This document shows, piece by piece, positions 1 to 64,000 of a stretch of DNA of 64,000 bases. The position numbers were made by a program, and so were the translations under genes. Position 1 is the stretch's first letter; the number at the start of each line of letters is the position of its first letter. Location: positions 58,177-122,176 of the forward strand of contig CAZBFP010000007.1 in the NCBI GenBank assembly GCA_964491265.1, given 5' to 3'. Source of the DNA: an uncultured Leptospirales bacterium (GTDB taxonomy: Bacteria > Spirochaetota > UBA4802 > UBA5550). The notes beneath the pieces were generated by a model, which had not been told where the DNA came from, did not search any database, and worked only from the letters and a program-made list of their open reading frames with translations.

Positions 1-91
1 AGTTTTAGTTGTATCTTAGTGTTATATTCCTTTTTATCGTATTATATTTGTAAATAAAGATGTTTTCTCTAAATCTGAATAAAAAACAGGA

Positions 92-1696
92 TTGAACAAA
101 CTTATGTCTGAAGCAGAAAATAATAAACTTACATTAGTATTACAGACAGAAATGGATGCGCGCCTCCAGTCTGAAATTCAGCATCTTCTTGTTGATTTTT
201 CTTCTGTTTTTATAAATCTTCCATTTGAAAAAATTGATGAGATTACAGTGGAATCCCTTGGTAAGATGGCACAAATTGTGGGTGCTGACAGATCATATAT
301 TTTCAGGTATAATTTTGATAAAGGCATAGCTGTAAATACTCATGAGTGGTGCGCTCACGGGATAGAACCCCAGATCAAGTCGCTTCAGGCTCTCCCCCTG
401 GAGATGATTTCTCAGGGGCTGAAATGTCATACGACCGGAAAGGCACATTATATACCTGATGTATTATCTCTTCCTCATGGGCATTTGAGGAATGTGCTGG
501 AGCCGCAGGGGATAAAGAGTATGATAGCAGTCCCTATTATGATTGAAGGTGAATGTAAAGGGTGTGTCGGTTTTGATTCAGTTAATTGCCATCATCACTA
601 CTCAGAAAATGAACAGCATCTCCTTACACTTTTTGTGCAGATGCTGGTTAATGCTAATCAGCGGAGAGAGTCTGAGGAAGCTCTGCGGGAAAGCAGAGTC
701 CTTCTTAACGAAATTCAGCGTCTCAGCCATATAGGCGGGTGGGAATGGAATATTGATGAACAGTATATGACATGGACAGATGAAACCTATAGAATACATG
801 ACCTGACTCCCGGAGACCCTTCTGCGGGTTCCCCGGAGCATATTGAAAGAAGTTTAGCCTGTTACCCCGATGAATATCGGGAGAAGCTGGCAGAAGCTTT
901 TAATCGCTGTGTTAAAGATGGAATCCCCTATGATATGGAGGTCCCATTTGTAAGCATTAAAGGGAGGCCCATGTGGGTGCGTACTAAGGGTGAGGCGGTA
1001 CAACAGGGTGGTAGAATAGTAAAAATTATAGGGAATATAATTGACATCACTGAGAGGAGAGAGGCTGAAGAAAAAGTTAATGCACTTCTTCGAGAAAAGG
1101 GGATTCTGCTTAAGGAAACACATCATCGTATAAAGAATAACATGAATGCGATATATGGCCTCCTCTATCTTCAGGCGGAAAATCAGAATGATAATACATG
1201 TAAAGCGATTCTGCACGATTCCGCATGCAGGGTAAAGAGCATGATTATGCTTTATGATAAGCTTTACAGCTCGGAAAATTGTCATGAACTGGATGTGAAA
1301 AGTTATGTGCCTCCGCTGATTGATGAAATATTAAAATTATATGCTTATGCATCCCCTGTTAAAGCTGAACTTAATATCGGCAGTTTTGTTCTGAATGCCC
1401 GTATTCTCTCCCCCCTGAGTATAATTATTAATGAGCTGGTGACCAATTCAATAAAGTATGCCTTTAAAAATATTCCGGATGGTGTTATTAAATTATCTAT
1501 TTTGAAAGAGGGTGATGATCTTATGCTTACATACAGCGATAATGGAGCCGGCCTCCCGGAATCAGTAACGCTGGAAAATTCAACAGGTTTTGGTATGCAG
1601 CTTATAAGGCTGCTTGTTCAGCAGCTACATGGCCATATATCTATTGAAAGAGGTAAAGGTACAGTTTTCAGAATTACAATCCCCCTGACGCATTAA
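92..1696 (+). CDS. sensor histidine kinase (GAF/PAS sensory domains, HisKA_2-type H-box, HATPase_c)
   Basis: ORF track 534 aa; H-box HHRIKNNMNAIYGLLYL typical of HisKA_2/HWE kinases; C-terminal ATPase motifs (DNGAGLP, GFGMQLI); PAS-like segment WEWNIDEQYMTWTDETYRIH. Confidence 0.8.
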   Translation: MNKLMSEAENNKLTLVLQTEMDARLQSEIQHLLVDFSSVFINLPFEKIDEITVESLGKMAQIVGADRSYIFRYNFDKGIAVNTHEWCAHGIEPQIKSLQALPLEMISQGLKCHTTGKAHYIPDVLSLPHGHLRNVLEPQGIKSMIAVPIMIEGECKGCVGFDSVNCHHHYSENEQHLLTLFVQMLVNANQRRESEEALRESRVLLNEIQRLSHIGGWEWNIDEQYMTWTDETYRIHDLTPGDPSAGSPEHIERSLACYPDEYREKLAEAFNRCVKDGIPYDMEVPFVSIKGRPMWVRTKGEAVQQGGRIVKIIGNIIDITERREAEEKVNALLREKGILLKETHHRIKNNMNAIYGLLYLQAENQNDNTCKAILHDSACRVKSMIMLYDKLYSSENCHELDVKSYVPPLIDEILKLYAYASPVKAELNIGSFVLNARILSPLSIIINELVTNSIKYAFKNIPDGVIKLSILKEGDDLMLTYSDNGAGLPESVTLENSTGFGMQLIRLLVQQLHGHISIERGKGTVFRITIPLTH

Positions 1697-1714
1697 AAAG
1701 TATAGGAACTTCAT

Positions 1715-2575
1715 TCAGTATTTAAAAACTTCGCCAAGCTTTATCCCTTCCGCATTGACGGCGGAAAGAATATAATCGCTGTTTATTCCCGATTTCTCCC
1801 CGCTGTAAAGAATGTCGCACCATATAGTCTCAATTTCACCTGTATACCCCTCTTTATCTTTGTATGCCTCAAAAAGTACTTTTTTAACCGGTTTTCCGAA
1901 AAAGCCGGTGACCTCTCCGGAAATTATTCTCCCTTTGCGCAGGTGAAGTTTGCCGCTGTCATCAAAGTATCCGATATTATTAAAATGCTTTTTCTCTGCA
2001 GGGAGAGTCATAGCTTGAATTGAAGGGTCTGTTACTATGGTTAAATTTCCGTCACGTTCTGTTTTAATATAAAAGCCGTCATGGAGTTTAAAAACTTCAA
2101 GGAAGAGGTTATAATCGCCGTAAACAAGTGCGCCTATTTTAGTCCCCAGTTCTTTAAAGGCATCTTTATTCGCCTCGTAACATCTGCATATTTCATCAAA
2201 CTCTTCTTCAGTGAAGATTGAAGGGAAAAGGTAGTGGTACTGTGTAGAGAATTTTCCTTTACCCGGTGTGAAATCATATACCTTAATCATGTCTCTGTAT
2301 CGTTTTACAGTAGGGAGAGAGTATGTTTTCCCTGTTACAGGGAGCAGTTTTTTTGCGGTTTTATTATAGTAGTATAGATTATATACATCCTGATATGACA
2401 GCTCAACAAACTCCTGATGCATCTTCAGTACCAGACTGATGTCTGCAGTACATGGAACTTCCCTTACTGTTTTGAGCCCTGCAGCACAGCTTATAAATGA
2501 AATTACTGCAGTTAAGAGAATGCAAAATGCGGGTTTTGCAGTTAAATTTTTTTTTAAATTCAATTTTACTGTCAT
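1715..2575 (-). CDS. hypothetical lipoprotein/exported protein
   Basis: 286 aa ORF; N-terminal signal peptide with lipobox-like ISC; no recognisable catalytic motif. Confidence 0.45.
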   Translation of the reverse strand: MTVKLNLKKNLTAKPAFCILLTAVISFISCAAGLKTVREVPCTADISLVLKMHQEFVELSYQDVYNLYYYNKTAKKLLPVTGKTYSLPTVKRYRDMIKVYDFTPGKGKFSTQYHYLFPSIFTEEEFDEICRCYEANKDAFKELGTKIGALVYGDYNLFLEVFKLHDGFYIKTERDGNLTIVTDPSIQAMTLPAEKKHFNNIGYFDDSGKLHLRKGRIISGEVTGFFGKPVKKVLFEAYKDKEGYTGEIETIWCDILYSGEKSGINSDYILSAVNAEGIKLGEVFKY

Positions 2576-2876
2576 TATTCTGCTTCCGGTAAAACATAGT
2601 AAAAAGATAATATTTTATTATAGAAATTTGTAAATAATAATTCTTTATATAACATTATCCCGTAAAACTGTATTTATAGCAATAAAATTAAGAAAATCGC
2701 TTTTTTTATTTTTTTTGCTCCATTATTGGTTATAGTTGTATTAGTTGAAGCTTTTTATTATAGTCGAAATTGAATAGAGAAAGGAGGATAGGGTTCTCTT
2801 TTTCTATGGGATAATTATTTTTTTTATTCCCAGTCTGGTAATCAGCATCAATTCCCCGCTTCAGCTGGAGGGGATT

Positions 2877-4046
2877 ATGAAAAAATCATTATATTCATTC
2901 ATTGCAATTTTTTTCTGCACTTGGTCGGTTTTATCCTGTTTTAATGAAAATCAGTTTGAAAAGCTGAAGGTCTATAATGAATCGGGGAGCAGTGATTTAC
3001 CTGTATATGTAAATGTACTTGAAGTAACGCCGGCTGCGGGCGGAGTATACGTATCAGTTAATACGAATATTTCTGTTCAGTTTGATGATAATATTGAAAT
3101 GTCTACAGTTTCGTTATCCACATTTTCTGTAAACAGCGGAGCTGTATCAGGATCTTTCTTCTATAATGATCAGACAAAAACTGTTAGATTCGATCCGGAT
3201 GCTGCACTGGATTATAATACGTTCTATACTGTGACATTAACAAAAGGGATAACTAACCCTGTCGGGGAAACCCTGGCATCCGATTATTCATGGTCCTTTA
3301 CAACAATTGCATCCGCTCAGCCGAACATTGAGGTATCTTCTACGCTGGGGCTGTTAAATTCCGGAGGCACATGGGATTACGGGAGTGTTATCACAGATAA
3401 TAGCAAACCAGCAGATTTTAACATTAATAATAGCGGCAGCGATGTACTGAATATTACCGGAATGACCATTACCGGAGCAGATGCATCTCTTTTTGCAATT
3501 GATCCTCCCCTTACATTTCCACTTGTTGTTAATACGACTTTATCTGCCAGTGTAACTGCAAATTTCAGCCCCGGGGATGTGGGATTAAAAAATGCTGTTT
3601 TGACAATAGACAGCGACGATCCAAATGATCCTGAATTTATTATCTATCTTACAGGGAGAGGGCTTGATGCAGGGGCAGAGGAGCCGGAGATTCAGGTAAC
3701 ATTAAGCGGTACAGATGTTATCAGCGGCTCCACAAAAGTGAGCTTTGGAACAATACCTCTGGGAACCAGTATGGAAATTACTCTGGTTATGTCAAATATC
3801 GGGAGTGCTGACCTTACTATTTCCAGCGTTGATATTACAGGTGAAAATCCGGATAAGTTCACTACGAATTTTCTTTCATTATATTCACCTTTGCCATTTT
3901 ATATTGCACCTGGTGAAAATAAAGAATTCAAGATTACTTTTTCACCCGGTTTTGACAAAGGGATGAAACTGGCGGAAATCAAATTTGTTAACAATGATAC
4001 TAATGAGTCACCATTTATTCTTCTGGTAAGAGGAAGAGGATTCTGA
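2877..4046 (+). CDS. secreted protein with Ig-like (SbsA/Big-like) domains
   Basis: 389 aa; signal peptide; repeated Ig-like segments (VLEVTPAAGGVYVSVNTNISVQFDDNIEMSTV...); GGAGGGG RBS before ATG. Confidence 0.5.
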   Translation: MKKSLYSFIAIFFCTWSVLSCFNENQFEKLKVYNESGSSDLPVYVNVLEVTPAAGGVYVSVNTNISVQFDDNIEMSTVSLSTFSVNSGAVSGSFFYNDQTKTVRFDPDAALDYNTFYTVTLTKGITNPVGETLASDYSWSFTTIASAQPNIEVSSTLGLLNSGGTWDYGSVITDNSKPADFNINNSGSDVLNITGMTITGADASLFAIDPPLTFPLVVNTTLSASVTANFSPGDVGLKNAVLTIDSDDPNDPEFIIYLTGRGLDAGAEEPEIQVTLSGTDVISGSTKVSFGTIPLGTSMEITLVMSNIGSADLTISSVDITGENPDKFTTNFLSLYSPLPFYIAPGENKEFKITFSPGFDKGMKLAEIKFVNNDTNESPFILLVRGRGF

Positions 4047-4138
4047 AACGGTTCCGGAACTGTATTCAGCCGGATACCGGTGTCTTTATCAGCTCGCAAT
4101 AGTACTTAAAATTAATCTATAAGCTAAGGGCGGCTCTT

Positions 4139-6013
4139 ATGTCAAATGAAGCTAACCTGGGGGGGAGGAAAAAATTATTTTTCCCAATCAGTTTAAAACT
4201 GGTAACAATGATTTTCAGCATAGTCCTTGTTTCTCTCCTTTCTGTGACCATAGCAGCAACATATTTTTTCCGCAATGATAATAAAATCCGGGCCATGGAG
4301 GATACCCTCAACTACTCCACCCTTATTGCCGGGAAAGTAAATTCAGATCTAAATTCTATTCTGGAAAAAGGGAGGCTTGCAGCAATAATTCTTCAGGGGG
4401 GAAAATCTGCCGGTAATGTGAAAGGGTTTGCTGAGATGATATTTGCCAGTGATCCGGATATGATATTTGCAGGGATAATGAAAAAGGATAATCCAGGGTC
4501 ATTGCGGTTTATGCATAACAGCGGTTATTTTTTGAAAAGAGGGATTACTGCTGATTTCAACACTGTAATTAAAGCGGAATATGGGGTTATATCCAGGTCC
4601 TTTGCCGGAGAGGATATTCTTTTTAATCCTTCTTTTTATTTTAATGAACCTGTGATTGGATTATCTGTTCCCTATGACAGCAGCATAACCGGTACTGTTA
4701 TTATTATTTTCTACTCAATGGATAAAATTCTGGAGTCTATTTCCACAGGGGGTGTAATAGAAAGCTTTATCGTTTCAGGGAAGGGGGATCTGATTGCCCA
4801 CAGGGATATGGATCTTGTTAAATCTAAAACTAACTACCAGTCTATGCCTGTCATCAGGATGATGATGACAAATCCTAATCCGAATGCCCAGACCTCTTTT
4901 AAAGATGACAGCGGCGTGAGTTTTCTTGGAGCATTCAGCAGGACCCGATTTTCTGATGCTGCAGTCATATCTATGGTTAATGAAGAGACTGCCTTTGCAA
5001 TGGTTTATAAAATCCAGAAAATCGTCATTTGGCTTACCGGGATTGTTCTTTCGATCTCATTTTTAATAAATTATTTTTTTTCCCGGTCATTGAGTAATCC
5101 CATTACCAGGCTTACCCGTGCATCTGATGAAATTAAAAAGGGGCATTATGATATAGAAATCTCATCAGAATCAAGGGATGAAATAGGTATCCTTACAGAT
5201 TCTTTTCAGGATATGGCTAGAGGACTTGCTGAAAGGGAGAATATAAAAACGGCCTTTGGTAAATTCGTCAATAAGCAGATTGCAGAACTGGTTATGAAAG
5301 GGGAGGTGAAGCTTGGAGGTGAGAAGAAAGATGTGGTGGTTTTATTTTCCGATATCCGGTCATTTACTGAAATGGCTGAAACAATGGAACCTGAAGAGGT
5401 AGTGGAATTTCTGAATCAGTATATGACACGCATGGTGCGCTGTATAACCAAAAGTAAAGGGTTTGTGGATAAATATATTGGTGACGCAATTATGGCAGTC
5501 TGGGGAGCCCCTGTGAGTACAGGTAATGACGCATTTTATGCAATTAATGCAGCACTTATGATGAGACAGGAATTATCTGATTTTAACAGGGAAAGATTTG
5601 AGAAAGGTAAAAATCATGTTCATATCGGCTGCGGAATTCATTGCGGCCCTGTTCTTTCCGGACAGATAGGATCAGAGGACAGGATGGAATATACTGTTAT
5701 TGGTGATACAGTAAATATTGCATCACGTATAGAAGCATTAAATAAAGCCTTTGCAACAGATATACTTATAACAGAGGAGACCGCCCGCAGGGTCACAGGT
5801 ATTTTCAGACTTGAACCGATGCAGATGATTAAGGTTAAAGGGAAAAGTGATCCGATGCAGATCTACGCGGTTCTGGGGCGTAAGGCCGATCATGATACAC
5901 CTGGAAATACAATAGAACTTAGAAAACTGATAGGAACAGAGGGATTCCTGAAACAGAAAGGGGGTAATTTTACCGCTCCGGTTAAAGAGGAGAAATATGA
6001 AGTCCTGGACTAG
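4139..6013 (+). CDS. adenylate/guanylate cyclase with periplasmic Cache-like sensor, HAMP and class III cyclase domain
   Basis: 624 aa; two TM segments flanking a periplasmic domain; HAMP; cyclase motifs FSDIRSFTEMAE, YIGDAIMAVWGAP, TVIGDTVNIASRIE. Confidence 0.85.
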   Translation: MSNEANLGGRKKLFFPISLKLVTMIFSIVLVSLLSVTIAATYFFRNDNKIRAMEDTLNYSTLIAGKVNSDLNSILEKGRLAAIILQGGKSAGNVKGFAEMIFASDPDMIFAGIMKKDNPGSLRFMHNSGYFLKRGITADFNTVIKAEYGVISRSFAGEDILFNPSFYFNEPVIGLSVPYDSSITGTVIIIFYSMDKILESISTGGVIESFIVSGKGDLIAHRDMDLVKSKTNYQSMPVIRMMMTNPNPNAQTSFKDDSGVSFLGAFSRTRFSDAAVISMVNEETAFAMVYKIQKIVIWLTGIVLSISFLINYFFSRSLSNPITRLTRASDEIKKGHYDIEISSESRDEIGILTDSFQDMARGLAERENIKTAFGKFVNKQIAELVMKGEVKLGGEKKDVVVLFSDIRSFTEMAETMEPEEVVEFLNQYMTRMVRCITKSKGFVDKYIGDAIMAVWGAPVSTGNDAFYAINAALMMRQELSDFNRERFEKGKNHVHIGCGIHCGPVLSGQIGSEDRMEYTVIGDTVNIASRIEALNKAFATDILITEETARRVTGIFRLEPMQMIKVKGKSDPMQIYAVLGRKADHDTPGNTIELRKLIGTEGFLKQKGGNFTAPVKEEKYEVLD

Positions 6014-8069
6014 CATAGTTCTTGTTCTGAGTCTTTCCCTGGCCGGATTCAGTTCTTATTTTCTCTACAGGGAGCTGACATCCCGTATTGAAAAAACAGG
6101 TGAGGATGCAATCGGGACAATTACTTTTAAAAAGAGAAGTGCTTCACGAAGATATAATGATACAATTGTATGGGAGGAGATTGAAGAGGAGTCGGAAATA
6201 TACAACTATGACGCTATCCGTACACTCGATTATTCTGCTGCAGTAATAAACCTGAAAAACGGCACAGCCATTGAACTTGCTGAAAATACAATGCTCATTG
6301 TTGTTCTTGATGACACCGGTGTGAATATTAATTTTGACCGTGGGGGGATTTCTGCGAGAACAGGCGCAGGCGATCAGGGGCTGGTAAGGCTTAATTCCAG
6401 CGATGCTTCAATATCTTTCACCGGAGGGGATATTTCTCTAAACAGAGGGGATTCAGGTATGGATATTCAGGTGAATTCAGGTAATGCTGAAGTTTCAGCA
6501 TCTGGTGAAAATATTGATCTTTCATCTGACACGGTTTTTTCCCTGAGAAATGGTAAAACAGAATTCAGGGAGGGGCGGCTTATACCGCTCTTTCCGAAAA
6601 ATAATGGAGTGATTGTAACTTTTGGCTCCAGGGCTCTCTTCGATTTGTCCTGGGAAAGCGATATGGAGGGTGACATTAAGATTGAATTATCACGTAACAG
6701 TTCCTTTTCTCCGGTATTGACCTCGTATAATACAAAAAGCAGAAATGTAAGAGTAAGCCAGGGTGAAGGGAACTATTACTGGAGACTTGTTAAAGGGGAT
6801 GTAACAAGTATACCCGCCCGGTTTTCTGTTGCTGCAGACAGAAGGCCGAAGCTTCTTGCACCGCAGAACAACCGGAAAGTTGCAATGATAGAGGGATCGG
6901 ATATGGTTTCATTTCGCTGGGAAAAGAGTGATCTGGCCTCATCGTATGAAGTAACAGTGGCTTCAGACAGTCAAATGACAGATATTGTTCTGAAGCTTGC
7001 TTCAAGAGTGAATTCCATATCAACAGATCAGCTTAAGCCTGGACAATACTACTGGAAAGTAAGGAGCATCTATCCTGAGCAGGTTGCTGCTGAAGGGGCC
7101 GAGTCTTCTCAGGGGAGGTTTACTCTTGAACGAAGCGTCTTCGCCCTGGCAAAGCCTGTACCTCTTAATCAGGGGGCGGTAACTACAGCAGGGCCGTTCC
7201 GGTTAGGCTGGACCGGTGTTCCCGGAGGGAAGTCGTACCGTATCGAAATATCTTCAGATAAAGATTTCCGGAATATTATTACTTCTGCTGAGTCGGATAA
7301 AACATTCATTCACATTAATGAAGTTCTATCTCCAGGCAGATATTACTGGAGAGTAGGGGCGTTTAGGGGTGACCTTGTTTCTGCTTTCTCTGATACTGCG
7401 GTTCAGGAGATAATAAATCCGCTTGATATTATCCCGCTTTCTCCGGCTGCCGGAGCTGTAATTGTCCCCGGTATAGAAAGTATAAGATTTGCCTGGAGAG
7501 ATCCCAACAGGGGCGGGAAATATCTCTTCGAATTATCTGAAGACAGGGATTTTGTTCCAAAGAAAATTGTCCGGGAGGCGGACTTACCCTCTGCGGATGT
7601 AAAAAATCCGGGGCCCGGTGTTTATTTCTGGAGAGTAATACTGCAGGGGGAAGGGGGTAAATTCCTGGCAGGGAGTCCTGTGCAGAATTTTTCTGTGCCG
7701 CGTATACTTACAGCTCCTCAGCCCCTTTCTCCTGACAATAATGAAAAGGTGATGCCCCTTGTAAAAAGGAAGCTCAGGTTTGAATGGGTAAGGTCAGCAG
7801 AGGCTGATGAATATGAGGTGGAAATTTTCCAGCGCATTGCCGGTGCTGAAAGGTCATTAAGTATTTTTTCATCTAAAGCCGGGTATCTTGAAATAACCAA
7901 TGTGTCAATATTCGGCCCCGGCAATTACAGCTGGGTAGTAAGGGCGAAAAAACTGAGCAGGGGGAGGATTACAGGTTATGTTGAGTCTGAAAGATTTTTC
8001 TTCGAAGTCCGGGAACCGGATATTCTTCCTCCGCCTGTAGTGAAAAAACCAGAAATTATTTTTTATTAG
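5997..8069 (+). CDS. FecR-like domain protein with multiple Fn3/Ig-like repeats (exported)
   Basis: 690 aa; N-terminal TM/signal; FecR-like beta-rich segment; repeated ~90-aa modules with YYWRV/YFWRV motifs; overlaps cyclase stop (operon). Confidence 0.5.
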   Translation: MKSWTSIVLVLSLSLAGFSSYFLYRELTSRIEKTGEDAIGTITFKKRSASRRYNDTIVWEEIEEESEIYNYDAIRTLDYSAAVINLKNGTAIELAENTMLIVVLDDTGVNINFDRGGISARTGAGDQGLVRLNSSDASISFTGGDISLNRGDSGMDIQVNSGNAEVSASGENIDLSSDTVFSLRNGKTEFREGRLIPLFPKNNGVIVTFGSRALFDLSWESDMEGDIKIELSRNSSFSPVLTSYNTKSRNVRVSQGEGNYYWRLVKGDVTSIPARFSVAADRRPKLLAPQNNRKVAMIEGSDMVSFRWEKSDLASSYEVTVASDSQMTDIVLKLASRVNSISTDQLKPGQYYWKVRSIYPEQVAAEGAESSQGRFTLERSVFALAKPVPLNQGAVTTAGPFRLGWTGVPGGKSYRIEISSDKDFRNIITSAESDKTFIHINEVLSPGRYYWRVGAFRGDLVSAFSDTAVQEIINPLDIIPLSPAAGAVIVPGIESIRFAWRDPNRGGKYLFELSEDRDFVPKKIVREADLPSADVKNPGPGVYFWRVILQGEGGKFLAGSPVQNFSVPRILTAPQPLSPDNNEKVMPLVKRKLRFEWVRSAEADEYEVEIFQRIAGAERSLSIFSSKAGYLEITNVSIFGPGNYSWVVRAKKLSRGRITGYVESERFFFEVREPDILPPPVVKKPEIIFY

Positions 8070-8080
8070 GCGGCCGAAGA

Positions 8081-9154
8081 ATGAGATCGTGCTCATTAAT
8101 TATATTATTAGTTGTTATTACAACGCTCACATGGGCTGATTCCAGGCGCAGACTTACCTGGGAACCTGTATCCGGAGCCGGGGGATACTATCTGCAAATC
8201 AGGGATTCGGCAGGTATAATTATTTCTGAAGTTACTGTTAAAGAAAATTTTCATGAAATTACTGATCTTCAGTCAGGGAATTATTCATTCAGAGTTGCCA
8301 CTGTTAATCTGCTGAATCAGAAGGGGGAGAGTTCCCCCTGGATAAATTTCACTATTGAAAAACTAATTGTTCCTGAAGTGCATTCAGCTTCAATTCGGCA
8401 GCTTGTTGCTTCTGCAATAAGCAGAGATATTGTAGTAAAGGGTAATAATTTTAACAGATCAAGCAGGTTCTTTCTGCGGAGTTCCGGCGGTGATATCCCG
8501 GTAACGGCTGTAAATGTCAAATCGGAGAGAGAGGTTTATCTGGCTATTAAGACTGATGCGGGAATGGCCGGTTTATATGACCTGGTAGTGGTAAACAGAG
8601 GGGGAGCAGAAGCTGTATTATCGAAAGCCTTCAGGGTAGTGGAGAAAAAAGTCATTGAACAGAATTTTTTTCTGGCAGTTGCATATTCGGTTAATGTCCC
8701 AATCGGTGCATGGAGCGAATATTTCTCACCTTCCTTTACCGGAGCTTCATTATATTTTCAGATCCCCTTTTTTTTATCAGGCTCTGCGCAGTATTATTTT
8801 GAAACAGAACTTGATGTAGTGAGGTATAATATTACAGGGTCAACAACGGCGAGTTCATTCACCTTTATCTCCTCAGGTGCGGGCATTTCTTTTTACTATT
8901 TATTAAAGAATCCTGTTCATGTATTTGTAAAAGTTCTGGCTGGCCCGGTTTATAATATGATTGAAATGGAGGGAGGCAGCATTGAGAAGAGGAGTAGTTC
9001 TGTTGATCTTTATGCTTCTGCAGGTGCGGGCGTACGATATTTCCTAACAGATAATTTTTTTCTGGAACCTGCATTTTACTGGAGAACCGTTTTTATGGCA
9101 GAGGAGTTTTTGCATCATTCAGAAATTTCTTTATATGCGGGTGTGAGGTTCTGA
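8081..9154 (+). CDS. putative outer-membrane beta-barrel protein with N-terminal Fn3-like domain
   Basis: 357 aa; signal peptide; Fn3-like N-terminus; C-terminal alternating amphipathic strands ending in aromatic F (LYAGVRF). Confidence 0.45.
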   Translation: MRSCSLIILLVVITTLTWADSRRRLTWEPVSGAGGYYLQIRDSAGIIISEVTVKENFHEITDLQSGNYSFRVATVNLLNQKGESSPWINFTIEKLIVPEVHSASIRQLVASAISRDIVVKGNNFNRSSRFFLRSSGGDIPVTAVNVKSEREVYLAIKTDAGMAGLYDLVVVNRGGAEAVLSKAFRVVEKKVIEQNFFLAVAYSVNVPIGAWSEYFSPSFTGASLYFQIPFFLSGSAQYYFETELDVVRYNITGSTTASSFTFISSGAGISFYYLLKNPVHVFVKVLAGPVYNMIEMEGGSIEKRSSSVDLYASAGAGVRYFLTDNFFLEPAFYWRTVFMAEEFLHHSEISLYAGVRF

Positions 9155-9367
9155 TGAGCATCAGCAGTGGGGTGGTGCAGGAACCATCAATTTTTTTTAT
9201 TAATAATACACCATATTCCGGTTTTTAAAGTGACCGGAAAAACCATAACTGATACTATGCCTTATAATATGGGTTTTGCCATGTTATAAATAAAACTGCA
9301 TATTTTTTAAGGGGAGACAATATTGTGACTTAGAGGGGATTGCGGTAAAAATAACGAGGGAACATAT

Positions 9368-10219
9368 ATGGATCAAAACGATTTACAGAAAACAAAAGAG
9401 ATGATGGAGGATTTTTTAAAAAATCCTCAGATGAAAATGATGGTTATTATTGGAGCTCTGCTGATTGCACTTCTAATGCTTAAGCCCTGGGCTCAGATTG
9501 GAGCTGGTGAAAGAGGGGTTGTTTTGAATTTTGGTGCGGTTAAAGAGACTGTGCTTAATGAAGGGCTCCATTTCCGGGTTCCGGTGCAGCAGCAGATAAT
9601 TATTCTTGATGTTAAGGTGCAGAAGGCTACAAGTATAGCTCCGGCCGCTTCAAAGGATCTGCAGGATGTCTCATCAGAAGTGGTATTAAATTTTCATATA
9701 ATACCTGATAGGGCTAATAAACTGTATCAGAGTCTGGGTATTCATTTTAAGGAGAGAATTATTGATCCGGCGATTCAGGAGGTAGTTAAGGCTGTTACTG
9801 CTGAGTATACTGCAGAGGAGCTGATTACAAAGCGGCCTGCAGTAAGTGAGTCAATGAGGGTTAATCTTCAGCAGAGGCTTCTCCCTCATGATATAGCTGT
9901 TGATGCTTTTTCAATTGTCTCTTTCAGTTTCTCTCCGGTCTTCACTGAGGCGATTGAAGCGAAACAGACTGCTGAGCAGCATGCTCTTAAGGCTGCCAGA
10001 GATCTTGACAGAATTAAAATCGAAGCAGAGCAGAAGATTACTGCAGCAAGGGCTGAGGCTGAATCTCTGCGTCTCCAGAGAGCAAATATTTCAAGGGATC
10101 TTCTTGAGCTTCGAAAGATTGAGGCTAACCTGAAAGCTATTGAAAAATGGAACGGTGTATTGCCTAATGTTAACAGCGGTGCAATGCCTTTTATTGATGT
10201 ATCCAATTTCAGTAAATAA
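9368..10219 (+). CDS. SPFH/band-7 (prohibitin/HflC-like) family protein
   Basis: 283 aa; N-terminal TM; SPFH core GERGVVLNFGAVKETVLNEGLHFRVPVQQQIIILDVKVQ; C-terminal coiled coil. Confidence 0.8.
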   Translation: MDQNDLQKTKEMMEDFLKNPQMKMMVIIGALLIALLMLKPWAQIGAGERGVVLNFGAVKETVLNEGLHFRVPVQQQIIILDVKVQKATSIAPAASKDLQDVSSEVVLNFHIIPDRANKLYQSLGIHFKERIIDPAIQEVVKAVTAEYTAEELITKRPAVSESMRVNLQQRLLPHDIAVDAFSIVSFSFSPVFTEAIEAKQTAEQHALKAARDLDRIKIEAEQKITAARAEAESLRLQRANISRDLLELRKIEANLKAIEKWNGVLPNVNSGAMPFIDVSNFSK

Positions 10220-10229
10220 ACCTGTTCGT

Positions 10230-10463
10230 GTAATTATGCTATTCCTCATATCTGGGCTGTCTCAAAAGTCAGATTTTCGGGGATTTGTCATTCCGGTTTT
10301 GCAATTTCAATTATTGCAAATACCTGAATCTCCTGATTAAATCAGGCCTAAGAGATACCGGCATTACGCTACGCTACAGCCGGTATGACAAGGAAATTAC
10401 TTTTTGGACAGCCCCGATATGAGAGCATTTTATTTCAAATAAAAGTTAAGGAATTAACATTGA
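10230..10463. repeat. composite dispersed repeat: L-module + nested 163-bp MITE (GGGGCTGTC TIRs, 10253..10415) + R-module (GAGCATTTTATTTCAAATAAAAGTTAAGGAATTAACATTGA)
   Basis: Near-identical copy at 62927..63161; R-module also at 20607, 25076, 29247, 48455; terminal inverted repeat GGGGCTGTC/GACAGCCCC read directly. Confidence 0.7.
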
Positions 10464-10510
10464 AGCCTGTTGGAGAATTAAAGTAATCATTAACAGACTG
10501 AAAATTAAAA

Positions 10511-10550
10511 TTAAGGGGGCTTTAGACAGCCCCCTTAATGCTTTTAAAAA
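10511..10550. terminator. bidirectional rho-independent terminator hairpin (TTAAGGGGGC-loop-GCCCCCTTAA then T-run) between convergent genes
   Basis: Perfect 10-bp GC-rich stem followed by TGCTTTT on + strand, A-run on opposite side. Confidence 0.55.
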
Positions 10551-11590
10551 CCGATAAAAAAACCATTATTCTGTTTTGCAAGCCCTCTTAAAAAATTTAC
10601 AGCCGTGGTGTCTGAATTTTCCCTGAATTCACGACCTATCCCCACAGTGAAAATTTTTCTGTCCCTGCTGTTCATTTTTTTTATTGATAATAGAAATTGA
10701 TCAAGGGTCATTATCTTCTTTTTTAGTACATCCGGTTCTCCGTCACTAAAAAGTATTATCCCCTCAGCAGATGCGTAACGGCTTGAGTTGAGCACAAATT
10801 CCAGGGCCTGCTTGGTGGGTGTATCATGATATGCTTTCATGCAGGAAAGCTTCTGATAAAAATAGTATTTATCATCTTCACTTTGCAGCGGTTTAGGTTC
10901 ACCTTCGAAAAACCCGTATTTGTAGCACATGAGAGATTCATTGTCGTATGCATCATCTCTTCTTGAGTATGATAAACATTGAGGGTCCGGTGATGGTTTG
11001 ATTGCAAAGTCTTTGCATAGTTTAGAATCAATATTCTCTTCAAAAGCGGGGAAAAAAACTATATCTATTTTATAATTCTGATCCATTGATGCAATGTACA
11101 TTTTTATTGCTGCCTTAACCTGAGAAAGGCGGTCTTCATTGTCATCATTCCTGTCCGGGGCCATACTTCCCGATAAATCAACAAGCATAACAACAGATTT
11201 AGGTATCTGAAATGCCATAACACTTTTTTCTCCGGATGATGAAGGGAATTCAACTTTCAGATTTTTTATTGAATCAATGGTGTTGTTTATTTCACTTATA
11301 TTCTGCCGGAATAGTGATGCTATACTGATAAATTTTTCGTAAGCAGTTTTCCCATCAGGTTTAATATTCTGAATATCCTCACGTGCTTTTATCAGTTCAT
11401 CTCTGGTTATTATCAGCTCAGATGTTGTTGTCATTAATTCCGATTTTATATCCTGACACGATTCATTTTCAATCCCGATTTTCTGTGTAAGAAGAACAAC
11501 CATAATAACCATAACCGCTCCAAGCGCACCGGTCATAACATCGAGCATTGATAGATTGAATATGTTGAAATTTCTGTCAATTTTTCTCAT
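10544..11590 (-). CDS. membrane-anchored vWA domain protein with ExbD/TolR-like N-terminal TM and coiled coil
   Basis: 348 aa; N-terminus NLSMLDVMTGALGAVMVIMVVLL resembles ExbD/TolR anchor; MIDAS motif VMLVDLSGSM (DxSxS); C-terminal vWA fold signals (ILFSDGEP). Confidence 0.65.
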   Translation of the reverse strand: MRKIDRNFNIFNLSMLDVMTGALGAVMVIMVVLLTQKIGIENESCQDIKSELMTTTSELIITRDELIKAREDIQNIKPDGKTAYEKFISIASLFRQNISEINNTIDSIKNLKVEFPSSSGEKSVMAFQIPKSVVMLVDLSGSMAPDRNDDNEDRLSQVKAAIKMYIASMDQNYKIDIVFFPAFEENIDSKLCKDFAIKPSPDPQCLSYSRRDDAYDNESLMCYKYGFFEGEPKPLQSEDDKYYFYQKLSCMKAYHDTPTKQALEFVLNSSRYASAEGIILFSDGEPDVLKKKIMTLDQFLLSIKKMNSRDRKIFTVGIGREFRENSDTTAVNFLRGLAKQNNGFFIGF

Positions 11591-11604
11591 CTATTTGGCT
11601 GCCA

Positions 11605-12396
11605 TTATTTATCTGAATTATCTGAAGAGAGCCGGTTTATGAAATTATTGAGGACATAACGGGCGCTGTTATTGAGCGCCTCTTCCTCATGTTTCTGAAC
11701 CAGGTGTATAAGGAAAACCAGTATAGCTGTGTGAATAAGTGCAATAATAGTTGTTCCAAATGCGAATCCCAGATCAAGGGTGAGAGCGCGAAATTGAGCA
11801 ACCTTGTCCATATGCGCACCCATGAATTTTACAATATCGAGTTTACTTAGTGCCGCAGAGATTCCAATCACTGTTCCGATAAATCCGAATGTGGGAATTG
11901 CCCAGATTATGTACCGTAAAAAGGAATATCGGAGTTCCAGCCTGTGAATGTGCAGGTCAAGAGCACTGTTGAGCACTGAAAGGGTATCACTGACTGAGTG
12001 TGATTTCAAATATTGTATTGTACATGTGTCAATGAGGTCCGGCAGGAATGCGTCTGCACGGATTGTAACATTATTTACACTGGTTCGTATTATCTCAATT
12101 TCTCTGTCATTTGACAAAACAGTATTTTTATCTTCAGGAAGAAATCCTGATGCTTTTAAAAATACATTCTCTTCATGGCTGCTCAGCCATCTAATCCATA
12201 TCTGGGCAAGTCCGATAAAGAAAAAGAGATTCATGAGATTCTGAAGAGAAAATGGATAATGACTGGCACTCTGGTAACCCAGCAGCAGCTCTCCAAAAGG
12301 GGTGTCCCCTGCTAATTCGGTTATAGCAGTAATTGCAATAATAGATGTAAACACTGCTATTAGCAGTGCAAGCCAGTTTCTTCTGGTATAATTCAT
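11605..12396 (-). CDS. MotA/TolQ/ExbB-family proton channel protein
   Basis: ORF track 11605..12438; likely start ATG 12396 preceded by GGAGGG; conserved C-terminal TM pair IIWAIPTFGFIGTVIGISAAL ... LDLGFAFGTTIIALIHTAIL. Confidence 0.7.
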   Translation of the reverse strand: MNYTRRNWLALLIAVFTSIIAITAITELAGDTPFGELLLGYQSASHYPFSLQNLMNLFFFIGLAQIWIRWLSSHEENVFLKASGFLPEDKNTVLSNDREIEIIRTSVNNVTIRADAFLPDLIDTCTIQYLKSHSVSDTLSVLNSALDLHIHRLELRYSFLRYIIWAIPTFGFIGTVIGISAALSKLDIVKFMGAHMDKVAQFRALTLDLGFAFGTTIIALIHTAILVFLIHLVQKHEEEALNNSARYVLNNFINRLSSDNSDK

Positions 12397-12419
12397 TTTA
12401 GCAGGCCCTCCATGTTTTA

Positions 12420-13886
12420 CTAACGTCGGGGTACACATTTTTCGAATTTGTCATAATTATATCCTTCAATACATCCGCATTTATTACTGCTTTTGATCCA
12501 GATTTCATTTTTACCTCTGCATTTTTTTACACATACAAATTTATGGGGGCCGCTTTTCATTGCGATCCGATTTTCATCCTCTGCACATTTTGATACGCAT
12601 GAGCCCGATACATTTACTATGGGGCAGGGCTCGCATATATTTGTTTTTCTGTTGAGAGTATAGCCTTTGATGCAGACGCATGCATTTTTCTTTGCATCCC
12701 ATGTTTCTCCAACTCTGCAGACACATTCCCCTTCGCTGTTAACTATACCCCTTCTTTTTGAGCATTGGTCTTCCCAGAGAGCCCGGACTTTTACTTCCTG
12801 TTCATTACCTTTTTTTAGAGATAATTTCTCTTCGGCAAGCCGTTTTACTTCCTTGTTCAGTTGGATCTGTTTCTGTGTAATTTTTTTCTCTTCCTCTTCT
12901 CTTTCTTTCCCTTCAAGAGCAGTTTGAATAATTATTTTGGCCTTATCCAGGGCATCCTGATTCTGCTGAAGTTCTCTCTCCTTTTCATTAAGTCTTACCT
13001 GTGTACGGCTAAGTTGATCTTTGGCTGTATCAAGATCTGTTTTAACTTTTCCAAGGCTGGTTTTTGCAGTTTCCAGCTCCCCTTTTGTGCTGGAGAGAGT
13101 ATTCTCAAGCATAAGAATTTTACTTCTGGTGGTATCAAGTTCCCCGGTAATTTTGTTTAATTCATGTTCTGTTTCACTAAGCTTTCCCCGTGTCATTTCC
13201 AGATCTGTTTCTGTTTGTGACAATTTACCCTTTGTTTCGCTGAGACCGCTTTTTAAGCCTTCCACTTCACCTTGAAGTTTCCAGTTGCGGTATATAGCCT
13301 GCTGTCTTTTTTCGAAGAGATATTCTCCCCGGGAAAAGCTGTATGTAACAGCAACCCCCCATTGGAGTTCATTTTTCATCGATTTGTTGATTACTATTGC
13401 CGGGGCGCCGTATAATGTAAACTGTACCGGATAATTATCCAGCGGCAATGTAACCCCAATGGGGAAGCGGGTAATGTATTCAGGATCATTTTTTATATAC
13501 GATAGCATTAATCCTGCGCCTATGGTCAGGTAAAAGTTCCATGTACCGGCATGAAACATTCCAAAGGGCTGATAAAGAAAGTCCGCAGCAATGAGAGGTT
13601 CAGAGTCAAGGCTGAAACCTGATAATATCTCCATTCCATACCGGTCACTGAACCAGTATCTCATGGTAAAACCGCTGGGTATACCGATAAGACCGCCCAC
13701 CTCAAGGCCTGTGCGTGAATAGGTGTAGGTTGTGGATTGGGGAGATATTTCAGGTTTTTCTCTATTCTCGCGTGCTTCTTTCGCTTCAAGTGCATCAATT
13801 GAGTCATCATCCAATTGAGCATTCCCTGGTATTATCACACTGAACAGAAAAAGGATTGTGATCACTGAAAGAAGTTTATGTGCCAT
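12420..13886 (-). CDS. exported protein: N-terminal small beta-barrel-like domain, long coiled coil, Cys-rich (EGF-like) C-terminus
   Basis: 488 aa; signal peptide MAHKLLSVITILFLFSVIIPGNAQ; heptad-rich repeats LSETKGKLSQTETDLEMTRGKLSETEHEL...; about 20 Cys in last 120 aa. Confidence 0.5.
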   Translation of the reverse strand: MAHKLLSVITILFLFSVIIPGNAQLDDDSIDALEAKEARENREKPEISPQSTTYTYSRTGLEVGGLIGIPSGFTMRYWFSDRYGMEILSGFSLDSEPLIAADFLYQPFGMFHAGTWNFYLTIGAGLMLSYIKNDPEYITRFPIGVTLPLDNYPVQFTLYGAPAIVINKSMKNELQWGVAVTYSFSRGEYLFEKRQQAIYRNWKLQGEVEGLKSGLSETKGKLSQTETDLEMTRGKLSETEHELNKITGELDTTRSKILMLENTLSSTKGELETAKTSLGKVKTDLDTAKDQLSRTQVRLNEKERELQQNQDALDKAKIIIQTALEGKEREEEEKKITQKQIQLNKEVKRLAEEKLSLKKGNEQEVKVRALWEDQCSKRRGIVNSEGECVCRVGETWDAKKNACVCIKGYTLNRKTNICEPCPIVNVSGSCVSKCAEDENRIAMKSGPHKFVCVKKCRGKNEIWIKSSNKCGCIEGYNYDKFEKCVPRR

Positions 13887-14131
13887 AATTATTCATCCTT
13901 ATCGTACAGTTCAACGCTTTAATAATACATTGCGGTGATTGGAATCTATTTGAAATGAACTATTTCTTAAAAATTAAGGAAATATTTTTATGTAGTTTAC
14001 TCCCCTGACTTGATGATAATATAGCGTTTTCAATTAGTGTTTACAAGTTTTTCTGTAATTAATGGCGTATTATTAACATAAAAATAAGTATTCAAATTTT
14101 ACTTTCAAGGTTTTGTAAAGAATTTTTCAGA

Positions 14132-14365
14132 TTACACTTTTTTCATAAAACAGGTTTTCAGGACAATTGTGCTTTTACCTATACGGCATTCGATCTCTTC
14201 TGCTTTAGATGTTAACCTGATATTTTTTATTACTGTTCCTCTTTTTAAAGTATCTGAAGAACCTTTAATTTTTAAATCTTTAATTACCTGAACAGAATCT
14301 CCATCTTCAAGTAAGGTGCCGTTACTGTCTTTTATTTCCATTTTTATCTCCTCCTCAATATTCAA
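14132..14365 (-). CDS. PhnA-like (YjdC) C-terminal domain protein
   Basis: 77 aa; motif DSNGTLLEDGDSVQVIKDLKIKGSSDTLKRGTVIKNIRL matches PhnA-domain consensus. Confidence 0.6.
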   Translation of the reverse strand: MNIEEEIKMEIKDSNGTLLEDGDSVQVIKDLKIKGSSDTLKRGTVIKNIRLTSKAEEIECRIGKSTIVLKTCFMKKV

Positions 14366-14533
14366 TCGGAATTTAAATTAACCTCGGTTTGCTGTATGTT
14401 ATTTGTCAAGTGTGATAAATAACATACAACTTTTAAATTATCATGATTTTCCGCACATGGTAGTTTACGCTTGATCTGTGCCGGAAAAAGTATTATTAAT
14501 ATAATGGAAAGGGATTTAACAAGAGGAGAAAAA

Positions 14534-15088
14534 ATGGAAAGCCTGAAAAAGTATTTATATAAGATAGCAGATGCAAAGCATCTGTTAATTTGCGGAATAA
14601 TATTTATCATATTTAATATTTTTATTTTCCCCTATCTGCAGAATCGTATTGACCCTACCGGACAGCATCCCATGCTGGATCTTCTATTCGGTTATTCCCT
14701 TAATGAGGCTTATTATATTCTTGATGCAATAGGCCGGGAGGGGCGCTCGGCACATCTTTTTGCCACCTCTGCTGCTGATATGTTTTATCCTGTTGTTTAC
14801 GCACTGTTATTATCTATCATTATTGCCTTGATGATGAAGAAGCTGATGTTTACAGATGGTATTTTATCTTATATTATATTTTTCCCATTCTTAATCATGG
14901 CTTTCGATTTTATAGAAAATAGTGCTATAATTGTAATGGTCTCTTCTTTCCCTCATCTGCCGGAAGGAGCTGTGCTCCTGGGTTCCTATGCAGGGATGGC
15001 TAAATGGGTAAGCACCGGTATTGTTATTCTCATTATTTTAATTAGCGGTATCATGATTCTTAAAAGAAAAATTTTTAAATTAAAATAG
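14534..15088 (+). CDS. hypothetical integral membrane protein
   Basis: ORF track 14471..15088; start chosen at ATG 14534 with AGGAG RBS; 5-6 predicted TM helices. Confidence 0.45.
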   Translation: MESLKKYLYKIADAKHLLICGIIFIIFNIFIFPYLQNRIDPTGQHPMLDLLFGYSLNEAYYILDAIGREGRSAHLFATSAADMFYPVVYALLLSIIIALMMKKLMFTDGILSYIIFFPFLIMAFDFIENSAIIVMVSSFPHLPEGAVLLGSYAGMAKWVSTGIVILIILISGIMILKRKIFKLK

Positions 15089-15538
15089 TTATCTGATAGA
15101 TTTGCGTATTTCCGCAGCTTCCTCCGCCAGTCTTTTTTGTATACCAATCCGTGCAAATGGATTGATAAAGCGGGTTAATAATCTCCATAGAAGCAGAAGG
15201 AGATCATTGCCGTATCTGGGAATAACATGGAGGTGGACATGGGGTATATGCTGACTTGCATCTTTCCCGTCATTGATAAGCAGGTTGGCACCTTTTGCCT
15301 TCAGGCCTGAACTGCATATAGCATTGCTTAGCATTGAAGCCTTTTCAAAAATGTGGGACCGGATTTCCGGTGTCAGCTCATGGGTGAACTGGCAGTGAAC
15401 CAGAGGTATCACCATTATATGGCCCCGGCTGAGAGGGAAAATATCCATCAGCACAATACATTTATCGTCACGGTAAATCTCGATCCCCGGTAATTTCCCT
15501 TCAATAATCTGACAGAAGATGCATTCCCCTTTTTTCAT
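15089..15538 (-). CDS. HIT-family (histidine triad) nucleotide hydrolase
   Basis: ORF track 15089..15604; start ATG 15538 with AGGAGG RBS; N-terminal CIFCQI; histidine triad HIPHVHLHVIP. Confidence 0.85.
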   Translation of the reverse strand: MKKGECIFCQIIEGKLPGIEIYRDDKCIVLMDIFPLSRGHIMVIPLVHCQFTHELTPEIRSHIFEKASMLSNAICSSGLKAKGANLLINDGKDASQHIPHVHLHVIPRYGNDLLLLLWRLLTRFINPFARIGIQKRLAEEAAEIRKSIR

Positions 15539-15755
15539 AATGGCCTCCTGTATTTTTTTATAAAGAGATTTCTGTAAAAACTTTCTCACTGAAGAGTTCG
15601 GCATAAAATAAATTTTAGCTCATTCCGGATTTTTGGGACACAAAGGGAGTACTTCCTGGCTTTTCCCTCTGTCCCCCAAAGGGGGCTGACTCCAGAATAT
15701 GTGGGAACAGACAATATTATTATTTTTCCCAAAAATCCGGAAGAGCCTATTTTGT

Positions 15756-18700
15756 TTAATTGATTTTCTGTATAGTAACCAGTGTTAAATCATCATCAAA
15801 ATCTGAAGATCCGCTGTAATTACTTATTGCTTTAATAATCTTCCTGTTAAACTGCTCAAGGGACTTTTTGTGATAATTCTGCTGAATAAGCCTGCTGATC
15901 AGCGGAATCAGCTTTTCGTAACCGAATTCTGTTTTGTCTGAATTTACTGCTTCCAGCAATCCGTCTGTAAAAAGAATAAGAATATCTCCGCGTTTAAAAG
16001 GGACTCTCCCCGGTTCATATCTTGAGTCATCAGTAAAACCGATTAATCGTCCCCGTTTATTGAGAAGCTCAATTTCCCCTGTATCACTATGGAGGAGTAT
16101 CTGGTCAGGGTGACCGCCTGATGAATATACGATTTCATCTTCAGTAATATTGCACAAAAAAGATGTGAAAATATTTTTCCCTTTCAGGTTGTGATAGGAA
16201 AAATTATTTATATAATAAAGCCGCTTATCCGGCTCAACAAGCTTAAGGCTCTGGTTGTTCATAATATCAATCTGCATGGTAAAGAGGGCAGCCTGAATTC
16301 CGTGTCCTGTTGCATCTGCCACCATGATGGAGATAGCCCCGTTATCAAGAACTTCAACATTGTAATAGTCGCCGCCCACCTTTTTGTTATGGGGAATATA
16401 GGATACCTCAATTTCAAAATTTTTTATAGAGGTGTAAAAATCTTTACCTGTAAGCACCCCTTTTTGAACTTTCATGGCAATGTCAAGTTCCTGTTCCATA
16501 ATAAGAAGTTCTTTCTGGTCCTGCATTGCTTTTTTAAGTCGAAGTAATGTATTCACCCGTGCAAGGAGTTCCCGTTTGTCAAAAGGTTTTACCAGGTAAT
16601 CATTTGCACCTGCATCGAATCCTTCAATAAGATCATTGATAAGTCTCTTTGCAGTCAGCATAATAACCGGGAGTTCGTTCTGATTGTATTTTTGTCTAAT
16701 CTCACGGCAGACTTCATAACCTGAAAGACGGGGCATCATTACATCAAGAAGAATAAGATCGGGCTTCCCTGCATTGGCTATATGTTCAAGTGCTTCAATT
16801 CCGTTGGAGGCTTCTGTAATGCTGTACTGATACGGCATAAAATGGTTACGTAATACCTGAAGATTTACCGGGTCGTCATCAACGATTAAAATATTAAATG
16901 TCGAATTTCCCCTGTTTTTCGAATCTTCATTGTTATCGGTCAGTTGACCAAAATTAATATTGTCCAGGTCGTATTCCAGCTTGCTCACTGCGCGTGCAGT
17001 ATTTGCCTCATAGTTTTCCGAGATGGGAATTGTAAAAGTAAAGGAGGACCCTTTGCCTGATTCAGAAACAACACTAATTGTACCACCATGGAGCTCAATA
17101 AGTTTTTTTGAAATTGCAAGGCCCAGTCCGGTACCTCCATATTCTCTTTCTGTTGAACCGTCACCCTGCTGGAAGGAGTTGAAAATGGTATCAAGTTTTT
17201 CAGGAGGAATTCCTATCCCCGTGTCACTTACAGTTACGGCAATCATTCTTTTATTGTTTTCAGTTACAATCTTATCAGTAACCTCGATCTTCCCTTCTCT
17301 GGTGAATTTAACTGCATTTCCAATGAGATTGTAGAGAATCTGCTGGAGCCTGTTTTCATCTCCAAGAACCGGAGGGAGATGGTAATCTATTTTATTGGAA
17401 AGAGTAACCGGTCTTGAGCCAATAAGTGTTTTTGAGATCATAAGAACGTGATCAACCATGGAGTATAGATCAATTGACTGCTGCATTAGTTCAATATTGC
17501 TGTTTTTCATTTTTTCAAAATCGAGTATATCATTGACAAGGCTGGAAAGCCTGCGGGCGCTTGATTCTATGAGTTTAAGGTTGTATTTGTGTGTGTCACT
17601 CATCTCCCCCATTGATCCGTCGCTCATTGACTCGGAGAGGCCTATTATTCCGTTAAGCGGTGTACGGAGCTCGTGTGAGGTGTTTGCCAGGAATTCATCT
17701 TTCAGCTGATCCATGGCAATGAGCTGACGGTTCACCTGTTTTAATTCACCTGAGAGTCTTTCAGAAGTTTCAAATACCGTGGTAAAGCGGCGTGACAGAA
17801 GGTATGATTGAGAGAGTATATAGAATACAAGACCATAGGAGGCTGTATTTAAGGTGTTGATTACCTGGCTATTGTAGAGGATATCATTAATCCCGGTGAG
17901 ATAAAGTACTGACATGCCGGAAAAGGCGACTATAGCGCCATCTCTTTTGCGGTATATGGCTAATGCGAGTACCGCTAAAATAATGAAACCGCCTATAAGT
18001 ATAAATAGATCGTAAAAAATTTTACCCTGGCTGTAATATTGCAGGGGCAGAAATATTACGAGGAGCACAATGACTGCAGCAATAGAAAATATAGGAATTG
18101 TTATTCTTTTTTTCATTTCCAGCGGGAACACGGTATAAAAGAATAAAACAATAAGTGGAATCATCCCGTATGAGGTGAGATACTCAATTTTACTGAAAAA
18201 CTCCCAGTTTATAGACGGGAACCAGGAAACCAGGAATCTTTCTCCTGTTGTCAGTGACCTGAATGCCATACATATTGTTAATATGGAGAAAATCAGCGCT
18301 GATTTTTCCCCCGGCCTTAAATAAAAAATTCCCAGATGGTACAGGGACATTATAATTATGATTCCCAGAACAAGAAAAGCTATCTGCGTGTTTTTTTCCC
18401 GCTCAGCAGCAATAGTAATTTCAGGACCAATATGGAGGCTCTCCCACATCCCCCCTTTTTTATGATGAAAATTTGATACCTGAACAATTATTTCAGCTTC
18501 ACTTTTCTTATCCTCCTTATCTGCAGGATTGCAAAAGAAAACTGTGCGCGGAAGAAACTGTGGAACGCCTCTCTCATCAGATACTTCACCGTTTTCTGAA
18601 AGGAGTTCTCCATTAACCCATAGCCTGTAGGCTGTTGCAGCATCAAGTATTTTAAGGCCTATTCGCCCTTTATTCACGGGGAGAAAAACCTTTATTCTGT

Positions 18701-19037
18701 AGGTGGCATAACCGCTCCCCGGGAGCACCCCTTGAGGATGGTTCATTCCATTCCATAGAGAAGGAACCTTTATGTATACAGGATCATCTATAACAGATTT
18801 ACCGGAGAAGTCATGGGGGTAGTAAAGCTTCTCCCAGTAGAATTCCCATTCTCCGTCAAGGGGGAAGTTCCTGTCGAAATCTTCAGATGACAGATTTAGA
18901 ACCCCTTTTTCAGCCTGCTGAATTGCGGGCCGGGGAGTACATGAGATTAAAATCAGAGATGATATAATATATAGAAGTATAACTGTCTTTCTTATCATAT
19001 GGAGATAATGGTTATCTGAAATACAGTGTAAAGTCAA
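15756..19037 (-). CDS. hybrid sensor: 7TMR-DISM periplasmic domain + 7TM + HisKA/HATPase + receiver + PP2C/SpoIIE phosphatase
   Basis: 1093 aa; H-box SHELRTPLNGIIG; N/G boxes (LIGNAVKFT, DTGIGIP, GGTGLGL); receiver D (LILLDVMMP); PP2C motifs (GDYY...ADATGHG...FTDGL). Confidence 0.8.
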   Translation of the reverse strand: MTLHCISDNHYLHMIRKTVILLYIISSLILISCTPRPAIQQAEKGVLNLSSEDFDRNFPLDGEWEFYWEKLYYPHDFSGKSVIDDPVYIKVPSLWNGMNHPQGVLPGSGYATYRIKVFLPVNKGRIGLKILDAATAYRLWVNGELLSENGEVSDERGVPQFLPRTVFFCNPADKEDKKSEAEIIVQVSNFHHKKGGMWESLHIGPEITIAAEREKNTQIAFLVLGIIIIMSLYHLGIFYLRPGEKSALIFSILTICMAFRSLTTGERFLVSWFPSINWEFFSKIEYLTSYGMIPLIVLFFYTVFPLEMKKRITIPIFSIAAVIVLLVIFLPLQYYSQGKIFYDLFILIGGFIILAVLALAIYRKRDGAIVAFSGMSVLYLTGINDILYNSQVINTLNTASYGLVFYILSQSYLLSRRFTTVFETSERLSGELKQVNRQLIAMDQLKDEFLANTSHELRTPLNGIIGLSESMSDGSMGEMSDTHKYNLKLIESSARRLSSLVNDILDFEKMKNSNIELMQQSIDLYSMVDHVLMISKTLIGSRPVTLSNKIDYHLPPVLGDENRLQQILYNLIGNAVKFTREGKIEVTDKIVTENNKRMIAVTVSDTGIGIPPEKLDTIFNSFQQGDGSTEREYGGTGLGLAISKKLIELHGGTISVVSESGKGSSFTFTIPISENYEANTARAVSKLEYDLDNINFGQLTDNNEDSKNRGNSTFNILIVDDDPVNLQVLRNHFMPYQYSITEASNGIEALEHIANAGKPDLILLDVMMPRLSGYEVCREIRQKYNQNELPVIMLTAKRLINDLIEGFDAGANDYLVKPFDKRELLARVNTLLRLKKAMQDQKELLIMEQELDIAMKVQKGVLTGKDFYTSIKNFEIEVSYIPHNKKVGGDYYNVEVLDNGAISIMVADATGHGIQAALFTMQIDIMNNQSLKLVEPDKRLYYINNFSYHNLKGKNIFTSFLCNITEDEIVYSSGGHPDQILLHSDTGEIELLNKRGRLIGFTDDSRYEPGRVPFKRGDILILFTDGLLEAVNSDKTEFGYEKLIPLISRLIQQNYHKKSLEQFNRKIIKAISNYSGSSDFDDDLTLVTIQKIN

Positions 19038-19137
19038 GATAATTATTAATTATGAATCTGACATGGTGGTTTTTATACTTGAATTTTCTTATGTTTGAAT
19101 ATTAACATCTAATTTTTATTATGGCTGATCAACAGAG

Positions 19138-20547
19138 GTGGAAGCAGTGGTAAAGGGTAAATCGGGTCAGAAAAAAACACCATTTGAAATATTAAATATC
19201 CGATTATATATTGCTTTCAGTCTTTTTTTTAATTCACGATTTTATTATCCTGTATTCACTGTCATGTATCTGGATTACGGGTTAACTATAGCCCAGTTTG
19301 CAATTCTGAATGCAGCCTGGGCTGCGACAATTGTGGCTGCAGAAGTTCCTTCAGGAGCGCTTGCTGATATTTTCGGCAGAAAGAAGCTGCTGGTCTTTGC
19401 AGGTCTTGTAATGATTCTGGAGCTCTCTTTAATCACTTTTGCGCCAAGAGGGAATCTGGATATTTTATTTATGCTGTTTCTTTTAAATCGTATTCTCAGC
19501 GGTTTTGCTGAAGCTGCTGCAAGCGGATCGGATGAAGCACTTGCCTACGATTCACTTAAGAAAGAAGGGCTTGAGCATGAATGGGGCCGGGTTCTTGATG
19601 TAAAGATACGTTTCCAGTCAATAGGATTTATATTAACTATGATAACCGGAGCAGCTATTTACGATCCGGTTCTTGTTCAGAATTTTATTAATTTATTCGG
19701 ATGCAATACTGTAATAACCCAGGATATGACTCTTCGTGTGCCCCTGTTTCTCACACTTTTCATGGGCGCTGCAGCATTATATTCCGCTTTAAAAATGACA
19801 GATCCGGAATTTGAGGAGATAAATAATACTCATGAGGAGCTGTCTGTTAAAAATGCCTTTGTTATAACATTTAATGCCGGGTTGTGGATTTTGAAATCCC
19901 CCTTTGCACTTGTAATTATTGCTACAGGTCTGGTTTTTGACGGAATAATAAGAATGGTCGTAACCCTTTCGAGTCAGTATTACAGGATGATTGATCTTCC
20001 TGAGGCATCTTACGGGATTATTGGTGCACTCATAGCTCTGATGGGTTTTGTTATACCGCGTCTTTCATTGAAAATGACAAAGAGCAGACCCCCGGTTTTT
20101 AATCTTACAGTTATGACTTTAATTACTATAACCGGTCTTGCAGGTATGTCATTTTTTGTACCCTATGCAGGTATTGTTTTTGCATTTATACTCTTCAGCG
20201 GAATGTATATGAATTCATTTTTTATAAGCCATTACCTTAACAGAATAACAGATTCCAGACAGCGTGCAACAGTGCTCAGCTTTAAAGGCCTGTTTTATAA
20301 TCTTTCATACGGGACATTAGGAATTGCCTATTCTCTTCTTCTATCTTTATCAAGGGGGAGTGTAGATGCTCTGCATCCAGGATCCAATCCGGACATGCTT
20401 GAAGATATGATTTTCGTAGATACATTCATCTGGTTTCCCGGTGTTTTTGCTGCAGCAATAATTGTTCTTTTTCTATTTTCATTTATTGTCCTGAAAAGAT
20501 CATCAAGTCTCCACATGGCTGTAAAAACTGCTCACCCTGATTCTTAG
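19138..20547 (+). CDS. MFS-family transporter
   Basis: 469 aa; GTG start per ORF track (start uncertain); MFS signature region GALADIFGRKKLLVFAGL; about 12 TM. Confidence 0.65.
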   Translation: MEAVVKGKSGQKKTPFEILNIRLYIAFSLFFNSRFYYPVFTVMYLDYGLTIAQFAILNAAWAATIVAAEVPSGALADIFGRKKLLVFAGLVMILELSLITFAPRGNLDILFMLFLLNRILSGFAEAAASGSDEALAYDSLKKEGLEHEWGRVLDVKIRFQSIGFILTMITGAAIYDPVLVQNFINLFGCNTVITQDMTLRVPLFLTLFMGAAALYSALKMTDPEFEEINNTHEELSVKNAFVITFNAGLWILKSPFALVIIATGLVFDGIIRMVVTLSSQYYRMIDLPEASYGIIGALIALMGFVIPRLSLKMTKSRPPVFNLTVMTLITITGLAGMSFFVPYAGIVFAFILFSGMYMNSFFISHYLNRITDSRQRATVLSFKGLFYNLSYGTLGIAYSLLLSLSRGSVDALHPGSNPDMLEDMIFVDTFIWFPGVFAAAIIVLFLFSFIVLKRSSSLHMAVKTAHPDS

Positions 20548-20767
20548 CAGGGATATTAAATGCGATAATTTTCAGTGTTAATTTCCTGGTTTTTTTCCGG
20601 GGATAATAGAGCATTTTCAAACAAAAATAAGTTCAGGAATAAATACTGATTTTTAATGATAAATAGCAGATAATTTTTTGATTCTGAATAATTGGGTTTG
20701 ACTTGTTGAATCTAAGTTTAACCGGCAGTATTTGCCCTTGTTTTAAAGAAGCAGGAGGGTAGTCTTC

Positions 20768-22015
20768 TTACCCGACCACCTTGAGCTGTTTGAAGTCACT
20801 TGTGTATGCAGGGCTCAGGTATTCACGGCGCATTTCCCAGCCATTATTAAACCCCCCTGTGCATACATTGATAGCGTTTCTGCCGTATCTGGTATTTATG
20901 CTGTCCATTACTCTTGAAATGTTTCCCTGCTTCTCTATGTTTTCATGACTGGAGAAGAGGTCATACTGCTTTGAGCTGTCCGGTATGATATCTGCAAGTA
21001 TAATCCCGGCTTTTTTATAATTATAGCCGGGCATGTAAATCCGGTTTAAAAGCGACCTGGCCGCATTTATAAAAGCGGGGCTGTAATTTTCTGCAGTATT
21101 AAACAGGGCAGTGGCGGCATTTGAATATTGCGGTCCATCCTTAAATGGATTGGTCGCGATAAAGAGAGTAAGTGCTGACGCGGAACATCTCTGCTCTCTA
21201 AGCTTCTGTGCTGCCCTGGATGTGTATTGTGAAATTGCCTGCATCAGTTCACCCTTTTCTGTAATCAGTTTTCCGAAAGAGCGGGAGGAGCAGATCGTCT
21301 TTTTCGGGGGGATATCTTTTTCCAGATTGAGGCACGCCTTCCCTCTCAGCTCATAAACCATTCTGAGCCCCACGATGGTGAGCTTCTTTTTTATCCAGGC
21401 ATCATCTTTTTCTGTCAGCTTCAGTGCTGTATTAATCCCATGTTTTCTTAACAAATCAGCGTATTGCCGGCCGATCCCCCATATGTGGGCCACATCAAAT
21501 TCTGCAAGAAACTGCGAGATCTCTTCACCGGTTCTGAGTATTGATACTCCGCTGTTTCTCTTGGCGTGATGGTTGGCCGCCTTTGCAAGGGTTTTTGTGG
21601 GGGCTATCCCCACGCTCACCGGTATCCCTGTATGCTGAACTATTATCTCTTTTATAGATCGGCCGTAATCGCTAAGCGGTTCTCTTATACCTTTCAGGTT
21701 AAGGAAAGCTTCGTCAATTGAGTATATTTCTATTTCAGGTGCAAAGGCGGAGAGTGTGTTCATTACCCTTGAGGAGAGGTCGCCATAGAGGGTGTAGTTT
21801 GATGAAAAAATAGATCCTCCTGCCGATTCAAGAAGCGGCAGGCATTTATAAATGGGGGTGCCCATTTTTATTCCAAGGTCTTTTGCTTCCTTTGACAGTG
21901 AAATTATACATCCGTCATTATTGCTTAAAACAACAACAGGGCGGTTTTTGAGTCCAGGCTCAAAGAGCCTTTCGCAGGAAACATAAAAACTGTTGCAGTC
22001 TACCAGGGCGTACAT
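20768..22015 (-). CDS. umuC: translesion DNA polymerase V catalytic subunit UmuC (Y-family polymerase)
   Basis: 415 aa; N-terminus MYALVDCNSFYVSCERLFEPGLKNRPVVVLSNNDGCII; 3 bp downstream of umuD. Confidence 0.9.
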   Translation of the reverse strand: MYALVDCNSFYVSCERLFEPGLKNRPVVVLSNNDGCIISLSKEAKDLGIKMGTPIYKCLPLLESAGGSIFSSNYTLYGDLSSRVMNTLSAFAPEIEIYSIDEAFLNLKGIREPLSDYGRSIKEIIVQHTGIPVSVGIAPTKTLAKAANHHAKRNSGVSILRTGEEISQFLAEFDVAHIWGIGRQYADLLRKHGINTALKLTEKDDAWIKKKLTIVGLRMVYELRGKACLNLEKDIPPKKTICSSRSFGKLITEKGELMQAISQYTSRAAQKLREQRCSASALTLFIATNPFKDGPQYSNAATALFNTAENYSPAFINAARSLLNRIYMPGYNYKKAGIILADIIPDSSKQYDLFSSHENIEKQGNISRVMDSINTRYGRNAINVCTGGFNNGWEMRREYLSPAYTSDFKQLKVVG

Positions 22016-22017
22016 AT

Positions 22018-22461
22018 TTAAACCTTATGTATAACATTAGTAACAACTCCCCAGACCTGAAAATCCATATCTTCAGTAACAGTAACCGGCTGAAAATCTG
22101 GATTTTCCGGGGCAAGGATTATTGTTTTTCTACGTTTAATCATTCTCTTTACGGTCAGTTCCCCGCAGATAGAGGCTATTATAATGCTGTTGTTTTCAGC
22201 TGTCAATGACCGGTCAACTACAAGAATGTCATTGTGATGAATACCGGCGCCGGTCATGGAATTTCCAGAAACACGCAGGCAGAATGTTGCCGAAGGGTGC
22301 TTTACAAGGAGTTCATTAAAGTCCAGCGCCCGTTCTATGTAATCATCAGCAGGTGAGGGGAACCCTGCTTTTATCGTATCGCAGAATAAAGGTATTCTGA
22401 AAGATTCACCTGTTTTAACAGGGATAATTGAATTTTTGTGTATGCTGCTGTAACTGTTCAT
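22018..22461 (-). CDS. umuD: UmuD, LexA-like S24 peptidase subunit of Pol V
   Basis: 147 aa; FPSPADDY, catalytic VSGNSM (Ser) and K in TVKRMIKR; aligns to UmuD cleavage/catalytic regions. Confidence 0.9.
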   Translation of the reverse strand: MNSYSSIHKNSIIPVKTGESFRIPLFCDTIKAGFPSPADDYIERALDFNELLVKHPSATFCLRVSGNSMTGAGIHHNDILVVDRSLTAENNSIIIASICGELTVKRMIKRRKTIILAPENPDFQPVTVTEDMDFQVWGVVTNVIHKV

Positions 22462-22884
22462 GAGAGCAATATAATTACCGCTCTGTTTTAAGTCAACAAA
22501 TGTTTAGTGTTTTGGCGTTATTCAGGAAGAATTAATTCAGGGGTGTTGTTTCGTGGGGAGTTTACCTCTCTGCTTACCCTGTAGAATTTTATTCCAGAAT
22601 CAGAAATGTGCTGAAGCAGCGGAGCTATATCCTTCAAATCTATGCCAGGGTCAAGCCACAGGTCAATATCCTCTTTTCTGATAATAAGAGGCATACGGTT
22701 ATGAATTTCCTCAAAGCGCGTAATCGCATTTAAAAATTATATTTAAACTAAAAAAGAGTTTTTTGCCGGAGTTATTGATTATATTAAAGTATAGGGCTGT
22801 TTTAAAAATTCCGGGTTTCAATCTGTCTGATGGTAAATCGGATGAGGCTGAAGGAAAACCGGTTTTTTCAATTTACGCTCATCA

Positions 22885-23061
22885 GTGGGTGTGGTGGAAC
22901 AGCTGCTTTCCGACAAATTTTTTGATGTCCGCATCGAAGCCCTCAATACTCTGGGAAAGCTTGGCGGGCCCCAGGCTATGAAAGTTATAGAGGCAGCTTT
23001 TTCAGACAGCAATAAAGATGTAAGAACAAGGGCGAAGCAAATCCTGAGCTCAATGCGATAA
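22885..23061 (+). pseudogene. possible remnant of a HEAT/PBS-lyase repeat protein (C-terminal fragment)
   Basis: Frame with no upstream ATG; translation ...VVEQLLSDKFFDVRIEALNTLGKLGGPQAMKVIEAAFSDSNKDVRTRAKQILSSMR* resembles tandem HEAT-like PBS repeats. Confidence 0.3.
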
Positions 23062-23094
23062 CTATATGGCATTAAGGCAAAAGAAGGACCTGAC

Positions 23095-24357
23095 ATGAAA
23101 TATTTCAGTTTTACTTTTCAATTAATGATCGTAATAGCATCGTTAATTTTATGTTATCAGTTTATTACGCATTCTGTTGCCAATCAGAATAATAAAACCG
23201 ACTATGCAGAGCTCAACCATGTGAAATACGGTTTATTCAACGTTGGAGAATGGAAAGAACAGATCAATGTAATCCTGATCAAGGAGATAAACAGGCTTTA
23301 CATATCTAAAACGGATGAGCTGGTAATAAAGAGTGAAATCGTAATATTATTAAATACGATGATTGATGAAGTCGATAAACAGATCAGGAAAGCGAATACC
23401 GGTACTGCCAAAGGCTGGATAAAGCAGTCTTTTATAAATACTTTTGTAGACATGAAAGATATAAAAAAAGGTATTCCTCAATATGCCGATGCCCTCATTC
23501 AGGAAATGACGACCTTAAGGACAAGGGATAAGGTCAAGGTAATGCTGAGCAAACAGCTAAAAAAATACATGGTAGAAACCTATGATATACGGGAGAGTCC
23601 CCGTTTGAAACGCATTCTGCTGAGAAATAATGCAGTAGATATTCAAGGCGCAAGGATAAATCTTTATGAAACTATTTCTATACTGCAAAAGCAGATATAT
23701 GTTGAGGCCGCGCTACTGGCTCTGCTATCGGTAATGCTTTTCGCCTGGGCCGGATTGACCAGAGCATCTTTGAGTCCTTCCAGGTATATTTTCCTGATAC
23801 TCTCTCTTATTATGCTGCTTGCGGCCGGCGTAACCACTCCAATGATTGATATGGATGCAAAAATCTCAAAGCTCAGTTTCATGTTGATAGGGCACCCCAT
23901 TCAGTTCAATGAGCAGATATTGTATTTCCAGAGTAAAAGCATTCTTGATGTATTCTGGATAATGATTACTCACGCGGATTTTAAGATGATATCTGTTGGA
24001 TTTTTGATGGTTATCTTCAGTATTGTTTTTCCGTTATTGAAAATTATATCTACAATGTGGTACTATTATAATTTTAACAACGCCCGTGATAACCTGGTAA
24101 TCAGGTTTTTTGTCCTGAAATCGGGAAAATGGTCCATGGCTGATGTGATGGTGATTGCAATATTTATGGCATATATCGGTTTTAATGGAATTGTAACCAG
24201 TCAGTTAGGGGAGCTGAGCTCCATAAGCCAGGAAGTGGTAATTTTTACTACAAACGGTACATCTCTTCAGCCGGGGTATTACATTTTCTTTCTATACACA
24301 CTGCTGGCGCTATTTTTGTCGGGGTTCCTGACCAGAAAACCGTATACGGCAAAGTGA
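23095..24357 (+). CDS. hypothetical polytopic membrane protein
   Basis: 420 aa; N-terminal TM, soluble ~170-aa segment, then 6+ TM helices; no confident family assignment. Confidence 0.45.
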   Translation: MKYFSFTFQLMIVIASLILCYQFITHSVANQNNKTDYAELNHVKYGLFNVGEWKEQINVILIKEINRLYISKTDELVIKSEIVILLNTMIDEVDKQIRKANTGTAKGWIKQSFINTFVDMKDIKKGIPQYADALIQEMTTLRTRDKVKVMLSKQLKKYMVETYDIRESPRLKRILLRNNAVDIQGARINLYETISILQKQIYVEAALLALLSVMLFAWAGLTRASLSPSRYIFLILSLIMLLAAGVTTPMIDMDAKISKLSFMLIGHPIQFNEQILYFQSKSILDVFWIMITHADFKMISVGFLMVIFSIVFPLLKIISTMWYYYNFNNARDNLVIRFFVLKSGKWSMADVMVIAIFMAYIGFNGIVTSQLGELSSISQEVVIFTTNGTSLQPGYYIFFLYTLLALFLSGFLTRKPYTAK

Positions 24358-24428
24358 ATACCGGCAAAGGGCTGCTGGCGTTTATTGCAGTATCGGTTTA
24401 TCAACTAACAAAAATTGAGAGGAACGTC

Positions 24429-24941
24429 ATGGGCAGACTGCTGGTATTGTTGATTTTAATTCTACTGGCACTTGTGTCAGCTGCAGGATATATTTTTGTC
24501 GATCAGAGTATTATTGCCGGAAAGATAAAGATCGCAGAAGGAATTCAAGAGCTCAAAATAGGGTATCCCGAACTTGAGGAGGGGAGGTTGAGAATGGAGG
24601 CGGGTAAAAAGGAGCTGATAGAAGGGCAGGACGAGTATGATCAGGCCAGAAAAAATTTGTTTCTTGTGCTGGCTGACAGGCTGCTTAAAGGCGGGAAAGG
24701 TTTCAGGGATGCGAGAAAGCGGTTACAGGATGGATCAGATCGGATTAAGGAGGGAAAGGAAGAGTACCGGGATGGAAAGAAAAGAATCAATGAAGGAGAG
24801 ATTGAGCTTCTTCGAGGGCGGGAGCTGCTGAAGCAGGCAGAGAACATGAGAGGCGCATTTGCATTTGCTGCGGCTTTCTTCTTCATTCTGACGGTCCTGT
24901 TGGGATTCCGCTGGAGACGATCCCTTTCGCGTCTTGTTTAA
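24429..24941 (+). CDS. hypothetical coiled-coil protein with N-terminal TM and C-terminal TM
   Basis: ORF track 24354..24941; start ATG 24429 with GAGAGGAA RBS; repeated K/E/R-rich heptads (EGRLRMEAGKKELIEGQDEY...). Confidence 0.45.
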   Translation: MGRLLVLLILILLALVSAAGYIFVDQSIIAGKIKIAEGIQELKIGYPELEEGRLRMEAGKKELIEGQDEYDQARKNLFLVLADRLLKGGKGFRDARKRLQDGSDRIKEGKEEYRDGKKRINEGEIELLRGRELLKQAENMRGAFAFAAAFFFILTVLLGFRWRRSLSRLV

Positions 24942-24994
24942 ACATTCATAAAATAATCATTAAAACAAATCAGAAGTCCGGCATAATATCAAAT

Positions 24995-25116
24995 CAGTAA
25001 TTATTCCTGAAGATATCTTTTGGTGTAACTATGCTGTTTTCTATATCCCTGCCGCCTTCGGCGACGGGGTTATTTGAGCATTTTGTTCCAAATAAAAGTT
25101 AAGGAATTAACATTGA
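24995..25116. repeat. dispersed repeat copy: L-module + GC hairpin (CCCTGCCGCCTTCGGCGACGGGG) + R-module
   Basis: Shares L (CAGTAATTATTCCTGAAGATATCTTT) and R (GAGCATTTTGTTCCAAATAAAAGTTAAGGAATTAACATTGA) with copies at 10230, 29166, 62927. Confidence 0.65.
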
Positions 25117-25297
25117 TATCAAATAGAGAGTTTTAATTGTTGAAATTGAATTAAACATGAATTAAAGTGTTTTAAAGCCTATCTGATATGTTGTGCTTTA
25201 CTGAAATTAAATTAAATAAAATAAAATACCGGATGCAATTATACTGTTCACCAGTGTAATTTTATATAAAGAAAGAATCTGAGAAGGTGATAAGATA

Positions 25298-28200
25298 ATG
25301 GACGCAACAGAGGGTAAAATGAACTGGACCGGGAAAATCGCCTCAATTTTTGTGAGAAACGGCAATCTTTCACTTATACTGGTTATAGCATTTTTTATAT
25401 GGGGAATTATTTCATTTTTGGCTACACCGAAGCAGTATAATCCTAAAATTACTGCACCATCCTTTGAAATTATAATAGATTATCCCGGAGCAGACAGGAG
25501 TGAGGTTGTGGAGGTGGTTACAAAGCCTCTGGAAAATATAATCACTGATATTGCCGGAGTAGAGGATGTCTACTCTTATTCAGTTAAAGGGGGAAGGGCT
25601 GTCTTTACAGTTAATTTCTACGTGGGGGAGGACCCGGATTCCGCAAAGATAATGCTTGACGACAGGATAAGAAGCCAAATGTACCGGATACCTTTTGGAG
25701 TCAATGATCCCTTAATCAGATCAATAGATCCTGATGATGTACCTGTGATGACAATTGCTGTAACATCAAAAGATACTGATCCTGTAGCCCTTCGTAAATT
25801 CGGTTTTAAACTCAGGGACAGACTCAGTACGGTAGAGGGTGCATCTAATATAGGAGTAATCGGAGGAAGAAGAAAGGAACTGGCCATTATGGTGGACCCC
25901 TTTAAACTTGAAAGAATCGGTATAGGGCTCATGGATATTCAGAATGCTCTTGCCAGGGACAATATCTACCTCCCCTCCGGCTACATAAAGAGTAAATCCG
26001 AATACATCCCACTTGAAGCGTCGAGTCTGATTCAGAAGCCGTCAGATCTGGAAGGGAGTATTGTTGTCACCGGCGACTACGGGCAGATCCTCCTTAAGGA
26101 GGTCGCCGATATAATAGAACGTATCGAGGAAGTGGAAGAATATGTTCGTCATGCAGTGAAAAAAGAGGGAGAGATTGAGGTAGCTGAGTCAGTAATTTTA
26201 CTCAGTATTGCCAAGATGAAAGGGCAGAATATTACAGACGTTACAGATCGGATAAGGAATGAACTGGAGCATCTGGAGTCGGGATTTATTCCTGAAGGTA
26301 TAAACACTGATATAATCGTAAATGAAGGGAGGGTAGCTGCTGAGGAGATCGGAGGCCTTGTTATTAATCTTTTCACAGCCATACTGATAGTTGTGATAAT
26401 CCTTTTTCTCTTTCTTAGCAGGAGAGCCGCCTTTCTCGTGGCTGTGTCTATCCCCCTGACCCTGGCGTGTGTTTTTATTATCGGGCTCTTCGCAGGGCAG
26501 AATATAAACAGGATTACCCTCTTTGCCCTGATACTGTCACTGGGCCTTCTCGTTGACAGTGCCACTGTTGTAATAGAGAATATCGTAAGAAACCTTAAAG
26601 ATCTGGATGATGAGGAAAGTCGGGTCGATTCTATAATCTCATCTGTAAATGAGGTAGGGCCGGGGCTCTTTATGTCAACTGTTACAACGGTTCTTGCCTT
26701 TTTCCCCATGGCATTTGTTACAGGAATGATGGGGCCATATATGGGGCCCATACCTTTTTTTGTACCTGCAGCTATAATTGTTTCACTGCTTCTGTCTCTG
26801 TCAATTAATCCCTGGATGGCTTCTGTTATTCTTAAGTCAGAAAGCAGTGACGGGAAAAATGGAAAGATGAGAAAAAACAGGTACACTAAAGCTTTGAGTG
26901 ATGCAGGCGTGGTTATATTTGATTTTTACAGAAATTTTCTGCATTCACTATTGACGCAGCGGAAAAAAAGAAAGAGAACCCTTCTTGTGATTCTTGCACT
27001 GGTTATCATTTCTCTCCTTCTCCCTGCTGTAAAGCTTGTAAAGTTCAGGATGCTCCCCAAGGCAGACAGGGAACAGTTTTTTCTCTATATAGACATGCCT
27101 GCCGGCACTCCCCTGGAGGAGACTCTGGATGTTGCATCAAAGTGTGAGGAATATCTATTTGAGAATGAAAATATTAAAATGATTCAGAGCTACGTGGGCA
27201 CCCCTCCTGTGCTTGACTTTAACGGACTTTTCAGGAATGTTTCTGCAAGAACTGAAAGTCATCAGGCCACTCTGCGTGTGGGTCTCACTGAACCGCGTGA
27301 CAGAGCACTTAAGTCAGAGGAGATTGTGGAAAAGCTCCGTCCCGGATTAATCAAAGCGTCTGAGATGATGTCCCGGAGAAAAATAAAATTGAAACTTGTT
27401 GAGGACCCCCCGGGTCCTCCTGTGCAGTCAACCTTTCTGGTGCGTGTCAGGGGGTATGATGAAAAATGCTGCATGAATATAGCAGAAGATCTCTACGGCC
27501 ACGTCAAAAAAATTGAAGGCGTGGTTGATACAGATACATCTATAGAGGATGATACTGATACTATTCATCTTAAGGTGGATCATAAGAGAGCTTTTGTAAG
27601 CCGGATAAGCGCAAAACGTATTGTGAGAAGTTTGAATACGGCATTTTCAGGAGACATTGTAGGGATATACCATAATACAGGTAATATTGAGCAGGAGTAT
27701 ATTACTTTGCGGTTTGACAGGAAGTTCCGTATGGATCCGGCAATTCTTGAAAATATTTATCTTTTCAATGATCTGAGGATTAAGCTGCGTCTCAGTGATC
27801 TCGTGACAATAGAGAAGATTCCCACGGAGAAAGCCTTGAGGCGTGAAAACAGTGTAAACACTATTTATCTTTACGGTGATATGGAAAACCGCTCAGTCAC
27901 CTATGCAGCAATCGATTTCCTCAAGTTTCTTTATAGCTACAGGCTTCCCGACGGGGAGGGGGAACTCACGAAATTTTCTCTATCCGGCGCTGATTACAAT
28001 ACCTCAGAGGGCAGGAGTGTAAGTATAAGCATCGGCGGAGAATGGGAGCTGACTCTGGAGGTGTTCCGGGACCTGGGTATTGCAATGGCTTTTGCTCTAT
28101 TTCTTATCTACATGGTTCTTGTTGCACAGTTCAGGTCCTATACAGATCCCCTGATCATTATGTCCACCATCCCGCTGAGCCTGATTGGAGTTATGCCGGG

Positions 28201-28597
28201 ATTTATGATCCTGGGATATACAAGCGGAATTTACTTTAATGCTACATCAATGATCGGTGTTATAGCCCTTGCCGGTATTGCGGTTAATAACTCAATAATA
28301 CTTCTTGAATATCTCAATTCATTTAAAAACAGCTGTATAAGTATTGAGGATGCCCTTCTCCGCGCAGGCCTTACCAGATTCAGGCCTATTGTGCTCACTA
28401 CTGTGACAACCATGCTGGGGTCACTTACTATAGCAGGTGACCCGGTGTGGGCCGGACTTGCCTATGCTCTGATTCTGGGGCTTGCTGTCTCATCATCACT
28501 GACACTGATTGTATTCCCGGCACTTTACTATGTAATTAATGGGGAAAAATGGGATATGCAGATGCAGTCCGCAGAGGGGGTAAAAGTGGATTGCTAG
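25298..28597 (+). CDS. RND-family efflux permease (AcrB/HAE-like)
   Basis: 1099 aa; 12-TM RND topology with two large periplasmic loops; N-terminal AcrB-like region; RBS GAAGGTGA. Confidence 0.85.
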   Translation: MDATEGKMNWTGKIASIFVRNGNLSLILVIAFFIWGIISFLATPKQYNPKITAPSFEIIIDYPGADRSEVVEVVTKPLENIITDIAGVEDVYSYSVKGGRAVFTVNFYVGEDPDSAKIMLDDRIRSQMYRIPFGVNDPLIRSIDPDDVPVMTIAVTSKDTDPVALRKFGFKLRDRLSTVEGASNIGVIGGRRKELAIMVDPFKLERIGIGLMDIQNALARDNIYLPSGYIKSKSEYIPLEASSLIQKPSDLEGSIVVTGDYGQILLKEVADIIERIEEVEEYVRHAVKKEGEIEVAESVILLSIAKMKGQNITDVTDRIRNELEHLESGFIPEGINTDIIVNEGRVAAEEIGGLVINLFTAILIVVIILFLFLSRRAAFLVAVSIPLTLACVFIIGLFAGQNINRITLFALILSLGLLVDSATVVIENIVRNLKDLDDEESRVDSIISSVNEVGPGLFMSTVTTVLAFFPMAFVTGMMGPYMGPIPFFVPAAIIVSLLLSLSINPWMASVILKSESSDGKNGKMRKNRYTKALSDAGVVIFDFYRNFLHSLLTQRKKRKRTLLVILALVIISLLLPAVKLVKFRMLPKADREQFFLYIDMPAGTPLEETLDVASKCEEYLFENENIKMIQSYVGTPPVLDFNGLFRNVSARTESHQATLRVGLTEPRDRALKSEEIVEKLRPGLIKASEMMSRRKIKLKLVEDPPGPPVQSTFLVRVRGYDEKCCMNIAEDLYGHVKKIEGVVDTDTSIEDDTDTIHLKVDHKRAFVSRISAKRIVRSLNTAFSGDIVGIYHNTGNIEQEYITLRFDRKFRMDPAILENIYLFNDLRIKLRLSDLVTIEKIPTEKALRRENSVNTIYLYGDMENRSVTYAAIDFLKFLYSYRLPDGEGELTKFSLSGADYNTSEGRSVSISIGGEWELTLEVFRDLGIAMAFALFLIYMVLVAQFRSYTDPLIIMSTIPLSLIGVMPGFMILGYTSGIYFNATSMIGVIALAGIAVNNSIILLEYLNSFKNSCISIEDALLRAGLTRFRPIVLTTVTTMLGSLTIAGDPVWAGLAYALILGLAVSSSLTLIVFPALYYVINGEKWDMQMQSAEGVKVDC

Positions 28598-28721
28598 CCC
28601 GCAGGTAATATTGCAGTTTCCTGTATAGATAAAAAAATTGTAATAGTAACCGGTATTCTAATTGCAGTCACATTCCGGCTGTAACGGCTATAAGAAAAAA
28701 TTTAACAAAGGAGCGGATAAA

Positions 28722-28889
28722 ATGGAACTGGCAAAAACTCAGGATAATACTTTTGATCTTAAAGCACTCACATTCACACAGTTAAAAACCATAAAAGATG
28801 CCTGCAAGGCATACGCGAAACAGGGATCAAAATCCTCAGGTGATCTTGCCTCTGAAATTGAGGAGATGATGGATAAGATGACACTGTAG
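28722..28889 (+). CDS. small hypothetical protein (55 aa)
   Basis: ATG 28722 preceded by AAGGAG; ORF track 28662..28889. Confidence 0.3.
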   Translation: MELAKTQDNTFDLKALTFTQLKTIKDACKAYAKQGSKSSGDLASEIEEMMDKMTL

Positions 28890-29165
28890 GTTTACATGAT
28901 GTTTTTTGATGCATCATGATTACTAAAGGGAATAAAGGCAGAGCAATAGCAATCAGTCATGCCTTAAAAGAAATTCTCGTAAGTCTTGGAACATTAAGGC
29001 TGAGAACATGATTTATATATAAAGCATATCCCCGGCCTATTTTAAAGGCCTGGGGGAGGGTGTAGATTCTGGTTTAATTATCTGCTTGACTATACAAATA
29101 AAATATATACTCTAAGATAGAATATGCTGGTTCTATCAATCATAATGGCAATTACACAACTAAAC

Positions 29166-29286
29166 CAGTAATTATTCCTAAAGATATTTTTTAGTGCAAT
29201 AATGATGTTTTCCATATCCCCGCCGCCTACGGCGGCGGGGATATTAGAGCATTTTATTTTAAAAAAAGTTAAGGAATTATCACTGC
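29166..29286. repeat. dispersed repeat copy: L-module + hairpin CCCCGCCGCCTACGGCGGCGGGG + R-module, upstream of hsdM
   Basis: Direct sequence similarity to copies at 24995 and 62927. Confidence 0.65.
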
Positions 29287-29401
29287 AACTTAACAAAAGT
29301 TTCTTTCCGGATAATTTCTGAGTCTGATAGATATTGCTTTAGCAACAGTAAAAATAGATGAATCGCATTTAATATAGTAATAATTATACAAAGGAACATT
29401 A

Positions 29402-30973
29402 ATGGCAAAGCAGAAACAGAATAATAACAGCAGTGAACCAATAGAAAAGCAGCTCTGGAAAGCTGCGGATAAGCTGAGGAAGAATATTGATGCTGCTGAG
29501 TATAAGCATGTGGTGCTGGGGCTCATATTTCTTAAATACATCTCCGCAGCTTTTGAAGAACTATATGAAAGACTGAAAGCCGGTGAAGGGGAATATGCCG
29601 GAGCAGACCCGGAAGATAAGGATGAATACAAGGCAGAGAACGTATTCTTTGTGCCTGAAACAGCCCGCTGGTCCTATATGCAGTCAAAAGCAAAGCTCCC
29701 CACTATAGGGAAAGATGTAGATGATGCCATGGATGCCATTGAAAAAGATAATCCCTCCCTTAAAGATGTGCTTCCGAAGGTATATGCCAGGGGCAATCTT
29801 GATCCGGTGAATCTTGGCGGTCTTATTGATCTGATTTCAAATATCGCTCTTGGTAAAGCTAAAGCCAGAAGCGCTGATCTTCTGGGCCATGTTTTTGAAT
29901 ACTTTCTCGGTGAGTTTGCCCTTGCTGAAGGGAAAAAGGGGGGGCAGTTCTATACTCCCCGCAGTGTTGTAGAACTTCTTGTAGAGATGCTTGAACCTTA
30001 TAAAGGACGGGTATTTGACCCCTGCTGCGGTTCAGGAGGGATGTTTGTTCAGTCAGAGAAATTTGTGCTTAATCACAGCGGGAAGATTAACGATATTTCA
30101 ATCTACGGACAGGAGAGTAATCTTACAACCTGGCGACTTGCCAAAATGAATCTTGCATTCCGGGGGATCGACAGCTCTCAGGTAAGATGGAACAATGAGG
30201 GCTCCTTTCTAAATGATACTCATAAAGATTTAAAAGCTGATTATGTAATAGCCAACCCTCCATTTAATGACAGTGACTGGAGCGGTGAACTGCTAAAGAA
30301 GGATGGCCGATGGCAGTTTGGAACTCCGCCTTCAGGTAATGCCAACTATGCATGGATACAGCACTTTCTTTATCACTTAAGCCCTACAGGAATAGCGGGC
30401 TTTGTTCTTGCCAAGGGATCTCTTACTTCAAAAAGCTCAGGAGAAGGGGATATCCGGAAATCACTGATTGAAGCAGGGCTTGTTGACTGTATAGTAAACC
30501 TCCCTGCAAAGCTATTTCTTAATACCCAGATTCCCGCATTTCTATGGTTTCTCAGCAGGGATAAAGGTAATGGCAAATACCGCAGCCGTACTGATGAGAT
30601 ATTATTCATAGATGCCCGGAATGAAGGTCACCTGATAAACCGCCGCTCTAAAGAGCTCTCTGAAGAGGATATTCAGAGGATAGCTGATACATATAGAAAA
30701 TGGAAAGATCCGAAAGGGGGATATGAAGATATTAAAGGTTTCTGTAACTCTACAGGTATTGATAGAGTGAGGGAGCTGGATTATGTTTTAACCCCGGGGA
30801 GATATGTGGGCCTTCCGGATGAAGAGGATGACTTTGATTTTAATGAAAGGTTTACCAGCCTTAAAGCTGAGTTTGAAGCTCAACTTAAGGAGGAGGCAGA
30901 GCTGAATAAGGTTATACTTGAGAATTTGAAGAAGGTGAACCCTTCGGCAGGCTCAGGGCGAGGTCTGGGATGA
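29402..30973 (+). CDS. hsdM: type I restriction-modification system methyltransferase subunit HsdM (N6-adenine)
   Basis: 523 aa; AdoMet motif [11 protein letters not shown]; catalytic NPPFN; N-terminal HsdM_N region. Confidence 0.95.
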
Positions 30974-32148
30974 GTGTGGTTCGGCAGGCTCACCAACCGT
31001 GGAGAGAATGTAAGCTGGGGGATGTTATTTATTCCAATGTTTCTAGTATAACTGCAAGCTATCCTCATAAAACAATTAAGTATCTTGATACTGGGTCGAT
31101 TACTTGTGGCAAGATAGATTCATTTCAAGAAATACCCTTAAGCGAGGCACCTTCAAGGGCAAAAAGGCTTGTAAAGGATGGTAGTATTGTTTATTCAACT
31201 GTCCGCCCCATACAGAGGCATTATGGTTACATTACAAATCCTCCAGAAAACCTTGTGGTCTCGACTGGATTTTCTGTGATAGAAACTCAACCTGACTTGG
31301 CTGATTCTTCATTTATTTATAACCTCCTGGCATTAAAAGATGTTATCGAATTACTTGATACGATTGCTGAAGGTTCAACTTCAGCTTATCCATCATTGAA
31401 ACCTGCCGACATTGAAAATCTCGACATCCTCCTCCCTCCTCTCCCCGAACAAAAGGCTATTGCCGGGGTTCTTTCCAGTCTCGACGACAAGATCGACCTT
31501 CTGCACCGGCAGAATAAAACACTGGAAGCCATGGCTGAAGCGTTGTTCCGGCAATGGTTTGTGGTAGAGGCTGATGCGAGCTGGGAGGAAGTGCCTTTAT
31601 CGACTTTCGCAGACAATATTCGTGATAATGCAAGAGTTGGAGAATTGTCAAAACATAAGTATTATGTTGGATTGGAACATATACCGCGTAGAAGAGTAAT
31701 TCTCGATTCATGGGGCGAAACTGGTTCCTTAGAAAGCAACAAATCAATCTTTAAACCACATGACATTCTATTTGGAAAACTCCGTTCCTACTTCCATAAA
31801 GTGGTATTTACCCCGATTGGCGGTGTATGTTCAACAGATATTCTCGTGATAAGACCCAAAAATGAGCAATGGCTTCCTTTCTGCCTCTTTTGGTTTTTTA
31901 GCAAAGAAGTTGTTGAGCATTCAGACCTTGGTTCTGGTGGCACTCGAATGCCCAGGACAAATTGGGAAATCGTAAGTGGCTACAAAGTACCATGCCCTAC
32001 CGAAGAACTGATTTTAGAGTTCAATAGAGTCGTTCGACCATCTCTTTGCAGAATGTTTCAAAATATTGATGCCATCCGCACCCTCGAAAAGCTCCGTAAC
32101 ACCTTGTTGCCCAAGCTGATGTCCGGTGAAGTGAGGGTAGCTGTATGA
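30970..32148 (+). CDS. hsdS: type I RM specificity subunit HsdS (two target-recognition domains)
   Basis: 392 aa; conserved central and C-terminal repeats [24 protein letters not shown]... / [17 protein letters not shown]; overlaps hsdM stop (ATGA). Confidence 0.9.
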
Positions 32149-33251
32149 GTAGCAGCAGGAAGGATAGTATGCCATGTAAAGACGCGATTAATCGCGTCTT
32201 TACGGTAGATGCATTATCCACAGAAGATCATCTCACCGCAGAGGATCGTATCGCCACAGAAGATCATGACACCGCAGAGGATCGTATCACCACAGAAGAT
32301 CATCTCACCACAGAAGATCATGTCACCGCAGAGGATCGTATCACCACAGAAGATCATGACACCGCAGAGGATCGTATCGTCACAGAAGATCATGTCACCG
32401 CAGAGGATCGTATCACCACAGAAGATCATGACACCGCAGAGGATCGTATCGTCACAGAAGATCATGTCACCGCAGAGGATCGTATCACCACAGAAGATCA
32501 TGACACCGCAGAGGATCGTATCGTCACAGAAGATCATCTCATCACAGAGGATACAGTCATCAAAAAAGGTCATATCACCAGAAAAGATAACCTTTACAAA
32601 AACAAATACCGAATCTCGTCAACCAGATTGCAGAATTGGGATTACGGATGGAACGCCGCATATTTTATCACAATATGCACGAAAAATCGTCTGCCTTTTT
32701 TTGGCAATGTTAACAATGGGAAAATGATGATGACGGATGCGGGATTGATTGTAGAAAAATATTGGCATGAAATCCCGGCGCATTTTTCGTTCGTTTCGTT
32801 GGGGACGTTCGTCGTAATGCCGAATCATATTCACGGAATTGTTGTTATCAATAAAAAAAATGACGGTTATGGAAATACCGATCGTTATCGTAGAGACGCG
32901 ATTAATCGCGTCTCTACGTTATCCGTTGACGAAACGTTATCCGTTGACGAAACGTTATCCGTTGACGAAACGTTATCCGTTGACGGAACGTTATCCGTTG
33001 ACGGAACGGCATCCGTTAAACGGGGCGGTATAACCGGGAATAACAATCCCATGATTAATGATAATTTATCCAAAATAATCAGATGGTATAAAGGACGTTC
33101 ATCATTTGAATCACGAAAAATTGCACCTGAATTTGCATGGCAATCACGGTTCTACGAACACATCATCCGCAATGATGAATCATATTATCGAATATCTGAA
33201 TATATAAATAACAACCCCGCAAACTGGCAAAAGGATGATTTTTATGCCTAA
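32145..33251 (+). CDS. IS200/IS605-like HuH-Y1 transposase of RAYT type, chimeric with in-frame palindromes and 18-nt tandem repeats
   Basis: 368 aa single frame; RAYT core WDYGWNAAYFITICTKNRLPFFG...VVMPNHIHGIVVI (HuH) and LSKIIRWYKGRSS...WQSRFYEHIIRNDESY (Y1 helix); N-terminal 120 aa and a 50-aa internal loop encoded by repeats. Confidence 0.6.
   Translation: MSSSRKDSMPCKDAINRVFTVDALSTEDHLTAEDRIATEDHDTAEDRITTEDHLTTEDHVTAEDRITTEDHDTAEDRIVTEDHVTAEDRITTEDHDTAEDRIVTEDHVTAEDRITTEDHDTAEDRIVTEDHLITEDTVIKKGHITRKDNLYKNKYRISSTRLQNWDYGWNAAYFITICTKNRLPFFGNVNNGKMMMTDAGLIVEKYWHEIPAHFSFVSLGTFVVMPNHIHGIVVINKKNDGYGNTDRYRRDAINRVSTLSVDETLSVDETLSVDETLSVDGTLSVDGTASVKRGGITGNNNPMINDNLSKIIRWYKGRSSFESRKIAPEFAWQSRFYEHIIRNDESYYRISEYINNNPANWQKDDFYA
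32176..32203. repeat. perfect 28-nt palindrome GTAAAGACGCGATTAATCGCGTCTTTAC
   Basis: Read directly; second perfect palindrome with identical core at 32890..32917. Confidence 0.9.
32219..32560 (+). repeat. tandem array of ~19 x 18-nt units (CACAGAAGATCATNNCAC / CGCAGAGGATCGTATCRY), in frame (TEDHxT / AEDRIx)
   Basis: Contiguous head-to-tail units with 72-nt higher-order periodicity; no spacers (not CRISPR). Confidence 0.9.
32890..32917. repeat. perfect 28-nt palindrome GTAGAGACGCGATTAATCGCGTCTCTAC (GTAG...CTAC ends)
   Basis: Read directly; lies inside the RAYT ORF between the HuH motif and the Y1 helix. Confidence 0.9.
32919..33008 (+). repeat. tandem array of 5 x 18-nt units TTATCCGTTGACGAAACG (LSVDET), in frame within RAYT ORF
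   Basis: Three exact copies, two with A>G variant, one degenerate. Confidence 0.9.
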
Positions 33252-33498
33252 GAAGCGATCCCTTCCTGACAATCAGATCACCTTTTATCAGACCCCGGAC
33301 GGTACTGTAAATATAGAGGTGATGTATGCCAATGAGAACATCTGGCTTTCTCAAAAGCGGATGGCTGAACTTTTTGACTGCACTCCGGACAATATTTCTC
33401 TTCATCTTAAGAATATTTACTCAGAGAAGGAATTGGATGAAAGATCAACTGCCGAGGATTTCCCGGTAGTTCAAATAATCGAGGTTTGTTATGGATGA
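33235..33498 (+). CDS. truncated paralog of RhuM-family N-terminal domain
   Basis: 87 aa; TFYQTPDGTVNIEVMYANENIWLSQKRMAELF parallels N-terminus of next gene (IYTGPDGRVNVEVYIQDETVWLTQKRMAELF). Confidence 0.5.
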   Translation: MIFMPKKRSLPDNQITFYQTPDGTVNIEVMYANENIWLSQKRMAELFDCTPDNISLHLKNIYSEKELDERSTAEDFPVVQIIEVCYG

Positions 33499-34510
33499 GA
33501 ACACAACTAATTTTCTTATTTATACAGGTCCAGATGGGCGGGTCAACGTTGAAGTATATATTCAGGATGAAACCGTTTGGCTAACCCAGAAACGAATGGC
33601 TGAACTATTTTCAGTGGATGTTCGTACGATAAGTGAGCATCTGCGCAATATATTTAAAAGTAATGAATTGGACGAAGCTGCAACTATCCGGAAAATCCGG
33701 ACAGTTCAAAAAGAAGGTTCCCGTGATGTTTCACGGCTCTTGGATTTTTATAGTTTGGACGGTATCATAGCTGTTGGCTATCGGGTAAACTCCTACCAGG
33801 CTACACGTTTCCGTGTATGGGCCACAAAAGTCCTGAAGGAATACATAATTAAGGGGTTTGTCCTGGATGACGAACGTCTCAAACAGGGGAAAACCGTTTT
33901 CGGAAAAGATTATTTCGAAGAACTCCTTGAGCGTATTCGTGAAATACGGGCAAGCGAAAGGCGATTCTACCAGAAAATTACCGATATTTACGCGCTGGCC
34001 GCAGATTATGATAAGAATGCACCGATTACCAAAGAATTTTTTGCGACAGTGCAGAATAAACTTCACTGGGCTATAACCGGTAAAACTGCGGCTGAAATCA
34101 TTTACGATTCAGCGGATGCAAAAAAGATCTACATGGGATTAACAAACTGGAAACAGGCTCCTGACGGGAAAATATTAAAATCGGATGTGAGCGTCGCTAA
34201 AAATTATCTTAATAAAGCACATATTGATGAACTGAACAGAATTGTCTCTGCCTATCTCGATCTTGCTGAAAATCAGGCAAAACGGGGTATTATTACCCGA
34301 ATGGAAGACTGGGTAAAATTTCTGAATGATTTTCTGGAACTTTCACGATACCCTATTCTGAACGAAAAAGGGAGAGTTTCCGCTCTTGAAGGAAAACTGA
34401 AAGCTGAACAGGAGTTTGAAGAATATCGAGTCATTCAGGATGAAAATTATATCTCAGATTTCGATAAAGAAATCAAACGGATTACAGGGCACAGTGATGA
34501 TAAGAAATAA
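33491..34510 (+). CDS. RhuM-family (virulence protein RhuM-like) protein
   Basis: 339 aa; characteristic N-terminal domain plus conserved central region GYRVNSYQATRFRVWATKVLKEYIIKGFVLDDERL; family often embedded in type I RM loci. Confidence 0.8.
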   Translation: MDENTTNFLIYTGPDGRVNVEVYIQDETVWLTQKRMAELFSVDVRTISEHLRNIFKSNELDEAATIRKIRTVQKEGSRDVSRLLDFYSLDGIIAVGYRVNSYQATRFRVWATKVLKEYIIKGFVLDDERLKQGKTVFGKDYFEELLERIREIRASERRFYQKITDIYALAADYDKNAPITKEFFATVQNKLHWAITGKTAAEIIYDSADAKKIYMGLTNWKQAPDGKILKSDVSVAKNYLNKAHIDELNRIVSAYLDLAENQAKRGIITRMEDWVKFLNDFLELSRYPILNEKGRVSALEGKLKAEQEFEEYRVIQDENYISDFDKEIKRITGHSDDKK

Positions 34511-37500
34511 AATAACAGAATCATCTGTAGAACAGTACGCCATAGAACTCCTCCAGGCTCAGGGATATGAATATCTTCATGGCCAGGAAATCGCTCCAGA
34601 CAGTGATAATCCCCAGCGCTCATCATTTGATGAAGTATTACTCTTAAATATTCTTAAAGACGCAATAGCAGCAATCAATCCATCTATCCCTCCTGATGCT
34701 CAGGCTGACGCATTAAAACAGATTCAGAGGATCAACTCTCCTGAGCTTATTACAAACAATGAAACCTTTCATAGAATGCTGACCGAAGGGATAAACATAA
34801 CCTATCGCAAAGACGGTAACAGCAGAGGTGATAAGGTCTGGCTTATTGATTATGAAAATCCCGGGAACAACCGGTTTTTCGCAGTTAATCAGTTTACAGT
34901 CACAGATCACAGCAGAACAGGACATACTGTAAATAAGCGGCCCGACATTGTGCTGTTTGTAAACGGCATCCCCCTTGTGGTTATTGAACTTAAAAACCCG
35001 GCGGTTGAAGATGCAAATATAAATTCAGCATTCAGGCAGCTTCAAACCTATGTAGATGCTATCCCCGCGCTGTTTGCATATAACGGAATTATGATTATAT
35101 CAGACGGACTTGAAGCAAGGGCAGGTACTATATCGTCCGGACTGAGCAGATTCATGTCCTGGAAAACTGCTGACGGCAGAACAGAAGCATCCTCCCTTAT
35201 CAGCCCGCTTGAGGTAATTATTCAGGGTATGCTTAACAAAGAGACACTCATTGACCTTATCCGTCATTTTATTGTATTTGAGCAGTCAAAACGAGAGGAT
35301 AGGGACACCAGAATTATTACTATTCAGACGGTAAAAAAGCTGGCTGCTTATCATCAGTACTATGCTGTAAACAAAGCTGTCTGGTCAACTATGAGGGCTT
35401 CAGGATATATTTATCAGGCCGAATACACCTCTAAAGCTATTCCGGTAATGGATTCCTTTGATGTATATAAAGTTGATAAAAAAGTATCTCAAAAGTCGGG
35501 GGATAGAAAAGGGGGTGTGGTATGGCATACCCAGGGTTCCGGCAAATCACTATCAATGGTGTTTTACACTGGCCGCATAGTCCTGGCTCTCAATAATCCC
35601 ACTGTTCTGGTTATAACAGATCGTAACGATCTTGATGATCAGCTTTATGATACCTTTGCTTCCTCAAAGCAGTTATTAAGACAGGAGCCGGTACAGGCAA
35701 AGGATAGAGATCACCTTAAAACACTGCTTAAGGTTGCCTCCGGAGGAGTTGTTTTTACTACAATTCAAAAGTTCCAGCCGGATGCTTCGGCAGGCTCAGC
35801 AACCGGAGCAAAGTATGAAACCCTTTCAGAAAGAGAAAATATAATCGTAATAGCTGATGAAGCTCACCGGACTCAGTACGGCTTCAAAGCAAAGACTATT
35901 GATGATAAAGATGAGAATGGGAATGTCATAGGCAAGAAAGTAGTTTACGGCTTTGCCAAATATATGAGAGATGCTTTGCCTAATGCTACCTATCTCGGAT
36001 TTACCGGTACACCCATAGAAAATACAGATGTTAATACTCCGGCTGTATTCGGCAATTATGTGGATGTCTATGATGTGAGCCAGGCAGTGGAAGATGGCGC
36101 CACAGTAAGGATATTCTACGAAAGCAGACTGGCAAAGATTAATCTCAGTGATGAAGGGAGAACCCTGATTAAAGATTTTGATGATGAGCTTGCTGAAGAA
36201 GAGGTATCTGAATCACAGAAAGCAAAGGCTAAATGGACTCAGCTTGAAGCACTTATCGGCAGTTCTCAGAGGATTAAACAGGTTGCTGAAGATATCGTTA
36301 AACACTTTACGCTTCGTCAGGAGGTTTTTGAGGGGAAAGGAATGATTGTTGCAATGTCCAGGAGAATTGCAGCTGAACTTTATAAAGAGATAATAGCTCT
36401 CAAGCCTGAATGGCATAGTGATGAATTGCGAAAAGGTGCTGTTAAGGTAGTAATGACATCTGCTTCATCTGATGGTCCGGAAATTTCGAAGCATTACACA
36501 ACAAAGGAACAGCGGGGCATATTATCTGACCGTATGAAAGATCCTGATGATGAACTCAAACTGGTTATAGTCAGAGACATGTGGCTTACAGGTTTTGACG
36601 TACCCTCACTCCATACCCTTTATATGGACAAGCCTATGAAGGGACACAACCTGATGCAGGCAATAGCCAGGGTGAATCGGGTTTACAAAGATAAAAAGGG
36701 GGGGCTTATAGTCGATTATCTGGGCATAGCAGCTGATCTTAAAGAGGCTCTTTCATTTTACTCCGACTCAGGAGGGAAAGGCGATCCGGCGGTGGCTCAG
36801 GAGCAGGCTGTGCAGTTGATGCTGGAAAAGCTGGAAATTGTATCGCAGATGTTTCATGGCTTTGCATATGAGGAATACTTTGAAGCAGATACAGGGAGAA
36901 AGCTCTCACTTATCCTTGAAGCTGAGGAGCATATCCTGGGACTTGAAAACGGCAGAAAGAGATATATTGATGAAGTAACTGCCCTGTCTCAGTCTTTTGC
37001 CATAGCAGTACCACATGACCAGGCAATGGATGTGAAGGATGAGGTCGCATTCTTTCAGGCTGTTAAGGCCCGGCTTGTAAAATTTGACAGTACAGGTACA
37101 GGAATGACCGATGCAGAGATGGAGAGTGCGATCCGTCAGATTGTTGATAAAGCCCTTGTGTCGGATCAGGTGATTGATATTTTTGACGCCGCGGGTATAA
37201 AGAAACCTGATATCTCTATTCTTTCAGATGAATTTCTTCTTGAAGTAAAGAACATGCAGCATAAGAACCTTGCTCTTGAACTCCTTAATAAACTCTTAAA
37301 TGATGAAATCAAATCCCGGACCAAAAAGAACGTGGTACAGTCTAAAAGCCTTATGGATATGCTGCAGGATTCGATTAAACGCTACCACGCAAAGGTAATA
37401 ACAGCAGCTGAAGTCATTGAAGAACTGATTGAGCTGTCAAAAGAGATCAACAGGATGGATAAGGAGCCGGAAGAGATGGGGCTTACAGATTATGAGTACG

Positions 37501-37766
37501 CCTTCTATTCGGCTATAGCGGATAACAATAGCGCAAAAGAGGTTATGGGTCAGGAAAAACTGAGGGAACTGGCTGTAGTTTTATACAACAAAGTTAAAGA
37601 AAACGCTTCTATAGACTGGACTATTAAAGAGAGCGTAAAGGCAAAACTGAAAGTAATAGTCAAACGGATTCTTCGACAATACGGTTATCCTCCAGATATG
37701 CAGATGCTGGCAACTGAAACTGTGCTGAAACAGGCGGAATTAATTGCTGAGGAACTGGTTAAATAA
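34497..37766 (+). CDS. hsdR: type I RM restriction endonuclease/helicase subunit HsdR
   Basis: ORF track 34416..37766; ATG 34497 chosen; SF2 helicase motifs GSGKS, DEAH (IADEAHRTQ), motif VI QAIARVNR; N-terminal nuclease domain. Confidence 0.95.
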   Translation: MIRNKITESSVEQYAIELLQAQGYEYLHGQEIAPDSDNPQRSSFDEVLLLNILKDAIAAINPSIPPDAQADALKQIQRINSPELITNNETFHRMLTEGINITYRKDGNSRGDKVWLIDYENPGNNRFFAVNQFTVTDHSRTGHTVNKRPDIVLFVNGIPLVVIELKNPAVEDANINSAFRQLQTYVDAIPALFAYNGIMIISDGLEARAGTISSGLSRFMSWKTADGRTEASSLISPLEVIIQGMLNKETLIDLIRHFIVFEQSKREDRDTRIITIQTVKKLAAYHQYYAVNKAVWSTMRASGYIYQAEYTSKAIPVMDSFDVYKVDKKVSQKSGDRKGGVVWHTQGSGKSLSMVFYTGRIVLALNNPTVLVITDRNDLDDQLYDTFASSKQLLRQEPVQAKDRDHLKTLLKVASGGVVFTTIQKFQPDASAGSATGAKYETLSERENIIVIADEAHRTQYGFKAKTIDDKDENGNVIGKKVVYGFAKYMRDALPNATYLGFTGTPIENTDVNTPAVFGNYVDVYDVSQAVEDGATVRIFYESRLAKINLSDEGRTLIKDFDDELAEEEVSESQKAKAKWTQLEALIGSSQRIKQVAEDIVKHFTLRQEVFEGKGMIVAMSRRIAAELYKEIIALKPEWHSDELRKGAVKVVMTSASSDGPEISKHYTTKEQRGILSDRMKDPDDELKLVIVRDMWLTGFDVPSLHTLYMDKPMKGHNLMQAIARVNRVYKDKKGGLIVDYLGIAADLKEALSFYSDSGGKGDPAVAQEQAVQLMLEKLEIVSQMFHGFAYEEYFEADTGRKLSLILEAEEHILGLENGRKRYIDEVTALSQSFAIAVPHDQAMDVKDEVAFFQAVKARLVKFDSTGTGMTDAEMESAIRQIVDKALVSDQVIDIFDAAGIKKPDISILSDEFLLEVKNMQHKNLALELLNKLLNDEIKSRTKKNVVQSKSLMDMLQDSIKRYHAKVITAAEVIEELIELSKEINRMDKEPEEMGLTDYEYAFYSAIADNNSAKEVMGQEKLRELAVVLYNKVKENASIDWTIKESVKAKLKVIVKRILRQYGYPPDMQMLATETVLKQAELIAEELVK

Positions 37767-37788
37767 AGGTTTCACTTTTAAAGAGAAT

Positions 37789-38136
37789 ATGGAGTACACC
37801 ATGAAATTTGTCAACCGCTCATACCTGATAGTTAAGCCCAGGCAGCCATATATTGACTGGGTTAGAAGCTTCGATGATTCTGTAGAGATAGACGATTTAA
37901 TTATTCAGAAAACAATTTATCTTGTTGATGAGCCAGAATTTGATTCCCCTGAAGAGATAAATAACATTATCAAAAAGGTTTGCCGGGATATATTTGTTAG
38001 TGAGCTGGAAGCATGGTATACAGATAAGGAGAGCTTCCCCAAAGATATGACATATAAAGCTTTTAAGCAGTGGTTTGATGTTGAATATGTCGATCTCGGG
38101 TTTGATCTTTCTGAGTATGAATTGATAGCGGAGTAG
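37789..38136 (+). CDS. hypothetical protein (island cargo)
   Basis: ORF track 37744..38136; internal ATGs at 37789/37801 with GGAG; no family assignment. Confidence 0.4.
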   Translation: MEYTMKFVNRSYLIVKPRQPYIDWVRSFDDSVEIDDLIIQKTIYLVDEPEFDSPEEINNIIKKVCRDIFVSELEAWYTDKESFPKDMTYKAFKQWFDVEYVDLGFDLSEYELIAE

Positions 38137-38143
38137 TTAAAAT

Positions 38144-38329
38144 GATCCCTCTCACTCATATGCTCAGGCATTACTGGATCAGGGGGTAGGGCTTGAAGAC
38201 ATTCAGTCTCTACTGGGCCACGAGGATATAAAAACTACTCAAAAAAGGTATGCCATGTTTGCAAGGCCCGATCTTCACAGTAAGGCGGAAAAGATCAGTA
38301 ATGTCATACGCTTTAAAAGAGTCGGGTAA
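38144..38329 (+). pseudogene. C-terminal remnant (~60 aa) of a tyrosine recombinase/integrase
   Basis: Translation HSYAQALLDQGVGLEDIQSLLGHEDIKTTQKRYAMF matches integrase box II (H..R...LLGH...TT..Y); in-frame stop directly upstream, so no N-terminal domains. Confidence 0.6.
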
Positions 38330-38380
38330 TATGGTCAATATATGGTCAACGCTATCTAAATTTGCACTACAAATTAAATC

Positions 38381-38415
38381 AAGACACAAAAAAGCCCTGA
38401 TTAAATCAGGGCTTA
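38381..38415 (-). terminator. rho-independent terminator downstream of tRNA-Pro (stem AAGCCCTGAT/ATCAGGGCTT + TTTTTTG on minus strand)
   Basis: Reverse complement reads AAGCCCTGATTTAATCAGGGCTTTTTTGTG. Confidence 0.6.
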
Positions 38416-38418
38416 AAT

Positions 38419-38492
38419 TCGGGGTGACAGGATTTGAACCTGCGACCACATGACCCCCAGTCATGTGCGCTACCTGGCTGCGCTACACCCCG
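38419..38492 (-). tRNA. tRNA-Pro (anticodon GGG)
   Basis: Reverse complement CGGGGTGTAGCGCAGCCAGGTAGCGCACATGACTGGGGGTCATGTGGTCGCAGGTTCAAATCCTGTCACCCCGA folds as cloverleaf; anticodon loop CTGGGGG; T-loop GGTTCAAATCC; CCA not encoded. Confidence 0.85.
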
Positions 38493-38651
38493 GCAGTTAT
38501 TTTCAGGTAATACATAATTTTTTTTCTGAAGAAGAAAGTCAATTATTTTTTTCTATTATGTCTTATAGCAGTGAATAAAATGCCCCCTGTGCGTCCGGTT
38601 TCCCTCTGCACAGGGGGCAAATAATGTAAAGGCGTGTGCTGCTAAAAAATA

Positions 38652-40433
38652 TTAAGCATAGAGCTCTTCAATTATAGCTTTGTACTTGTCCGAAACAAGT
38701 CGTCTTTTCATTTTCAATGTTGGTGTAAGTTCACCGCCTTCCTGGCTGAATTCATCGGGCATAATCTTAAAGCGCTTTATCTGCTCATATCCTGCAAGCT
38801 CAACAGATGCTGCTTCAATACGTGCTTTGTAAAAGCTTATTATTTCCGGTCTTGCAACCAGGTCCTCTCTCGATGTCCAGGATATCCCTTTGTCTGCGGC
38901 GTATTCTTCAAGGGCCGCAAAATTAGGTACTATAAGCCCGGTTACATAAGGGCGTTTTTCACCCACTGCCATTACCTGCTCAATATAATGGTCCATGCCC
39001 ACAATTGATTCAATTCTCTGGGGAGAGATATTTTTCCCCTGGGCTGTAATCATTATATCTTTAATTCTGTCAGTAATACGGAGGTAGCCTTCAGAATCAA
39101 TTTCACCCACATCTCCAGTATGGAACCATCCGTCCACAATAGCCTTAGCGGTTTCATCAGGTTTGTTATAGTATCCCTTCATAAGGTTCCCGCCCCTTGT
39201 GAGGATTTCACCATGCTCACTTATTTTAATCTCTGTATCTGCAATTACTTTACCAACTGTGCCGAATTTAAACTCAGCGGGCCTGTTGCATGTAATAACA
39301 GGTGATGTTTCTGAGAGCCCGTATCCCTGACATACAAGAAGACCTGCTGCAAAAAAGAATTCCTCTATCTCTTTTGAAAGAGCAGCGCCCCCTGCAGAGA
39401 AGAAATTTTTGGGCCCCCCCACAATTCCTCTGATTTTTGAAAGAACAAGTTTATTGGCCAGTGCATGAGTAAAACCGAGCCATGGCCCGATAAATTTTTT
39501 ATCTTTTTTGCTGTACTGGTATTTTTTCCCCTTTGCCAAAGCCCACATAAATAGTTTTTTCTTTACAGGTGAGCCTTTTTCGAGCCGTTCAAATACTGTG
39601 GAATATATTTTTTCGTAAAGCCTTGGTACGCTCACCATGGCTGTGGGCTTAACATCGGGCATAACATCCACAATGGTTTTCGGGTCAGCCAGGTAATTAA
39701 CCTGTGCGCCGAAGTTGAATACAATGTAGCACCAAGCTCTTTCATAGGCGTGACTCAGCGGCAGGAAGCAGAGTGACTTGTCCGCTTTTGTAATATTAAA
39801 ATGCTCAGCTATTCCCTTAATCTGGTGATAGAAATTTGAGTGTGTGAGCATAACACCCTTGGGGTCGCCGGTTGTTCCTGATGTATAAATCAGGGTTGCC
39901 AGGTCGGAGGGCTTCCCTTTCTCAAGCCTCTTTGTCAGTTCGCTTTGGGACTTCGATTTTTTACCAAGTGCGACAGCATCATCAAAATAAATAGATTCTT
40001 CACCTTCGAGTTTAATAGATCTGTCGATTACTATTATCTTCTTTAGTTTTTTGGAACTTTTCTGGAAAGCCTGAACTTTAGTGTACTGTTCTGTGGAATC
40101 AGCAAAGAGTACTTTAATTTCCGCATCATCTACTATGTATTCAGCCTGCTTTGAAGTGTTTGTAGCGTAAATAGGTACAGAAACAGCCCCAATGCTTAGA
40201 ATGGCAAAGTCTGCAATTGACCATTGCGGCTTGTTCTGTGAAAATATTCCCACAGTCTGCCCCTCTTTTACACCCATGTCTATTAGTGCAAGGGAGAGTG
40301 CATCAATTATTTCCACCATTTCTTTGTAGGTGGTTTCCTTCCATTCGCCCGATTCTTTAATCCGCAAAGCAATCTGGGAGCTGTTTTTTGCTCCGCTTTC
40401 ACGAATCATTGCTGCAAGATGTTCTTTTGTCAT
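38652..40433 (-). CDS. long-chain fatty-acid--CoA ligase (AMP-binding enzyme family)
   Basis: 593 aa; AMP-binding motif I YTSGTTGDPKGV; motifs GYGLSETS and C-terminal K. Confidence 0.9.
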   Translation of the reverse strand: MTKEHLAAMIRESGAKNSSQIALRIKESGEWKETTYKEMVEIIDALSLALIDMGVKEGQTVGIFSQNKPQWSIADFAILSIGAVSVPIYATNTSKQAEYIVDDAEIKVLFADSTEQYTKVQAFQKSSKKLKKIIVIDRSIKLEGEESIYFDDAVALGKKSKSQSELTKRLEKGKPSDLATLIYTSGTTGDPKGVMLTHSNFYHQIKGIAEHFNITKADKSLCFLPLSHAYERAWCYIVFNFGAQVNYLADPKTIVDVMPDVKPTAMVSVPRLYEKIYSTVFERLEKGSPVKKKLFMWALAKGKKYQYSKKDKKFIGPWLGFTHALANKLVLSKIRGIVGGPKNFFSAGGAALSKEIEEFFFAAGLLVCQGYGLSETSPVITCNRPAEFKFGTVGKVIADTEIKISEHGEILTRGGNLMKGYYNKPDETAKAIVDGWFHTGDVGEIDSEGYLRITDRIKDIMITAQGKNISPQRIESIVGMDHYIEQVMAVGEKRPYVTGLIVPNFAALEEYAADKGISWTSREDLVARPEIISFYKARIEAASVELAGYEQIKRFKIMPDEFSQEGGELTPTLKMKRRLVSDKYKAIIEELYA

Positions 40434-40869
40434 AATATCCCCCGATATTTAGTTGTCCACAGGTTTGTATCGGAACAGCGGTTCTTCCTGGAATTTGTCT
40501 TCCGCTGTCTGATAGCCTGTGACTTTTTTTATAAAAATATGAAATTAGATCCTGTCAGGTGTAATTTACCGGCAGTAAATTTAAGGATCTTTTAATTAAT
40601 ATGACCATTTAATCTTTATAAATGCAAGTATTTTTAAATAATTTTATGGTTATTATTCGATACACTTGTTCTATTTATAGAATGAGGTGTTTTTTATGGT
40701 ATAATTCTTTGTAGTGGTATTAAAATTAAGCCGTAATAATATCTTTTACTGTATAATACTTAAAAACTTTAATATTTTGCGGGAGTGGTTATAAGATTAT
40801 AACTGATATGTTTTCCTGATCCGGAAAGTGGGGAATTCCTGTCACCGGCAATATAGTTTTTTTAATTCT

Positions 40870-41030
40870 GAGTACTATGGTAGCGGTAGAATTTTGGAGG
40901 TTTTGTCATTCCCGCGCATGCGGGAATCTCATAACTTCTGATTATTTCAGGAGATTCCGGCACTACGTTATCACTTCGGCCGGAATGACAGACTTTCCCC
41001 TAAAATTCTACTACTACCGAGTACTATTGA
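40870..41030. repeat. MITE-like element: ~25-bp imperfect TIRs (AGTACTATGGTAGCGGTAGAATTTT) flanking double hairpin GTCATTCCCGCGCATGCGGGAATC ... GATTCCGGC-GCCGGAATGAC
   Basis: Related copies at 44066..44172 and 54184..54281; right TIR overlaps last 14 nt incl. stop codon of uvrC. Confidence 0.6.
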
Positions 41031-42822
41031 AATATGAATAAATTTTATCCGCAGTTTTTGATCCTATCCCCTCAGCTTTCATCAGGTCTTCTCTGGAAGC
41101 ATTTTTGATTTCTTCTACTCCCTTAAAATGCTTTAGCAGTGCGGATTTTATTACTGGACCAATCTCAGGAATTGAGTCTAGTTCAGATGTTGTAAGCTTT
41201 TTATCTCTTAAAATTCTATGATAGGTGACTGCAAATCTGTGGGCTTCGTCCCGTATGTTCTGTATTATTCTCAGGCCCGGGGAACCTTCAGGGAGCCGGA
41301 GCGGTTTTTCCGAAGGGTTTGTGTAAATCTCCTCAAATTTTTTTGCCACCGAAATTATTGAAGTTCCAATATTAAAATTCGATGCTGCTTCTATCCCCCT
41401 GGCGAGCTGTGTAGGGCCCCCGTCCAGTATAAACAGATCGGGCATTTCCATTTCTTCATTGATAAGGTGCTGTATCCTTCTTGATACTCCTTCATGCATC
41501 ATACCCGGATCATTTGGAGAATCGTAGCCTCTGATCTTATAACGTCTGTAGCTTTTTTTATCAGGCTTGCCGTTGCGGAAAACTACCATTGAAGCAACAG
41601 CGTCCTGCCCGTGAAAATTGGAAATATCAAAACATTCAATAATTAAAGGTTCGCTGTCAAGGTTCAGGGCTTCCTTCAGTGCTGTTAGTCCTGCATCAAT
41701 GCTGTTTGTCTCTGAAAAGCTTCTCTCTGCTGCAATCATGTCAATATTTTTCCTTATCAGTTTCAGAACACCTTTATCATCAGGGGATATTCCCCTTGTT
41801 ACAGATACCCGCCCGGAATTTTTTACGGAAAGATGGGATGATATAATTTTTGATTCATCTATCGATTCCTCTGTAACTATGCGGGATGGAATTCCCCGGT
41901 CACTGTAATAATCAATAATAAATGTCCTTACTATATCTGCAGGCTCACTGTATTTTGCATTATCAAAGATATTAATTTTACGCCCTGTAAGTATACCGCT
42001 GCGGAATTCGAAAATAACAAGAAGCGCTTCATTACCGAAAATTCCTGCTGCAATATAATCCTGGTCAATCCCTGATGGCACTTCAACCTTCTGTGTTTCA
42101 GAAATTTTCCTGATGTCGAAAATTATATCTCTCAGCTGTGCCGCCTTTTCATAATCCATTTCTGATGATGCTTTATTCATCCTTTCGTGAAGATTTTTTA
42201 TTGCCGGTTCAATATTCCCCTCCAGGAGGTGGACTGCATCATCAATAAGAGCCCTGTATTCATCTTTTGTAATATGCCCGGTGCATGCCCCTGAGCAGCG
42301 GTTTATCTGGAAATTGAGACATGGCCGTTCACCTTTTTTCAGTGGGAGTTCTCTTCTGCATGTTTTAAGCTTCAGTGTGCGATTAATCAGTGCTGCGGTA
42401 TTTTTAGCAGCCCCCGCATCTGTAAAGGGTCCGAAAAAGCGGTCACTCTTCCTGTTTATGTTTCGTGTATAGATTATTCTCGGATACTCCTCATTAAGGG
42501 TCACTGCTATATAGGGGTAGCGCTTGTCATCTTTCAGGCGTATATTGAATTTAGGCTTATGTTTTTTTATAAGGTTATTTTCAAGGAGAAGGGCTTCAAT
42601 TTCTGTATCAGTGGCAATATATTCTATGTCGCGGATATTTTTAACAAGTACTCCGGTTTTGGCGTCCTGTCCGGTTTTGCGGAAATATGAGGTTACCCTT
42701 TTTTTAAGTGACCTGGCTTTGCCGATGTAGATTATCTCCCTGTCCCGGTCCAGCATCATGTAAATACCGGGAGATTCCGGAAGACGGGAGAGGATCTCCT
42801 CTATCTTCGAGTCGCTTTTCAC
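41014..42822 (-). CDS. uvrC: excinuclease ABC subunit C (UvrC)
   Basis: 602 aa; N-terminal GIY-YIG (GIYMMLDRDREIIYIGKARSLKKRVTSYF); UvrBC-interaction and endonuclease V regions; C-terminal HhH. Confidence 0.95.
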   Translation of the reverse strand: MKSDSKIEEILSRLPESPGIYMMLDRDREIIYIGKARSLKKRVTSYFRKTGQDAKTGVLVKNIRDIEYIATDTEIEALLLENNLIKKHKPKFNIRLKDDKRYPYIAVTLNEEYPRIIYTRNINRKSDRFFGPFTDAGAAKNTAALINRTLKLKTCRRELPLKKGERPCLNFQINRCSGACTGHITKDEYRALIDDAVHLLEGNIEPAIKNLHERMNKASSEMDYEKAAQLRDIIFDIRKISETQKVEVPSGIDQDYIAAGIFGNEALLVIFEFRSGILTGRKINIFDNAKYSEPADIVRTFIIDYYSDRGIPSRIVTEESIDESKIISSHLSVKNSGRVSVTRGISPDDKGVLKLIRKNIDMIAAERSFSETNSIDAGLTALKEALNLDSEPLIIECFDISNFHGQDAVASMVVFRNGKPDKKSYRRYKIRGYDSPNDPGMMHEGVSRRIQHLINEEMEMPDLFILDGGPTQLARGIEAASNFNIGTSIISVAKKFEEIYTNPSEKPLRLPEGSPGLRIIQNIRDEAHRFAVTYHRILRDKKLTTSELDSIPEIGPVIKSALLKHFKGVEEIKNASREDLMKAEGIGSKTADKIYSYFNSTR

Positions 42823-43949
42823 TGATCCTCCTGTGAAGGCTTATTGAGTATATTTAAAATTTTTTCCATATAAGCTCTGCTCTGTTCATGGTCCGGTTTT
42901 ATCTCCAGTGCCCTCTTGAACATCTCAACTGATTCATCATACTGTTTCAGTCTTGCCATGGCAACACCAAGGTTGAAGAAACTGGAGTAGCTTTCCGGTC
43001 TTAATAGGGTTACGGTTCTGAATAATGGAAGGGCAGCGGATGAGTCGCCGCTTTTTAATGCTGCCACACCATCTCTAAAGAGTTCATCAGCCCTGCTGTT
43101 TATTTCAAGGATGGTTTCCTCAATGTCATCTGACCTGATTTTTCTGTCCCGGATGTCTTCAACAAGGGCGTTAAATGAACCGGCAATTCTGTTAAGTTCT
43201 TCATCATCGGAAATGCTGATGCGGATATTATAGTTCCCGTCTGCAGCCCTGTCAAGATGTGATGCTATCCCCCTGAGGATATAGGAGTAATTCTGATAAA
43301 ACAGCCAGGTTGCGCCGATTACACCGGCAGAAATAATTAGAGATAAAATAAATATTATTATTTTCTGTGCCCTGTAATTGCGGTTTAGCGCATTTATTTT
43401 CCCTTCAGTTTCTGAAACAGGAATGATCCATTGTGAAATTATTCTGCTGTTTCCGGATGTAAATGGAGCATATACGTATTGCCAGCGCAGTATGCCGTCT
43501 GTATAGACTCTGCTGTCGGTTGCAATTTTTGTGAGCGATTCTTTCATAATGTCAAGCCCCTCTTCAGGCTTTACAATCTGTCCGGGTGATATTTCAGGTA
43601 CATAGGCAGTGCTGTTAATAATTATATCCGTAACTCTGAAAAAGTTTTCATCTTCAGTTCTCTGGTAAAGGTTTATCCCGGTTATTCCCTGAGAGGAACT
43701 TTTTTCCCGGAGAAAGCCTTTCAGGGATGAAGCATCATCAATCACTTCCCCCCCGGCTTCATCAGAAATCATGCTCACGATTCTACTATAGCTTTTCACA
43801 TTATCGCTTAAAAGTATTTCAGATGCTCCTTCAACAGTACTGGAAAGTGCCCAGTTTAATATGAGGGCTGTTACAATAATAAGGGATGAGTATATGATGG
43901 ATACTGTAAGAATGAAATTTCTGGAAAAGCCGGTTTTGCTGTATTTCAT
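42819..43949 (-). CDS. membrane protein with periplasmic domain, HAMP-like linker and C-terminal TPR repeats
   Basis: 376 aa; two TM; TPR-like SYSSFFNLGVAMARLKQYDESVEMFKRALEIKPDHEQS; overlaps uvrC start by 4 nt. Confidence 0.5.
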   Translation of the reverse strand: MKYSKTGFSRNFILTVSIIYSSLIIVTALILNWALSSTVEGASEILLSDNVKSYSRIVSMISDEAGGEVIDDASSLKGFLREKSSSQGITGINLYQRTEDENFFRVTDIIINSTAYVPEISPGQIVKPEEGLDIMKESLTKIATDSRVYTDGILRWQYVYAPFTSGNSRIISQWIIPVSETEGKINALNRNYRAQKIIIFILSLIISAGVIGATWLFYQNYSYILRGIASHLDRAADGNYNIRISISDDEELNRIAGSFNALVEDIRDRKIRSDDIEETILEINSRADELFRDGVAALKSGDSSAALPLFRTVTLLRPESYSSFFNLGVAMARLKQYDESVEMFKRALEIKPDHEQSRAYMEKILNILNKPSQEDQ

Positions 43950-44065
43950 AAATTCTCCCCTGGCACAGGCCTTAAATTAAATTCCGGGCTGATGGTAAGT
44001 CCGGAATTATATTGAGCATATATTATCATCTGTTCAACTAAAAAATATCTTTTATTAAGGGGTAT

Positions 44066-44172
44066 CAGTAGAATTTAGTAGGTTTTGTCATTCCGGCCGA
44101 AGTGCAAACGCAGAGCCGGAATCTACTCGAAAAACTGGATTAATGAGATTCCCGCCTGCGCGGGAATGACAC
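44066..44172. repeat. double-hairpin repeat (GTCATTCCGGCCGAAG...GCCGGAATC / GATTCCCGCCTGCGCGGGAATGAC) with shared GTAGAATTT flank
   Basis: Same family as 40870..41030 and 54184..54281. Confidence 0.6.
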
Positions 44173-44289
44173 CATGTACAAAATTAAACTGCTGCTTTAT
44201 TAAGGGATCTCTTTTTATTTCTAAAATAATTGACAGCATTCTCTGCTTCAATAGGCTGTTGTGATGTTGAATTAAATTGAGGCGGTAAA

Positions 44290-45540
44290 ATGAAGCTTTC
44301 AAATTTTGGTGAAAAGGTATACAGGGATTCGGGGATTAAAAGTCTCATGGATGATCTTGGCAATGCCTTGGCTGTGAATAAGGATATGCTCATGCTTGGC
44401 GGGGGGAACCCTGCACATATCCCGCAGGTTCAGGCGATTTTTCGTCAAAGTATGGAGGATATATTGGAAGACGGCACCTGCTTTGATGAGTGTATCGGCA
44501 ATTACGACTCCCCTCAGGGGAATGCCCGGTTCATTGAAGATCTTGCCGGTATGCTTAAAAGAGAATATGGGTGGGATATAAGCCCGAAAAATATAATGCT
44601 CACAAACGGGAGCCAGTCCGCGTTTTTTCTTCTTTTTAATATGTTTTCAGGCACTTTCCCGGACGGTTCATTTAAAAAAATACTTCTCCCTCTTACGCCC
44701 GAGTATATAGGTTATAGTGATGTTGGATACGGGACAGAGGAGATATTTACGTCAATACGTCCTGAGATTCATTTTGAAGGGGAGAATATCTTTAAGTACC
44801 ATATCGATTTTGATAATCTCAAAGTTGGTGATGATATTGGTGCAATCTGCGTGTCAAGGCCCACAAACCCTACAGGTAATGTTCTTGATAACTCCGAAAT
44901 AGAAAAACTTGTTAAGCTTTCATCAGAAAAAAAGATACCCCTTATAATTGATAATGCATACGGAACACCATTTCCTGATATTGTTTTTACTGATGCTCCG
45001 CCATTCTGGAATGAAAATATAATCATGTGCCTGAGCCTTTCCAAGCTGGGGCTCCCCGGTGTGCGCACTGGAATAGTTGTGGCCTCAGAGGAGCTTACAG
45101 CTGCTCTGTCTCAGATAAATGCAGTAATGAACCTGGCTCCCGGGAGTGTGGGCGCGGTGCTTACCAGTGAGCTTGTACGCAGCGGTAAAATTATTGATAT
45201 GAGCAGGAATATTATTAAGCCATATTATAAGAGTAAGGCCGACTTTGCAGTAAACCTTTTTAAGGAGCATTTGAGAGGAACAGATTTTTTTATACATAAA
45301 CCTGAAGGTGCAATCTTCCTCTGGCTCTGGTTCCGGGGAATTAAGGTGAGCAGCCACGAGCTTTACAAAAGGCTTAAGGAGAGAGGTGTGCTTGTTGTGT
45401 CGGGTCACTATTTTTTCCCCGGCCTTGCTGATCCATGGGATCACAGGGATGAATGCATAAGAGTCAATTATTCACAGAGCAATGAAGTTGTTTCCAGAGG
45501 GATTGAGATAATTGCAGATGAAGTGAGGAAGTGTTATTAA
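44290..45540 (+). CDS. avtA: valine--pyruvate (alanine-synthesising) aminotransferase AvtA-like, PLP-dependent
   Basis: 416 aa; end-to-end similarity to AvtA (LFG.K..R.SGI..LM.DL...MLGGGNPA.IP; SRPTNPTGNV; PLP-Lys in CLSLSKLGLPG; HKPEGAIFLWLWF). Confidence 0.85.
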   Translation: MKLSNFGEKVYRDSGIKSLMDDLGNALAVNKDMLMLGGGNPAHIPQVQAIFRQSMEDILEDGTCFDECIGNYDSPQGNARFIEDLAGMLKREYGWDISPKNIMLTNGSQSAFFLLFNMFSGTFPDGSFKKILLPLTPEYIGYSDVGYGTEEIFTSIRPEIHFEGENIFKYHIDFDNLKVGDDIGAICVSRPTNPTGNVLDNSEIEKLVKLSSEKKIPLIIDNAYGTPFPDIVFTDAPPFWNENIIMCLSLSKLGLPGVRTGIVVASEELTAALSQINAVMNLAPGSVGAVLTSELVRSGKIIDMSRNIIKPYYKSKADFAVNLFKEHLRGTDFFIHKPEGAIFLWLWFRGIKVSSHELYKRLKERGVLVVSGHYFFPGLADPWDHRDECIRVNYSQSNEVVSRGIEIIADEVRKCY

Positions 45541-45639
45541 TTTTTGCTCATCCCGGATTTTCAGGAAAAGTAATAAGTTTATTTTGTTCACCACATCTAT
45601 TCAGCCCTCTGTCTACCGGCTTACTCTACCCACTTCTTA

Positions 45640-45860
45640 AGCAGTACCCGGCTGATCCACTGTGCCCTCACCCCCGGCCCCTCTCCCATGAATAAACTTT
45701 AATGTTAATTCATGTATTGATACCGGGGAGAGGGGTGACCGCATAAAAAAATGAACATTTGTTTTTTTTCGAATTCTCCCCCTTCTCCCTCGGGAAGATA
45801 AGTACAAGGTATTATTTTTTATTATGGGAGAAGGGGGCCGGGGGGATGAGGGCATAAAAA
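45640..45860. repeat. GC-rich palindromic element with ~27-bp TIRs (TGCCCTCACCCCCGGCCCCTCTCCCAT / ATGGGAGAAGGGGGCCGGGGGGATGAGGGCA) and nested inverted repeats
   Basis: Read directly; strongly GC-skewed island in AT-rich intergenic region between convergent genes. Confidence 0.6.
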
Positions 45861-45930
45861 GCTCAATAATAGAAATGATTTTTTAATACTTTGATTCATC
45901 AACTTGCTCAAGTTTTTCTTTTGCGTGCCC

Positions 45931-45970
45931 CCTTCGGGGGACAGGGGGCCAATACACCGGGTAAAGGCAC
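45931..45970. repeat. GC-rich hairpin repeat GTGCCCCCTTCGGGGGACAGGGGGCCAATACACC
   Basis: Reverse-complement copy of 59880..59921; related copies 15671..15690 and 60088..60118. Confidence 0.6.
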
Positions 45971-46103
45971 TCACTAAATGATTTTTCACGAAATATAATT
46001 TGTCATTTTGATGGCTTTTGACTTGTGGGTAGTAATGAGCCGGTCGACAGAGGGGGGGTAAAGTTATTTTGTTCCCGGAAAATTTAAGATTAAATTCTAA
46101 GTT

Positions 46104-47756
46104 TTAAAGCTTAATCTGCTCTATGAGCTTACCCTGTAAACTTTGAGGAACATCCTTCAGGTATCCTGAAACCTCGCTGATATTATTAAAGGGTCGTTTT
46201 ATAATAATCTGAGAAGCCCTGTCTCTATTAATACCGGGGATTGCCTCCAGCGCTTTCTGGCCTGCCTTGTTGATATTAAAGGGGAGCGGGATCCCGGCAA
46301 GTGAACGTTCCCTCTGCCCTGTTACAAGAATATCCTGAAAAGATTTTAATTCCAGTTCCCAGGGAATTTTTACAGTAATTGAATAGCTTGCAATCTGTTT
46401 TGCAAAGGAGTAGCTGTCCCTTCTGTCAAGTACCAGGTTGTTCTTTAAAACAGTACCTGCAGGGTATATTTCTTTAAGCATAAACCTGTCTATGTCATCG
46501 CGGATTTTTTCCCTGAAAAATTCAAACCTGTTAAGGAGCCCTTTGTTTGCAATGGCCTTTTCATTGTAAAGCTCAGTACCGGGGAAGGGGAGGAGTTTTC
46601 TGATATTTATTCTTTTTACAAGCAGCCCCATATCCGCAATCTGCATCAGGTATCTGTAGTTTGTTTTAAATGTTTCTGCTGTTTCACCCCTTAAGCCCTG
46701 TATAAGATTAATTCCGGGGAGAAGAGCCGGTATCCCCTCAATTCTGTTTCCGCATATTTCATTCATCATTTTTACTGCGAAGATGGTTTCCTCAGGAGTT
46801 GTTTTAAGCCTGTTCTGATTTATAACTGAAATATCAAAGGATTCAACACCAAAGGGTAGGGTATCACCCGGTGTTACTGTCCCGCCGATTGCAGTGAGTA
46901 TCCGTGCGGATTCATCGGGCCATTTTGCAATAGACCCGGGGTTTCCGTTATCAACATTCAGTATATCAATCAACCCCCTCTCTCTTCTATCCTTGAGTGC
47001 GGAAAAAAGTTCCTCCACTGCTGCCGGATTGGGCTTTGGGAAATCTCCCCGGAATTCATTCATTTCGCTCCTGTATTGAATAATGTCTGCCTGCCTCCCT
47101 ATGCGGAAGCGCTTAACCCCGCAGCTGATAAGTGCATCAACTTCATTTATAACATCTTCAGTTTCTCTGAACTCAACAGCACCGGCAAGCCCTTCAGAAC
47201 AGAAGGAGCAGTGGCGGAGCCTGGGGCAGCCTCTTCCTGTTTCGATTTCGCAGATGATATGAGGGAACCAGGGGTGATTCTTTACAACCGGCGCGCCAAG
47301 TACCCCCCATCGGGAAGCCATAGCCTGTGTTCTTTTTTCATCAGCGCCATTACCACTTGCTTTACTGTAAGCGTACATTTCAATATCGTTGTGAATCGTT
47401 TCAGTATTGGGACGCTGCTGTGAAACCGCGCTGCTGATGAGGCCCCCCACTGCGATTTTATGGTGAGGATTGGAATCTATTATTTTTAATATTTCCTGCA
47501 GAGTCCCTATTCTGGCTCCAAGATATTTTCCCGGAACAACCGCACCGCCAATTAGAAAAATTCCGGTGTAGCTGCTTTGAAGCTTAAAGTCAGATCCCCT
47601 CATATGGTCTATTGTGAGGTAGTCAATTCTATCCTCATCAATACCGGCATCAATGAGCGCGCCGTAGATATAACGGGGGTAGGGGGAGATAAACGGCGGT
47701 ACTCCAAGACATGCAGGTTCATCAACAAAGCAGTCCAGGATGAGGAATTTTTTCAT
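46104..47756 (-). CDS. radical SAM domain protein (Cx5Cx2C cluster motif) with C-terminal helix-hairpin-helix motif
   Basis: 550 aa; GRGCPRLRHCSFCSEG; C-terminal GQKALEAIPGINRDRASQIIIKRPFNNISEV HhH; precise family not resolved. Confidence 0.55.
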   Translation of the reverse strand: MKKFLILDCFVDEPACLGVPPFISPYPRYIYGALIDAGIDEDRIDYLTIDHMRGSDFKLQSSYTGIFLIGGAVVPGKYLGARIGTLQEILKIIDSNPHHKIAVGGLISSAVSQQRPNTETIHNDIEMYAYSKASGNGADEKRTQAMASRWGVLGAPVVKNHPWFPHIICEIETGRGCPRLRHCSFCSEGLAGAVEFRETEDVINEVDALISCGVKRFRIGRQADIIQYRSEMNEFRGDFPKPNPAAVEELFSALKDRRERGLIDILNVDNGNPGSIAKWPDESARILTAIGGTVTPGDTLPFGVESFDISVINQNRLKTTPEETIFAVKMMNEICGNRIEGIPALLPGINLIQGLRGETAETFKTNYRYLMQIADMGLLVKRINIRKLLPFPGTELYNEKAIANKGLLNRFEFFREKIRDDIDRFMLKEIYPAGTVLKNNLVLDRRDSYSFAKQIASYSITVKIPWELELKSFQDILVTGQRERSLAGIPLPFNINKAGQKALEAIPGINRDRASQIIIKRPFNNISEVSGYLKDVPQSLQGKLIEQIKL

Positions 47757-48304
47757 TCAAGCTCCAGTAGTGCGTCAATATCCCCGGACATGCGGCTGCG
47801 GATTTTGGCTTCAAGTGATTTTACAAATTTAGTGTTATTTATAATCATCTCTCTGATCTTTTCTGTTTTACCGTAGCGTTTAACCAGGTCTGCAATCCTT
47901 GAATCGATTGTTACAATCTGGTCGTGCATAACCCGTTTATCCGCGTAGTAGATTATCTCTTTTTCCGTGACAGGACCGTTAGGATCAAAATCGGAGAATA
48001 TTACATGGCTTTCAACAATTTCGGCGATTTCATCATACCCCAGTTCTCTGAGTATTTCTCCACCCTTCAGGTCGTGCCTCAGCTCCCTGTTTATTATGGA
48101 GCTGGTTTTTGCAATATCATGAAGCAGGGCTGATGCTATTATAAGCTCTCTGTTCAGGGTGTCCTTTTCATTAAGGTTGTCATAAATTATTAGAGAAACA
48201 TTTTTTACCTGAATTGAATGCTCTATTATATTCGGGAGCATATTATACTCCTGAATAAGTGAAAAACATTCAGTTTCTGTGGGAATTTTAATCATACCTG
48301 TCAT
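47753..48304 (-). CDS. HD/HDIG-domain metal-dependent phosphohydrolase
   Basis: 183 aa; H...HD motif (ALLHDIAK); overlaps radical SAM gene start by 4 nt. Confidence 0.75.
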   Translation of the reverse strand: MTGMIKIPTETECFSLIQEYNMLPNIIEHSIQVKNVSLIIYDNLNEKDTLNRELIIASALLHDIAKTSSIINRELRHDLKGGEILRELGYDEIAEIVESHVIFSDFDPNGPVTEKEIIYYADKRVMHDQIVTIDSRIADLVKRYGKTEKIREMIINNTKFVKSLEAKIRSRMSGDIDALLELE

Positions 48305-48696
48305 TTCAGCACCGGTCCATAAGTTAATATGTACCGTTTTATCATGCCTGTCTACAATATTTTTTTAATGGAGTTTAATGTTAATTCGTGAGAATATATT
48401 GTAGTGTAAAAATTGACAATTTTATATTCCGGTTGCCTTCGGCGTCTGGAATAATAGAGCATTTTAACAATAAAAGATATAGGAGTAAATACTGAATGGA
48501 GTTACAGTTATTTGCTGCAAAAGCAACTCTATTATGGTATACAGCAGTCTCTATATGATGTAATGCTATTATGCAAAAATCATTATAAAAGACCATTATT
48601 GATTGACAATCAGACATGATAAAATATCTGTTATTATCTCTTTGCAAAAGAGACATAATTAAAAATAAGATCGTCAGATTCAGGCGGAGAAAATAA

Positions 48697-48861
48697 TGAA
48701 ACTAGAAGACTGTAGAAAATGCAGGCATCATATAGAGTTGAGAAATTACCAGGTGCTTTGTAATTATGGAGGATCTCTCAGTTCTATGGCAACCACCCAG
48801 GATGAAAAAAACGGTGAGTATAGAGTTCTTGCATGTCCCATAAAACTTAAAGGGAAATAAC
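48697..48861 (+). CDS. small hypothetical Cys-containing protein (54 aa)
   Basis: ATG..TAA ORF not in track (<60 aa): MKLEDCRKCRHHIELRNYQVLCNYGG...ACPIKLKGK; weak support. Confidence 0.2.
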
Positions 48862-48917
48862 CCTCTTACATTATTAATTCCGGCGCATTATTATTCAACG
48901 CCCCTTTGTTTAATGCA

Positions 48918-48947
48918 ACATCTCTGTTGACAAAGCTTTTCATCTTT
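48918..48947 (+). promoter_or_regulatory. sigma70-like promoter (TTGACA-17 nt-TAAGAT) upstream of sdaA leader
   Basis: TTGACAAAGCTTTTCATCTTTGTTAAGAT read directly; about 135-nt leader to sdaA ATG. Confidence 0.4.
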
Positions 48948-49084
48948 GTTAAGATGTATCTGTATTATGAGGTGTTAAAGAGATAAAATGAACCGGTTAT
49001 TCTTTTTTCATCCATCCCCTGGCAGGGGGGCTCCAGCCGGTTCAGGTAAACTTTAACATAAAAAAATATCTGGAGCGATGACTC

Positions 49085-50290
49085 ATGAAAAGTCTTAGAG
49101 AGTTGTACAGGGTGGGCCATGGCCCCTCAAGCAGCCACACAATGGGTCCGGTTAATGCAGCAAAGGCTTTTCTTGAAAGAAATCCGGGTGCAGCCAGAAT
49201 TGATGTTATACTTTACGGGAGCCTGGCAGCAACCGGGAAGGGGCATCTTACTGACGTGGCTTTGAAGGAGTATTTTAAAGATTATCTGTTCAATATTATA
49301 TGGGAGCCTGATATTTCCCTTTCTCAACACCCCAATGGGATGCGTTTCATCTCTTATGATCCAGCCGGGAGCTTAATGGAAGAGTGGCTTGTATTCAGCA
49401 CAGGGGGGGGAGCTATTGATGATTTTTCCGCGCCTCCGGGTGACGGGGTAATTTATAAATTATTATCCATGGATGAGGCTCTGGTAATCTCCGCCTCATC
49501 AGGTCTTCCCCTGTGGCAGATTGTAATGGATATGGAGGGGAAAGGCTTTGATGAGTACCTGGCCTATATATGGGACTCAATGAAAAAGAGTATTAAAAGG
49601 GGACTTGAAAGAGAGGGGGCTCTTCCGGGAGGGCTTAATCTTCCGCGAAAGGCTCCATCCTACTATATAAAATCTGTAAAAAATACCGGCCCATTTGACA
49701 AGCTTAGTGTAATATTTGCATATGCTCTTGCAGTCTCCGAGGAGAATGCATCCGGGGGGGAGATCGTTACTGCTCCCACCTGCGGATCATGCGGGGTGCT
49801 TCCGGCAGTGCTTTACCTTATCCAGAAACAGTTTAAGCTGTCAGATATTAAAATATTCAATGCCCTTGCCACAGCCGGTTTAATAGGAAATATTGTTAAA
49901 CATAATGCTTCAATATCCGGAGCCGAAGTAGGGTGCCAGGGTGAGGTAGGAACAGCCTGCGCAATGGCAGCAGGAGCTGCAGCACAGCTTATGGGCGGCA
50001 GCCCCAGGCAGATTGAATACGCTGCTGAAATGGGAATGGAGCATCATCTGGGGCTCACATGTGATCCTGTTATGGGCCTTGTGCAGATACCATGTATAGA
50101 AAGGAATGCATTCGGAGCAGCCAGGGCAATCAACTGCGCATCATATGCGCTTCTCTCTGATGGTGAGCATAAAATAAGTTTTGATCAGGTTGTAGAAACA
50201 ATGTTCCGGACAGGAAAGGATCTTATGAGCTCATACAGGGAGACAGGCCGTGGAGGACTTGCTGCTATTGCTGCGGGGAGGAGAGTTTAG
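49085..50290 (+). CDS. sdaA: L-serine dehydratase (iron-sulfur dependent, single-chain)
   Basis: 401 aa; N-terminal YRVGHGPSSSHTMGP; Cys ligands in CGSCGV...C; both beta- and alpha-type regions. Confidence 0.9.
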   Translation: MKSLRELYRVGHGPSSSHTMGPVNAAKAFLERNPGAARIDVILYGSLAATGKGHLTDVALKEYFKDYLFNIIWEPDISLSQHPNGMRFISYDPAGSLMEEWLVFSTGGGAIDDFSAPPGDGVIYKLLSMDEALVISASSGLPLWQIVMDMEGKGFDEYLAYIWDSMKKSIKRGLEREGALPGGLNLPRKAPSYYIKSVKNTGPFDKLSVIFAYALAVSEENASGGEIVTAPTCGSCGVLPAVLYLIQKQFKLSDIKIFNALATAGLIGNIVKHNASISGAEVGCQGEVGTACAMAAGAAAQLMGGSPRQIEYAAEMGMEHHLGLTCDPVMGLVQIPCIERNAFGAARAINCASYALLSDGEHKISFDQVVETMFRTGKDLMSSYRETGRGGLAAIAAGRRV

Positions 50291-51016
50291 CAGCATATCC
50301 TTTGATTTTACTGTTATGGAAAAATATTGTTCAATAAAATCTGTAAGTACATTCAGGAGACCGGTCATATTTTCATAAGGGAAACGGCTATGGTCTATTG
50401 ATGAATATTTTTCTTTTATGGATAATTTGAGGAAATCAAGACTGCTCCTGTGGAGTACCTTATCCTCTCTGCTGCAGCAGCATGGGCATAGTATTTTCAG
50501 ATTTTTTGCAGTAAGGGAGTAGCTCCTGAAATCGGGATCCCCGCATGATGAGCATTCAGAAAATTGAGGGAGTATTCCCTGTATCTTTAAATACTGTATT
50601 ATAAAAAAGAGGGTAAAGTTGATTACCTCTTCAGCTTTACTCAGTCCCTTCAAAGCTGAAGCAAGGAGATTATAAATCCCTTCATCCGCATCACCGCAGC
50701 CTGTTGTCTTATCCGCAATTTCAAATATGTAGTAAAGGGCAAAAATTTTTTCTGCGCTTTTTTTTATTTCAGAGGGTATTGAAACAATATCAAACCGGGA
50801 AACTGTTCTCAGAGGAACCCCTTCTCTGGCGTAATAGTTTAAATCGAGCACAGTACCCGATTCCGAAGCTGAGGGGGAACGTTTTTTTGATTTTCTGAGT
50901 CCTTTGAAAATGAAGATTTCTCTTCCCGATTCTTTAGTGAATATTGAGCAGATGTAGTCCGCTTCACCTGAAAGTTTTCTTGATAAAACGATCCCCCTTC
51001 CTTTCCCGAGAGACAT
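50231..51016 (-). CDS. recO: DNA repair protein RecO
   Basis: 261 aa; N-terminal OB-fold region [39 protein letters not shown]; C-terminal zinc motif CSSCGDP...CPCC. Confidence 0.75.
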
Positions 51017-51022
51017 GGAGCC

Positions 51023-51853
51023 TTATTTCTGCCTGGTAATAGTTACTGTAAGCCTTATAATACGGGTTCCGGATATATCTTTGATCTTGAAGTTGAGATT
51101 CTCATATTTTGTCACCTCATCTTTTTCAGGGATCCTTCCGAAAAGATCGAATACGAAACCGCCGATTGTATCAAAATCTTCTGAGGGTATATTAAGATTC
51201 AGTTCTTCATTAAAATCAGCAATAAGCATCCTGGGGTCAAATTCCCATGTGCTGGGACTTATCTTTTCAAGTTCCGGGAGTTCCTCTGCATCAAACTCGT
51301 CATTTATATCACCAACAATCTCTTCAAGAATATCCTCAAGAGTGACAATCCCTCCGACACCGCCATATTCATCAACAACAATGGCCAGGTGGAGTTTTTT
51401 CATCTTGAATTCAAGGAGCAGGTCATCAAGGGGCATTGTTTCAGGAACAAAAAACGGTTCGTGGAGAAGTTTTTTCAGGTTAAATTTTTTCGGTTTTTCA
51501 AGTAGAAGTTTTATCAGGTCTTTTACATAAAGTATCCCTATTATGTGGTCAACAGTGTCGTCATAGACCGGTACCCGGGAATGTCCTGCATGAATAATTA
51601 CTTTTATAAGTGCTTTCAGGTCTATATCTGAATCAATGGCTACTACATCTACTCTGGGTATCATTATATCCTTTGCGTTCTGATCTGCCAGGCCAAGTAC
51701 ACCTCTGATCATATCCTTGCGTGGAGCATCCAGCTGCTCATATGCATCAGCATCAAAGGAGTTCTCCTCTTTATTTTTAAAGGGTTTTTTTATATTGATA
51801 AGAAAATTTTTTAATCGGGAGCTACTTAAGGGGTCAGGGTTATCTGATGTCAT
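51023..51853 (-). CDS. CBS-pair + CorC_HlyC transporter-associated domain protein (CorC/YbeX-like)
   Basis: 276 aa; tandem CBS domains ([12 protein letters not shown]...; [20 protein letters not shown]) and C-terminal CorC_HlyC. Confidence 0.85.
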
Positions 51854-51987
51854 GCCGGTTTATATTACCTCTGAATTTTTTATTCCCCTTTACTTTTCTG
51901 TTTCCGGTAAAGGGGGGTTTTAGAAAATAAATCTTTGCAAAAGAGATAAATTTCTGTCAACATTTAATTTTCTGCCCGGATCTTAAT

Positions 51988-52542
51988 CTATCCGGTGAAT
52001 ATGGTAAATTTTTTAATAGTTTCAAGGAGCTTTGCAGATATTTCTTTTGCATCCTTGGACGGGACATTGCTGTCATTGTAAAGGCTGTCTGCAATAAATT
52101 TTCTCATTGCAACATAAACATCACTTGTGGGATGAAAAATATATGAAAAGTAATCTCCATGCTTTTCAAGGATTGTAAATGATGAATAGAGCATTATAGG
52201 TTCTCTCGGGATCATAATCTTCATGTTTTTATTAGGTCCGATAATATCCATCTCAGCAAATCTGTAGGGGATGCTTTTGCTGTCTTCACGGTTTACAGGT
52301 TCAATATACTTTTTTGTAAATGATGCAGGTTCAACAAGGAGATGAGTTCTGTTCCCGTCTGTTTTAAAAGTGACTCCGTCATTTGTTCTGAAAATATCTT
52401 TTACGTTTCTGTATGCAGTTATTTCATAAATGGAGTAGTTGGTTCCTGGAGTAAAAAAAGCGGTAACTATAAAACCTCCGTCAGAGGGGATTGTCTCTGT
52501 CATATATGCCTTAATTAGAGATGTTGCCTTTGCCATATTCAA
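51988..52542 (-). CDS. hypothetical protein
   Basis: 184 aa; no recognisable motif. Confidence 0.4.
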   Translation of the reverse strand: MNMAKATSLIKAYMTETIPSDGGFIVTAFFTPGTNYSIYEITAYRNVKDIFRTNDGVTFKTDGNRTHLLVEPASFTKKYIEPVNREDSKSIPYRFAEMDIIGPNKNMKIMIPREPIMLYSSFTILEKHGDYFSYIFHPTSDVYVAMRKFIADSLYNDSNVPSKDAKEISAKLLETIKKFTIFTG

Positions 52543-52916
52543 TTCTCCATTGTAAAAAATTGTCTTGATTTATATGTTAATAATACAAAAGTTAATATTA
52601 AAATCAATTAAATTTTTCTTTTAAATAATTTCAATGATAATTCCTGAATTTTTATATACAGAAAAGGCTCTATTCTCCCCGTTGTCGATGGCGGCGGGGA
52701 GTTATGATCTGTTATTTTGCACTAAAATTCATTTTAATGGGTTGATATTTAAATAAGTTAAATTTTTATAGGCAATTATTTATGTTGATAATTTTCATCT
52801 GTCAGGTGGCAGTTATGCTCTAAAAGATCAGCTGCTGCAGATTTAATAAACATATTATACAGTTGGAAATAGAGCATAAAGCGTATCGAAAAAAACTGAA
52901 TCACCAGGAAAGCAAA

Positions 52917-53705
52917 ATGAAAGATTTTTTTTCACCGGAACCCCTTATCTTTGCCAGTCAGGGGGGGGTGAACAGCTACCCCCGGAATACAATCCCCTGC
53001 TTTGAAGAGGCTTTCAGGCTCGGGGCTGATGTGGTCTGTATTAATGTACACCCTTCAAAAGATGGAATATTTATGGTTCTTCCTGATGAAAAAATTGAGG
53101 GGTTTGGCGGTGTAAACGGACCAGCTGCAGAATATAATGCTGCTGAGCTTGAAGAGATTGATGCAGGATATAATTATACTGATGGAGAGGAAAATTATCC
53201 CTTCAGGGGTAAGGGGATGAAGTTTGTGTCACTTGAGGAGCTGCTCAATTATTTCCCCGACAAAAAATTTAATATTACTCTTCTATGTAAAGATATTAAA
53301 ACTGTAAAGGAATACGGATCTTTAATTAAAAGATGCGGTGCCGAGTCGAGGATCCTTACTGTATCTCTATATGGCAAAGTGATAAAGGAGGTGCGGAAAA
53401 TACTTCCCGGAACAGCAACAGCCTTTTCTATTTCCGGGCTACTTGGTGTATATGCGCTTTTTAAGTCAGGACTCCTCTTTTTTGTTTCATCATTTGCTGC
53501 TGACGCGCTTCAGACTGCAGAGAAGATTGGAGCTTCATATATAGCAAATGGAGGACTTATTCGCCAGATGCAGGACAGGGGTGTGAAGGTTCATGTCTGG
53601 GGTGTGAATAATGAAACTCAGCTGAAGAGGCTCTATGACGCCGGTGCTGACGGGTATGTAACAGATCATGTAGAAATGGTGAAAGAGTTTCTTGATAAGG
53701 CCTGA
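52917..53705 (+). CDS. glycerophosphodiester phosphodiesterase (GDPD) family protein
   Basis: ORF track 52863..53705; ATG 52917 with AGGAAAG RBS; GDPD-like motifs (FASQGGVNSYPRNTIPCFEEA, HVWGVNN). Confidence 0.6.
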   Translation: MKDFFSPEPLIFASQGGVNSYPRNTIPCFEEAFRLGADVVCINVHPSKDGIFMVLPDEKIEGFGGVNGPAAEYNAAELEEIDAGYNYTDGEENYPFRGKGMKFVSLEELLNYFPDKKFNITLLCKDIKTVKEYGSLIKRCGAESRILTVSLYGKVIKEVRKILPGTATAFSISGLLGVYALFKSGLLFFVSSFAADALQTAEKIGASYIANGGLIRQMQDRGVKVHVWGVNNETQLKRLYDAGADGYVTDHVEMVKEFLDKA

Positions 53706-53706
53706 T

Positions 53707-54072
53707 TTACTTCAGCTTATCATAGATTTTTTCCTCATAGGCAGGATCGATTTTTCGTAATCCCCTTGTTTCCATTATTATGTTATAGCGGAGCTGTTTT
53801 TCATTGAGCTTGAGCCGCAGTTCTTTTCTATCCTCTTCGTTTGTGCAGGCATTGAGGAGTGTGGAAATATTAACTATGCTTTTTTTCAGTTCAATTTCCT
53901 CAGGAACTACTCCGGCGTTTTTGAGGATCTTATATGCCATGCGGAGATCTTCAGGCACATGATCCAGGTTGTCATGCTCAAGGGGTTTCCCCTTGTTTGG
54001 GAGATTATCAAAGGCACCCTCTGCCATGGCCTGTTCTATTCTTTTTTCAGCAATAAATTCAAATATTGACAT
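53707..54072 (-). CDS. DUF1992 (DnaJ-C28-like) domain protein
   Basis: 121 aa; RIEQAMAEGAFDNLPNKGKPLEHDNLDHVPEDLRMAYKILKNAGVVPEE matches DUF1992 signature. Confidence 0.7.
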   Translation of the reverse strand: MSIFEFIAEKRIEQAMAEGAFDNLPNKGKPLEHDNLDHVPEDLRMAYKILKNAGVVPEEIELKKSIVNISTLLNACTNEEDRKELRLKLNEKQLRYNIIMETRGLRKIDPAYEEKIYDKLK

Positions 54073-54183
54073 ATTAATAGCCCGGATATAATATTATCTG
54101 AATATAATCAGTAAAGAGCGGGGCAATGTCAATTTTTTTTCTTTATAAAAAAGGTTCTATATTATCACTAATCCGCAGACCAT

Positions 54184-54281
54184 GTCATTCCCGCGCATAT
54201 TTCGGCAAGCTCAATACAGGTGCGGGAATCTCAGGACTTTCTGACTTTTATGGAGATTCCGGCACTTTGGCCGGAATGACA
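54184..54281. repeat. double-hairpin repeat GTCATTCCCGCGCA...TGCGGGAATC + GATTCCGGCACTTTGGCCGGAATGAC
   Basis: Same family as 40905..40990 and 44084..44172. Confidence 0.6.
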
Positions 54282-54309
54282 GTACCCGCAAAATCGCAGT
54301 GGAGGAAGA

Positions 54310-55311
54310 ATGAAAGAAGTTTATCCTGGAATATTTGTTATAGAGGAAAAGGGAGTTTTAAGATCATTAAAACCTCCGGTGAACATTTATGTGATCATAG
54401 GCCCTGACGGCCTTATTTATGATAGCGGATACGGCAGCAGAAGCAGCATTAAACATTTTTCAAGGGAACTGGCAAAAATCAATAAATTATGCCTTGAAAG
54501 GAATGAAAAAAATAATATATCGCGAATACTCTTAAGTCATGCCCACGCTGATCATTATTCAGGACTAAAGCCTTTAAGGGGAAGGTATGGATTTAAAATA
54601 ATTCTAACTGAACGGATGGCAGGTATAATTAAAAGCCGTGCAGCCTATGCTGAATCTTTCAGGATTGATAAACCGGAAACTGCTTCCAGTATAATATACG
54701 GGCTTAAAAATTTTATTAAAAATATAAAGCGTTTTATTGAAATATGGATTTATATCCGCTACTGGGGTGTAACCTTTGTCAGCGACCCTGATGAAATAAT
54801 TGAAGATAATTCAGAAATTATAATCAATAGTGAATCATGGGAAATATTTCCTTCACCCGGTCACTCAGATGATCATATCTCACTTTACAACAGAGAAAAG
54901 GGGATACTTCTTTCCGGGGACAATGTTTTGCGCAGTGTTAATGTGTGGCTGGGCCCGCCTAAATCTGATCTTGATGCTTATGAAAAAACAATAAGTGATT
55001 TTATGGCACTAAAAAATATTCAGATTATTCTCCCTGCACATGGAAAGCCTGTAACAGATCCCTATGACAGGCTCGATGAAATTTTAAGGTGGCGCAGAAA
55101 GCGGACAGCAGATGTAAGGGCTATTGTTAAAGATATGGGGGGAAGGGATTTCACCATTGATGAAATACTTGCATCTCTATACCCGTCACAGGGGAAGATG
55201 AAGCGTGAGTTCGCCCGGGGCTGGGTGGAACTGACAATTGCAAAGCTCATTCAGGAGGGGCTGATAAAGAGGGGTGAAGGCCCTGAATTTTTTTATGAAG
55301 GAAGGGATTAG
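54310..55311 (+). CDS. MBL-fold metallo-hydrolase
   Basis: 333 aa; HxHxDH motif LLSHAHADHYSG; downstream H/D ligands. Confidence 0.85.
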   Translation: MKEVYPGIFVIEEKGVLRSLKPPVNIYVIIGPDGLIYDSGYGSRSSIKHFSRELAKINKLCLERNEKNNISRILLSHAHADHYSGLKPLRGRYGFKIILTERMAGIIKSRAAYAESFRIDKPETASSIIYGLKNFIKNIKRFIEIWIYIRYWGVTFVSDPDEIIEDNSEIIINSESWEIFPSPGHSDDHISLYNREKGILLSGDNVLRSVNVWLGPPKSDLDAYEKTISDFMALKNIQIILPAHGKPVTDPYDRLDEILRWRRKRTADVRAIVKDMGGRDFTIDEILASLYPSQGKMKREFARGWVELTIAKLIQEGLIKRGEGPEFFYEGRD

Positions 55312-55319
55312 GTATTGTC

Positions 55320-55703
55320 TTACCATGCTTCAGTCTTGATGAATTCCAACTGGTTTAAATGTTTATCCCTGGTCACAATAATCATATTTTTTTCTTTTGC
55401 AATAGCAGCTATCCAGATATCATTCTCTGGTATCGGGTTGCCTGCTATTTTTAATAAGTGCCTGATTTCTGCGTAGTATTCTGAAGTAATTTCACTTATG
55501 TTATGGATAATGCAATGTTTGAAGAGCTCCTTATAAAGCATGGTGTTTTCAATGGGATTGCCTGAGTTGTTGGCTCCGAAAAGCATTTCTCCTACTGTAA
55601 CTACACTGATATTTACTTCTTGCTCTGAAGAAAGTTTAGATACTATGTTTGTATCATTCTTTAAAAAACCGATTATAATATTGGTATCGAATAAATAGCT
55701 CAT
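55320..55703 (-). CDS. vapC: PIN-domain toxin (VapC-like)
   Basis: ORF track 55320..55733; start ATG 55703 (MSYLFDTNIIIG; conserved acidic D); overlaps antitoxin stop by 4 nt. Confidence 0.8.
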   Translation of the reverse strand: MSYLFDTNIIIGFLKNDTNIVSKLSSEQEVNISVVTVGEMLFGANNSGNPIENTMLYKELFKHCIIHNISEITSEYYAEIRHLLKIAGNPIPENDIWIAAIAKEKNMIIVTRDKHLNQLEFIKTEAW

Positions 55704-55933
55704 ACCCAGCTTGCCAGGTCGATTTTTCTGCATTCTTCAACACTATTCAGCATCATCGCGCCTTCTTCGCTATTAAGTTTGCCGGCAAAATCAAGGAAGC
55801 TTTTTATTTCAGTTTTTTCATCCAATGGAAGAATGATGATTTCCACATTCATGTTTCTGAATTTTTTTATCTTTTCATTTTCAATAAAGAGACCTTTTTC
55901 AGATATATATTCTTTTAACTTTATAGCTTCCAT
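55700..55933 (-). CDS. antitoxin, AbrB/MazE-like swapped-hairpin fold (VapB-like)
   Basis: 77 aa immediately upstream of and overlapping PIN gene; segment KFRNMNVEIIILPLDE resembles SpoVT/AbrB core. Confidence 0.55.
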   Translation of the reverse strand: MEAIKLKEYISEKGLFIENEKIKKFRNMNVEIIILPLDEKTEIKSFLDFAGKLNSEEGAMMLNSVEECRKIDLASWV

Positions 55934-56038
55934 ATATTAAACTCCATTAAAAGTCTGGCATCAAATTAAACGGTGATATGATCTGAAAAATAATTTATTC
56001 TAAAGTTAGTTATAGATTAAAAATTTGTCAAACTAAAA

Positions 56039-57013
56039 TTACTGCTTCGCAGCCCTTATAAACTCCGGAATAAAATCCTCAATCCTTTCCACAATACTTA
56101 TATCCGCCATTCTGTGAATAGGCGCATCAGGATCTCTGTTTATTGCCACAATTGTACCTGCTCCGCGCAGCCCTGCCATATGCTGGGGTGAACCGGAAAT
56201 TCCGCAGGCAAAATAGATCCGCGGTGAAATGCTCTTCCCTGTCATCCCCACCTGAAGCGCATAATCTGTAAGCCCAATGTCGCAGGCGCCCCGTGATCCG
56301 GCAATTGAAGATCCGGGGAATAGACGGGCAAGATCCCTGAGCAGAGACATGTTCTCCTCTGTGGCAACCCCTTTCCCTGCTGCAATAACAACAGGCGCAC
56401 GGAGCAGATCCCCGGCTCTCGGTACCGATTCTTTAAGTAAAACTTCAACAGTCCTTTCCAGTGATGCATTTACCTTTTTTACAGAAATTGAAGGAGCTGA
56501 TTCATTCCTGATTTGCGGAACTTTACCTGGTGAGGGATTTACAGTAATAACAGCTTTACCGCATTCCGGAACTACTTCAGATACAATGCGGCCCCCTGCA
56601 TATAGCCTTTGAAATGCCGCATTATCATTATGCTTTCTTATACCCGTAACAGCAGTTATGCATGGGATTTCAAGATGTATCGCAAGTCCCGGTGCATAGT
56701 CGTATCCCTGCGGGGTGTGGGGAATAATAATGAAGTGTGAAGGTGAATTACGGAAAAAACCGGATAAAACCTCAATGTATCCTTCAGCGCTGTAATCAGC
56801 AAGTTTACTGTTCAGGAGCACTTCCAGATCAATATTAAATTCTTTAATAAATTTTTCTTCATCAATAAAATGTTCATCAGAGAGAACCACTCCTCTAAGG
56901 CTGCACCTCTTTATTGAGGCCAGGTAAAGCGCGGAATTTACAGCGTCAATGCTGTGCTGGGTAATAATCCCCTTTCTATGCTCAATAATAACGGTTATCA
57001 TATATTCTCTCAT
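56039..57013 (-). CDS. etfA: electron transfer flavoprotein alpha subunit
   Basis: 324 aa; FAD-binding C-terminal region IVAINRDPDAPIHRMADISIVERIEDFIPE; RBS GAGGGGAG inside etfB 3' end. Confidence 0.9.
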   Translation of the reverse strand: MREYMITVIIEHRKGIITQHSIDAVNSALYLASIKRCSLRGVVLSDEHFIDEEKFIKEFNIDLEVLLNSKLADYSAEGYIEVLSGFFRNSPSHFIIIPHTPQGYDYAPGLAIHLEIPCITAVTGIRKHNDNAAFQRLYAGGRIVSEVVPECGKAVITVNPSPGKVPQIRNESAPSISVKKVNASLERTVEVLLKESVPRAGDLLRAPVVIAAGKGVATEENMSLLRDLARLFPGSSIAGSRGACDIGLTDYALQVGMTGKSISPRIYFACGISGSPQHMAGLRGAGTIVAINRDPDAPIHRMADISIVERIEDFIPEFIRAAKQ

Positions 57014-57016
57014 AGC

Positions 57017-57787
57017 TTAAATCTCCCCTCTGCTTCTAAGAATGGCAAGGAGAGCCTGTGATTTTTCACCGGTATTACCATTGAGTTCTACAGCACCTTT
57101 TTTCGATTCAGGGAAGTGGAGTGAAATTATTTCTACGGGGCATATTGCATCCGGTGGAGGTCCAATTTCTATAAGAGGAACCGGTTTGATCTTAGCACTA
57201 AGTTTATTGCTTAAAGAGGGGTATCTTGGCCTGTTTATTCCTGATTGTACTGTGATTAGAGCAGGGAGCTTTAATGTGACAATCTCAAGTGTAGCGGAGT
57301 CGATCTCCCTTTCCGCTTTAACACTATTGTTCTGAACATCAACTGACATAGCGGTGACAGAGGAGGCCCAGGGATAATTTATGAGAGCGGCAATTGACGG
57401 GCCTGTGATAAATTCCATGTTGTCATCTGACATTACTCCTGTGAGTATAAGGTCATAATTTTTATCTTTTACAAAAGCTGCAATTAATGCTGAAGCAGGG
57501 GGATCATTATGCGGTTCCTTTTTCAGAATAAAGCCTTTGTCAGCGCCCATTTCCAGGGCACGGCGGATTACCGGTATCTGAAGTTGAGTCCCTGCTGTTA
57601 TAACATCCAATTCTGTACCGGGGATAGTATCTTTAAGTTTTAATCCCTCTTCAAGGGCATATTCATCGGAGCTATTAATGATGAAGCTGCTTTTATCCCG
57701 GTCATAAATGAGGGAATTTGTGTCAAAATCTATTTCAGGTTTTGATTCGCTATGAGGTACTTCTTTTATGCACACAAGTATTTTCAT
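57017..57787 (-). CDS. etfB: electron transfer flavoprotein beta subunit
   Basis: 256 aa; MKILVCIKEVP N-terminus typical of EtfB; 4 nt upstream of etfA. Confidence 0.9.
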   Translation of the reverse strand: MKILVCIKEVPHSESKPEIDFDTNSLIYDRDKSSFIINSSDEYALEEGLKLKDTIPGTELDVITAGTQLQIPVIRRALEMGADKGFILKKEPHNDPPASALIAAFVKDKNYDLILTGVMSDDNMEFITGPSIAALINYPWASSVTAMSVDVQNNSVKAEREIDSATLEIVTLKLPALITVQSGINRPRYPSLSNKLSAKIKPVPLIEIGPPPDAICPVEIISLHFPESKKGAVELNGNTGEKSQALLAILRSRGEI

Positions 57788-57913
57788 AATTTATCTGCTC
57801 CCTTTAAACTGAATATAAAGAGGAATTGTGAAATGTCAAATAAAAAACGAGCGTTCGCTATATTTTTCTTGACATTTTTATCCTTCCCCTTATTATGATT
57901 CATGAGAGGTCAT

Positions 57914-58621
57914 ATGAGTGAGATGATAATGATAAGACATGGTCAGGCATCATTCGGAGGGGAAACTTATGACCGTATCTCCCCCATGGGTATTGCCCAG
58001 AGCCGCACCAGCGCCGCATTTTTCCTCAATTCAGGATACAGCTTTAATGCCCTGTTTTCCGGAACACTCCAGCGTCAGAGAGAATCAGCATCAGCATTTA
58101 TCGATTATTATAAAGAAGCCGGTATCACGATTCCATATGCCGATCCCATGGAAGGCCTTAATGAACATAAAAGTGAAGAGATAGTGAAGGGGATTCTCCC
58201 GTATGTAATTAAGGATAATCCTTCATTATCTGAAGATGCGTCAAAACTCTTCACAGACAGGGCTGCCTTCCAGCGTGTTTATGAAAAGGTTATGCTCAGG
58301 TGGGTTTCGGGAGTTGATGATATCCCCGGCCTGCAGAGATGGGTTGAGTTTAAAGCCGGTGTTAAAGCGGCGATTGATAAAATAACTGATACTGCAGAGC
58401 AGGGGAGCACTATAGCTGTTTTTACATCAGGGGGGGTAATTGCCGCATCTGTGCAGATTGCTTTATCGATTCCTGATGAAAATGCAATAAGGTTAAGCTG
58501 GCATATTGCAAACGGTTCGTTAACCAGGTTTAAATTCAGCAAAAAAGGTTTTGCCCTGGCATCTTTCAACTGCTTCAGCCATCTGGAGATAGCGGGTAAA
58601 GAGATGTTAACATACAGGTAA
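57914..58621 (+). CDS. histidine phosphatase (phosphoglycerate-mutase-like) family protein
   Basis: ORF track 57902..58621; catalytic RHG motif MIRHGQASFG. Confidence 0.75.
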   Translation: MSEMIMIRHGQASFGGETYDRISPMGIAQSRTSAAFFLNSGYSFNALFSGTLQRQRESASAFIDYYKEAGITIPYADPMEGLNEHKSEEIVKGILPYVIKDNPSLSEDASKLFTDRAAFQRVYEKVMLRWVSGVDDIPGLQRWVEFKAGVKAAIDKITDTAEQGSTIAVFTSGGVIAASVQIALSIPDENAIRLSWHIANGSLTRFKFSKKGFALASFNCFSHLEIAGKEMLTYR

Positions 58622-58664
58622 AAGCAATATTAATAAAATAAAAATAAGCGTAACGAGGTGATAC

Positions 58665-59861
58665 ATGAATTTTGAAATATCTGACAAAATGAAAACTATA
58701 ATTGAGATGATTGATGAGTTTGTTGAAAAGGAGCTTATTCCACTTGAAGGTGAATTTCTTTTCAAGGATTTCCGTGACCTTCTACCCCTGCTTCAGGAGA
58801 AGCGGGAGATGGTTAAGAAGATGGAGTTATGGGCTCCTAATCACCCTGTTGAGCTTGGCGGGATGGGGCTCAATCTTGTTGAACATGGCCTTGTTTCCGA
58901 AGCGCTGGGCAGGTCGCCCCTTGGGCATTATGTTTTCGGATGTCAGGCCCCTGATGCAGGGAATGTGGAGATTCTTCATAAATATGGTACAGAGGAACAG
59001 AACAGGGAGTATCTTGAACCCCTTGTGGCAGGTGATATACGGAGCTGCTTTGCCATGACAGAGGTTGACCTTGCAGGATCAAATCCTGTTATGATGGATA
59101 CCACTGCAGTAAAGGATGGAGATGATTATATTATTAATGGCCATAAGTGGTACACAAGCTCTGCTGACGGATCAAAGTTTGCAATTACCATGGCTGTGAC
59201 AAATCCTGAAGCTCCGCCGTATCTTCGTGCAAGTATGATTATTGTACCAACAGATACACCCGGTTTTAATCTTGTGAGGAATATCCCGGTAATGGGTCAT
59301 TCAGGGAGCGATTATTTCAGTCACGGTGAGATTATATTCCAGAACTGCAGGGTGCCTCAGAAGAATCTTCTTGGTGCTGAAGGGCAGGGATTTGTTATGG
59401 CCCAGGACAGGCTGGGGCCTGGCCGGATTCATCACTGCATGCGATGGCTTGGAATATGCAACAGGGCATTTGATATGATGTGCAGAAGGGCCAGCGAAAG
59501 GGTGATCTCCCCTGATGGCAGAACCCTTGCATCAAAGCAGATAATTCAGGCATGGATCTCCGAGTCTGCAGCTGAAATACGGGCTGCCAGATTAATGACA
59601 CTCTATGCTGCATGGCGCATTGATACTGTGGGAGCAAAAGAGGCCAGGGATGACATTTCGCTTATAAAGTTTGGAGTTGCCAATACAATGCAGAATGTTA
59701 TAGACAGGGCTCTTCAGGTACATGGGGGACTTGGAATGACAGATGATACAATACTGGCGTTTCTCTTCAGGCATGAACGGGCTGCACGGATCTACGACGG
59801 AGCGGACGAGGTGCATAAGTCCTCGATTGCAAAGAGAATATTGAAGAAGTATGAGAAGTAA
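58665..59861 (+). CDS. acyl-CoA dehydrogenase
   Basis: 398 aa; ACAD N/middle/C domains; FAD/CoA motifs (CFAMTE, YDGADEVHKSSIAKRIL). Confidence 0.9.
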   Translation: MNFEISDKMKTIIEMIDEFVEKELIPLEGEFLFKDFRDLLPLLQEKREMVKKMELWAPNHPVELGGMGLNLVEHGLVSEALGRSPLGHYVFGCQAPDAGNVEILHKYGTEEQNREYLEPLVAGDIRSCFAMTEVDLAGSNPVMMDTTAVKDGDDYIINGHKWYTSSADGSKFAITMAVTNPEAPPYLRASMIIVPTDTPGFNLVRNIPVMGHSGSDYFSHGEIIFQNCRVPQKNLLGAEGQGFVMAQDRLGPGRIHHCMRWLGICNRAFDMMCRRASERVISPDGRTLASKQIIQAWISESAAEIRAARLMTLYAAWRIDTVGAKEARDDISLIKFGVANTMQNVIDRALQVHGGLGMTDDTILAFLFRHERAARIYDGADEVHKSSIAKRILKKYEK

Positions 59862-59879
59862 ATAATTCAGGGGGCAGAG

Positions 59880-59921
59880 TGAACCTGGTGTATTGGCCCC
59901 CTGTCCCCCAAAGGGGGCACG
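59880..59921. repeat. GC-rich hairpin repeat GGTGTATTGGCCCCCTGTCCCCCAAAGGGGGCAC immediately after ACAD stop
   Basis: Inverse copy at 45931..45970; related 60088..60118 and 15671..15690. Confidence 0.6.
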
Positions 59922-60186
59922 TAAAAGAAACATTTGAGCTGGTATATGAATCAATGATTTATAACATGTGTTAGTATTGTTAATTATGCAAAAGGTTTGT
60001 GGATTAAAGTTGAAGATGTACTAAATAATATTGGGAATATTGTAGAAATAAAAAAATTATAATTATCAGAGTAATATTAAATAACTCGTGCCCCCTTTGG
60101 GGGGCTGGGGGAACGGATGGGAAAGGGTTTCTTTGTTTTCTGAAAATCCGAAAATATAACTAATTCTATGGAGTTAAGTGTCTTAA

Positions 60187-60936
60187 GTGAAAAGAGAGAA
60201 AATTGTACTATCAGAAATGTCCTTTGAAGAGTTTTCCGGCATGGTTGAAGTTTCCATGGAGAATATCTGCAGAGATATTTTTCATGAGAACCGGGACTCG
60301 ATTAAGATAAAGAAAGAGAATGTGGCAGTAAAAAACCTTACTGTCATATTTAATACCACATTAAAACTGAGCAATACAATGGGGTTCCAGGCCATGAGCC
60401 TTCGGGACCTCACAGCTGCATCGGGCCTGAGTATGGGGGCCCTTTATTCCTATTTTAAAAGCAAGGACGAGCTTGCAAAGATTATTCAGGAACAGGGGAG
60501 GCGCATAACCGGTGATATTCTCAGGGAGGAGATAAGTAAAGGTGTTAATCTTACTGACCGGATGCACAGGGCTGTGAAAGCCCATCTCTATCTTTCAGAG
60601 GTAATGCAGGAATGGTTCTATTTTTCATTTATGGAGGCAAAGAATCTTTCCAGGGATGAACAGAAAAAGGCGGTTGAAAGTGAGCTTTTAACAGAGAAAA
60701 TATTTTCTGACATTATCGCAGAGGGTGCAAAGTCCGGTATATTCAGAAAGGTTAATCCTCTCCTTACTGCGTCAATTATAAAAGGGATGCTGCAGGACTG
60801 GTATCTTAAAAGAGGGAAGTACAAAAAACGGGGCATCACTGTTGAAGCTTATGCTGATTTTGTAATAGAATTTGTTGAATCATTTATCATGATGAATGAG
60901 AAGCATATGAAAGGGGGGAGAAATGGGAATAATTGA
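60187..60936 (+). CDS. TetR-family transcriptional regulator
   Basis: 249 aa (start may be internal ATG 60217); HTH region MSLRDLTAASGLSMGALYSYFKSKDEL. Confidence 0.75.
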   Translation: MKREKIVLSEMSFEEFSGMVEVSMENICRDIFHENRDSIKIKKENVAVKNLTVIFNTTLKLSNTMGFQAMSLRDLTAASGLSMGALYSYFKSKDELAKIIQEQGRRITGDILREEISKGVNLTDRMHRAVKAHLYLSEVMQEWFYFSFMEAKNLSRDEQKKAVESELLTEKIFSDIIAEGAKSGIFRKVNPLLTASIIKGMLQDWYLKRGKYKKRGITVEAYADFVIEFVESFIMMNEKHMKGGRNGNN

Positions 60937-61990
60937 TGAGGCTGGAATTATCAGAAACGGTGAAGAGCTTGACCTGAAGAAGGTAGGGGACTTTCTCCAT
61001 GACTCAATCGCGGGTCTTAAGGGTGAAATTGAAATAAAGCAGTTCCCCGGAGGTTTTTCCAATCTTACATATCTTGTAAAGTCCGGGGATTATGAGATGG
61101 TGCTCCGGAGGCCGCCATTCGGGAAAAAGGCTAAAAGTGCACACGACATGTCAAGGGAATACAGAATATTAAAGGCTCTAAAGCCGCAGTTCCCATGCGC
61201 GCCTGAGGTACTTGTCTACAGCGAGGATGAGTCTGTTATGGGCGCGCCCTTTTATGTGATGGAGCGGATAAAGGGGATAATCCTTAGAAAGGATATCCCG
61301 GAAGGTATTTCATTGTCACCATCTGACTCCAGGCAGCTTTGTGAAAATCTGGTGACTCTCCATAATAAACTTCACAAGGTGGACTATGCTGCAGCCGGCC
61401 TGGAGAATTTCGGTAAACCTGAAGGGTATGTTTTCAGGCAGGTGGATGGATGGAGCGGCAGGTATATTGCAGCGCGTACCCCTGACGCACCTGACTTTGA
61501 AAAGGTGATGCAGTGGCTTCACGATAAGATACAGAGCGACTCCCCCAATCCTGCTGTTATTCATGGGGATTACAAGTTTGATAATGTGGTGCTGAATCCC
61601 AATAATCCTCTGGAAATAATAGGGGTACTTGACTGGGAGATGGCTACTATTGGTGATCCCCTTATGGATCTGGGGAGTTCCCTTGCCTACTGGGTTGACA
61701 GGGATGATCCGGAAAACCTGCAGATGATAAAGCAGCTCTGTACAACAGAGGATGGCATGCTTACCAGAAATGAAATTATAAAACTCTACGGTGAAATGAG
61801 CGGCGTAAATGTCGAAAATTTTGACTTCTATTACTGCTTCGGCCTTTTTCGCCTGGCAGTAATAGCCCAGCAGATATATTACCGCTTTTATCACGGGCAG
61901 ACAGCAGATAAGCGTTTTGCCATGCTTATTCATGCTGTAAGAATTCTGGAATCAACAGCTATAAATGTAATAGAAAAGTCGGAAATTTAA
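60923..61990 (+). CDS. APH-like phosphotransferase (aminoglycoside phosphotransferase/choline-kinase fold)
   Basis: 355 aa; Brenner motif VIHGDYKFDNVVL; DWEMATIGDP activation segment. Confidence 0.8.
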   Translation: MGIIDEAGIIRNGEELDLKKVGDFLHDSIAGLKGEIEIKQFPGGFSNLTYLVKSGDYEMVLRRPPFGKKAKSAHDMSREYRILKALKPQFPCAPEVLVYSEDESVMGAPFYVMERIKGIILRKDIPEGISLSPSDSRQLCENLVTLHNKLHKVDYAAAGLENFGKPEGYVFRQVDGWSGRYIAARTPDAPDFEKVMQWLHDKIQSDSPNPAVIHGDYKFDNVVLNPNNPLEIIGVLDWEMATIGDPLMDLGSSLAYWVDRDDPENLQMIKQLCTTEDGMLTRNEIIKLYGEMSGVNVENFDFYYCFGLFRLAVIAQQIYYRFYHGQTADKRFAMLIHAVRILESTAINVIEKSEI

Positions 61991-62002
61991 AATGGGGGTC
62001 AG

Positions 62003-62920
62003 ATGATGGAAGTGAATGATATTAAAAAGGTGCTTCTCCTTGGCGCAGGCACCATGGGGCAGCAGATAAGTGTTCCATGTTCCCTTGGCGGTTATGATGT
62101 TGTTATATATGATATTAATCAGGAGGCTTTAGATAAAGCCCTGAAACGGATCCCTAAAATTATGAGGGGGATGGTTAAATGGAAAAAGGCAACAGAGGAT
62201 GAAGCTGAAGCTGCGCTTAAAAGGATCACCACCACAACTGATCCTGAAACCGCATCAGCTGAAGCGGATATTATTATTGAATCAGTTCCGGAAAACCCTG
62301 AACTTAAGATTAAGATTTTTTCACAGTTCAATAGACTCTGTCCGGAGCGGACAATTTTTACAACAAATACATCTACACTCTTACCTTCAATGCTTGCTGA
62401 AGGAACCGGGCGTCCGGAGAAATTTCTGGCACTTCATTTTCATGATGTGAGTATGACAAATATTGTGGATATAATGCCGCACCCCGGCACTTCCCAGGAG
62501 AGTCTCCAGATAGTTAAGGGTTTTGCGGAAAAGATAGGGCAGCTCCCTATTATGCTGGGGAGGGAGCATTCAGGTTATGTTTTTAACTACATGATAGGCG
62601 CCCTTTTTAATGCTGCCCAGGACCTGGCTTCAAAAAAAGTGGCATCAGTTGAGGATATTGACAGGGCATGGATGGGTGTTACACACATGATGTTCGGACC
62701 CTTCGGAATCATGGACAGTATCGGCCTTGATACTATTTTAACAATAAATGAATACTGGGCAAAAAAACTTAATAATTCCGACTGGGCCAGGAATGCCGAT
62801 TTTGTAAGGGGTTATGTTGAAAAAGGGAATCTGGGGAAAAAGACGCAGAAGGGGTTTTATCAGTATCCTGATCCTCTTTTCCGTAGTCCCGATTTTCTTA
62901 AAAAAACAAGCGGGATGTAA
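62003..62920 (+). CDS. 3-hydroxyacyl-CoA dehydrogenase (NAD-binding)
   Basis: 305 aa; Rossmann LLGAGTMGQQIS; HADH catalytic region (HFHDVSMTNIVDIMPHP). Confidence 0.85.
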   Translation: MMEVNDIKKVLLLGAGTMGQQISVPCSLGGYDVVIYDINQEALDKALKRIPKIMRGMVKWKKATEDEAEAALKRITTTTDPETASAEADIIIESVPENPELKIKIFSQFNRLCPERTIFTTNTSTLLPSMLAEGTGRPEKFLALHFHDVSMTNIVDIMPHPGTSQESLQIVKGFAEKIGQLPIMLGREHSGYVFNYMIGALFNAAQDLASKKVASVEDIDRAWMGVTHMMFGPFGIMDSIGLDTILTINEYWAKKLNNSDWARNADFVRGYVEKGNLGKKTQKGFYQYPDPLFRSPDFLKKTSGM

Positions 62921-62926
62921 AAAATA

Positions 62927-63161
62927 TATTTTAGTGCAATAATGCTGATTATAATGGGGCTGTCTCAAAAGGCGGATTTTCAGGGATTTGTCATTCCGGT
63001 TTTGCAACTTCAATTATTGCAAATACCGGAATCTCCTGATTGAATCAGACCTAAGAGATACCGGCATTTCGCTTCGCTACAGCCGGTATGACAAAAAATT
63101 ACTTTTTGGACAGCCCCATTAAAACATTTTTTTTAAATAATATTTAAGGAATTAACACTGA
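62927..63161. repeat. composite dispersed repeat (L-module + nested 161-bp MITE 62957..63117 + partial R-module)
   Basis: ~90% identical to 10230..10463 by eye. Confidence 0.7.
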
Positions 63162-63201
63162 TATTTCAAACATATCTATGAAAATCAATAGGGGGATTAT
63201 T

Positions 63202-63963
63202 ATGACAGTAAATTTTGATTTAACAGGCAAAGTAGCACTTGTCACAGGCTCAAGCCGCGGTATAGGCGAGTCTATTGCAAAGACCCTGGCTTCATACGGG
63301 GCAGAGGTTATTCTCTCAAGCAGAAAGCTGGAAAGCCTGAAAAAGGTTGAGGAGGAGATCATATCTGACGGAGGGAAAGCCTTTTCAGTTGCATGTCACA
63401 GCGGAGAGATGGATCAGATTGAAGCTTTATTTGAAGCGATAAAAGGAAAATATGGGAAGCTTGATATTCTTGTGAACAATGCTGCCACAAATCCTTTTTT
63501 CGGCGATGTCCTTAGTGTGGATGAGCAGGCCTGGGACAAAACAGTTGATGTGAATATGAAGGGATACTTTTTTATTGCCCAGAAAGCGGCAAAGATGATG
63601 GTTGGCCATGGAGGGGGTGCTATTGTTAATGTTGCTTCTATAAATGGAATTCGTCCTGCACCTATGCAGGGTGTTTATTCAATAACCAAAGCAGCTGTTA
63701 TTGCAATGACAAAATCTTTTGCAAAGGAGCTGGCTCCATTCAAGGTAAGGGTCAATGCCCTTCTTCCCGGGATTACTGAAACAAAGTTTTCTGCTGCAAT
63801 GACTAAGAATCCTGACTTAATGAAGGTAATTTTACCCTCAGTTCCAATGGGCCGGGTTGCAGAACCTGATGAAATGGCTGGTGCTGTGCTTTATCTTGTT
63901 TCTGAGGCATCATCATACGTTACAGGATCAACTCTTGTTGTGGATGGCGGGATGCTGGCTTAA
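63202..63963 (+). CDS. SDR-family oxidoreductase (3-oxoacyl-ACP reductase-like)
   Basis: ORF track 63178..63963; ATG 63202 with AGGGGGA RBS; TGSSRGIG cofactor motif; catalytic YSITKAA; NAATN. Confidence 0.9.
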   Translation: MTVNFDLTGKVALVTGSSRGIGESIAKTLASYGAEVILSSRKLESLKKVEEEIISDGGKAFSVACHSGEMDQIEALFEAIKGKYGKLDILVNNAATNPFFGDVLSVDEQAWDKTVDVNMKGYFFIAQKAAKMMVGHGGGAIVNVASINGIRPAPMQGVYSITKAAVIAMTKSFAKELAPFKVRVNALLPGITETKFSAAMTKNPDLMKVILPSVPMGRVAEPDEMAGAVLYLVSEASSYVTGSTLVVDGGMLA

Positions 63964-64000
63964 TCGGGATAAATGGTGCAATTTGGGGTCAGCCATGTGG

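Follow-up and report, generated by a model that had tools for sequence, protein, structure and literature searches.

Over a stretch of 64,000 nucleotides from an uncultured Leptospirales bacterium (hereafter the window, meaning the whole stretch that was analysed), two conserved sequences, one on the left (L) and one on the right (R), recur around a variable centre, which is either a short GC hairpin or a longer insert. The initial annotation described them as a modular repeat family, and the question raised by the locus is whether hairpin and insert are interchangeable parts of a single element or the products of separate events. Our analyses support, with a probability of about 0.8, two superimposed non-autonomous mobile elements, namely a host MITE and a nested element of 163 bp that prefers to integrate at the centre of the host hairpin.

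Anatomy and identity of the host element

A profile built from the window copies matched exactly seven places at E < 0.01 and none besides, which confirmed related sequence wherever it had been reported, and the L and R consensus strings had 0 matches in 100 dinucleotide-preserving shuffles. The limits of the copies beginning at 24995, 29166, 48376 and 52632 were set by their flanking 9-bp duplications, and the resulting features are the following:

10210..10462, plus strand: composite copy; host L arm at ~10210-10252, shortened, and R arm at 10416-10462
10253..10415, plus strand: nested element of 163 bp, (T)GGGCTGTCTCAAAAG…CTTTTTGGACAGCCCC, occupying the place of the host GC hairpin
20559..20648, plus strand: degenerate near-full host copy with a weak hairpin, TTTCCTGG…CCGGGGA
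24995..25115, plus strand: full host MITE of 121 bp with a perfect 9-bp duplication, ATATCAAAT, at 24986-24994 and 25116-25124
29166..29285, plus strand: full host MITE of 120 bp, the best-preserved foldback; duplication CAACTAAAC / CAACTTAAC, 8/9, at 29157-29165 and 29286-29294
48376..48494, plus strand: full host MITE of subfamily B, TAATGTTAATTC…AATAAATACTG; perfect duplication AATGGAGTT at 48367-48375 and 48495-48503
52632..52750, minus strand: full host MITE; duplication AACTTATTT / AAATTATTT, 8/9, at 52751-52759 and 52623-52631
62921..63160, plus strand: composite copy; nested element at 62956-63117 and R arm at 63118-63160
62956..63117, plus strand: nested element of 162 bp

Both composite copies carry a nested MITE, as had been proposed, and their two inserts are ~90% identical; the first composite is real, with limits at about 10210-10462 in place of the original 10230-10463. 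The three places taken for partial copies of the R module proved more complete, those at 48 and 52 kb being full elements and that at 20559-20648 near-full and degenerate (E = 1.9e-18, model positions 33-128).

L and R had been treated as independent modules, but they are the two mutually inverted arms of one foldback of ~120 bp. The host MITE has terminal inverted repeats CAGTAATTATTCC…GGAATTAACACTG, arms that form imperfect inverted repeats with termini of the CAGTAAT…/…ATTACTG type, and at its centre a GC hairpin, CCCCGCCGCC-NNN-GGCGGCGGGG. The family profile matches its own reverse strand (E = 2e-11 for the copy at 29166..29285), the same copy is predicted to fold into a single long hairpin (-49.1 kcal/mol, z = -8.1), and alignment columns 1-14 and 111-124 are paired in 78.7% of cells across 42 copies. 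Two subfamilies can be told apart, A (CAGTAATTATTCC…AATTAACACTG) and B (CAATGTTAATTCC…AATAAATACTG). Most of the 30 full copies are 119-122 bp long, too short for a gene. One copy elsewhere (L022:7084-7251, CAXXHB010000003.1) has two tandem GC hairpins ~45 nt apart, as if the host centre had been partly duplicated within the element.

The flanks of these 30 full-length copies, whose boundaries were set by profile position, carry the mark of transposition. The two 9-nt flanks are identical at 9/9 positions in 10 copies and at 8/9 in another 8, against none and three, respectively, of 870 control pairings, in which the left flank of one copy was paired with the right flank of another. The direct repeats sit immediately outside the CAGTAAT… and …ACTG/ATTG ends, and we take such a duplication to mean that the host was inserted by a transposase. 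The copies are dispersed, with seven in 64 kb and, in the whole collection, 43 distinct simple and 26 composite ones. The unit formed by L, hairpin and R is a small non-coding MITE of ~120 bp with a 9-bp target-site duplication.

While the duplication is directly shown, the class of enzyme is inferred: the host MITE would be mobilised in trans by a cut-and-paste or copy-and-paste transposase of the DDE type, making 9-bp staggered cuts, presumably in AT-rich intergenic DNA. Only the 9-bp duplication and the CA termini point to a parent of the IS4 family, whose insertion sequences encode a DDE transposase with the YREK motif, and this parentage is a guess. No cognate autonomous IS with the host termini, and no solo termini, were found within ~770 kb, and a search for a parent or autonomous element in 210 kb of one metagenome sample returned no repeat of at least 330 bp.

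All host copies in the window are intergenic or overlap a gene at its 3' end only. The composite at 10210..10462 lacks a recognisable target duplication, and is for that reason considered an old copy; six further assemblies from this population carry it unchanged. The stop codon (10217-10219) and the last codons of the adjacent Band_7 gene lie within its terminal repeat, CAGTAAATAA, so that the insertion has reshaped at least this C-terminus. The decayed left arm of the copy at 20559..20648 meets the 3' end of an MFS gene (stop codon 20545-20547), and the L arm of the composite at 62921..63160 has been truncated or has degenerated where it meets the 3' end of a 3-hydroxyacyl-CoA dehydrogenase gene (stop codon 62918-62920). 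Three host copies therefore adjoin or overlap the 3' ends of upstream genes (10210-10219, 20545-20547 and 62918-62920): host termini supply the stop codon of at least one gene and abut or overlap the ends of two more. The copy at 29166..29285 lies upstream of a type I restriction-modification operon.

Outside the window, one genome per GTDB species was scanned with the pattern GAGCATTTT-N11-15-GTTMAGGAAT followed by a profile filter. Full-length host copies were found in at least eight metagenome-assembled genomes of Spirochaetota/Leptospirales, the host-bearing assemblies being DAIOFM01, CAYTSF01, CAYTNW01, CAYYKZ01, CAXXHB01, MWCI01, JAAYBQ01 and OW818666, and the remaining hits were due to chance. 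The family is common to a clade of these genomes. Between the window and the other genomes bearing it, the MITE is the sole similarity at the DNA level (74-88%), while shared proteins are 40-53% identical, and the family must accordingly be old and kept transposition-competent, or have moved horizontally. A BLAST search of plasmid and phage collections with the element gave only a 25-nt chance match in Lactococcus, and none of 18 matches to an R-arm pattern in viral contigs was a true copy.

The proposal that every R module lies on the plus strand does not hold in the window, where the copy at 52632-52750 is on the minus strand (six plus to one minus, two-sided binomial p = 0.125), nor as a rule elsewhere, both orientations being found no more than a few kb apart on single contigs (L055, L072, L080, L134 and L105). 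There was no orientation bias of host copies within contigs or relative to genes: on crude ORF calls, eight copies were in tandem co-directional context, seven anti-directional, 11 between divergent and three between convergent genes. We found no description of a family with this 9-bp duplication, CAGTAAT termini and central GC hairpin in the papers and databases searched. Bacterial MITEs such as Correia in Neisseria, RUP in Streptococcus and the IS231-derived MICs resemble the host in size, in being non-coding with inverted repeats, in their fixed-length duplication, in their numerous intergenic copies and in folding into a long hairpin; the combination of 9-bp duplication, CAGTAAT termini and conserved central GC hairpin sets the host apart. 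No bacterial order is reported to be richer in MITEs than Leptospirales (PMC11602168). Taken alone, the host adds one ordinary MITE family to a phylum where such elements are known to abound.

The nested element and its target site

The nested element has inverted termini of its own (GGGGCTGTCTCAAAAG…CTTTTTGGACAGCCCC), is 162-163 bp long, lacks an ORF, and is predicted to fold into an outer stem with three internal hairpins. Its loci were retrieved with an exact 21-mer of the core, which yielded 68 metagenome loci (522 kb) from several metagenomes of one population, so the counts that follow are approximate and may still include strain duplicates. Most of the loci came from JGI samples that also contain the population of the window, the latter being 99.7% identical to Ga0334882_1000117.

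At about 38 of 54 distinct sites the nested element has a host arm next to it on at least one side, although host centres make up only ~0.3% of the DNA. The L arm lay to the left and the R arm to the right at 18 sites, the order was reversed at 11, an arm was recognised on one side only at nine, and 15 had no recognisable arm; the last indicate that targeting is a preference and not absolute. All 24 composites in which both junctions could be placed contain an insert of 162-163 bp and have lost the 21-nt GC hairpin. In these same 24 the junctions fall in the outer AT stem of the host, mostly as ATATC…GATAT on either side of the insert, and otherwise with a symmetric shift of at most 2 nt.

The sequences flanking the insert are inverted rather than direct (for example ATCT…AGAT), from which it follows that insertion of the nested element creates no target duplication, and composites keep the 9-bp duplications of the host itself outside the arms. 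A hidden 4-bp ATAT duplication was considered and rejected, given that copies whose stems are not palindromic (ATCT…AGAT, ATCC…GGAT) also have inverted flanks. Likewise, the GGGG/CCCC ends of the nested element are not remnants of the host stem, as their polarity is reversed and they change together with the core subfamily.

In other metagenomes, sequences related to the nested element are located outside host MITEs, with no host MITE seen in 52 kb, and one of them sits inside an 8-bp palindrome (AGCGGAG…CTCCGCT). No longer element with the nested termini was found, the metagenome scan with the core returning short elements only. Variants of ~219 bp (L091:6517-6740, L114:14-232, L110:4009-4225 and L150:344-589) carry ~55 extra nt in the first internal hairpin (TTGCAAC…GCAAA), a segment that may represent a further level of hairpin-directed insertion.

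Independence of the insertions and alternative explanations

The cores of the composites share a mean identity of 91.5%, and about 17 of them are virtually identical, against 67.7% for the host arms around them. The distances between arms show no correlation with those between cores (Spearman 0.14; 265 of 2000 Mantel permutations as high), and composites with identical cores have arms that are 85-93% alike. Composites occur in both arm subfamilies, A and B, whose specific sequence is intact up to the junction; for eight of 26 composites the nearest arm relative is an unoccupied copy, and identical cores are found in both orientations relative to the host. The combination of cores that are about 99-100% identical with arms ~68% identical, in at least two subfamilies and interleaved with unoccupied copies, indicates that the composites probably arose by many recent and independent insertions directed to the hairpin, and not as a modular family: hairpin and insert had been regarded as interchangeable, but the inserts are near-identical and the arms that surround them old and diverse. 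Among the identities first suggested, that of a MITE serving as the target of nested insertion is supported by both the 9-bp duplications and the dozens of independent insertions at hairpin centres. Such a number of recent insertions at the same site also provides a natural data set on DNA secondary structure as a target.

Among the other assemblies of the population no locus occurred in both an occupied and an empty state, and the pre-insertion sequence is accordingly deduced from paralogous unoccupied copies. Each of these assemblies matches the window, stops at the repeat, or is chimeric. One contig (L158, Ga0334891_041839) follows the window (62880-63260) into the nested core and exits at the flank of another site, that of L106, joining two different copies across the core; another (L157, SRR10872647_150101) ends at the MITE at 25 kb. 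Both elements cause breaks in metagenome assemblies and give rise to chimeric contigs.

What the copies show directly is a preferred site, insertions that are independent of one another, a lost hairpin and no duplication, and a mechanism can be proposed on this basis. In the species of the window, a younger nested element integrates with a preference for the host's centre of symmetry, without target duplication and in either orientation, as expected of a symmetric target, and the hairpin tip is exchanged for the incoming element, with loss of the 21-nt GC hairpin. We infer that the target is read as a structure, be it an extruded hairpin or cruciform or the base of one, and that cuts are made to either side of the stem base. 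The element might enter across the base of an extruded cruciform, whose extruded hairpins would be lost, or an HUH-type enzyme might cut one and the same motif to either side of the hairpin in single-stranded DNA. In its complete form, with an extruded hairpin or cruciform recognised and cut to either side of its base, the tip discarded and the element joined either way round without duplication, this structure-directed 'hairpin swap' is a tentative proposal, which we consider unlikely to be right in every step. If true, one MITE would be an obligate-like hyperparasite of the other. To our knowledge, such an outcome of integration is undescribed for any bacterial transposon family.

The core might instead have spread among existing host copies by homologous recombination or gene conversion through the arms, which supply ~50 bp of homology on each side; a hairpin that is replaced rather than split, with no duplication, is also what a double crossover or conversion would leave, and gene conversion could in principle account for the near-identity of the cores in place of recent insertion. 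We nevertheless find this improbable, because arm sequence specific to each subfamily continues up to the hairpin base with no conversion tract visible, both orientations occur although the inverted similarity between L and R arms is only ~65%, and copies exist outside host MITEs and in populations without a host MITE in the sampled contigs.

We give similarly little chance to a population of REP- or REPIN-like sequences moved by a single-copy RAYT (a Y1 transposase of the HUH type), an explanation that would in any case concern at most the nested element. HUH enzymes act on DNA hairpins (PMC3333891), a RAYT-like gene with the motifs NHIH and SRFYEHIIR is present in the window at 32145-33251, and the nested element is rich in hairpins, sits in hairpins and makes no duplication; both elements, like REP/BIME and REPIN-RAYT systems (PMC3333891, PMC3116915), are abundant extragenic palindromes. 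REPs and REPINs are recognised by the absence of a duplication, a palindrome of 20-40 nt, a conserved flanking tetranucleotide and a RAYT flanked by the same repeat. In contrast, the nested element has clear terminal inverted repeats, and the host has arms of 50 nt and a 9-bp duplication where REPs leave none, so that the REP/BIME-like identity first suggested for it is not supported. The palindrome beside and inside the RAYT-like gene (GTAGAGACGCGATTAATCGCGTCTCTAC) is different from and unrelated to both elements, and unique in ~1.5 Mb.

A third possibility, that the repeats are functional RNAs or transcription terminators conserved as such, with mobility secondary, draws on the strong predicted fold, on the identity of the R arm across distant genomes (74-88% in DNA, against 40-53% in proteins) and on the central stem. 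The motif CCGCCGCC-N3-GGCGGCGG occurs eight times inside host elements and never outside them in 586 kb. Across 42 aligned copies the inner CCGCC/GGCGG of the hairpin is nearly invariant, and the outer stem displays compensatory changes (columns 53/77, UA 24 and CG 9; columns 54/76, CG 27, AU 4 and UA 4). The covariation score of the stem, 0.144, exceeds that of every slid register and of the shuffled alignments (0.098 ± 0.007), none of 500 shuffles scoring as high, and the loop is present in both senses (TTC/GAA, TAC/GTA). This shows that the palindrome at the host centre is maintained, which does not in itself demonstrate an RNA function, since transposition competence or symmetry at the DNA level explains the covariation equally well.

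Of the checks proposed at the outset, that for compensatory changes found covariation in the central stem, while that against Rfam gave no match to either element: at the Rfam 15 gathering threshold the sole match in the window was a tRNA at 38419-38492, and permissive scans with both element types returned chance hairpin matches far below threshold. An intrinsic terminator combines a GC hairpin with an immediate T-tract, but no T-tract follows the host hairpin on either strand (ATATTAGAGCATTTT on plus, ATATGGAAAACATC on minus), and a terminator scan left the hairpin of the copy at 29166 uncalled and made only a marginal call of five pairs on part of that of the copy at 24995 (25056-25069). 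With eight against seven copies in tandem contexts and 11 between divergent genes, gene orientation offers no bias either, and we judge the small-RNA or terminator-like family of the initial annotation very improbable.

Least probable of all is a single modular MITE family in which hairpin and core are alternative modules and composites a longer subfamily transposing as a unit, for although composites have intact 9-bp duplications outside their arms, could in principle move whole, and include some pairs with similar arms (up to 0.94 identity), their cores are ~100% identical where arms are 85-93% alike or of different subfamilies, arm and core distances are uncorrelated, the core occurs in both orientations, and it is also found without host arms.

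Relation to known systems and other repeats in the window

The closest parallels to hairpin-directed insertion of the nested element are insertion sequences targeting REPs, such as IS1397 and ISKpn1 of the IS3 family and IS621, ISPpu9 and ISPpu10 of the IS110 family (PMC1525189, PMC12288879), which altogether stem from five IS families (PMC1525189). As in these, one repeat family is the landing pad of another, and the nested element shares their preference for one position within a repeated palindrome. It differs from them in being a non-coding 163-bp sequence with no transposase of its own, in targeting the apex of a MITE and not a REP, and in replacing the hairpin with no duplication seen. 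IS1397 inserts in the loop and makes a duplication of 3-4 bp. In plant genomes, MITEs inserted in other MITEs are known (reviewed in PMC5172404), and the architecture of a MITE within a MITE is alike; there, however, nesting is put down to a short target motif and to clustering, whereas here the insertions occupy a single position at the symmetry centre and the hairpin is lost. An invader that replaces a hairpin adds a new form to palindrome-targeting mobile DNA, and the pair represents parasitism between two non-autonomous elements.

In the DNA sampled, the genome has at least four small repeat families and no IS. The RAYT/IS200-like HUH gene (32145-33251, plus strand) lies within a type I restriction-modification operon, in the order hsdM, hsdS, RAYT-like ORF, rhuM and hsdR. 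Its frame is extended and interrupted in frame by perfect palindromes at 32176-32207 and 32886-32917 (GTA[A/G]AGACGCGATTAATCGCGTCT[T/C]TAC, translated DAINRV), each followed by an array of 18-nt tandem repeats (~32209-32560 and 32916-33010; TEDHxTAEDRIx and TLSVDE x5), and the called ORF varies among strains from 282 to 312 and 360 aa. The gene was considered as the mobiliser and rejected on account of its unique and unrelated palindrome, being kept only as the low-probability alternative described above.

A third family of small palindromic repeats is present at 40873-41011, 44061-44202 and 54183-54295, with termini GGTAGCGGTAGAATTTT… and ATTCC[C/G]G…C[G/C]GGAAT hairpin modules as in the nested element, to which its similarity is weak (E = 1e-5 to 0.1); it resembles the ATTCCC-N8-GGGAAT type of repeat. 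GC-rich intergenic repeats with hairpins of the GCCCCCTTTGGGGGACAGGGGGC type were observed at 15623-15686, 45619-45962, 59876-59967 and 60087-60153, as well as on another contig (L104:1544-1801), and a unit of ~260 bp within the second of these (45619-45871) shares 92% identity with a copy from a different contig of this population. Finally, the GGGGGCTTTAGACAGCCCCC hairpin at 10512-10540, followed by a T-rich run on the minus strand, looks like the intrinsic terminator of a VWA gene (10544-11590, minus strand), and has the GGGGCTGTC/GACAGCCCC motif in common with the ends of the nested element.

What the first reader, a model, noticed from the sequence alone, without database searches (positions are those of the whole stretch)
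10544..13886. Three-gene envelope operon: MotA/TolQ/ExbB-like channel flanked by an ExbD/TolR-like anchor fused to a vWA domain and an OM-barrel / coiled-coil / Cys-rich protein
Seen in the sequence, as tightly spaced minus-strand genes:
- A signal-peptide protein with a small beta-barrel-like N-domain, about 200 aa of heptad coiled coil, and a C-terminal module with about 20 Cys (EGF-like).
- A 263-aa MotA/TolQ/ExbB homolog with the conserved TM2-3 hairpin.
- A protein whose N-terminal TM resembles the ExbD/TolR anchor (NLSMLDVMTGALGAVMVIMVV), followed by a coiled coil and a vWA domain with an intact MIDAS motif (DLSGSM).

Established knowledge: MotAB, ExbBD, TolQR and ZorAB stators convert proton-motive force into mechanical work on a partner protein.

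Inference: here the B subunit itself carries a metal-dependent adhesion (vWA) domain, and the third partner spans the periplasm with a rod-like coiled coil. This would be a proton-motive-force-energised envelope machine of unknown role (trans-envelope signalling, a defence sensor like Zorya, surface-adhesin display, or a gliding-like function). I do not recognise it as a described system.
Basis: partly seen in the sequence, partly recalled or inferred. Interest (0 to 1): 0.65.

Follow-up and report, generated by a model that had tools for sequence, protein, structure and literature searches.

The report
Spirochaete envelope motor with vWA axle
This is a three-gene operon that probably builds a proton-driven membrane motor whose central axle protein ends in a metal-dependent adhesion (vWA) domain, paired with an outer-membrane barrel protein on a long stalk; the motor-plus-vWA core was predicted by computer in 2025, but the outer-membrane partner and the spirochaete version have not been described.

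Summary
Three tightly spaced minus-strand genes (C 12420-13886, A 11605-12396, B 10544-11590) end at a strong terminator hairpin.

- A is a MotA/ExbB/TolQ-family protein with the channel motifs intact.
- B has a basic N-terminus and one TM helix with an invariant Asp17, in a motif resembling TolR/ExbD. A helical linker follows, then a confident vWA fold with a complete MIDAS site.

No ExbD/TolR/MotB gene is present. A pairs with a gene bearing this TM helix in 55 of 58 well-flanked genome loci across many phyla. C-A-B is kept in all 16 spirochaete-clade loci, where the flanking genes differ.

New here are the single-B spirochaete form and its dedicated outer-membrane partner C. Also new is that non-spirochaete relatives sit in FHA/PP2C/Ser-Thr-kinase/CHAT clusters.

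Best model: a 5:2 ion-driven motor linked to the outer membrane through vWA and C. The biological role is unknown. Verdict: new variant of a known kind.

The parts
12420..13886 (-). Gene C (488 aa): secreted outer-membrane barrel, coiled-coil stalk and EGF-like Cys-rich head
   Evidence: ORF. AF2 model with pLDDT 71. Homologs occur only in the spirochaete clade and always lie upstream of A-B.
13821..13886 (-). Signal peptide of C (aa 1-22, MAHKLLSVITILFLFSVIIPGNA|Q), with no lipobox Cys
   Evidence: Read from the sequence. Hydrophobic segment 1-26. Helix 2-22 in the model.
13335..13715 (-). C N-terminal 8-stranded beta-barrel domain (about aa 58-184)
12765..13334 (-). C coiled-coil stalk (about aa 185-374; helices 184-265 and 285-377 with a low-confidence break at 266-283)
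   Evidence: AF2 secondary structure. Only coiled-coil-type noise hits in Pfam and NCBIfam. Repeated GKLSxTExxL units are visible in the alignment.
12423..12764 (-). C C-terminal Cys-rich EGF-like module (aa 375-488; 14 invariant Cys; conserved C-terminal VPRR)
   Evidence: Cys positions and two C-x-C-x2-G-Y-x(7,8)-C patterns. Invariance. pLDDT 72-87 with beta-hairpins. The same module occurs as tandem repeats in P0300, which scores above the cut-off for Pfam cEGF.
11605..12396 (-). Gene A (263 aa): MotA/ExbB/TolQ-family ion-channel subunit, probably with 4 TM helices and the N-terminus in the cytoplasm
   Evidence: PF01618 scores 39.1 bits against a cut-off of 22.9. Hydropathy gives TM segments 6-30, 162-184 and 207-235, plus a weaker segment at 52-70 that aligns to TolQ TM1. 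164 homologs.
11845..11913 (-). A pore helix with the invariant motif W-x-I-P-x-x-G-F-x-G-T175-V-x-G-I (aa 162-184)
   Evidence: Invariant columns P168, G171, F172, G174, T175, V176, G178. T175 aligns to TolQ T145.
11692..11778 (-). A last TM helix with invariant A212-F213-x-T215-T216 (aa 207-235)
   Evidence: Invariant columns. T216 aligns to TolQ T178 in hhalign.
10544..11590 (-). Gene B (348 aa): basic N-terminus, trans-pore-type TM helix with Asp17, helical linker and periplasmic vWA domain
   Evidence: ORF. 88 homologs with conserved length. Alignments A1 and A4. AF2 model.
11486..11560 (-). B TM helix (aa 11-35, FNLSMLDVMTGALGAVMVIMVVLLT). The Asp17 codon is at 11540-11542.
   Evidence: S14, L16, D17, A22 and G24 are invariant across vWA and non-vWA partners from several phyla. 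The best local alignments put D17 on ExbD D25 and TolR D23, but they are not significant.
11204..11485 (-). B periplasmic helical linker (about aa 36-129; helices 46-74 and 83-109, low to moderate confidence)
   Evidence: AF2 secondary structure. Variable length among homologs.
10547..11203 (-). B vWA domain (aa 130-348). MIDAS residues are D138-x-S140-x-S142 (nt 11165-11179), T257 and D283. A Cys-containing insertion lies at about aa 185-250.
   Evidence: VWA_2 and VWA above cut-off. pLDDT above 90. Foldseek matches ITIH1/ITIH4, alpha2delta, integrin I-domains, CLCA1 and LapA vWA. Invariant MIDAS columns.
10510..10539 (-). Intrinsic-terminator-like hairpin (12-bp stem, 6 GC pairs, T-run) closing the operon
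13887..14131 (-). AT-rich upstream intergenic region, the presumed promoter region of the operon. No specific promoter is established.
   Evidence: Sequence. Weak sigma-70-like matches at 14108-14081 and 14046-14016 do not exceed the shuffled expectation.

Best explanation
The operon encodes a stand-alone envelope machine built on an ion-driven MotA/ExbB/TolQ-type motor.

- Shown: A has the conserved pore motifs of this superfamily.
- Shown: B is its obligate neighbour and has a single N-in TM helix with an invariant Asp.
- Shown: no ExbD/TolR/MotB gene is present.
- Inferred: A forms the pentameric ring and two copies of B form the central axle, with Asp17 facing the Thr175/Thr216 ring. Ion flow turns A relative to B.
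- Shown: B continues into the periplasm as a helical linker ending in a vWA domain with a complete metal-binding MIDAS site.
- Shown: C is exported and its model carries an OmpA/OprF-type 8-stranded barrel, about 190 residues of helix and a disulfide-rich EGF-like head.
- Inferred: the barrel sits in the outer membrane and the stalk projects into the periplasm. The EGF-like head is the ligand that the B vWA domain grips through its MIDAS metal. The inner-membrane motor is thereby physically coupled to the outer membrane without a TolA/TonB-type adaptor or a peptidoglycan-binding domain.

The coupling could deliver force to the outer membrane, as Tol-Pal and Ton do. It could instead hold the axle still so that the ring turns. 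The physiological output is unknown.
For: - A belongs to the family and keeps its motifs: PF01618 above cut-off; invariant PxxGFxGTVxGI and AFxTT; T175 and T216 align with TolQ T145 and T178.
- B has a basic N-terminus and a TM helix with invariant S14, L16, D17, A22 and G24, including in distant phyla and in non-vWA partners.
- The best local alignments to E. coli ExbD and TolR put D17 on D25 and D23.
- No ExbD/MotB/OmpA hit occurs in the operon or its flanks.
- A and a TPH-bearing gene co-occur in 55 of 58 well-flanked loci from many phyla.
- An independent published AF3 model of related proteobacterial pairs places the helix inside the pentamer, with the Asp ringed by Thr (PMC12204202).
- The vWA fold and MIDAS site are confirmed.
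- The C-A-B order is kept in all 16 spirochaete-clade loci and in a more distant locus, L093, while flanking genes are not conserved.
- The operon has tight spacing and a terminator.
Against:
- The TM helix of B is not significantly similar to ExbD/TolR/MotB.
- The vWA-C contact is inferred only from synteny and predicted location.
- AF2 leaves open whether the stalk of C is one long rod or a hairpin (low pLDDT at 266-283). A hairpin would put the Cys head back near the outer membrane.
- Close A-B relatives (L001, L025, L026) work without a C gene.
- Most relatives in other phyla sit in phospho-signalling clusters rather than with an outer-membrane partner.
Confidence: 0.5

Rival explanations
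1. The complex is an envelope-sensing or defence/signalling device rather than a force transducer. C and the vWA head would detect an outer-membrane or periplasmic event. The A-B complex would relay it across the inner membrane to cytoplasmic partners, by analogy with Zorya or with vWA-bearing Ser/Thr-kinase pathways.
For: - In non-spirochaete relatives the A-TPH pair is embedded in conserved clusters with FHA proteins, PP2C phosphatases, Ser/Thr kinases fused to FGE-sulfatase domains, and divergent TPR-CHAT proteins.
- Some contexts hold reverse transcriptase and AAA_15/AAA_21 ATPases.
- There is a weak PADLOC ZorA2 hit, E 5e-4.
Against: - No kinase, phosphatase, FHA, CHAT, nuclease or other effector is conserved next to the spirochaete module. 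Only C, A and B are shared among 15 loci.
- A is short (263 aa) and has no ZorA-like tail.
- B has no peptidoglycan-binding domain, and the ZorA hit covers only the MotA core.
- The module lies among ordinary housekeeping and signalling genes in the window.
Confidence: 0.2
2. C is only a static anchor, not the load. By gripping the OM-anchored C, the B dimer is immobilised, as MotB is by peptidoglycan. The A ring then rotates and does its work on an unidentified inner-membrane or cytoplasmic target.
For: - B lacks any OmpA-like or ExbD-like periplasmic domain that could anchor it.
- The cytoplasmic loop and C-terminal tail of A are highly conserved: nearly invariant L118-P119, Q128, N143-S144, and the C-terminal Y247-x-L-x-N-x-I-N254. 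This suggests a conserved cytoplasmic interface.
- Relatives pair with cytoplasmic FHA proteins.
Against: - No conserved cytoplasmic partner gene exists in the spirochaete loci.
- The cytoplasmic part of A is small (about 90 plus 28 residues), like ExbB/TolQ rather than the torque-generating MotA.
Confidence: 0.15
3. It is not a working motor. A and B would form a passive membrane scaffold that displays a periplasmic vWA adhesin, and C would be an unrelated outer-membrane protein that merely shares the transcript.
For: - The TM helix of B cannot be shown statistically to be homologous to ExbD/TolR/MotB.
- A is only remotely similar to solved stators (best E 1e-4).
Against: - The buried Asp and both Thr-bearing pore motifs are invariant across phyla and about 25-40% identity. 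That is hard to explain without ion-coupling selection.
- C-A-B synteny is strict while the flanks turn over.
Confidence: 0.1

Closest known systems
[quoted passage not shown]
   Same: - A TM-tethered vWA protein lies next to a TolQ/MotA-like gene.
- There is no TolR/ExbD gene.
- There is no SHLS motif.
- The TM helix carries a conserved Asp.
- Thr residues are conserved in the A subunit.
- HMMs built from the spirochaete proteins hit the proteobacterial paired vWA genes (TPH E 1e-10 to 1e-14; vWA E 1e-7 to 1e-12) and their MotA-like gene (E about 1e-90).
   Different: - The published family is mostly two different vWA genes in tandem, in Proteobacteria and Verrucomicrobia. Here there is a single vWA gene, with a longer coiled-coil linker and a Cys-containing insertion, in Spirochaetota.
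- The paper mentions no outer-membrane partner like C, and no kinase, phosphatase or FHA context.
- Identity with the paper's exact family is inferred from its description. No accessions were available in the held supplement.
TolQR-TolA-Pal and ExbBD-TonB trans-envelope systems
   Same: - The A subunit belongs to the same superfamily; TolQ is the best solved match.
- The partner has a single TM helix with a conserved Asp.
- The presumed purpose is to link inner-membrane ion flow to an outer-membrane protein.
   Different: - There is no ExbD/TolR periplasmic domain and no separate TolA/TonB adaptor.
- The axle protein itself carries the reach-out domain (vWA).
- The outer-membrane partner is an 8-stranded barrel with a coiled-coil stalk, not a TonB-dependent transporter or Pal.
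- A probably has 4 TM helices with the N-terminus inside, like MotA, rather than 3.
MotAB/PomAB flagellar stator
   Same: - The A family is shared and the probable 4-TM topology is the same.
- The B subunit has an N-in TM helix with an essential Asp.
- The B subunit must be anchored in the envelope.
   Different: - There is no MotB plug or OmpA-like peptidoglycan-binding domain.
- The cytoplasmic domain is small.
- There is no flagellar gene context.
- Matches to the NCBIfam MotA/PomA models fall far below their cut-offs.
Zorya ZorAB anti-phage motor
   Same: It is a non-flagellar MotAB-like pair. There is a weak PADLOC ZorA2 match over the MotA core.
   Different: - A has no long ZorA tail.
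- There is no ZorB peptidoglycan-binding domain.
- No ZorC, ZorD or ZorE effectors are present.
- The context is not a defence island.
OM barrel + coiled-coil stalk tethers such as OmpM/SlpA of diderm Firmicutes and Deinococcus-Thermus, and OprF/OmpA (architecture recalled from memory; fold hits)
   Same: It has an outer-membrane beta-barrel joined to a long periplasmic coiled coil, ending in a head domain that binds an inner envelope layer.
   Different: - The domain order is reversed: barrel first, head last.
- The barrel is a small 8-stranded one.
- The head is an EGF-like disulfide module, not an SLH or OmpA-like peptidoglycan binder.
- The gene is linked to a motor.

Membership tests
MotA/ExbB/TolQ proton-channel superfamily (gene A) | Match to Pfam PF01618 above the gathering score | tested here: met
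   39.1 bits against a cut-off of 22.9, residues 147-250 of the 277-aa ORF. All 164 homologs carry PF01618.
MotA/ExbB/TolQ proton-channel superfamily (gene A) | Conserved pore-lining residues on the last two TM helices (P-x-x-G-x-x-G-T and a Thr on the final helix, equivalent to TolQ T145/T178) | tested here: met
   P168, G171, G174, T175, T215 and T216 are invariant in 22 diverse sequences. T175 aligns to T145 and T216 to T178 in hhalign against E. coli TolQ and in hmmsearch against PDB TolQ. That these Thr residues are functionally essential is from the literature (PMC12204202).
MotA/ExbB/TolQ proton-channel superfamily (gene A) | Pentamer around a dimer (5:2), with ion-driven rotation | not testable with these tools
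ExbD/TolR/MotB 'B subunit' (gene B) | Single N-in TM helix with a conserved protonatable Asp near its cytoplasmic end | tested here: met
   D17 is invariant in 21, 44 and 21 sequences. The basic N-terminus (R2, K3, R6) and the acidic flank after the helix indicate N-in, C-out (read from the sequence).
ExbD/TolR/MotB 'B subunit' (gene B) | Detectable sequence homology to ExbD/TolR/MotB | tested here: inconclusive
   There is no Pfam or NCBIfam ExbD/MotB hit at E up to 1. The TPH profile finds no ExbD/TolR/MotB among PDB sequences. hhalign gives the right register (MLDVM/FIDVM; EINIF..LDV/EINIVPLLDV), but E is 0.31 and 0.71.
ExbD/TolR/MotB 'B subunit' (gene B) | Periplasmic ExbD/TolR-fold or OmpA-like peptidoglycan-binding domain | tested here: not met
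   The periplasmic domain is a vWA fold.
Published TolQ-like + TPH-vWA family (PMC12204202) | A TM-tethered vWA protein encoded next to a TolQ-like gene, with no TolR/ExbD gene nearby | tested here: met
   A and B are 14 nt apart. No ExbD/TolR/MotB is found in the operon or its flanks. The pairing holds in 55 of 58 loci.
Published TolQ-like + TPH-vWA family (PMC12204202) | The helix lacks the SHLS/His motif of TolA/TonB and carries a conserved Asp | tested here: met
   The helix FNLSMLDVMTGALGAVMVIMVVLL has no His or SHLS (read from the sequence). D17 is invariant.
Published TolQ-like + TPH-vWA family (PMC12204202) | vWA genes occur predominantly as heterologous pairs | tested here: not met
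   There is one vWA gene in the window and in every spirochaete locus. Pairs are seen in gammaproteobacterial and alphaproteobacterial loci.
Published TolQ-like + TPH-vWA family (PMC12204202) | Sequence homology to the proteobacterial members | tested here: met
   HMMs from the spirochaete family hit the paired proteobacterial genes: TPH E 1e-10 to 1e-14, vWA E 1e-7 to 1e-12, MotA-like E about 1e-90. The link to the paper's exact seed (Idiomarina) could not be checked.
Zorya (ZorAB + effectors) | ZorA with a long C-terminal tail, ZorB with a peptidoglycan-binding domain, and ZorC/D/E-type effector genes | tested here: not met
   There is only a weak ZorA2 core hit, E 5e-4. B and C have no PADLOC hit other than coiled-coil noise. 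A is 263 aa. The neighbours are PhnA, SPFH and HIT genes, among others.
Small 8-stranded outer-membrane beta-barrels (OmpA/OprF-N/OmpW/NspA type; gene C N-domain) | Fold match to solved OM barrels, plus an export signal | tested here: met
Small 8-stranded outer-membrane beta-barrels (OmpA/OprF-N/OmpW/NspA type; gene C N-domain) | Sequence-family membership (Pfam OMP_b-brl or DUF3996) | tested here: inconclusive
   C itself gives no hit. Stand-alone homologs give sub-threshold OMP_b-brl and DUF3996 hits.
EGF-like domains (gene C C-terminal module) | EGF-type Cys pattern and a family-model match | tested here: inconclusive
   There are two matches to C-x-C-x2-[GP]-[FYW]-x(4,8)-C (pattern recalled from PROSITE EGF_2). 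C has no Pfam EGF hit. A relative with tandem copies of the module (P0300) scores above the cut-off for cEGF. Disulfide connectivity was not tested.

The most novel reading that the evidence does not exclude
Spirochaetota may carry a third kind of trans-envelope energy coupler, alongside Ton and Tol. In it the axle of a 5:2 ion motor is itself the force transducer. Its vWA head would grip, through a MIDAS metal, the EGF-like tip of a dedicated outer-membrane barrel-on-a-stalk protein. Inner-membrane ion flow would then pull or twist an outer-membrane protein directly, with no TolA/TonB adaptor and no peptidoglycan anchor. The wider family (TM helix + coiled coil + exchangeable head: vWA, Sel1 or unknown) would be a general plug-in motor used with phospho-signalling modules in other phyla.
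Probability: 0.35. Interest if true: 0.75.

Novelty: new variant of a known kind. Interest (0 to 1): 0.58.

Why it matters
Ion-driven 5:2 motors (MotAB, ExbBD, TolQR, GldLM, ZorAB) are the only known way bacteria deliver inner-membrane energy to the rest of the envelope. Each new partner set has revealed a new biological function.

- **A complete minimal version.** This module offers motor ring, axle with a built-in adhesion domain, and a candidate outer-membrane receptor, all in three genes. That makes the published but untested vWA-axle prediction directly testable by co-expression, cryo-EM, and MIDAS and Asp mutants.
- **A new clue to function.** Relatives in other phyla sit in FHA/PP2C/Ser-Thr-kinase/CHAT clusters. 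This points to a link between such motors and phospho-signalling that the published description does not mention.

Tried and rejected
- **PADLOC scan for defence membership.** It gave only a weak ZorA2 core hit and coiled-coil noise, so Zorya was rejected.
- **Sequence proof that the B helix is ExbD/TolR/MotB-like.** I tried Pfam and NCBIfam, a helix-only profile against PDB sequences (only chance Orco hits), and hhalign against E. coli ExbD and TolR. None was significant.
- **Conserved flanking genes in spirochaete loci.** None were found.
- **C-like barrel or Cys modules in non-spirochaete loci, and paralogs in the window.** None were found.
- **Identifiers for the published vWA family.** The paper's held supplement gives none.
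- **Experimental or other descriptions in the literature.** Searches found only PMC12204202.
- **Rfam and tRNA scans.** Nothing relevant lies near the operon.
- **Promoter scan.** Matches do not exceed the shuffled expectation, so no promoter is claimed.
- **TolA/TonB-like vWA transducer family (SHLS motif, beside tolQ plus two tolR).** I considered and rejected it: B has no His/SHLS motif and there are no tolR genes.
- **Bat-type aerotolerance vWA proteins.** I considered and rejected these: the NCBIfam BatA score is 13 bits against a cut-off of 380.

Full report
**Observation.**
Three ORFs lie head-to-tail on the minus strand: C at 12420-13886 (488 aa), A, and B at 10544-11590 (348 aa). A is best started at 12396, giving 263 aa. 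Homologs begin MNYS/TRRNW and a GGAGG lies about 11 nt upstream. The gaps are 23 nt and 14 nt. A hairpin with a 12-bp stem and a T-run follows B at 10539-10510. The neighbours are unrelated: a PhnA/YjdM gene upstream, and a convergent SPFH/Band-7 gene downstream. The window has about 40% GC, and the closest relatives are Spirochaetota/Leptospirales metagenome-assembled genomes.

**Gene A.**
Pfam MotA_ExbB scores 39.1 bits against a cut-off of 22.9. NCBIfam TolQ, PomA and MotA models and PADLOC ZorA2 give only weak sub-threshold hits. A profile of 22 family members finds TolQ as the best solved relative at E 1e-4, then MotA and PomA at E 0.02-0.05. A is therefore a distinct branch of the superfamily.

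The alignment shows invariant P168, G171, F172, G174, T175, V176 and G178, and invariant A212, F213, T215 and T216. In hhalign against E. coli TolQ (E 1.4e-4), T175 aligns with T145 and T216 with T178. These are the Thr residues that ring the partner's Asp in known motors (as described in PMC12204202).

Hydropathy gives strong TM segments at 6-30, 162-184 and 207-235. A weaker, highly conserved hydrophobic segment at about 52-70 aligns to TolQ TM1. A MotA-like four-helix topology with the basic N-terminus inside is therefore likely; this is an inference.

**Gene B.**
B starts with a basic stretch (R2, K3, R6) and then the helix FNLSMLDVMTGALGAVMVIMVVLL. S14, L16, D17, A22 and G24 are invariant in three alignments. 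These span 25-90% identity, several phyla, and partners that lack a vWA domain.

Direct tests for ExbD/TolR/MotB homology were negative or non-significant. There is no Pfam or NCBIfam hit, and no PDB ExbD/TolR/MotB hit with a helix-only profile. hhalign aligns MLDVM to ExbD FIDVM (D25) and EINIF..LDV to TolR EINIVPLLDV (D23), with E 0.31 and 0.71. The register is right, but the evidence is a motif resemblance and not proof.

The rest of B is two predicted helices (46-74 and 83-109, low confidence) and a vWA domain at 130-348 with pLDDT above 90. Foldseek matches the vWA domains of ITIH1/ITIH4, calcium-channel alpha2delta, integrins, CLCA1 and the LapA adhesin. The MIDAS residues D138, S140, S142, T257 and D283 are invariant in 44 sequences. 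The N-in orientation and four Cys in a vWA insertion fit a periplasmic location (inference).

**Gene C.**
The AF2 model (mean pLDDT 71) shows:
- a signal-peptide helix and a disordered linker;
- beta strands 60-183 (pLDDT about 80-89);
- helices 184-265 and 285-377, with an uncertain break between them;
- a beta-hairpin module 380-488 (pLDDT 72-87).

An exhaustive profile search found stand-alone homologs of this domain, 150-185 aa long. They give sub-threshold OMP_b-brl and DUF3996 hits and have aromatic C-termini.

The C-terminal module has 14 Cys, all invariant. It has two EGF_2-type patterns. The module recurs as tandem repeats in P0300, which scores above the cut-off for Pfam cEGF.

**Conservation.**
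- The MotA-like family was found in at least 516 species genomes.
- Among the 80 best loci, 58 have at least 3.5 kb of flank on both sides. Of these, 55 hold a gene with the same N-terminal helix, and two of the other three have weak adjacent hits.
- In all 16 spirochaete-clade loci the order is C, A, B.
- BLAST of window genes against 15 of those loci shows that only these three genes are shared. Their flanks differ.
- A more distant locus (L093; C about 30% and B about 50% identical) keeps the same order.
- Identities run 56-81% for A, 50-78% for B and 32-66% for C.
- Three loci with a 361-381-aa B (L001, L025, L026) lack a C-like gene.

**The wider family.**
- Gammaproteobacterial loci carry two tandem helix-vWA genes, a small FHA protein, the MotA-like gene, an FHA/PP2C protein, a Ser/Thr kinase with an FGE-sulfatase domain, an acidic protein, and a divergent TPR-CHAT protein.
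- Alphaproteobacterial loci interleave FHA proteins with two helix-vWA genes.
- In Acidobacteria, Acidimicrobiia and others, the MotA-like gene pairs with a helix-plus-coiled-coil protein. Its head is unknown, or Sel1 repeats, or a divergent vWA.
- None of these loci has a C-like gene.

**Literature.**
PMC12204202 (Mol Biol Evol 2025) describes, purely in silico, TM-tethered vWA genes that co-occur tightly with tolQ homologs and no tolR/exbD gene. The proteins lack the SHLS motif and have a trans-pore helix with a conserved Asp. AF3 places that helix inside the TolQ-like pentamer, ringed by Thr. The genes are mostly in heterologous pairs, in Proteobacteria and Verrucomicrobia, and the function is unknown. 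The paper does not mention Spirochaetes, kinases, phosphatases or FHA. No other relevant paper was found.

**Interpretation.**
The A-B pair is best read as a 5:2-type ion motor whose axle subunit carries a vWA head. The spirochaete form is a single-B variant with its own outer-membrane partner. The proposed vWA-to-C contact, and hence a direct motor-to-outer-membrane link, is inferred from strict synteny, predicted locations and vWA/MIDAS chemistry. It is not shown.

The alternatives are a sensing or signalling role (supported by the family's context elsewhere but not by the spirochaete loci), C as a mere anchor for the axle, and a non-motor scaffold. Membership in Zorya, Ton/Tol proper or MotAB is rejected on defining features.

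**Verdict.**
The novelty level is 'new variant of a known kind', and interest is moderate to high.

Noticed in passing
L036-L038, L041-L048, L053, L056, L066, L069, L077, L079-L083 (gammaproteobacterial loci); L007/L008 (Kiloniellales); L028, L031, L040, L051, L063, L064: Outside Spirochaetota the MotA-like/TM-helix pair is embedded in a conserved cluster. Its members are small FHA proteins, PP2C phosphatases, Ser/Thr kinases fused to an FGE-sulfatase domain, an acidic protein of about 337 aa, and a divergent TPR-CHAT (caspase-like) protein. The 2025 paper that describes the vWA pairs does not mention this phospho-signalling context.
   Followed up: partly
L009 3760-9518 and L093 6218-7104: Some family members lie next to a reverse transcriptase (RVT_1), an HRDC protein and AAA_15/AAA_21/AAA_23 ATPases. 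This is a defence-island-like neighbourhood. In L009 the TM-helix partner (261 aa) has no vWA domain.
   Followed up: no
L068 8687-10219; L039 8800-10518; L028, L040, L046 partners: The axle-type helix is a portable module. It is followed by a coiled coil and then different heads: vWA, Sel1 repeats, or small domains with no Pfam match.
   Followed up: partly
L061 (Pseudomonas sp. WN033, contig NSKG01000001.1, 274488-291183): A cultured isolate carries a family member: a MotA-like gene and a 294-aa helix-vWA protein about 3 kb apart, with PP2C and kinase genes around them. It could serve as an experimental model.
   Followed up: no
L001 7260-8558: In a locus that lacks gene C, the gene directly after the helix-vWA gene encodes a 432-aa ankyrin-repeat protein. 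It may be an alternative partner.
   Followed up: no
L003/L004 6001-7206 (Sphingobacteriales, CP064999.1): A 401-aa protein has the same TM helix and a vWA domain but no adjacent MotA-like gene. A PP2C_2 phosphatase is divergently upstream. Either the motor gene lies elsewhere or this protein works alone.
   Followed up: no
P0232 (817 aa; found): This relative of gene C has two barrel-plus-coiled-coil units in tandem before a single Cys-rich head.
   Followed up: no
window 15756-19037 (-): A large hybrid sensor combines 7TMR-DISM, HisKA, HATPase, a receiver domain and a SpoIIE/PP2C phosphatase. It lies 2 kb upstream of the operon. It is not conserved near the module in other spirochaete loci, so it is probably unrelated.
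   Followed up: partly
window 2877-9154 (+): A run of plus-strand genes encodes envelope or signalling proteins: a Big_5/Ig-like protein (2877-4046), a HAMP-adenylate/guanylate cyclase (4139-6013), a FecR-domain protein with repeated modules (5997-8069), and a 357-aa protein with an Ig-like N-terminus and a beta-rich C-terminus (8081-9154).
   Followed up: no
window 38419-38492 (-): A single tRNA-Pro (GGG) is the only Rfam or ARAGORN hit in the 64-kb window.
   Followed up: yes
L025 (DYRY01000006.1, labelled Anaeromyxobacter dehalogenans MAG): Its MotA-like gene and 381-aa helix-vWA gene closely resemble those of L001, an unclassified bacterium. Given the spirochaete-like affinities of the genes, the taxonomic label of this MAG contig may be a binning artefact.
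   Followed up: no

Follow-up and report, generated by a model that had tools for sequence, protein, structure and literature searches.

What is the type I restriction–modification (RM) locus beside tRNA-Pro(GGG) in this genome: the cargo of an element that integrated at the tRNA, or DNA that reached the same place by another path? We analysed it within the window, by which we mean the whole stretch of 64,000 nucleotides; the host is shown to be an uncultured Leptospirales-like spirochaete. In our view the block is probably a strain-variable defence segment beside the degraded scar of an integration at tRNA-Pro(GGG). That the RM operon arrived together with the integrase whose remnant lies there cannot be shown.

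A complete RM operon with embedded genes

The operon comprises seven open reading frames in the order hsdM-hsdS-[TnpAREP]-[rhuM-N]-rhuM-hsdR-orf130:

29402-30973, plus strand: hsdM, type I methyltransferase subunit (Pfam N6_Mtase 358.7 bits, HsdM_N 94 bits)
30970-32148, plus strand: hsdS, specificity subunit (Pfam Methylase_S in two stretches; PADLOC Specificity_I)
32169 (or 32145)-33251, plus strand: RAYT-type HUH/Y1 ORF (Pfam Y1_Tnp 24-26 bits)
33244-33498, plus strand: rhuM-N ORF, 84 aa, the RhuM N-terminal domain as a partial duplicate
33491-34510, plus strand: rhuM (Pfam PF13310 369 bits, positions 1-249 of 252)
34497-37766, plus strand: hsdR, full-length restriction/translocase subunit (Pfam HSDR_N, SWI2_SNF2, T1R_D3-like and T1RH-like_C)
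37744-38136, plus strand: orf130, 130 aa, its start overlapping the hsdR end; accompanies the RM module

Every gene listed by the first-pass annotation, from hsdM to the terminal hypothetical gene, lies close to where it had been placed. The predicted type I RM operon is complete by gene content: the profiles identify HsdM (PADLOC MTase_I, 646 bits), an HsdS with two target-recognition domains, and an HsdR with nuclease, ATPase and C-terminal domains (NCBIfam hsdR model, 596.7 bits). Searches with Pfam, PADLOC and NCBIfam profiles gave no family match for orf130. The rhuM gene encodes a full-length Virulence_RhuM domain and corresponds to the PADLOC candidate defence gene PDC-S05 (513 bits), for which antiphage activity has been reported (bioRxiv 10.1101/2024.09.26.614923). 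The 84-aa ORF in front of it aligns with no more than the N-terminal ~75 positions of PADLOC's RhuM-type PDC-S05 profiles, and shares 75% DNA identity with the start of rhuM.

It had been suggested that the insertion between hsdS and hsdR uncouples restriction from modification. The gene arrangement speaks against this: each of the seven ORFs overlaps its neighbour or lies almost directly against it, and terminator prediction gave no plus-strand hit from hsdS to hsdR, or anywhere else inside the operon. To judge by gene packing alone, the operon would form one transcription unit in which methylation, restriction and RhuM are co-expressed. The conservation of rhuM-hsdR-orf130 in the relative L141, and embedded cargo being typical of this HsdR family, also argue against uncoupling.

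The embedded RAYT gene

The RAYT ORF exceeds the cut-off of Pfam Y1_Tnp (26.3 bits against 23) and falls under that of NCBIfam REP_Tyr_transpos (55.2 bits against 80). [quoted passage not shown] The ORF also holds two in-frame 18-nt tandem arrays (32218-32588 and 32916-33017). Neither palindromes nor arrays figured in the earlier reader's description of the gene. The same palindrome occurs in homologues, where it is translated as RDAINRVST or VETRLIASL and accompanied by peptide repeats. In composition the gene stands out, with a CpG observed/expected ratio of 2.09 and a codon-usage distance of 0.239 that, among the genes tested, is exceeded only by the 84-aa rhuM-N ORF (0.244).

TnpAREP subclass 2.4 (RAYT group 4) is characterized by an HUH motif and a C-terminal Y motif, by an in-frame double-foot GTAG...CTAC REP between the two, by a GT[AG]G foot, and by short DNA repeats that make the insert variable in length (Quentin et al. 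2018, PMC6006769). The window gene matches this subclass as judged by motifs and the in-frame REP: its translation contains both the HUH motif PNHIHG and the C-terminal WQSRFYEHIIR, and it shares the in-frame REP and the repeat-based length variation. It differs from the subclass in lying inside a type I RM operon, and in having a second REP and an array of ~20 units of 18 nt at its 5' end.

Relatives of the operon and turnover of its cargo

HsdR has a relative at 96% identity, in which rhuM and hsdR stay together as a unit; beyond it lies a plateau of 75-78% across many phyla, which points to an operon prone to horizontal transfer. For the neighbouring RND pump, identity within Spirochaetota falls to 60-64%, and this gene, unlike HsdR, looks vertically inherited.

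L141 shares positions 29095-37884 at 90-93% nucleotide identity; 29095 is the end of its contig on that side, and orf130 is covered at 92.7% up to the contig end on the other. In hsdS the match is limited to the conserved centre and C-terminus, which is what a different specificity would lead one to expect. Between hsdS and rhuM, L141 carries other cargo, with the final 60 nt of the RAYT gene retained and the rhuM-N ORF present in a further decayed state. The same 339-aa rhuM follows immediately upstream of hsdR, and rhuM-hsdR-orf130 is one conserved unit. This comparison shows a cargo slot between hsdS and rhuM that turns over, with rhuM-hsdR-orf130 remaining together. In two further relatives (L142 and L143) MNT-HEPN, Gabija-like, SLFN, RhuM and HigB-type genes lie inside the operon, with no integrase nearby. 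The HsdR family of the window is spread across phyla and routinely accompanied by embedded defence or toxin genes.

The tRNA-Pro(GGG) flank is an integration site

Immediately to the right of the operon, four features follow one another:

38141-38329, plus strand: integrase remnant, the last 62 codons of a tyrosine integrase, reading towards the tRNA
38333-38350, plus strand: 18-mer GGTCAATATATGGTCAAC, with two GGTCAA(T/C) half-sites
38392-38414, minus strand: predicted intrinsic terminator hairpin of tRNA-Pro, of the type found at occupied sites
38419-38492, minus strand: tRNA-Pro(GGG), whose 3' 42-45 nt are the att core in relatives

The recombinase C-terminus, previously read as 60 aa with an in-frame stop upstream, proved to be 62 codons (NDPSHSYAQALLDQGVGLEDIQSLLGHEDIKTTQKRYAMF...VG*) directly preceded by a TAA stop, and the minus-strand tRNA-Pro with its own terminator was likewise confirmed. 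The remnant aligns with positions 134-166 of 172 of Pfam Phage_integrase (28.1 bits, cut-off 27.1; E 2e-6). These codons beside the tRNA are all that is left; the window contains no intact integrase gene. The junction between orf130 and the remnant spans 4-14 nt; it fits an illegitimate join, and such a join could equally have brought the RM operon later.

The only two database homologues of the remnant, in the related Leptospirales-like contigs L138 and L140, also adjoin tRNA-Pro(GGG), and each contig combines the truncated integrase with the 18-mer and the tRNA as in the window. The remnant is 67-69% identical to these equally truncated copies at the same site. With pN of 0.19-0.24 against pS of 0.74-0.93, the divergence of the integrase remnants took place under purifying selection. 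The 18-mer is identical in the window and in the attR of L138 and L140, in a spacer that is not otherwise conserved, and we regard GGTCAATATATGGTCAAC as a candidate arm-type site for integrase binding. Islands of 3.2 kb and 9.7 kb in L138 and L140 are bounded by directly repeated copies of the tRNA 3' half (42-45 nt), the att repeats measuring 45 nt at 89% identity in L138 and 196 nt at 95% in L140. L140 holds tandem remnants of integrative elements. The DNA adjoining the remnant changes from relative to relative.

The two nearest species representatives (L001 and L002) are syntenic with the window from the aminotransferase via UvrC and an AMP-binding gene to the tRNA, and their homology stops ~35 nt past it, just beyond the terminator. 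At this break L002 has an intact, unrelated integrase and a PrimPol/AAA_25 gene; past the tRNA, L001 has neither an integrase nor an RM system. The 3' flank of tRNA-Pro(GGG) is thus a real integration site and the right edge of the block an attachment scar, with 38141-38460 shown to be the end, on the attR side, of an element specific for tRNA-Pro(GGG): integrase 3' end, 18-mer, terminator and tRNA 3' half.

One reading, which we think improbable, is that the remnant, the 18-mer and the tRNA 3' half together form a maintained, CIME-like landing pad, at which cargo without an integrase of its own (defence or metabolic genes) is captured or exchanged by an integrase acting in trans. Such a function would account for copies that, in all known cases, are truncated and yet conserved at the protein level: the truncation points of the four differ, the 18-mer is invariant, and the L140 island consists of metabolic genes only, flanked by 196-nt repeats in which the integrase 3' end is contained. 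However, the fragments share no common start codon or ORF, differing truncation points are what random deletion would produce, the second att site is missing from the window, and database searches found no full-length integrase of this family that could serve as the cognate enzyme.

The left boundary and the composition of the block

If the scar marks one end of an element, a repeat of the tRNA 3' end would be sought at the other:

28598-29401, plus strand: spacer from the RND stop to hsdM, containing a 55-aa ORF and the sequence upstream of the RM module
29166-29279, plus strand: MITE-like repeat, 115 nt, dispersed, with a perfect GC-rich hairpin at 29216-29242; inserted upstream of hsdM

The direct repeat that the first-pass annotation proposed to look for, having seen no convincing one by eye, is absent: neither the window nor ~10 kb further left (~48 kb in all) contains an attL, the best match being 24/45, which is chance level, whereas the same test gave 38 and 43 of 45 in L138 and L140. 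Position 29166, from which the earlier finding was counted, is not an island end but the start of the dispersed MITE-like repeat, which is 85% identical to 24995-25109, has partial copies elsewhere in the window and is missing at the corresponding point of L141. The 55-aa ORF (28722-28889) matched no family in the Pfam, PADLOC or NCBIfam profiles. Homology with L144, a relative of the RND gene (87% identical), ends at 28595; both flanks of its RND gene differ from those in the window, and a PIN toxin-antitoxin pair follows it. Among the relatives found, none carries the RND gene together with tRNA-Pro on a single contig, so that their adjacency in an 'empty' genome is without example. As there is no attL within ~48 kb, the left limit of the element is not fixed and its extent is undefined.

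GC content matches the flanks (0.42 in the block, 0.41 in the flanks), and the dinucleotide signature deviates chiefly over 31-35 kb. In codon usage hsdM, hsdS and hsdR are host-like, while the RAYT and rhuM genes are compositional outliers. Of the earlier description as a degraded integrative element carrying a defence locus, the tRNA-Pro scar stands, with its integrase remnant and the att repeats of L138 and L140; the absent attL, the flank-like GC, the host-like hsd codons and the open left limit lend it no support.

These compositional data could also be read as a sign that there is no island, the block being vertically inherited chromosome and the tRNA a mere rearrangement breakpoint between diverged genomes. 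The block is unchanged in all contigs from the same population, and left flanks that differ in every relative are expected of diverged genomes; GC and hsd codons like those of the host point the same way. Nevertheless, we consider this reading highly implausible: an integrase remnant with conserved arm-like repeats adjoins the tRNA, relatives have att duplications, the nearest HsdR relatives are in unrelated phyla at identities above those of housekeeping genes within the clade, and cargo has turned over in L141.

A model for the origin of the block

In the explanation that we favour, of a variable defence segment beside a degraded scar, an element of the remnant's family would have integrated into tRNA-Pro by site-specific recombination. 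Later deletions may have removed the integrase N-terminus and attL, immobilizing the element. Deletions into the tRNA would be selected against, so that the integrase 3' end survives as a buffer. Inside the former element would lie the RM operon, about equally likely to have been its original cargo or to have come in later as a replacement.

A less likely course, though one that we take seriously, is that the RM operon arrived independently and later, in a slot that was already hypervariable, for instance through illegitimate recombination or through homologous replacement by way of conserved flanks, and that the remnant is the scar of an older, unrelated element. The stops of orf130 and of the integrase frame are 4 nt apart, an abrupt junction; with it go the absent attL, the host-like codons of the hsd genes, the differing DNA beside each remnant, and relatives of the RM family that sit between housekeeping genes without an integrase. 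Yet flanking homology tracts to mediate a replacement were not identified, and in L138 and L140 the DNA adjoining the remnant is inside att-bounded islands, which by analogy would place the RM operon within the former boundaries.

Comparison with known systems

Bacterial defence islands of this sort are already known, and the locus is an ordinary one among them. It shows tRNA-Pro(GGG) to be an integration hotspot used repeatedly in this uncultured lineage, and adds a further example of a type I RM operon as a carrier of embedded genes (RhuM/PDC-S05, RAYT). This is of use for annotation and defence-island surveys but raises no fresh questions; if anything is mildly unusual, it is the truncation of the same integrase in parallel in several lineages.

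CIMEs are cis-mobilizable elements left by decayed ICEs in streptococci, in which both att sites are kept. As with these, the att site retains remnants that have no functional integrase and may accumulate in tandem, as in L140; the window differs in having the attR side only, where a CIME has two att sites. tRNA-linked genomic islands with degenerate integrases are known as immobilized or 'anchored' islands. The window resembles them in its position at the tRNA 3' side, the tyrosine-integrase remnant by the att site, the defence cargo and the variability between relatives, but differs in lacking a second att repeat, in its host-like GC and hsd codons, and in an extent that cannot be defined.

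In the E. coli prr locus, PrrC lies between hsd genes. The window shares with such RM operons with embedded defence genes (prr, PADLOC PDC candidates) the extra genes between hsdS and hsdR and the co-directional arrangement. The RAYT-type HUH enzyme is, to our knowledge, not a known defence gene, and it is this enzyme, together with a duplicated RhuM N-terminal ORF, that sets the operon in the window apart from them.

Gene content of the block

The block, bordered by an RND efflux pump gene and a minus-strand tRNA-Pro(GGG), is a defence island of an ordinary kind beside a tRNA integration scar, and its right boundary at the tRNA is well supported. Seven co-directional ORFs lie between the RND stop codon and the tRNA. 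The genes listed in the first-pass annotation (the type I restriction-modification (RM) genes, a RAYT-like gene, a RhuM fragment, rhuM, the integrase end, and the tRNA with its terminator) were all confirmed.

Features of the block and its borders (window coordinates, strand, feature)
25298-28597, RND efflux pump gene
29402-30973, plus, hsdM
30970-32148, plus, hsdS
32169 (or 32145)-33251, plus, RAYT-type gene
33244-33498, plus, 84-aa ORF matching only the N-terminal part of RhuM-type PADLOC profiles
33491-34510, plus, rhuM
34497-37766, plus, hsdR
37744-38136, plus, orf130 (130-aa ORF)
38141-38329, C-terminal fragment of a tyrosine integrase (last 62 residues), directly after the orf130 stop
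38392-38414, terminator belonging to tRNA-Pro
38419-38492, minus, tRNA-Pro(GGG)

The RM system is complete and the RhuM protein full-length (Pfam, PADLOC, NCBIfam), while the 84-aa ORF shares 75% DNA identity with the start of rhuM. The embedded genes are members of described families; PADLOC PDC-S05, to which RhuM corresponds, is reported to protect against phages (bioRxiv 10.1101/2024.09.26.614923). The block is present in every contig from the same population, and these contigs match the window at ~100% identity.

Comparing the composition of the block with that of its flanks gave a mixed result. Its GC content (0.42, against 0.41 in the flanks) and the codon-usage distances of hsdM (0.105), hsdS (0.139) and hsdR (0.080), which fall within the flanking-gene range, do not set it apart, but its dinucleotide signature deviates. 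Mapped in 3-kb windows with the arrays masked, the deviation peaks over 31-35 kb, corresponding to the RAYT and rhuM genes, and is moderate over hsdR and likewise over the RND gene. The RAYT core (codon distance 0.239, CpG o/e 2.09) and rhuM (0.162 and 1.20) are outliers.

tRNA-Pro(GGG) as an integration site

For the flanking AMP-binding gene, the best matches (86% aa identity) are in L001 and L002, two MAGs that bear the label uncultured Leptospirales. Both are collinear with the window through the aminotransferase, TPR, UvrC and AMP-binding genes up to tRNA-Pro(GGG), and in both the homology ends ~35 nt beyond the tRNA, immediately after the terminator. Past this break, L001 carries rubrerythrin, histidine kinase and binding protein genes, and L002 an intact 375-aa integrase and a PrimPol/AAA_25 gene.

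The same tRNA is adjoined by an integrase remnant in two related Leptospirales-like contigs, L138 and L140. Both are arranged as in the window, with an integrase 3' end, a ~90 nt spacer and an opposite-strand tRNA-Pro(GGG). Beyond the tRNA, L140 has the UvrC, aminotransferase, rSAM and RecO neighbourhood seen on the right-hand side of the window; in L138, UvrC is the sole match at the thresholds applied. Both contigs show the classical att signature. In L140, positions 373-568 repeat 10100-10295 (196 nt, 95%), with the repeat end in the tRNA anticodon loop and 9.5 kb enclosed. In L138 the tRNA 3' half recurs 3.2 kb off as a 45-nt copy (89%), and the enclosed interval holds the integrase fragment along with an IS3 transposase and a PIN toxin-antitoxin pair. 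The synteny break in L001 and L002, together with the remnant arrangement and att repeats of L138 and L140, confirms the earlier proposal that tRNA-Pro(GGG) serves as an integration site. Each 196-nt repeat of L140 takes in both the 3' end of the integrase and the 3' half of the tRNA, an indication of serial integration at this tRNA.

A terminator of the form CCTGA..TCAGG follows tRNA-Pro at the remnant-bearing sites (window, L140 and the L138 attR) and in L002, where the element is different. The CTCTG..CAGAG type is found in L001, where an integrase is absent, and at the displaced L138 attL. This distribution suggests that the tRNA 3' flank in the window came from the element.

Two further observations concern the content of these sites. 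The 9.5-kb segment of L140 (373-10295) contains only metabolic genes (ferredoxin, 2-oxoacid:ferredoxin oxidoreductase, GSDH, FMN reductase and hemerythrin). L002, the closest species representative, carries a different element at the same tRNA (2829-12423), whose 375-aa integrase reads away from the tRNA and which, with its PrimPol/PriCT/AAA_25 primase-helicase and small ORFs, resembles a satellite or P4-like element. The L002 integrase was discounted as a relative of the window remnant, showing no similarity and the opposite orientation.

Decay of the integrase

An in-frame stop codon lies just upstream of the 62-residue fragment, which scores 28.1 bits against Pfam Phage_integrase, barely over the cut-off. 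A search of 5.8 billion proteins found only two homologues, those of L138 and L140, at 67% identity and themselves shortened (103 and 53 aa). Phage genomes gave only 33-46% matches to generic integrases, and no full-length relative was found in these searches. Directly after the integrase stop, the 18-mer GGTCAATATATGGTCAAC is identical in the window, L138 and L140, while the remaining spacer is not conserved; we infer that it represents candidate arm-type binding sites.

Across 39 aligned codons of the three remnants, 74-93% of synonymous sites differ, against 19-24% of non-synonymous sites (pS 0.74-0.93, pN 0.19-0.24). The sequences therefore still encoded a functional protein as they diverged, and truncation followed afterwards. 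The four known copies are each truncated at a different point (window 38141-38350; L138 10001-10360; L140 10001-10210 and 373-470). The simplest reading is that related elements were inactivated repeatedly and independently, in which case the integrase 3' end would survive because deletions running into the tRNA would be harmful. A maintained landing pad is another conceivable reading, which we regard as less likely than repeated, independent inactivation.

The left limit

The direct repeat of the tRNA 3' end sought on the strength of the first-pass annotation did not emerge. The 64-kb window and ~10 kb to its left were searched by exact and 3-mismatch patterns, by blastn-short with 7-nt words and by sliding Hamming comparison (probes of 45, 30, 25 and 56 nt, both strands), with shuffled controls. 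The tRNA 3' half has no second copy there; at 24/45, the closest match is no better than in shuffled sequence. The same test recovers 38/45 in L138 and 43/45 in L140. Simple insertion of the RM operon into the integrase gene would leave the N-terminal half of the integrase on the left; this half was not found left of the RM block, where the sole ORF encodes an unrelated 55-aa protein, and this scenario was rejected.

A close relative of the RND gene (92% aa, 87% nt) on the 4.7-kb contig L144 matches the window only over 25129-28595. The RND gene and 170 nt upstream are conserved, a PIN toxin-antitoxin pair follows the RND stop, and the upstream gene also differs. Sequence downstream of the RND stop is thus variable, and the variable zone may extend further left than the RND gene, perhaps as far as the umuCD region (20768-22694). 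None of the contigs recovered joins the RND gene to tRNA-Pro in an unoccupied state: in the RND protein search, the contig of the 92% relative is too short to reach the tRNA and a 64% relative lacks synteny, and the best matches in a metagenome scan with the RND protein (58-62% identical) have no neighbour genes in common.

In the umuCD region, the minus-strand genes umuC and umuD adjoin a SRAP-domain fragment of 58 aa that is annotated in the population contigs. Three genes there have elevated GC3 (0.44-0.50), namely umuC (0.486) and the adjacent PqiA-like (0.444) and hyp195 (0.495) genes; the value for umuD is 0.385. The RND gene is itself flanked by two direct copies (24995-25109 and 29166-29279, 85% identical) of a MITE-like dispersed repeat of 115 nt, which contains a perfect GC-rich hairpin and has partial copies at 10416-10456, 20598-20617 and 62924-62944.

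The proposal of a degraded integrative element carrying the RM operon holds for the tRNA scar at the right edge. The left boundary was not located, and the operon may or may not have been cargo of this integrase's element.

Spread and cargo turnover of the RM operon

HsdR has one 96% relative, on contig L141, followed by a plateau at 75-78% identity that takes in Gammaproteobacteria, Firmicutes, Lentisphaerota, Nitrospinales, Aminicenantes, Riflebacteria and spirochaetes. By comparison, UvrC of the window is only 62% identical to that of L138 or L140, and RND pump identity drops to 60-64% inside Spirochaetota. These differences in identity indicate that the RM operon has spread horizontally.

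Homology between L141 and the window covers 29095-37884 (90-93% nt identity), but L141 lacks the 115-nt repeat that lies upstream of hsdM at 29166-29279. Its hsdM-hsdS gap holds ORF6N (PDC-S05-like) and PD-Lambda-3_A-like genes, and between hsdS and rhuM the RAYT gene is replaced by 212-aa and 864-aa genes without a family match (all within L141 1735-6969). Still retained are the final 60 nt of the RAYT gene and a degraded version of the 84-aa ORF. The hsdS-rhuM slot thus turns over while rhuM, hsdR and orf130 stay together. The 212-aa and 864-aa proteins may be unknown defence cargo.

Elsewhere in this HsdR family (L142 and L143), the operon encloses either MNT-HEPN genes or SLFN, RhuM, Gabija-like and HigB-type genes. 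In L143, where both flanks were recovered, it sits between housekeeping genes, and no integrase was found nearby at either locus. The RM block had no match among plasmids.

In classical type I systems, hsdR as a rule has a promoter of its own. The suggestion that the inserted genes uncouple hsdR is not supported by the predicted gene arrangement: from hsdM to orf130 every start or stop overlaps or nearly abuts the next, the hsdS-hsdR interval has no predicted terminator on the plus strand, and embedded genes are the norm for this RM family.

The RAYT gene

The RAYT gene encodes an HUH motif (PNHIHG) and the motif WQSRFYEHIIR. It contains two perfect palindromes, GTAAAGACGCGATTAATCGCGTCTTTAC (32176-32203) and GTAGAGACGCGATTAATCGCGTCTCTAC (32890-32917), which are GTAA/GTAG-footed; a tandem array of 18-nt units, in frame, comes after each of them (32218-32588 and 32916-33017). 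The first array has 7 units in one same-population assembly (L043) against 20 in the window, which may be real variation or assembly collapse. Among 42 homologues inspected from the best 150 of 23,350, nearly all have the same palindrome, with peptide repeats; depending on frame, it is translated as RDAINRVST or VETRLIASL. No paper was found that mentions the peptide motifs DAINRVST and ETRLIASL. We had considered the REP-plus-array structure possibly new and dropped this idea, as Quentin et al. (PMC6006769) already describe the feature at the DNA level: the palindromes and arrays fit their TnpAREP subclass 2.4.

What the first reader, a model, noticed from the sequence alone, without database searches (positions are those of the whole stretch)
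32219..33008. Two in-frame 18-nt tandem-repeat blocks, each immediately 3' of a 28-nt perfect palindrome
Block 1 (32219..32560) has about 19 units alternating CACAGAAGATCATNNCAC and CGCAGAGGATCGTATCRY, with a 72-nt higher-order period. It is translated as (TEDHxT / AEDRIx)n.

Block 2 (32919..33008) has 5 units of TTATCCGTTGACGAAACG, translated as (LSVDET)n.

Both unit lengths are multiples of 3 and keep the frame. Both follow palindromes that share the core GACGCGATTAATCGCGTC. This [palindrome + 18-mer array] module, duplicated with different unit sequences, looks like a templated or slippage-generated structure rather than chance. Arrays of this kind are prone to copy-number variation, so this could be a contingency (phase- or length-variable) locus. 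The other five reading frames over these arrays also give long spurious ORFs.
Basis: seen in the sequence. Interest (0 to 1): 0.6.

Follow-up and report, generated by a model that had tools for sequence, protein, structure and literature searches.

The report
REP hairpins inside a RAYT gene
The two palindromes are REP hairpins carried inside the gene of their own REP-associated tyrosine transposase (a published peculiarity of one RAYT subfamily), and the 18-nt arrays are the fast-changing in-frame minisatellites that typically grow next to such hairpins, so this is an ordinary member of a known kind.

Summary
Two perfect palindromes share a 20-nt core, and each is followed by an in-frame 18-nt array (19 and 5 units).

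Both lie in one ORF (32145..33251, 368 aa). It encodes an HUH/Tyr single-strand DNA enzyme of TnpA_REP subclass 2.4, which equals RAYT Group 4.

Quentin et al. 2018 (PMC6006769) already described this subclass. It has "double-foot" GTAG...CTAC REPs inserted in frame between the HuH and Tyr motifs, and a highly variable, short-repeat-rich insertion domain.

What I add:
- About 103 of 104 relatives carry the hairpin in that loop. It is read in either of its two open frames, roughly 1:1.
- The outer stem is conserved. The inner stem differs between genes but stays palindromic.
- Near-identical relatives differ in the copy number of the neighbouring arrays.
- A 5' REP plus a loop REP, as in this window, recurs in about a quarter of relatives.
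- This REP is enriched about 6-fold (odds ratio 8) next to tandem repeats across genomes.

Phase variation (on/off switching) is not supported, because the units are 18 nt. Length variation is plausible but unproven for this locus.

One side result may be new. About a quarter of relatives, like this gene, sit co-oriented inside type I restriction-modification operons.

The parts
32145..33251 (+). tnpA_REP / RAYT gene (subclass 2.4 = Group 4), 368 aa counted from the ATG that overlaps the hsdS stop (ATGA). Other assemblies call the start at ATG 32169 (360 aa).
   Evidence: ORF. Pfam Y1_Tnp scores 24.1 bits against a cutoff of 23. NCBIfam REP_Tyr_transpos scores 55 bits, below its cutoff of 80. 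The gene keeps 58 of 58 family columns that are at least 93% conserved. 4ER8 is the only PDB sequence hit, E = 2e-7, and the top fold hit.
32176..32203 (.). REP1: 28-nt perfect palindrome at the 5' end of the gene, with variant feet GTAA...TTAC. A GTAG follows at 32205..32208. It is translated as KDAINRVFT if the upstream ATG is used.
   Evidence: Hairpin of -13.5 kcal/mol, z = -7.2. A REP 50-280 nt upstream of the conserved N-terminus is seen in 17 of 50 relatives.
32219..32573 (+). Array 1: 19 units of 18 nt (TEDHxT / AEDRIx) with a 72-nt higher-order repeat. It forms an acidic N-terminal extension or a leader.
   Evidence: Unstructured as ssDNA. Not similar to the REP. Copy number is 19, 11 or 6 in different assemblies.
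32826..32834 (+). HuH motif codons (H228-I-H230 within MPNHIHG).
   Evidence: The motif NH[IFV]H defines subclass 2.4 in PMC6006769.
32889..32918 (.). REP2: 30-nt perfect palindrome. It contains the double-foot REP GTAG-AGACGCGATTAATCGCGTCT-CTAC at 32890..32917, translated as RRDAINRVST, in the loop between the HuH and Tyr motifs.
   Evidence: Hairpin of -16.2 kcal/mol, z = -7.7. About 103 of 104 relatives have a hairpin in the same loop position. This part of the model is a low-confidence loop.
32919..33008 (+). Array 2: 5 units of 18 nt (LSVDET x3, LSVDGT x2), followed by one degenerate unit up to about 33017.
   Evidence: Identical in all 5 assemblies that span it. CGTTATC flanks REP2 on both sides. 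The unit resembles the 18-nt unit of the Gelidibacter homologue.
33138..33143 (+). W332-Q333 (the WQ motif).
33201..33218 (+). Tyr motif Y353-INNNP (YIxNNP), containing the predicted catalytic tyrosine.
   Evidence: It aligns with YIYINP of 4ER8.
29402..32148 (+). Context: hsdM (29402..30973) and hsdS (30970..32148) of a type I R-M system, directly upstream. The hsdS stop overlaps the RAYT start codon.
33235..37766 (+). Context: RhuM N-terminal fragment (33235..33498), full-length RhuM (33491..34510) and hsdR (34416..37766), directly downstream.
   Evidence: RhuM matches the PADLOC candidate PDC-S05. HsdR domains are listed.

Best explanation
The ORF 32145..33251 encodes a REP-associated tyrosine transposase, an HUH/Y1 single-strand DNA nuclease-ligase. 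It belongs to TnpA_REP subclass 2.4, which equals RAYT Group 4.

**The palindromes.** They are this enzyme family's own REP hairpins, of the "double-foot" GTAG...CTAC type. REP1 lies at the 5' end of the gene. REP2 lies in the variable surface loop between the HuH motif and the Tyr-bearing half. Nearly every relative has such a hairpin at that second position.

The hairpin is kept as a nucleic-acid structure, not as a peptide. Relatives read it in either of its two open frames. The inner stem changes from gene to gene while staying self-complementary.

**The arrays.** The 18-nt arrays are minisatellites that arise and turn over quickly beside these hairpins. My inference is slipped-strand mispairing at forks stalled by the hairpin, possibly helped by nicking and rejoining by the enzyme. 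Inside the ORF only periods divisible by three persist, which is why both arrays are "in frame".

**The protein.** The array-encoded peptides are disordered filler in a loop and in an N-terminal tail. The catalytic core is intact.

**Shown:** family membership, hairpin conservation at the nucleic-acid level, array variability among relatives, and the REP/tandem-repeat association.

**Inferred:** that the enzyme binds or cleaves these very hairpins, and that the hairpin causes the arrays.
For: **Family membership.**
- The motifs MPNHIHG, WQ and YINNNP match the subclass 2.4 signatures NH[IFV]H / WQ / YIxNNP given in PMC6006769.
- 58 of 58 conserved family columns are kept.
- 4ER8 (E. coli TnpA_REP bound to a REP hairpin) is the only PDB sequence hit (E = 2.1e-7). 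It is also the best fold hit (rmsd 2.5 A).

**Published description.** PMC6006769 describes for subclass 2.4:
- double-foot REPs with 5' GT[AG]G and 3' C[TC]AC;
- a highly variable insertion domain containing short repeats.

**Selection at the DNA level.**
- Among 104 relatives, 45 read the hairpin as DAINRV, 42 as TRLIAS, 16 carry close variants, and 1 has none. The third frame contains TAG and TAA.
- 73 of 82 homologous genes have a perfect hairpin of at least 9 bp, where chance predicts about 0.016 per gene (my estimate).
- Most of these hairpins have the form GTAGAGAC-x6-x6-GTCTCTAC, with different but self-complementary inner stems.
- In 44 of 50 motif-anchored genes the hairpin lies between HuH and WQ.

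**Architecture.**
- 17 of 50 relatives have a 5' REP, and 13 have both a 5' REP and a loop REP.

**Arrays.**
- 36 of 81 relatives have tandem repeats in the gene, and 26 of those 36 have periods divisible by three.
- The Gelidibacter homologue has 18 nt x 12 with a 72-nt higher-order period.
- Proteins more than 96% identical outside the loop have loops of 53/74/85 aa or 69/90/207 aa, differing by unit number.
- Across genomes, 38 of 139 copies of this REP have a tandem repeat within 15 nt. Only 107 of 2400 control positions do (odds ratio 8, p = 9e-18).
- Partial tandem duplications of the REP arm itself occur in L018, L072 and L135.
- The loop is predicted to be disordered.
Against: - No enzymology. 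That this protein acts on these hairpins rests on analogy with E. coli TnpA_REP.
- REP1 has GTAA/TTAC feet rather than GT[AG]G/C[TC]AC.
- The window holds no other copy of the REP and no 3' REP. No REP population is visible here.
- The direction of causality between hairpin and arrays is open. The flanks of 50 of 128 REPs share a direct 6-mer, against 15 expected. REP2 itself is flanked by CGTTATC on both sides. Both facts would also fit REPs inserting into pre-existing arrays.
- The core lacks a canonical start codon near the family's usual N-terminus. Either the 145-aa array-containing extension is translated, or the gene is not expressed as a normal protein.
- Copy-number differences at this locus may be assembly artefacts.
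Confidence: 0.82

Rival explanations
1. Contingency locus. The arrays are simple-sequence repeats whose copy number switches or tunes expression of the gene, or of the surrounding R-M operon, as in phase-variable restriction-modification systems.
For: - Different assemblies of the same locus show 19, 11 and 6 units of array 1.
- Close relatives differ in loop-array copy number.
- The gene sits inside a type I R-M operon, and such operons are known to host phase-variable repeats.
Against: - Units of 18 nt keep the frame, so no on/off switch is possible.
- Array 2 is identical in all five assemblies that span it.
- The array 1 differences are exactly what a k=141 de Bruijn assembler does to a 72-nt higher-order repeat. 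Six contigs break inside the array.
- The arrays lie in the RAYT gene, not in hsdS or hsdM.
- Array sequences are not conserved among relatives.
Confidence: 0.08
2. An independent small mobile palindromic element (RPE-like or MITE-like) inserted into an unrelated tolerant gene, with no functional tie to the encoded protein. REPs are merely tolerated there.
For: - The same 20-nt core is dispersed in many genomes outside RAYT genes. 129 of 139 copies in the genome scan are not in a RAYT gene.
- Intragenic REPs in unrelated genes are documented (PMC3733652).
- PMC6006769 itself speaks of "insertions" that may have little impact on the protein.
Against: - The host gene is the very enzyme class that handles REPs.
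- The hairpin is at the same loop position in about 99% of relatives.
- Each gene has its own inner-stem variant, which looks like co-evolution.
- The same variant is often repeated at the 5' end, in the loop and at the 3' end of the same gene, for example in L163, L196 and L211.
Confidence: 0.05
3. The hairpins act mainly at the RNA level, as translation or stability control of the RAYT mRNA (as in IS200). The arrays are neutral by-products.
For: - REP1 begins 7 nt after the ATG at 32169 and directly follows an AGGAAGGA stretch.
- Down-regulation of RAYT expression by REP hairpins is suggested in PMC3733652.
- The structure is conserved regardless of reading frame, which fits RNA as well as DNA.
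Against: - The conserved GTAG/CTAC feet are the DNA recognition and cleavage signature of RAYT substrates (PMC3733652; PMC6006769).
- An RNA role would not explain why identical hairpins are dispersed in intergenic DNA of many genomes.
- The two roles are not exclusive.
Confidence: 0.05

Closest known systems
TnpA_REP subclass 2.4 (Quentin, Siguier, Chandler, Fichant 2018, PMC6006769), equal to RAYT Group 4 (Bertels et al. 2017, PMC5581495)
   Same: - HuH, WQ and YIxNNP motifs.
- Double-foot GTAG...CTAC REP.
- REP inserted in frame between the HuH and Tyr motifs.
- Insertion domain variable in length and rich in short repeats.
- The relatives found here come mostly from Bacteroidota, one of the two phyla where the subclass is abundant.
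   Different: - An unusually long 5' array (19 units) is fused to the ORF as an N-terminal extension.
- REP1 has GTAA/TTAC feet.
- There is no 3' REP.
- The gene sits inside a type I R-M operon. I found no mention of this context in the passages of those papers that I read.
E. coli TnpA_REP with REP/BIME (structure 4ER8)
   Same: Same fold and catalytic motifs. The enzyme recognises a GTAG-tagged ssDNA hairpin.
   Different: - About 18% sequence identity.
- The E. coli enzyme has no insertion between HuH and helix C.
- Its REPs are extragenic, imperfect and very abundant. Here the hairpins are perfect palindromes with paired GTAG/CTAC feet, and they lie inside the gene.
REPIN-RAYT systems of Pseudomonas (Bertels and Rainey 2011, PMC3116915)
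   Same: A single-copy domesticated RAYT linked to its cognate palindromes.
   Different: REPINs are REP doublets present in hundreds of copies. No such population is seen in this 64-kb window.
Intragenic GTAG/CGTC REPs and Rickettsia RPEs (Di Nocera et al. 2013, PMC3733652)
   Same: Palindromic repeats that sit in frame inside protein-coding genes and add peptide segments.
   Different: Those are scattered in unrelated genes at non-conserved positions. Here the position is conserved family-wide and the host gene is the REP enzyme itself.
Small dispersed repeats (SDR) within heptamer arrays in Nostoc (Elhai et al. 2008, Genome Res 18:1484). Recalled from memory; the paper was not available to read.
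   Same: Very short hairpin-forming dispersed elements embedded in tandem heptamer arrays of heterocystous cyanobacteria. This matches what I saw for this REP in Nostocales loci.
   Different: I could not verify whether any SDR family is this sequence. As far as I recall, no link to a RAYT gene was made there.
Simple-sequence contingency loci (phase-variable R-M systems)
   Same: Tandem repeats in or near an R-M operon, with possible copy-number variation.
   Different: Those use units of 1-7 nt that shift the frame or alter promoter spacing. Here the units are 18 nt, keep the frame, and lie in an accessory gene.

Membership tests
TnpA_REP subclass 2.4 / RAYT Group 4 | HuH motif NH[IFV]H | tested here: met
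   MPNHIHG at aa 225-231. Signature taken from PMC6006769, Table 1.
TnpA_REP subclass 2.4 / RAYT Group 4 | WQ motif and Tyr motif YIxNNP | tested here: met
   W332-Q333 and Y353-INNNP.
TnpA_REP subclass 2.4 / RAYT Group 4 | HUH/Y1 transposase fold, closest to TnpA_REP | tested here: met
   The family profile hits only 4ER8, E = 2.1e-7. The AlphaFold model (core pLDDT 70-94) has 4ER8_A as top Foldseek hit, rmsd 2.5 A, followed by the IS608, ISDra2 and IS200 transposases.
TnpA_REP subclass 2.4 / RAYT Group 4 | Variable insertion domain between beta3 (HuH) and alphaC | tested here: met
   The loop is 23-207 aa long among 104 relatives. It is disordered in the model. In the window it holds REP2 and array 2.
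TnpA_REP subclass 2.4 / RAYT Group 4 | Double-foot REP (5' GT[AG]G ... C[TC]AC 3') inserted in frame within the gene | tested here: met
   REP2 is GTAG-AGACGCGATTAATCGCGTCT-CTAC at 32890..32917, in frame. REP1 deviates, with GTAA...TTAC feet.
TnpA_REP subclass 2.4 / RAYT Group 4 | REPs also flank the gene (REPtron) | tested here: inconclusive
   A 5' REP is present (REP1). No 3' hairpin lies within 250 nt of the stop. 22 of 66 relatives have one there.
TnpA_REP subclass 2.4 / RAYT Group 4 | Binds and cleaves its cognate REP as single-stranded DNA | not testable with these tools
   Needs biochemistry. Inferred from E. coli TnpA_REP (PMC3733652 discussion).
REP / REPIN population | Many dispersed copies of the palindrome in the same genome | tested here: inconclusive
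   Only the 2 intragenic copies occur in 64 kb. The rest of the genome is not available. Other genomes do hold dispersed copies.
Contingency (phase-variable) simple-sequence locus | A change in repeat number alters the reading frame or promoter spacing | tested here: not met
   Unit length is 18 nt in both arrays, so the frame is preserved at any copy number.
Contingency (phase-variable) simple-sequence locus | Copy number differs between cells or strains | tested here: inconclusive
   Array 1 has 19, 11 or 6 units in short-read assemblies, and 6 contigs break in the array. Array 2 is constant. Close relatives in other species do differ.
IS200/IS605 insertion sequence | Multi-copy element with subterminal left and right hairpins, often with tnpB | tested here: not met
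   There is a single copy in the window and no tnpB. One hairpin is inside the gene and none is at the 3' end. The motifs are those of class 2 (TnpA_REP), not class 1.
Rickettsia-type RPE / CGTC-tagged repeats | CGTC terminal tag; insertion into unrelated genes | tested here: not met
   The feet are GTAG/CTAC, and the host gene is the cognate RAYT.

The most novel reading that the evidence does not exclude
This branch of Group 4 RAYTs may not be a random passenger. It may be a recurrent, co-transcribed accessory of type I (and some MmeI-type) restriction-modification operons.

**Evidence.**
- 12 of 50 metagenomic relatives with enough flank have type I R-M genes within 5 kb, all co-oriented.
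- 3 of 3 informative genome look-ups show the same, as does this window.
- Mostly the RAYT lies between hsd genes (between hsdM/hsdS and hsdR), or directly beside one.
- 0 of 103 control stretches have such neighbours (p = 5.5e-7).

**Possible meaning.**
- The HUH nuclease could contribute to defence or to handling ssDNA intermediates.
- Or it could exploit the addictive R-M operon for its own retention and horizontal spread, carrying its REP inside the gene so that enzyme and substrate always travel together.
- Hairpin-adjacent arrays would then be a by-product, or a tuning device for read-through to hsdR.
Probability: 0.2. Interest if true: 0.7.

Novelty: new member of a known kind. Interest (0 to 1): 0.35.

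Why it matters
The finding itself is explained by published work, so its main value is as a clean, well-documented example.

Three by-products could matter to people who ask what domesticated RAYTs do for their hosts:
1. The intragenic hairpin is almost universal in this clade. It is kept as a structure, through two reading frames and compensatory stems. That argues it is a functional part of the gene rather than a tolerated insertion.
2. This REP is strongly associated with tandem-repeat arrays, both inside RAYT genes (periods divisible by three) and in intergenic DNA (heptamers in Nostocales). This points to a mechanistic link between REP hairpins and minisatellite birth.
3. About a quarter of these RAYT genes sit inside type I R-M operons. 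That gives a testable lead on retention or function.

Tried and rejected
- **Are the 18-mers degenerate copies of a REP half?** Local alignment against shuffles gave p = 0.3-0.95. Rejected.
- **Do the arrays fold as ssDNA?** Array 1 gave z = +1.0 and array 2 z = -1.7. No meaningful structure.
- **Is array 1 a known protein repeat?** The Pfam LED_rpt hit scores 16.5 bits against a cutoff of 59. Noise.
- **Known RNA family?** Rfam at gathering thresholds found nothing across the region, only a tRNA at 38419.
- **Known defence protein?** PADLOC gave no hit for the RAYT.
- **Annotated examples on plasmids?** tblastn against plasmids gave only 5 distant hits, none cyanobacterial. Not pursued.
- **Literature.**
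  - The sequence itself and its peptide translations appear in no paper on this subject; the only two matches were in unrelated papers.
  - Elhai 2008 is not held. Searches for SDR4/SDR5 or STRR context gave nothing usable.
  - No listed paper combines RAYT with type I R-M.
- **Strain copy-number variation.** Tested through exact HsdS look-up. The result is confounded by assembly collapse.
- **Are the arrays homologous across relatives?** Only array 2 resembles the Gelidibacter 18-mer (11-13 of 18 matches, uncorrected p = 0.001-0.03). Array 1 does not. No other relative among 120 has SVD[DE] or [TA]ED[HR] repeats.
Full report
**1. Observation**

The sequence and Tandem Repeats Finder confirm two arrays. 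The first is 32218..32588, with period 36/72/108. It resolves into 18 full 18-mers plus a degenerate last unit, alternating CACAGAAGATCATnnCAC and CGCAGAGGATCGTATCnn. The second is 32916..33017, with period 18 and 5.7 copies.

The inverted-repeat search finds a perfect 28-nt palindrome at 32176..32203. It also finds a palindrome that is perfect over 30 nt at 32889..32918. The two share the 20-nt core AGACGCGATTAATCGCGTCT.

Shuffles give 0.02 and 0.06 expected.

As single-stranded DNA the palindromes fold into 12-13-bp hairpins of -13.5 and -16.2 kcal/mol (z = -7.2 and -7.7). The arrays are not significantly structured.

- Array 1 begins 15 nt after palindrome 1, not immediately.
- Palindrome 2 is perfect over 30 nt.
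- Only some of the other frames are open.

**2. What surrounds it**

Both modules lie in one ORF, 32145..33251 (368 aa). Its ATG overlaps the stop of hsdS (ATGA).

The neighbourhood is a type I restriction-modification operon:
- hsdM 29402..30973
- hsdS 30970..32148
- this ORF
- a RhuM N-terminal fragment, 33235..33498
- a full RhuM gene, 33491..34510
- hsdR 34416..37766

The ORF is a Y1/HUH transposase-like protein:
- Pfam Y1_Tnp scores just above its cutoff.
- NCBIfam REP_Tyr_transpos scores 55 bits, below its cutoff.
- The only PDB sequence relative is 4ER8, E. coli TnpA_REP. The E-value is 5.5e-4 with the single sequence and 2.1e-7 with a family profile.
- An AlphaFold model of the core (arrays removed; core pLDDT 70-94) has 4ER8_A as its best Foldseek match, at rmsd 2.5 A. 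The IS608, ISDra2 and IS200 transposases follow.
- All 58 alignment columns that are at least 93% conserved among 120 homologues are kept in the window protein. These include H228/H230, W332-Q333 and Y353.

**3. The family and the literature**

More than 4400 homologues were found, mostly from Bacteroidota. They are 184-368 aa long.

Their sequences show, between MPNHxHG and GGITGNKNPM, either "RDAINRVST" or "VETRLIASL". These are the same DNA palindrome, GTAGAGACGCGATTAATCGCGTCTCTAC, read in its two open frames. The third frame holds TAG and TAA.

Counts among 104 anchored homologues:

| Reading of the hairpin | Number |
|---|---|
| Frame A (DAINRV) | 45 |
| Frame B (TRLIAS) | 42 |
| Close variants | 16 |
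| None | 1 |

This arrangement is published. Quentin et al. 2018 (PMC6006769) define TnpA_REP subclass 2.4, which equals Bertels' RAYT Group 4, by these features:
- HuH motif NH[IFV]H, WQ motif, and Tyr motif YIxNNP;
- abundance in Cyanobacteria and Bacteroidetes;
- "double foot" REPs (5' GT[AG]G ... C[TC]AC 3');
- REPs inserted in frame inside tnpA_REP between HuH and Y;

The window gene meets each sequence criterion (MPNHIHG, WQ, YINNNP, GTAG...CTAC in the loop).

Di Nocera et al. 2013 (PMC3733652) provide the GTAG-tag framework and document intragenic REPs. Bertels et al. 2017 (PMC5581495) describe Group 4 as common in Cyanobacteria, Chlorobia and Caldilineae, with moderately abundant flanking 16-mers.

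**4. New quantitative support from DNA of relatives**

A metagenome scan with a family alignment returned 80 loci. Four protein look-ups added genome loci.

*Hairpins.*
- 73 of 82 genes contain a perfect hairpin of at least 9 bp. A 600-nt random sequence would have about 0.016 (my estimate).
- Most have the form GTAGAGAC-x6-x6-GTCTCTAC or GTAGGGGC...GCCCCTAC.
- The inner stem differs between genes but stays self-complementary. Examples are GCGATTAATCGC, GTTGCATGCAAC, AAGGCATGCCTT, GCAAAATTTTGC and GAATAATTATTC.
- In 44 of 50 motif-anchored genes the hairpin lies between the HuH and WQ motifs.
- 17 of 50 have a REP 50-280 nt upstream of the conserved N-terminus, and 13 have both. That is the architecture seen in the window.
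- 22 of 66 also have a hairpin at the 3' end, against 56 of 1411 background windows. The window has none.

The hairpin is therefore conserved as a structure at a fixed place in the gene. It appears to co-evolve with the gene. It is not kept for its peptide.

*Arrays.*
- 36 of 81 relatives have tandem repeats in the gene, and 26 of 36 have periods divisible by three.
- Gelidibacter maritimus has 18 nt x 12 with a 72-nt higher-order period, directly abutting its REP.
- Another locus has 9 nt x 43.
- Proteins more than 96% identical outside the loop have loops of 53/74/85 aa (P0004/P0017/P0026) and 69/90/207 aa (P0049/P0082/P0063). They differ by unit number.
- The 18-mers of the window are not derived from REP halves.
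- Array 2's unit modestly resembles the Gelidibacter unit. Array 1's does not.

**5. The same REP elsewhere**

I estimate about 0.5 expected by chance. The hits are mostly Nostocales cyanobacteria. They also include Bacteroidota, several candidate-phyla-radiation lineages and Methylococcales.

Only 10 of 139 copies lie in or next to a RAYT-like ORF. The element is therefore dispersed.

- 38 of 139 copies have a tandem repeat within 15 nt, against 107 of 2400 control positions in the same loci (odds ratio 8, p = 9e-18).
- In cyanobacteria these repeats are mostly heptamers.
- The two flanks of a REP share a direct 6-mer in 50 of 128 cases. Random pairing gives 15 expected, with a maximum of 28 in 1000 permutations.
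- REP2 in the window is likewise flanked by CGTTATC on both sides.

The pairing of REP and tandem array is general. Its causal direction is not settled: the hairpin may provoke arrays, or REPs may land in arrays.

Inside RAYT genes, hairpin-adjacent instability is the more economical reading. The hairpin position is fixed there, while the arrays differ between close relatives. Partial tandem duplications of the REP arm itself (L018, L072, L135) point the same way.

**6. Copy-number variation at this locus**

The identical HsdS protein occurs on 18 contigs, of which 10 were examined.

| Units in array 1 | Where seen |
|---|---|
| 19 | the window and two JGI contigs |
| 11 | one ENA k141 contig |
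| 6 | another ENA k141 contig |
| contig ends inside the array | six contigs |

Array 2 always has 5 units. A 72-nt higher-order repeat cannot be resolved by 141-mers, so the differences may be assembly collapse. This test is inconclusive.

**7. Start codon**

Relatives begin MSDKFQNKYRI. The window reads ...ITRKDNLYKNKYRI, with no ATG, GTG or TTG between the array and the conserved N-terminus.

The core can therefore only be translated from the ATG at 32145 or 32169, through REP1 and array 1. That would give an acidic extension of about 145 aa. Because 18-nt arrays are open in several frames, openness is not evidence of translation. This point needs experiment.

**8. Side result: link to restriction-modification operons**

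- 12 of 50 metagenomic loci with at least 2.5 kb of flank have type I R-M genes within 5 kb, all co-oriented. Usually the RAYT lies between hsdM/hsdS and hsdR.
- Five short contigs show hsd genes directly adjacent.
- Three of three informative genome look-ups do too:
  - Gelidibacter: hsdM-RAYT-x-hsdS-Fic
  - Taishania: hsdM-RAYT-hsdS-hsdR
  - a Flavobacterium-like MAG: hsdR-like-RAYT-MTase/S fusion
- One further locus follows an MmeI-type methyltransferase by 4 nt.
- None of 103 control 8-kb stretches has such neighbours (p = 5.5e-7). This is a rough control, because most of those stretches are cyanobacterial.
- The remaining relatives sit among assorted housekeeping genes, sometimes wedged inside operons. 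An example is between fadB-like and thiolase genes, with gaps of 4 and 13 nt.
- PADLOC has no model for this protein. No listed paper combined RAYT with type I R-M.

**9. Verdict**

The finding is a real and non-random structure, but it is a typical member of a described class. It is a subclass 2.4 / Group 4 RAYT gene carrying its cognate double-foot REPs, with hypervariable in-frame minisatellites beside them.

The contingency-locus reading is not supported in the phase-variation sense. Length variation is likely in the family but unproven here.

The parts that may go beyond the literature are three: the near-universality and structural co-variation of the intragenic hairpin, the genome-wide REP/tandem-array association, and the recurrent embedding in R-M operons.

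Noticed in passing
window 29402..37766; L131, L132, L135, L137, L142, L148, L164, L167, L175, L188, L207, L211, L213: Relatives of this RAYT gene repeatedly sit co-oriented inside type I R-M operons: 12 of 50 informative metagenome loci and 3 of 3 informative genome look-ups, against 0 of 103 control stretches (p = 5.5e-7). I found no paper describing this.
   Followed up: partly
L011-L130 (genome scan with AGACGCGATTAATCGCGTCT): The exact 20-nt REP core occurs in very different phyla: Nostocales, Bacteroidota, candidate-phyla-radiation lineages, Methylococcales and FCPU426. About 0.5 hits are expected by chance. REPs are usually lineage-specific, so this suggests horizontal spread of a self-contained gene-plus-REP unit.
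   Followed up: partly
L016, L029, L032, L057, L058, L066, L073, L082, L121 and others: In cyanobacteria the REP is embedded in or abuts heptamer tandem arrays (CTCCTAA, ATTGACC, GGGCATG, ATTCCCC and others), often on both sides. This resembles what I recall of Elhai 2008 on small dispersed repeats, which I could not read.
   Followed up: partly
L135 3293..3861 (protein P0063, 368 aa): One RAYT gene carries 12 hairpins in its loop, as a 99-nt higher-order array alternating two REP variants (ATTTAT-loop and GCAATTAATTGC). A 99% identical relative (P0082) has far fewer.
   Followed up: no
window 33235..33498 and 33491..34510: A short ORF encoding only the N-terminal ~70 residues of a RhuM-like protein (PADLOC PDC-S05) lies immediately upstream of a full-length RhuM gene. 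It overlaps the RAYT stop.
   Followed up: no
window 38419..38492 (-): A tRNA gene lies about 650 nt downstream of hsdR. It may mark the edge of an integrated island that carries the R-M operon.
   Followed up: no
L212 1435..5877: A RAYT homologue is wedged between a fadB-like (3HCDH/ECH) gene and a thiolase gene, with gaps of only 4 and 13 nt. It is inside what looks like a fatty-acid oxidation operon.
   Followed up: no
L043 4921..5081; L080 4170..4886: Arrays occur in which the REP itself is part of the repeating unit: 39 nt x 4 in a Nostoc MAG and 121 nt x 6 in a Flavobacterium. Both lie outside any RAYT gene.
   Followed up: no
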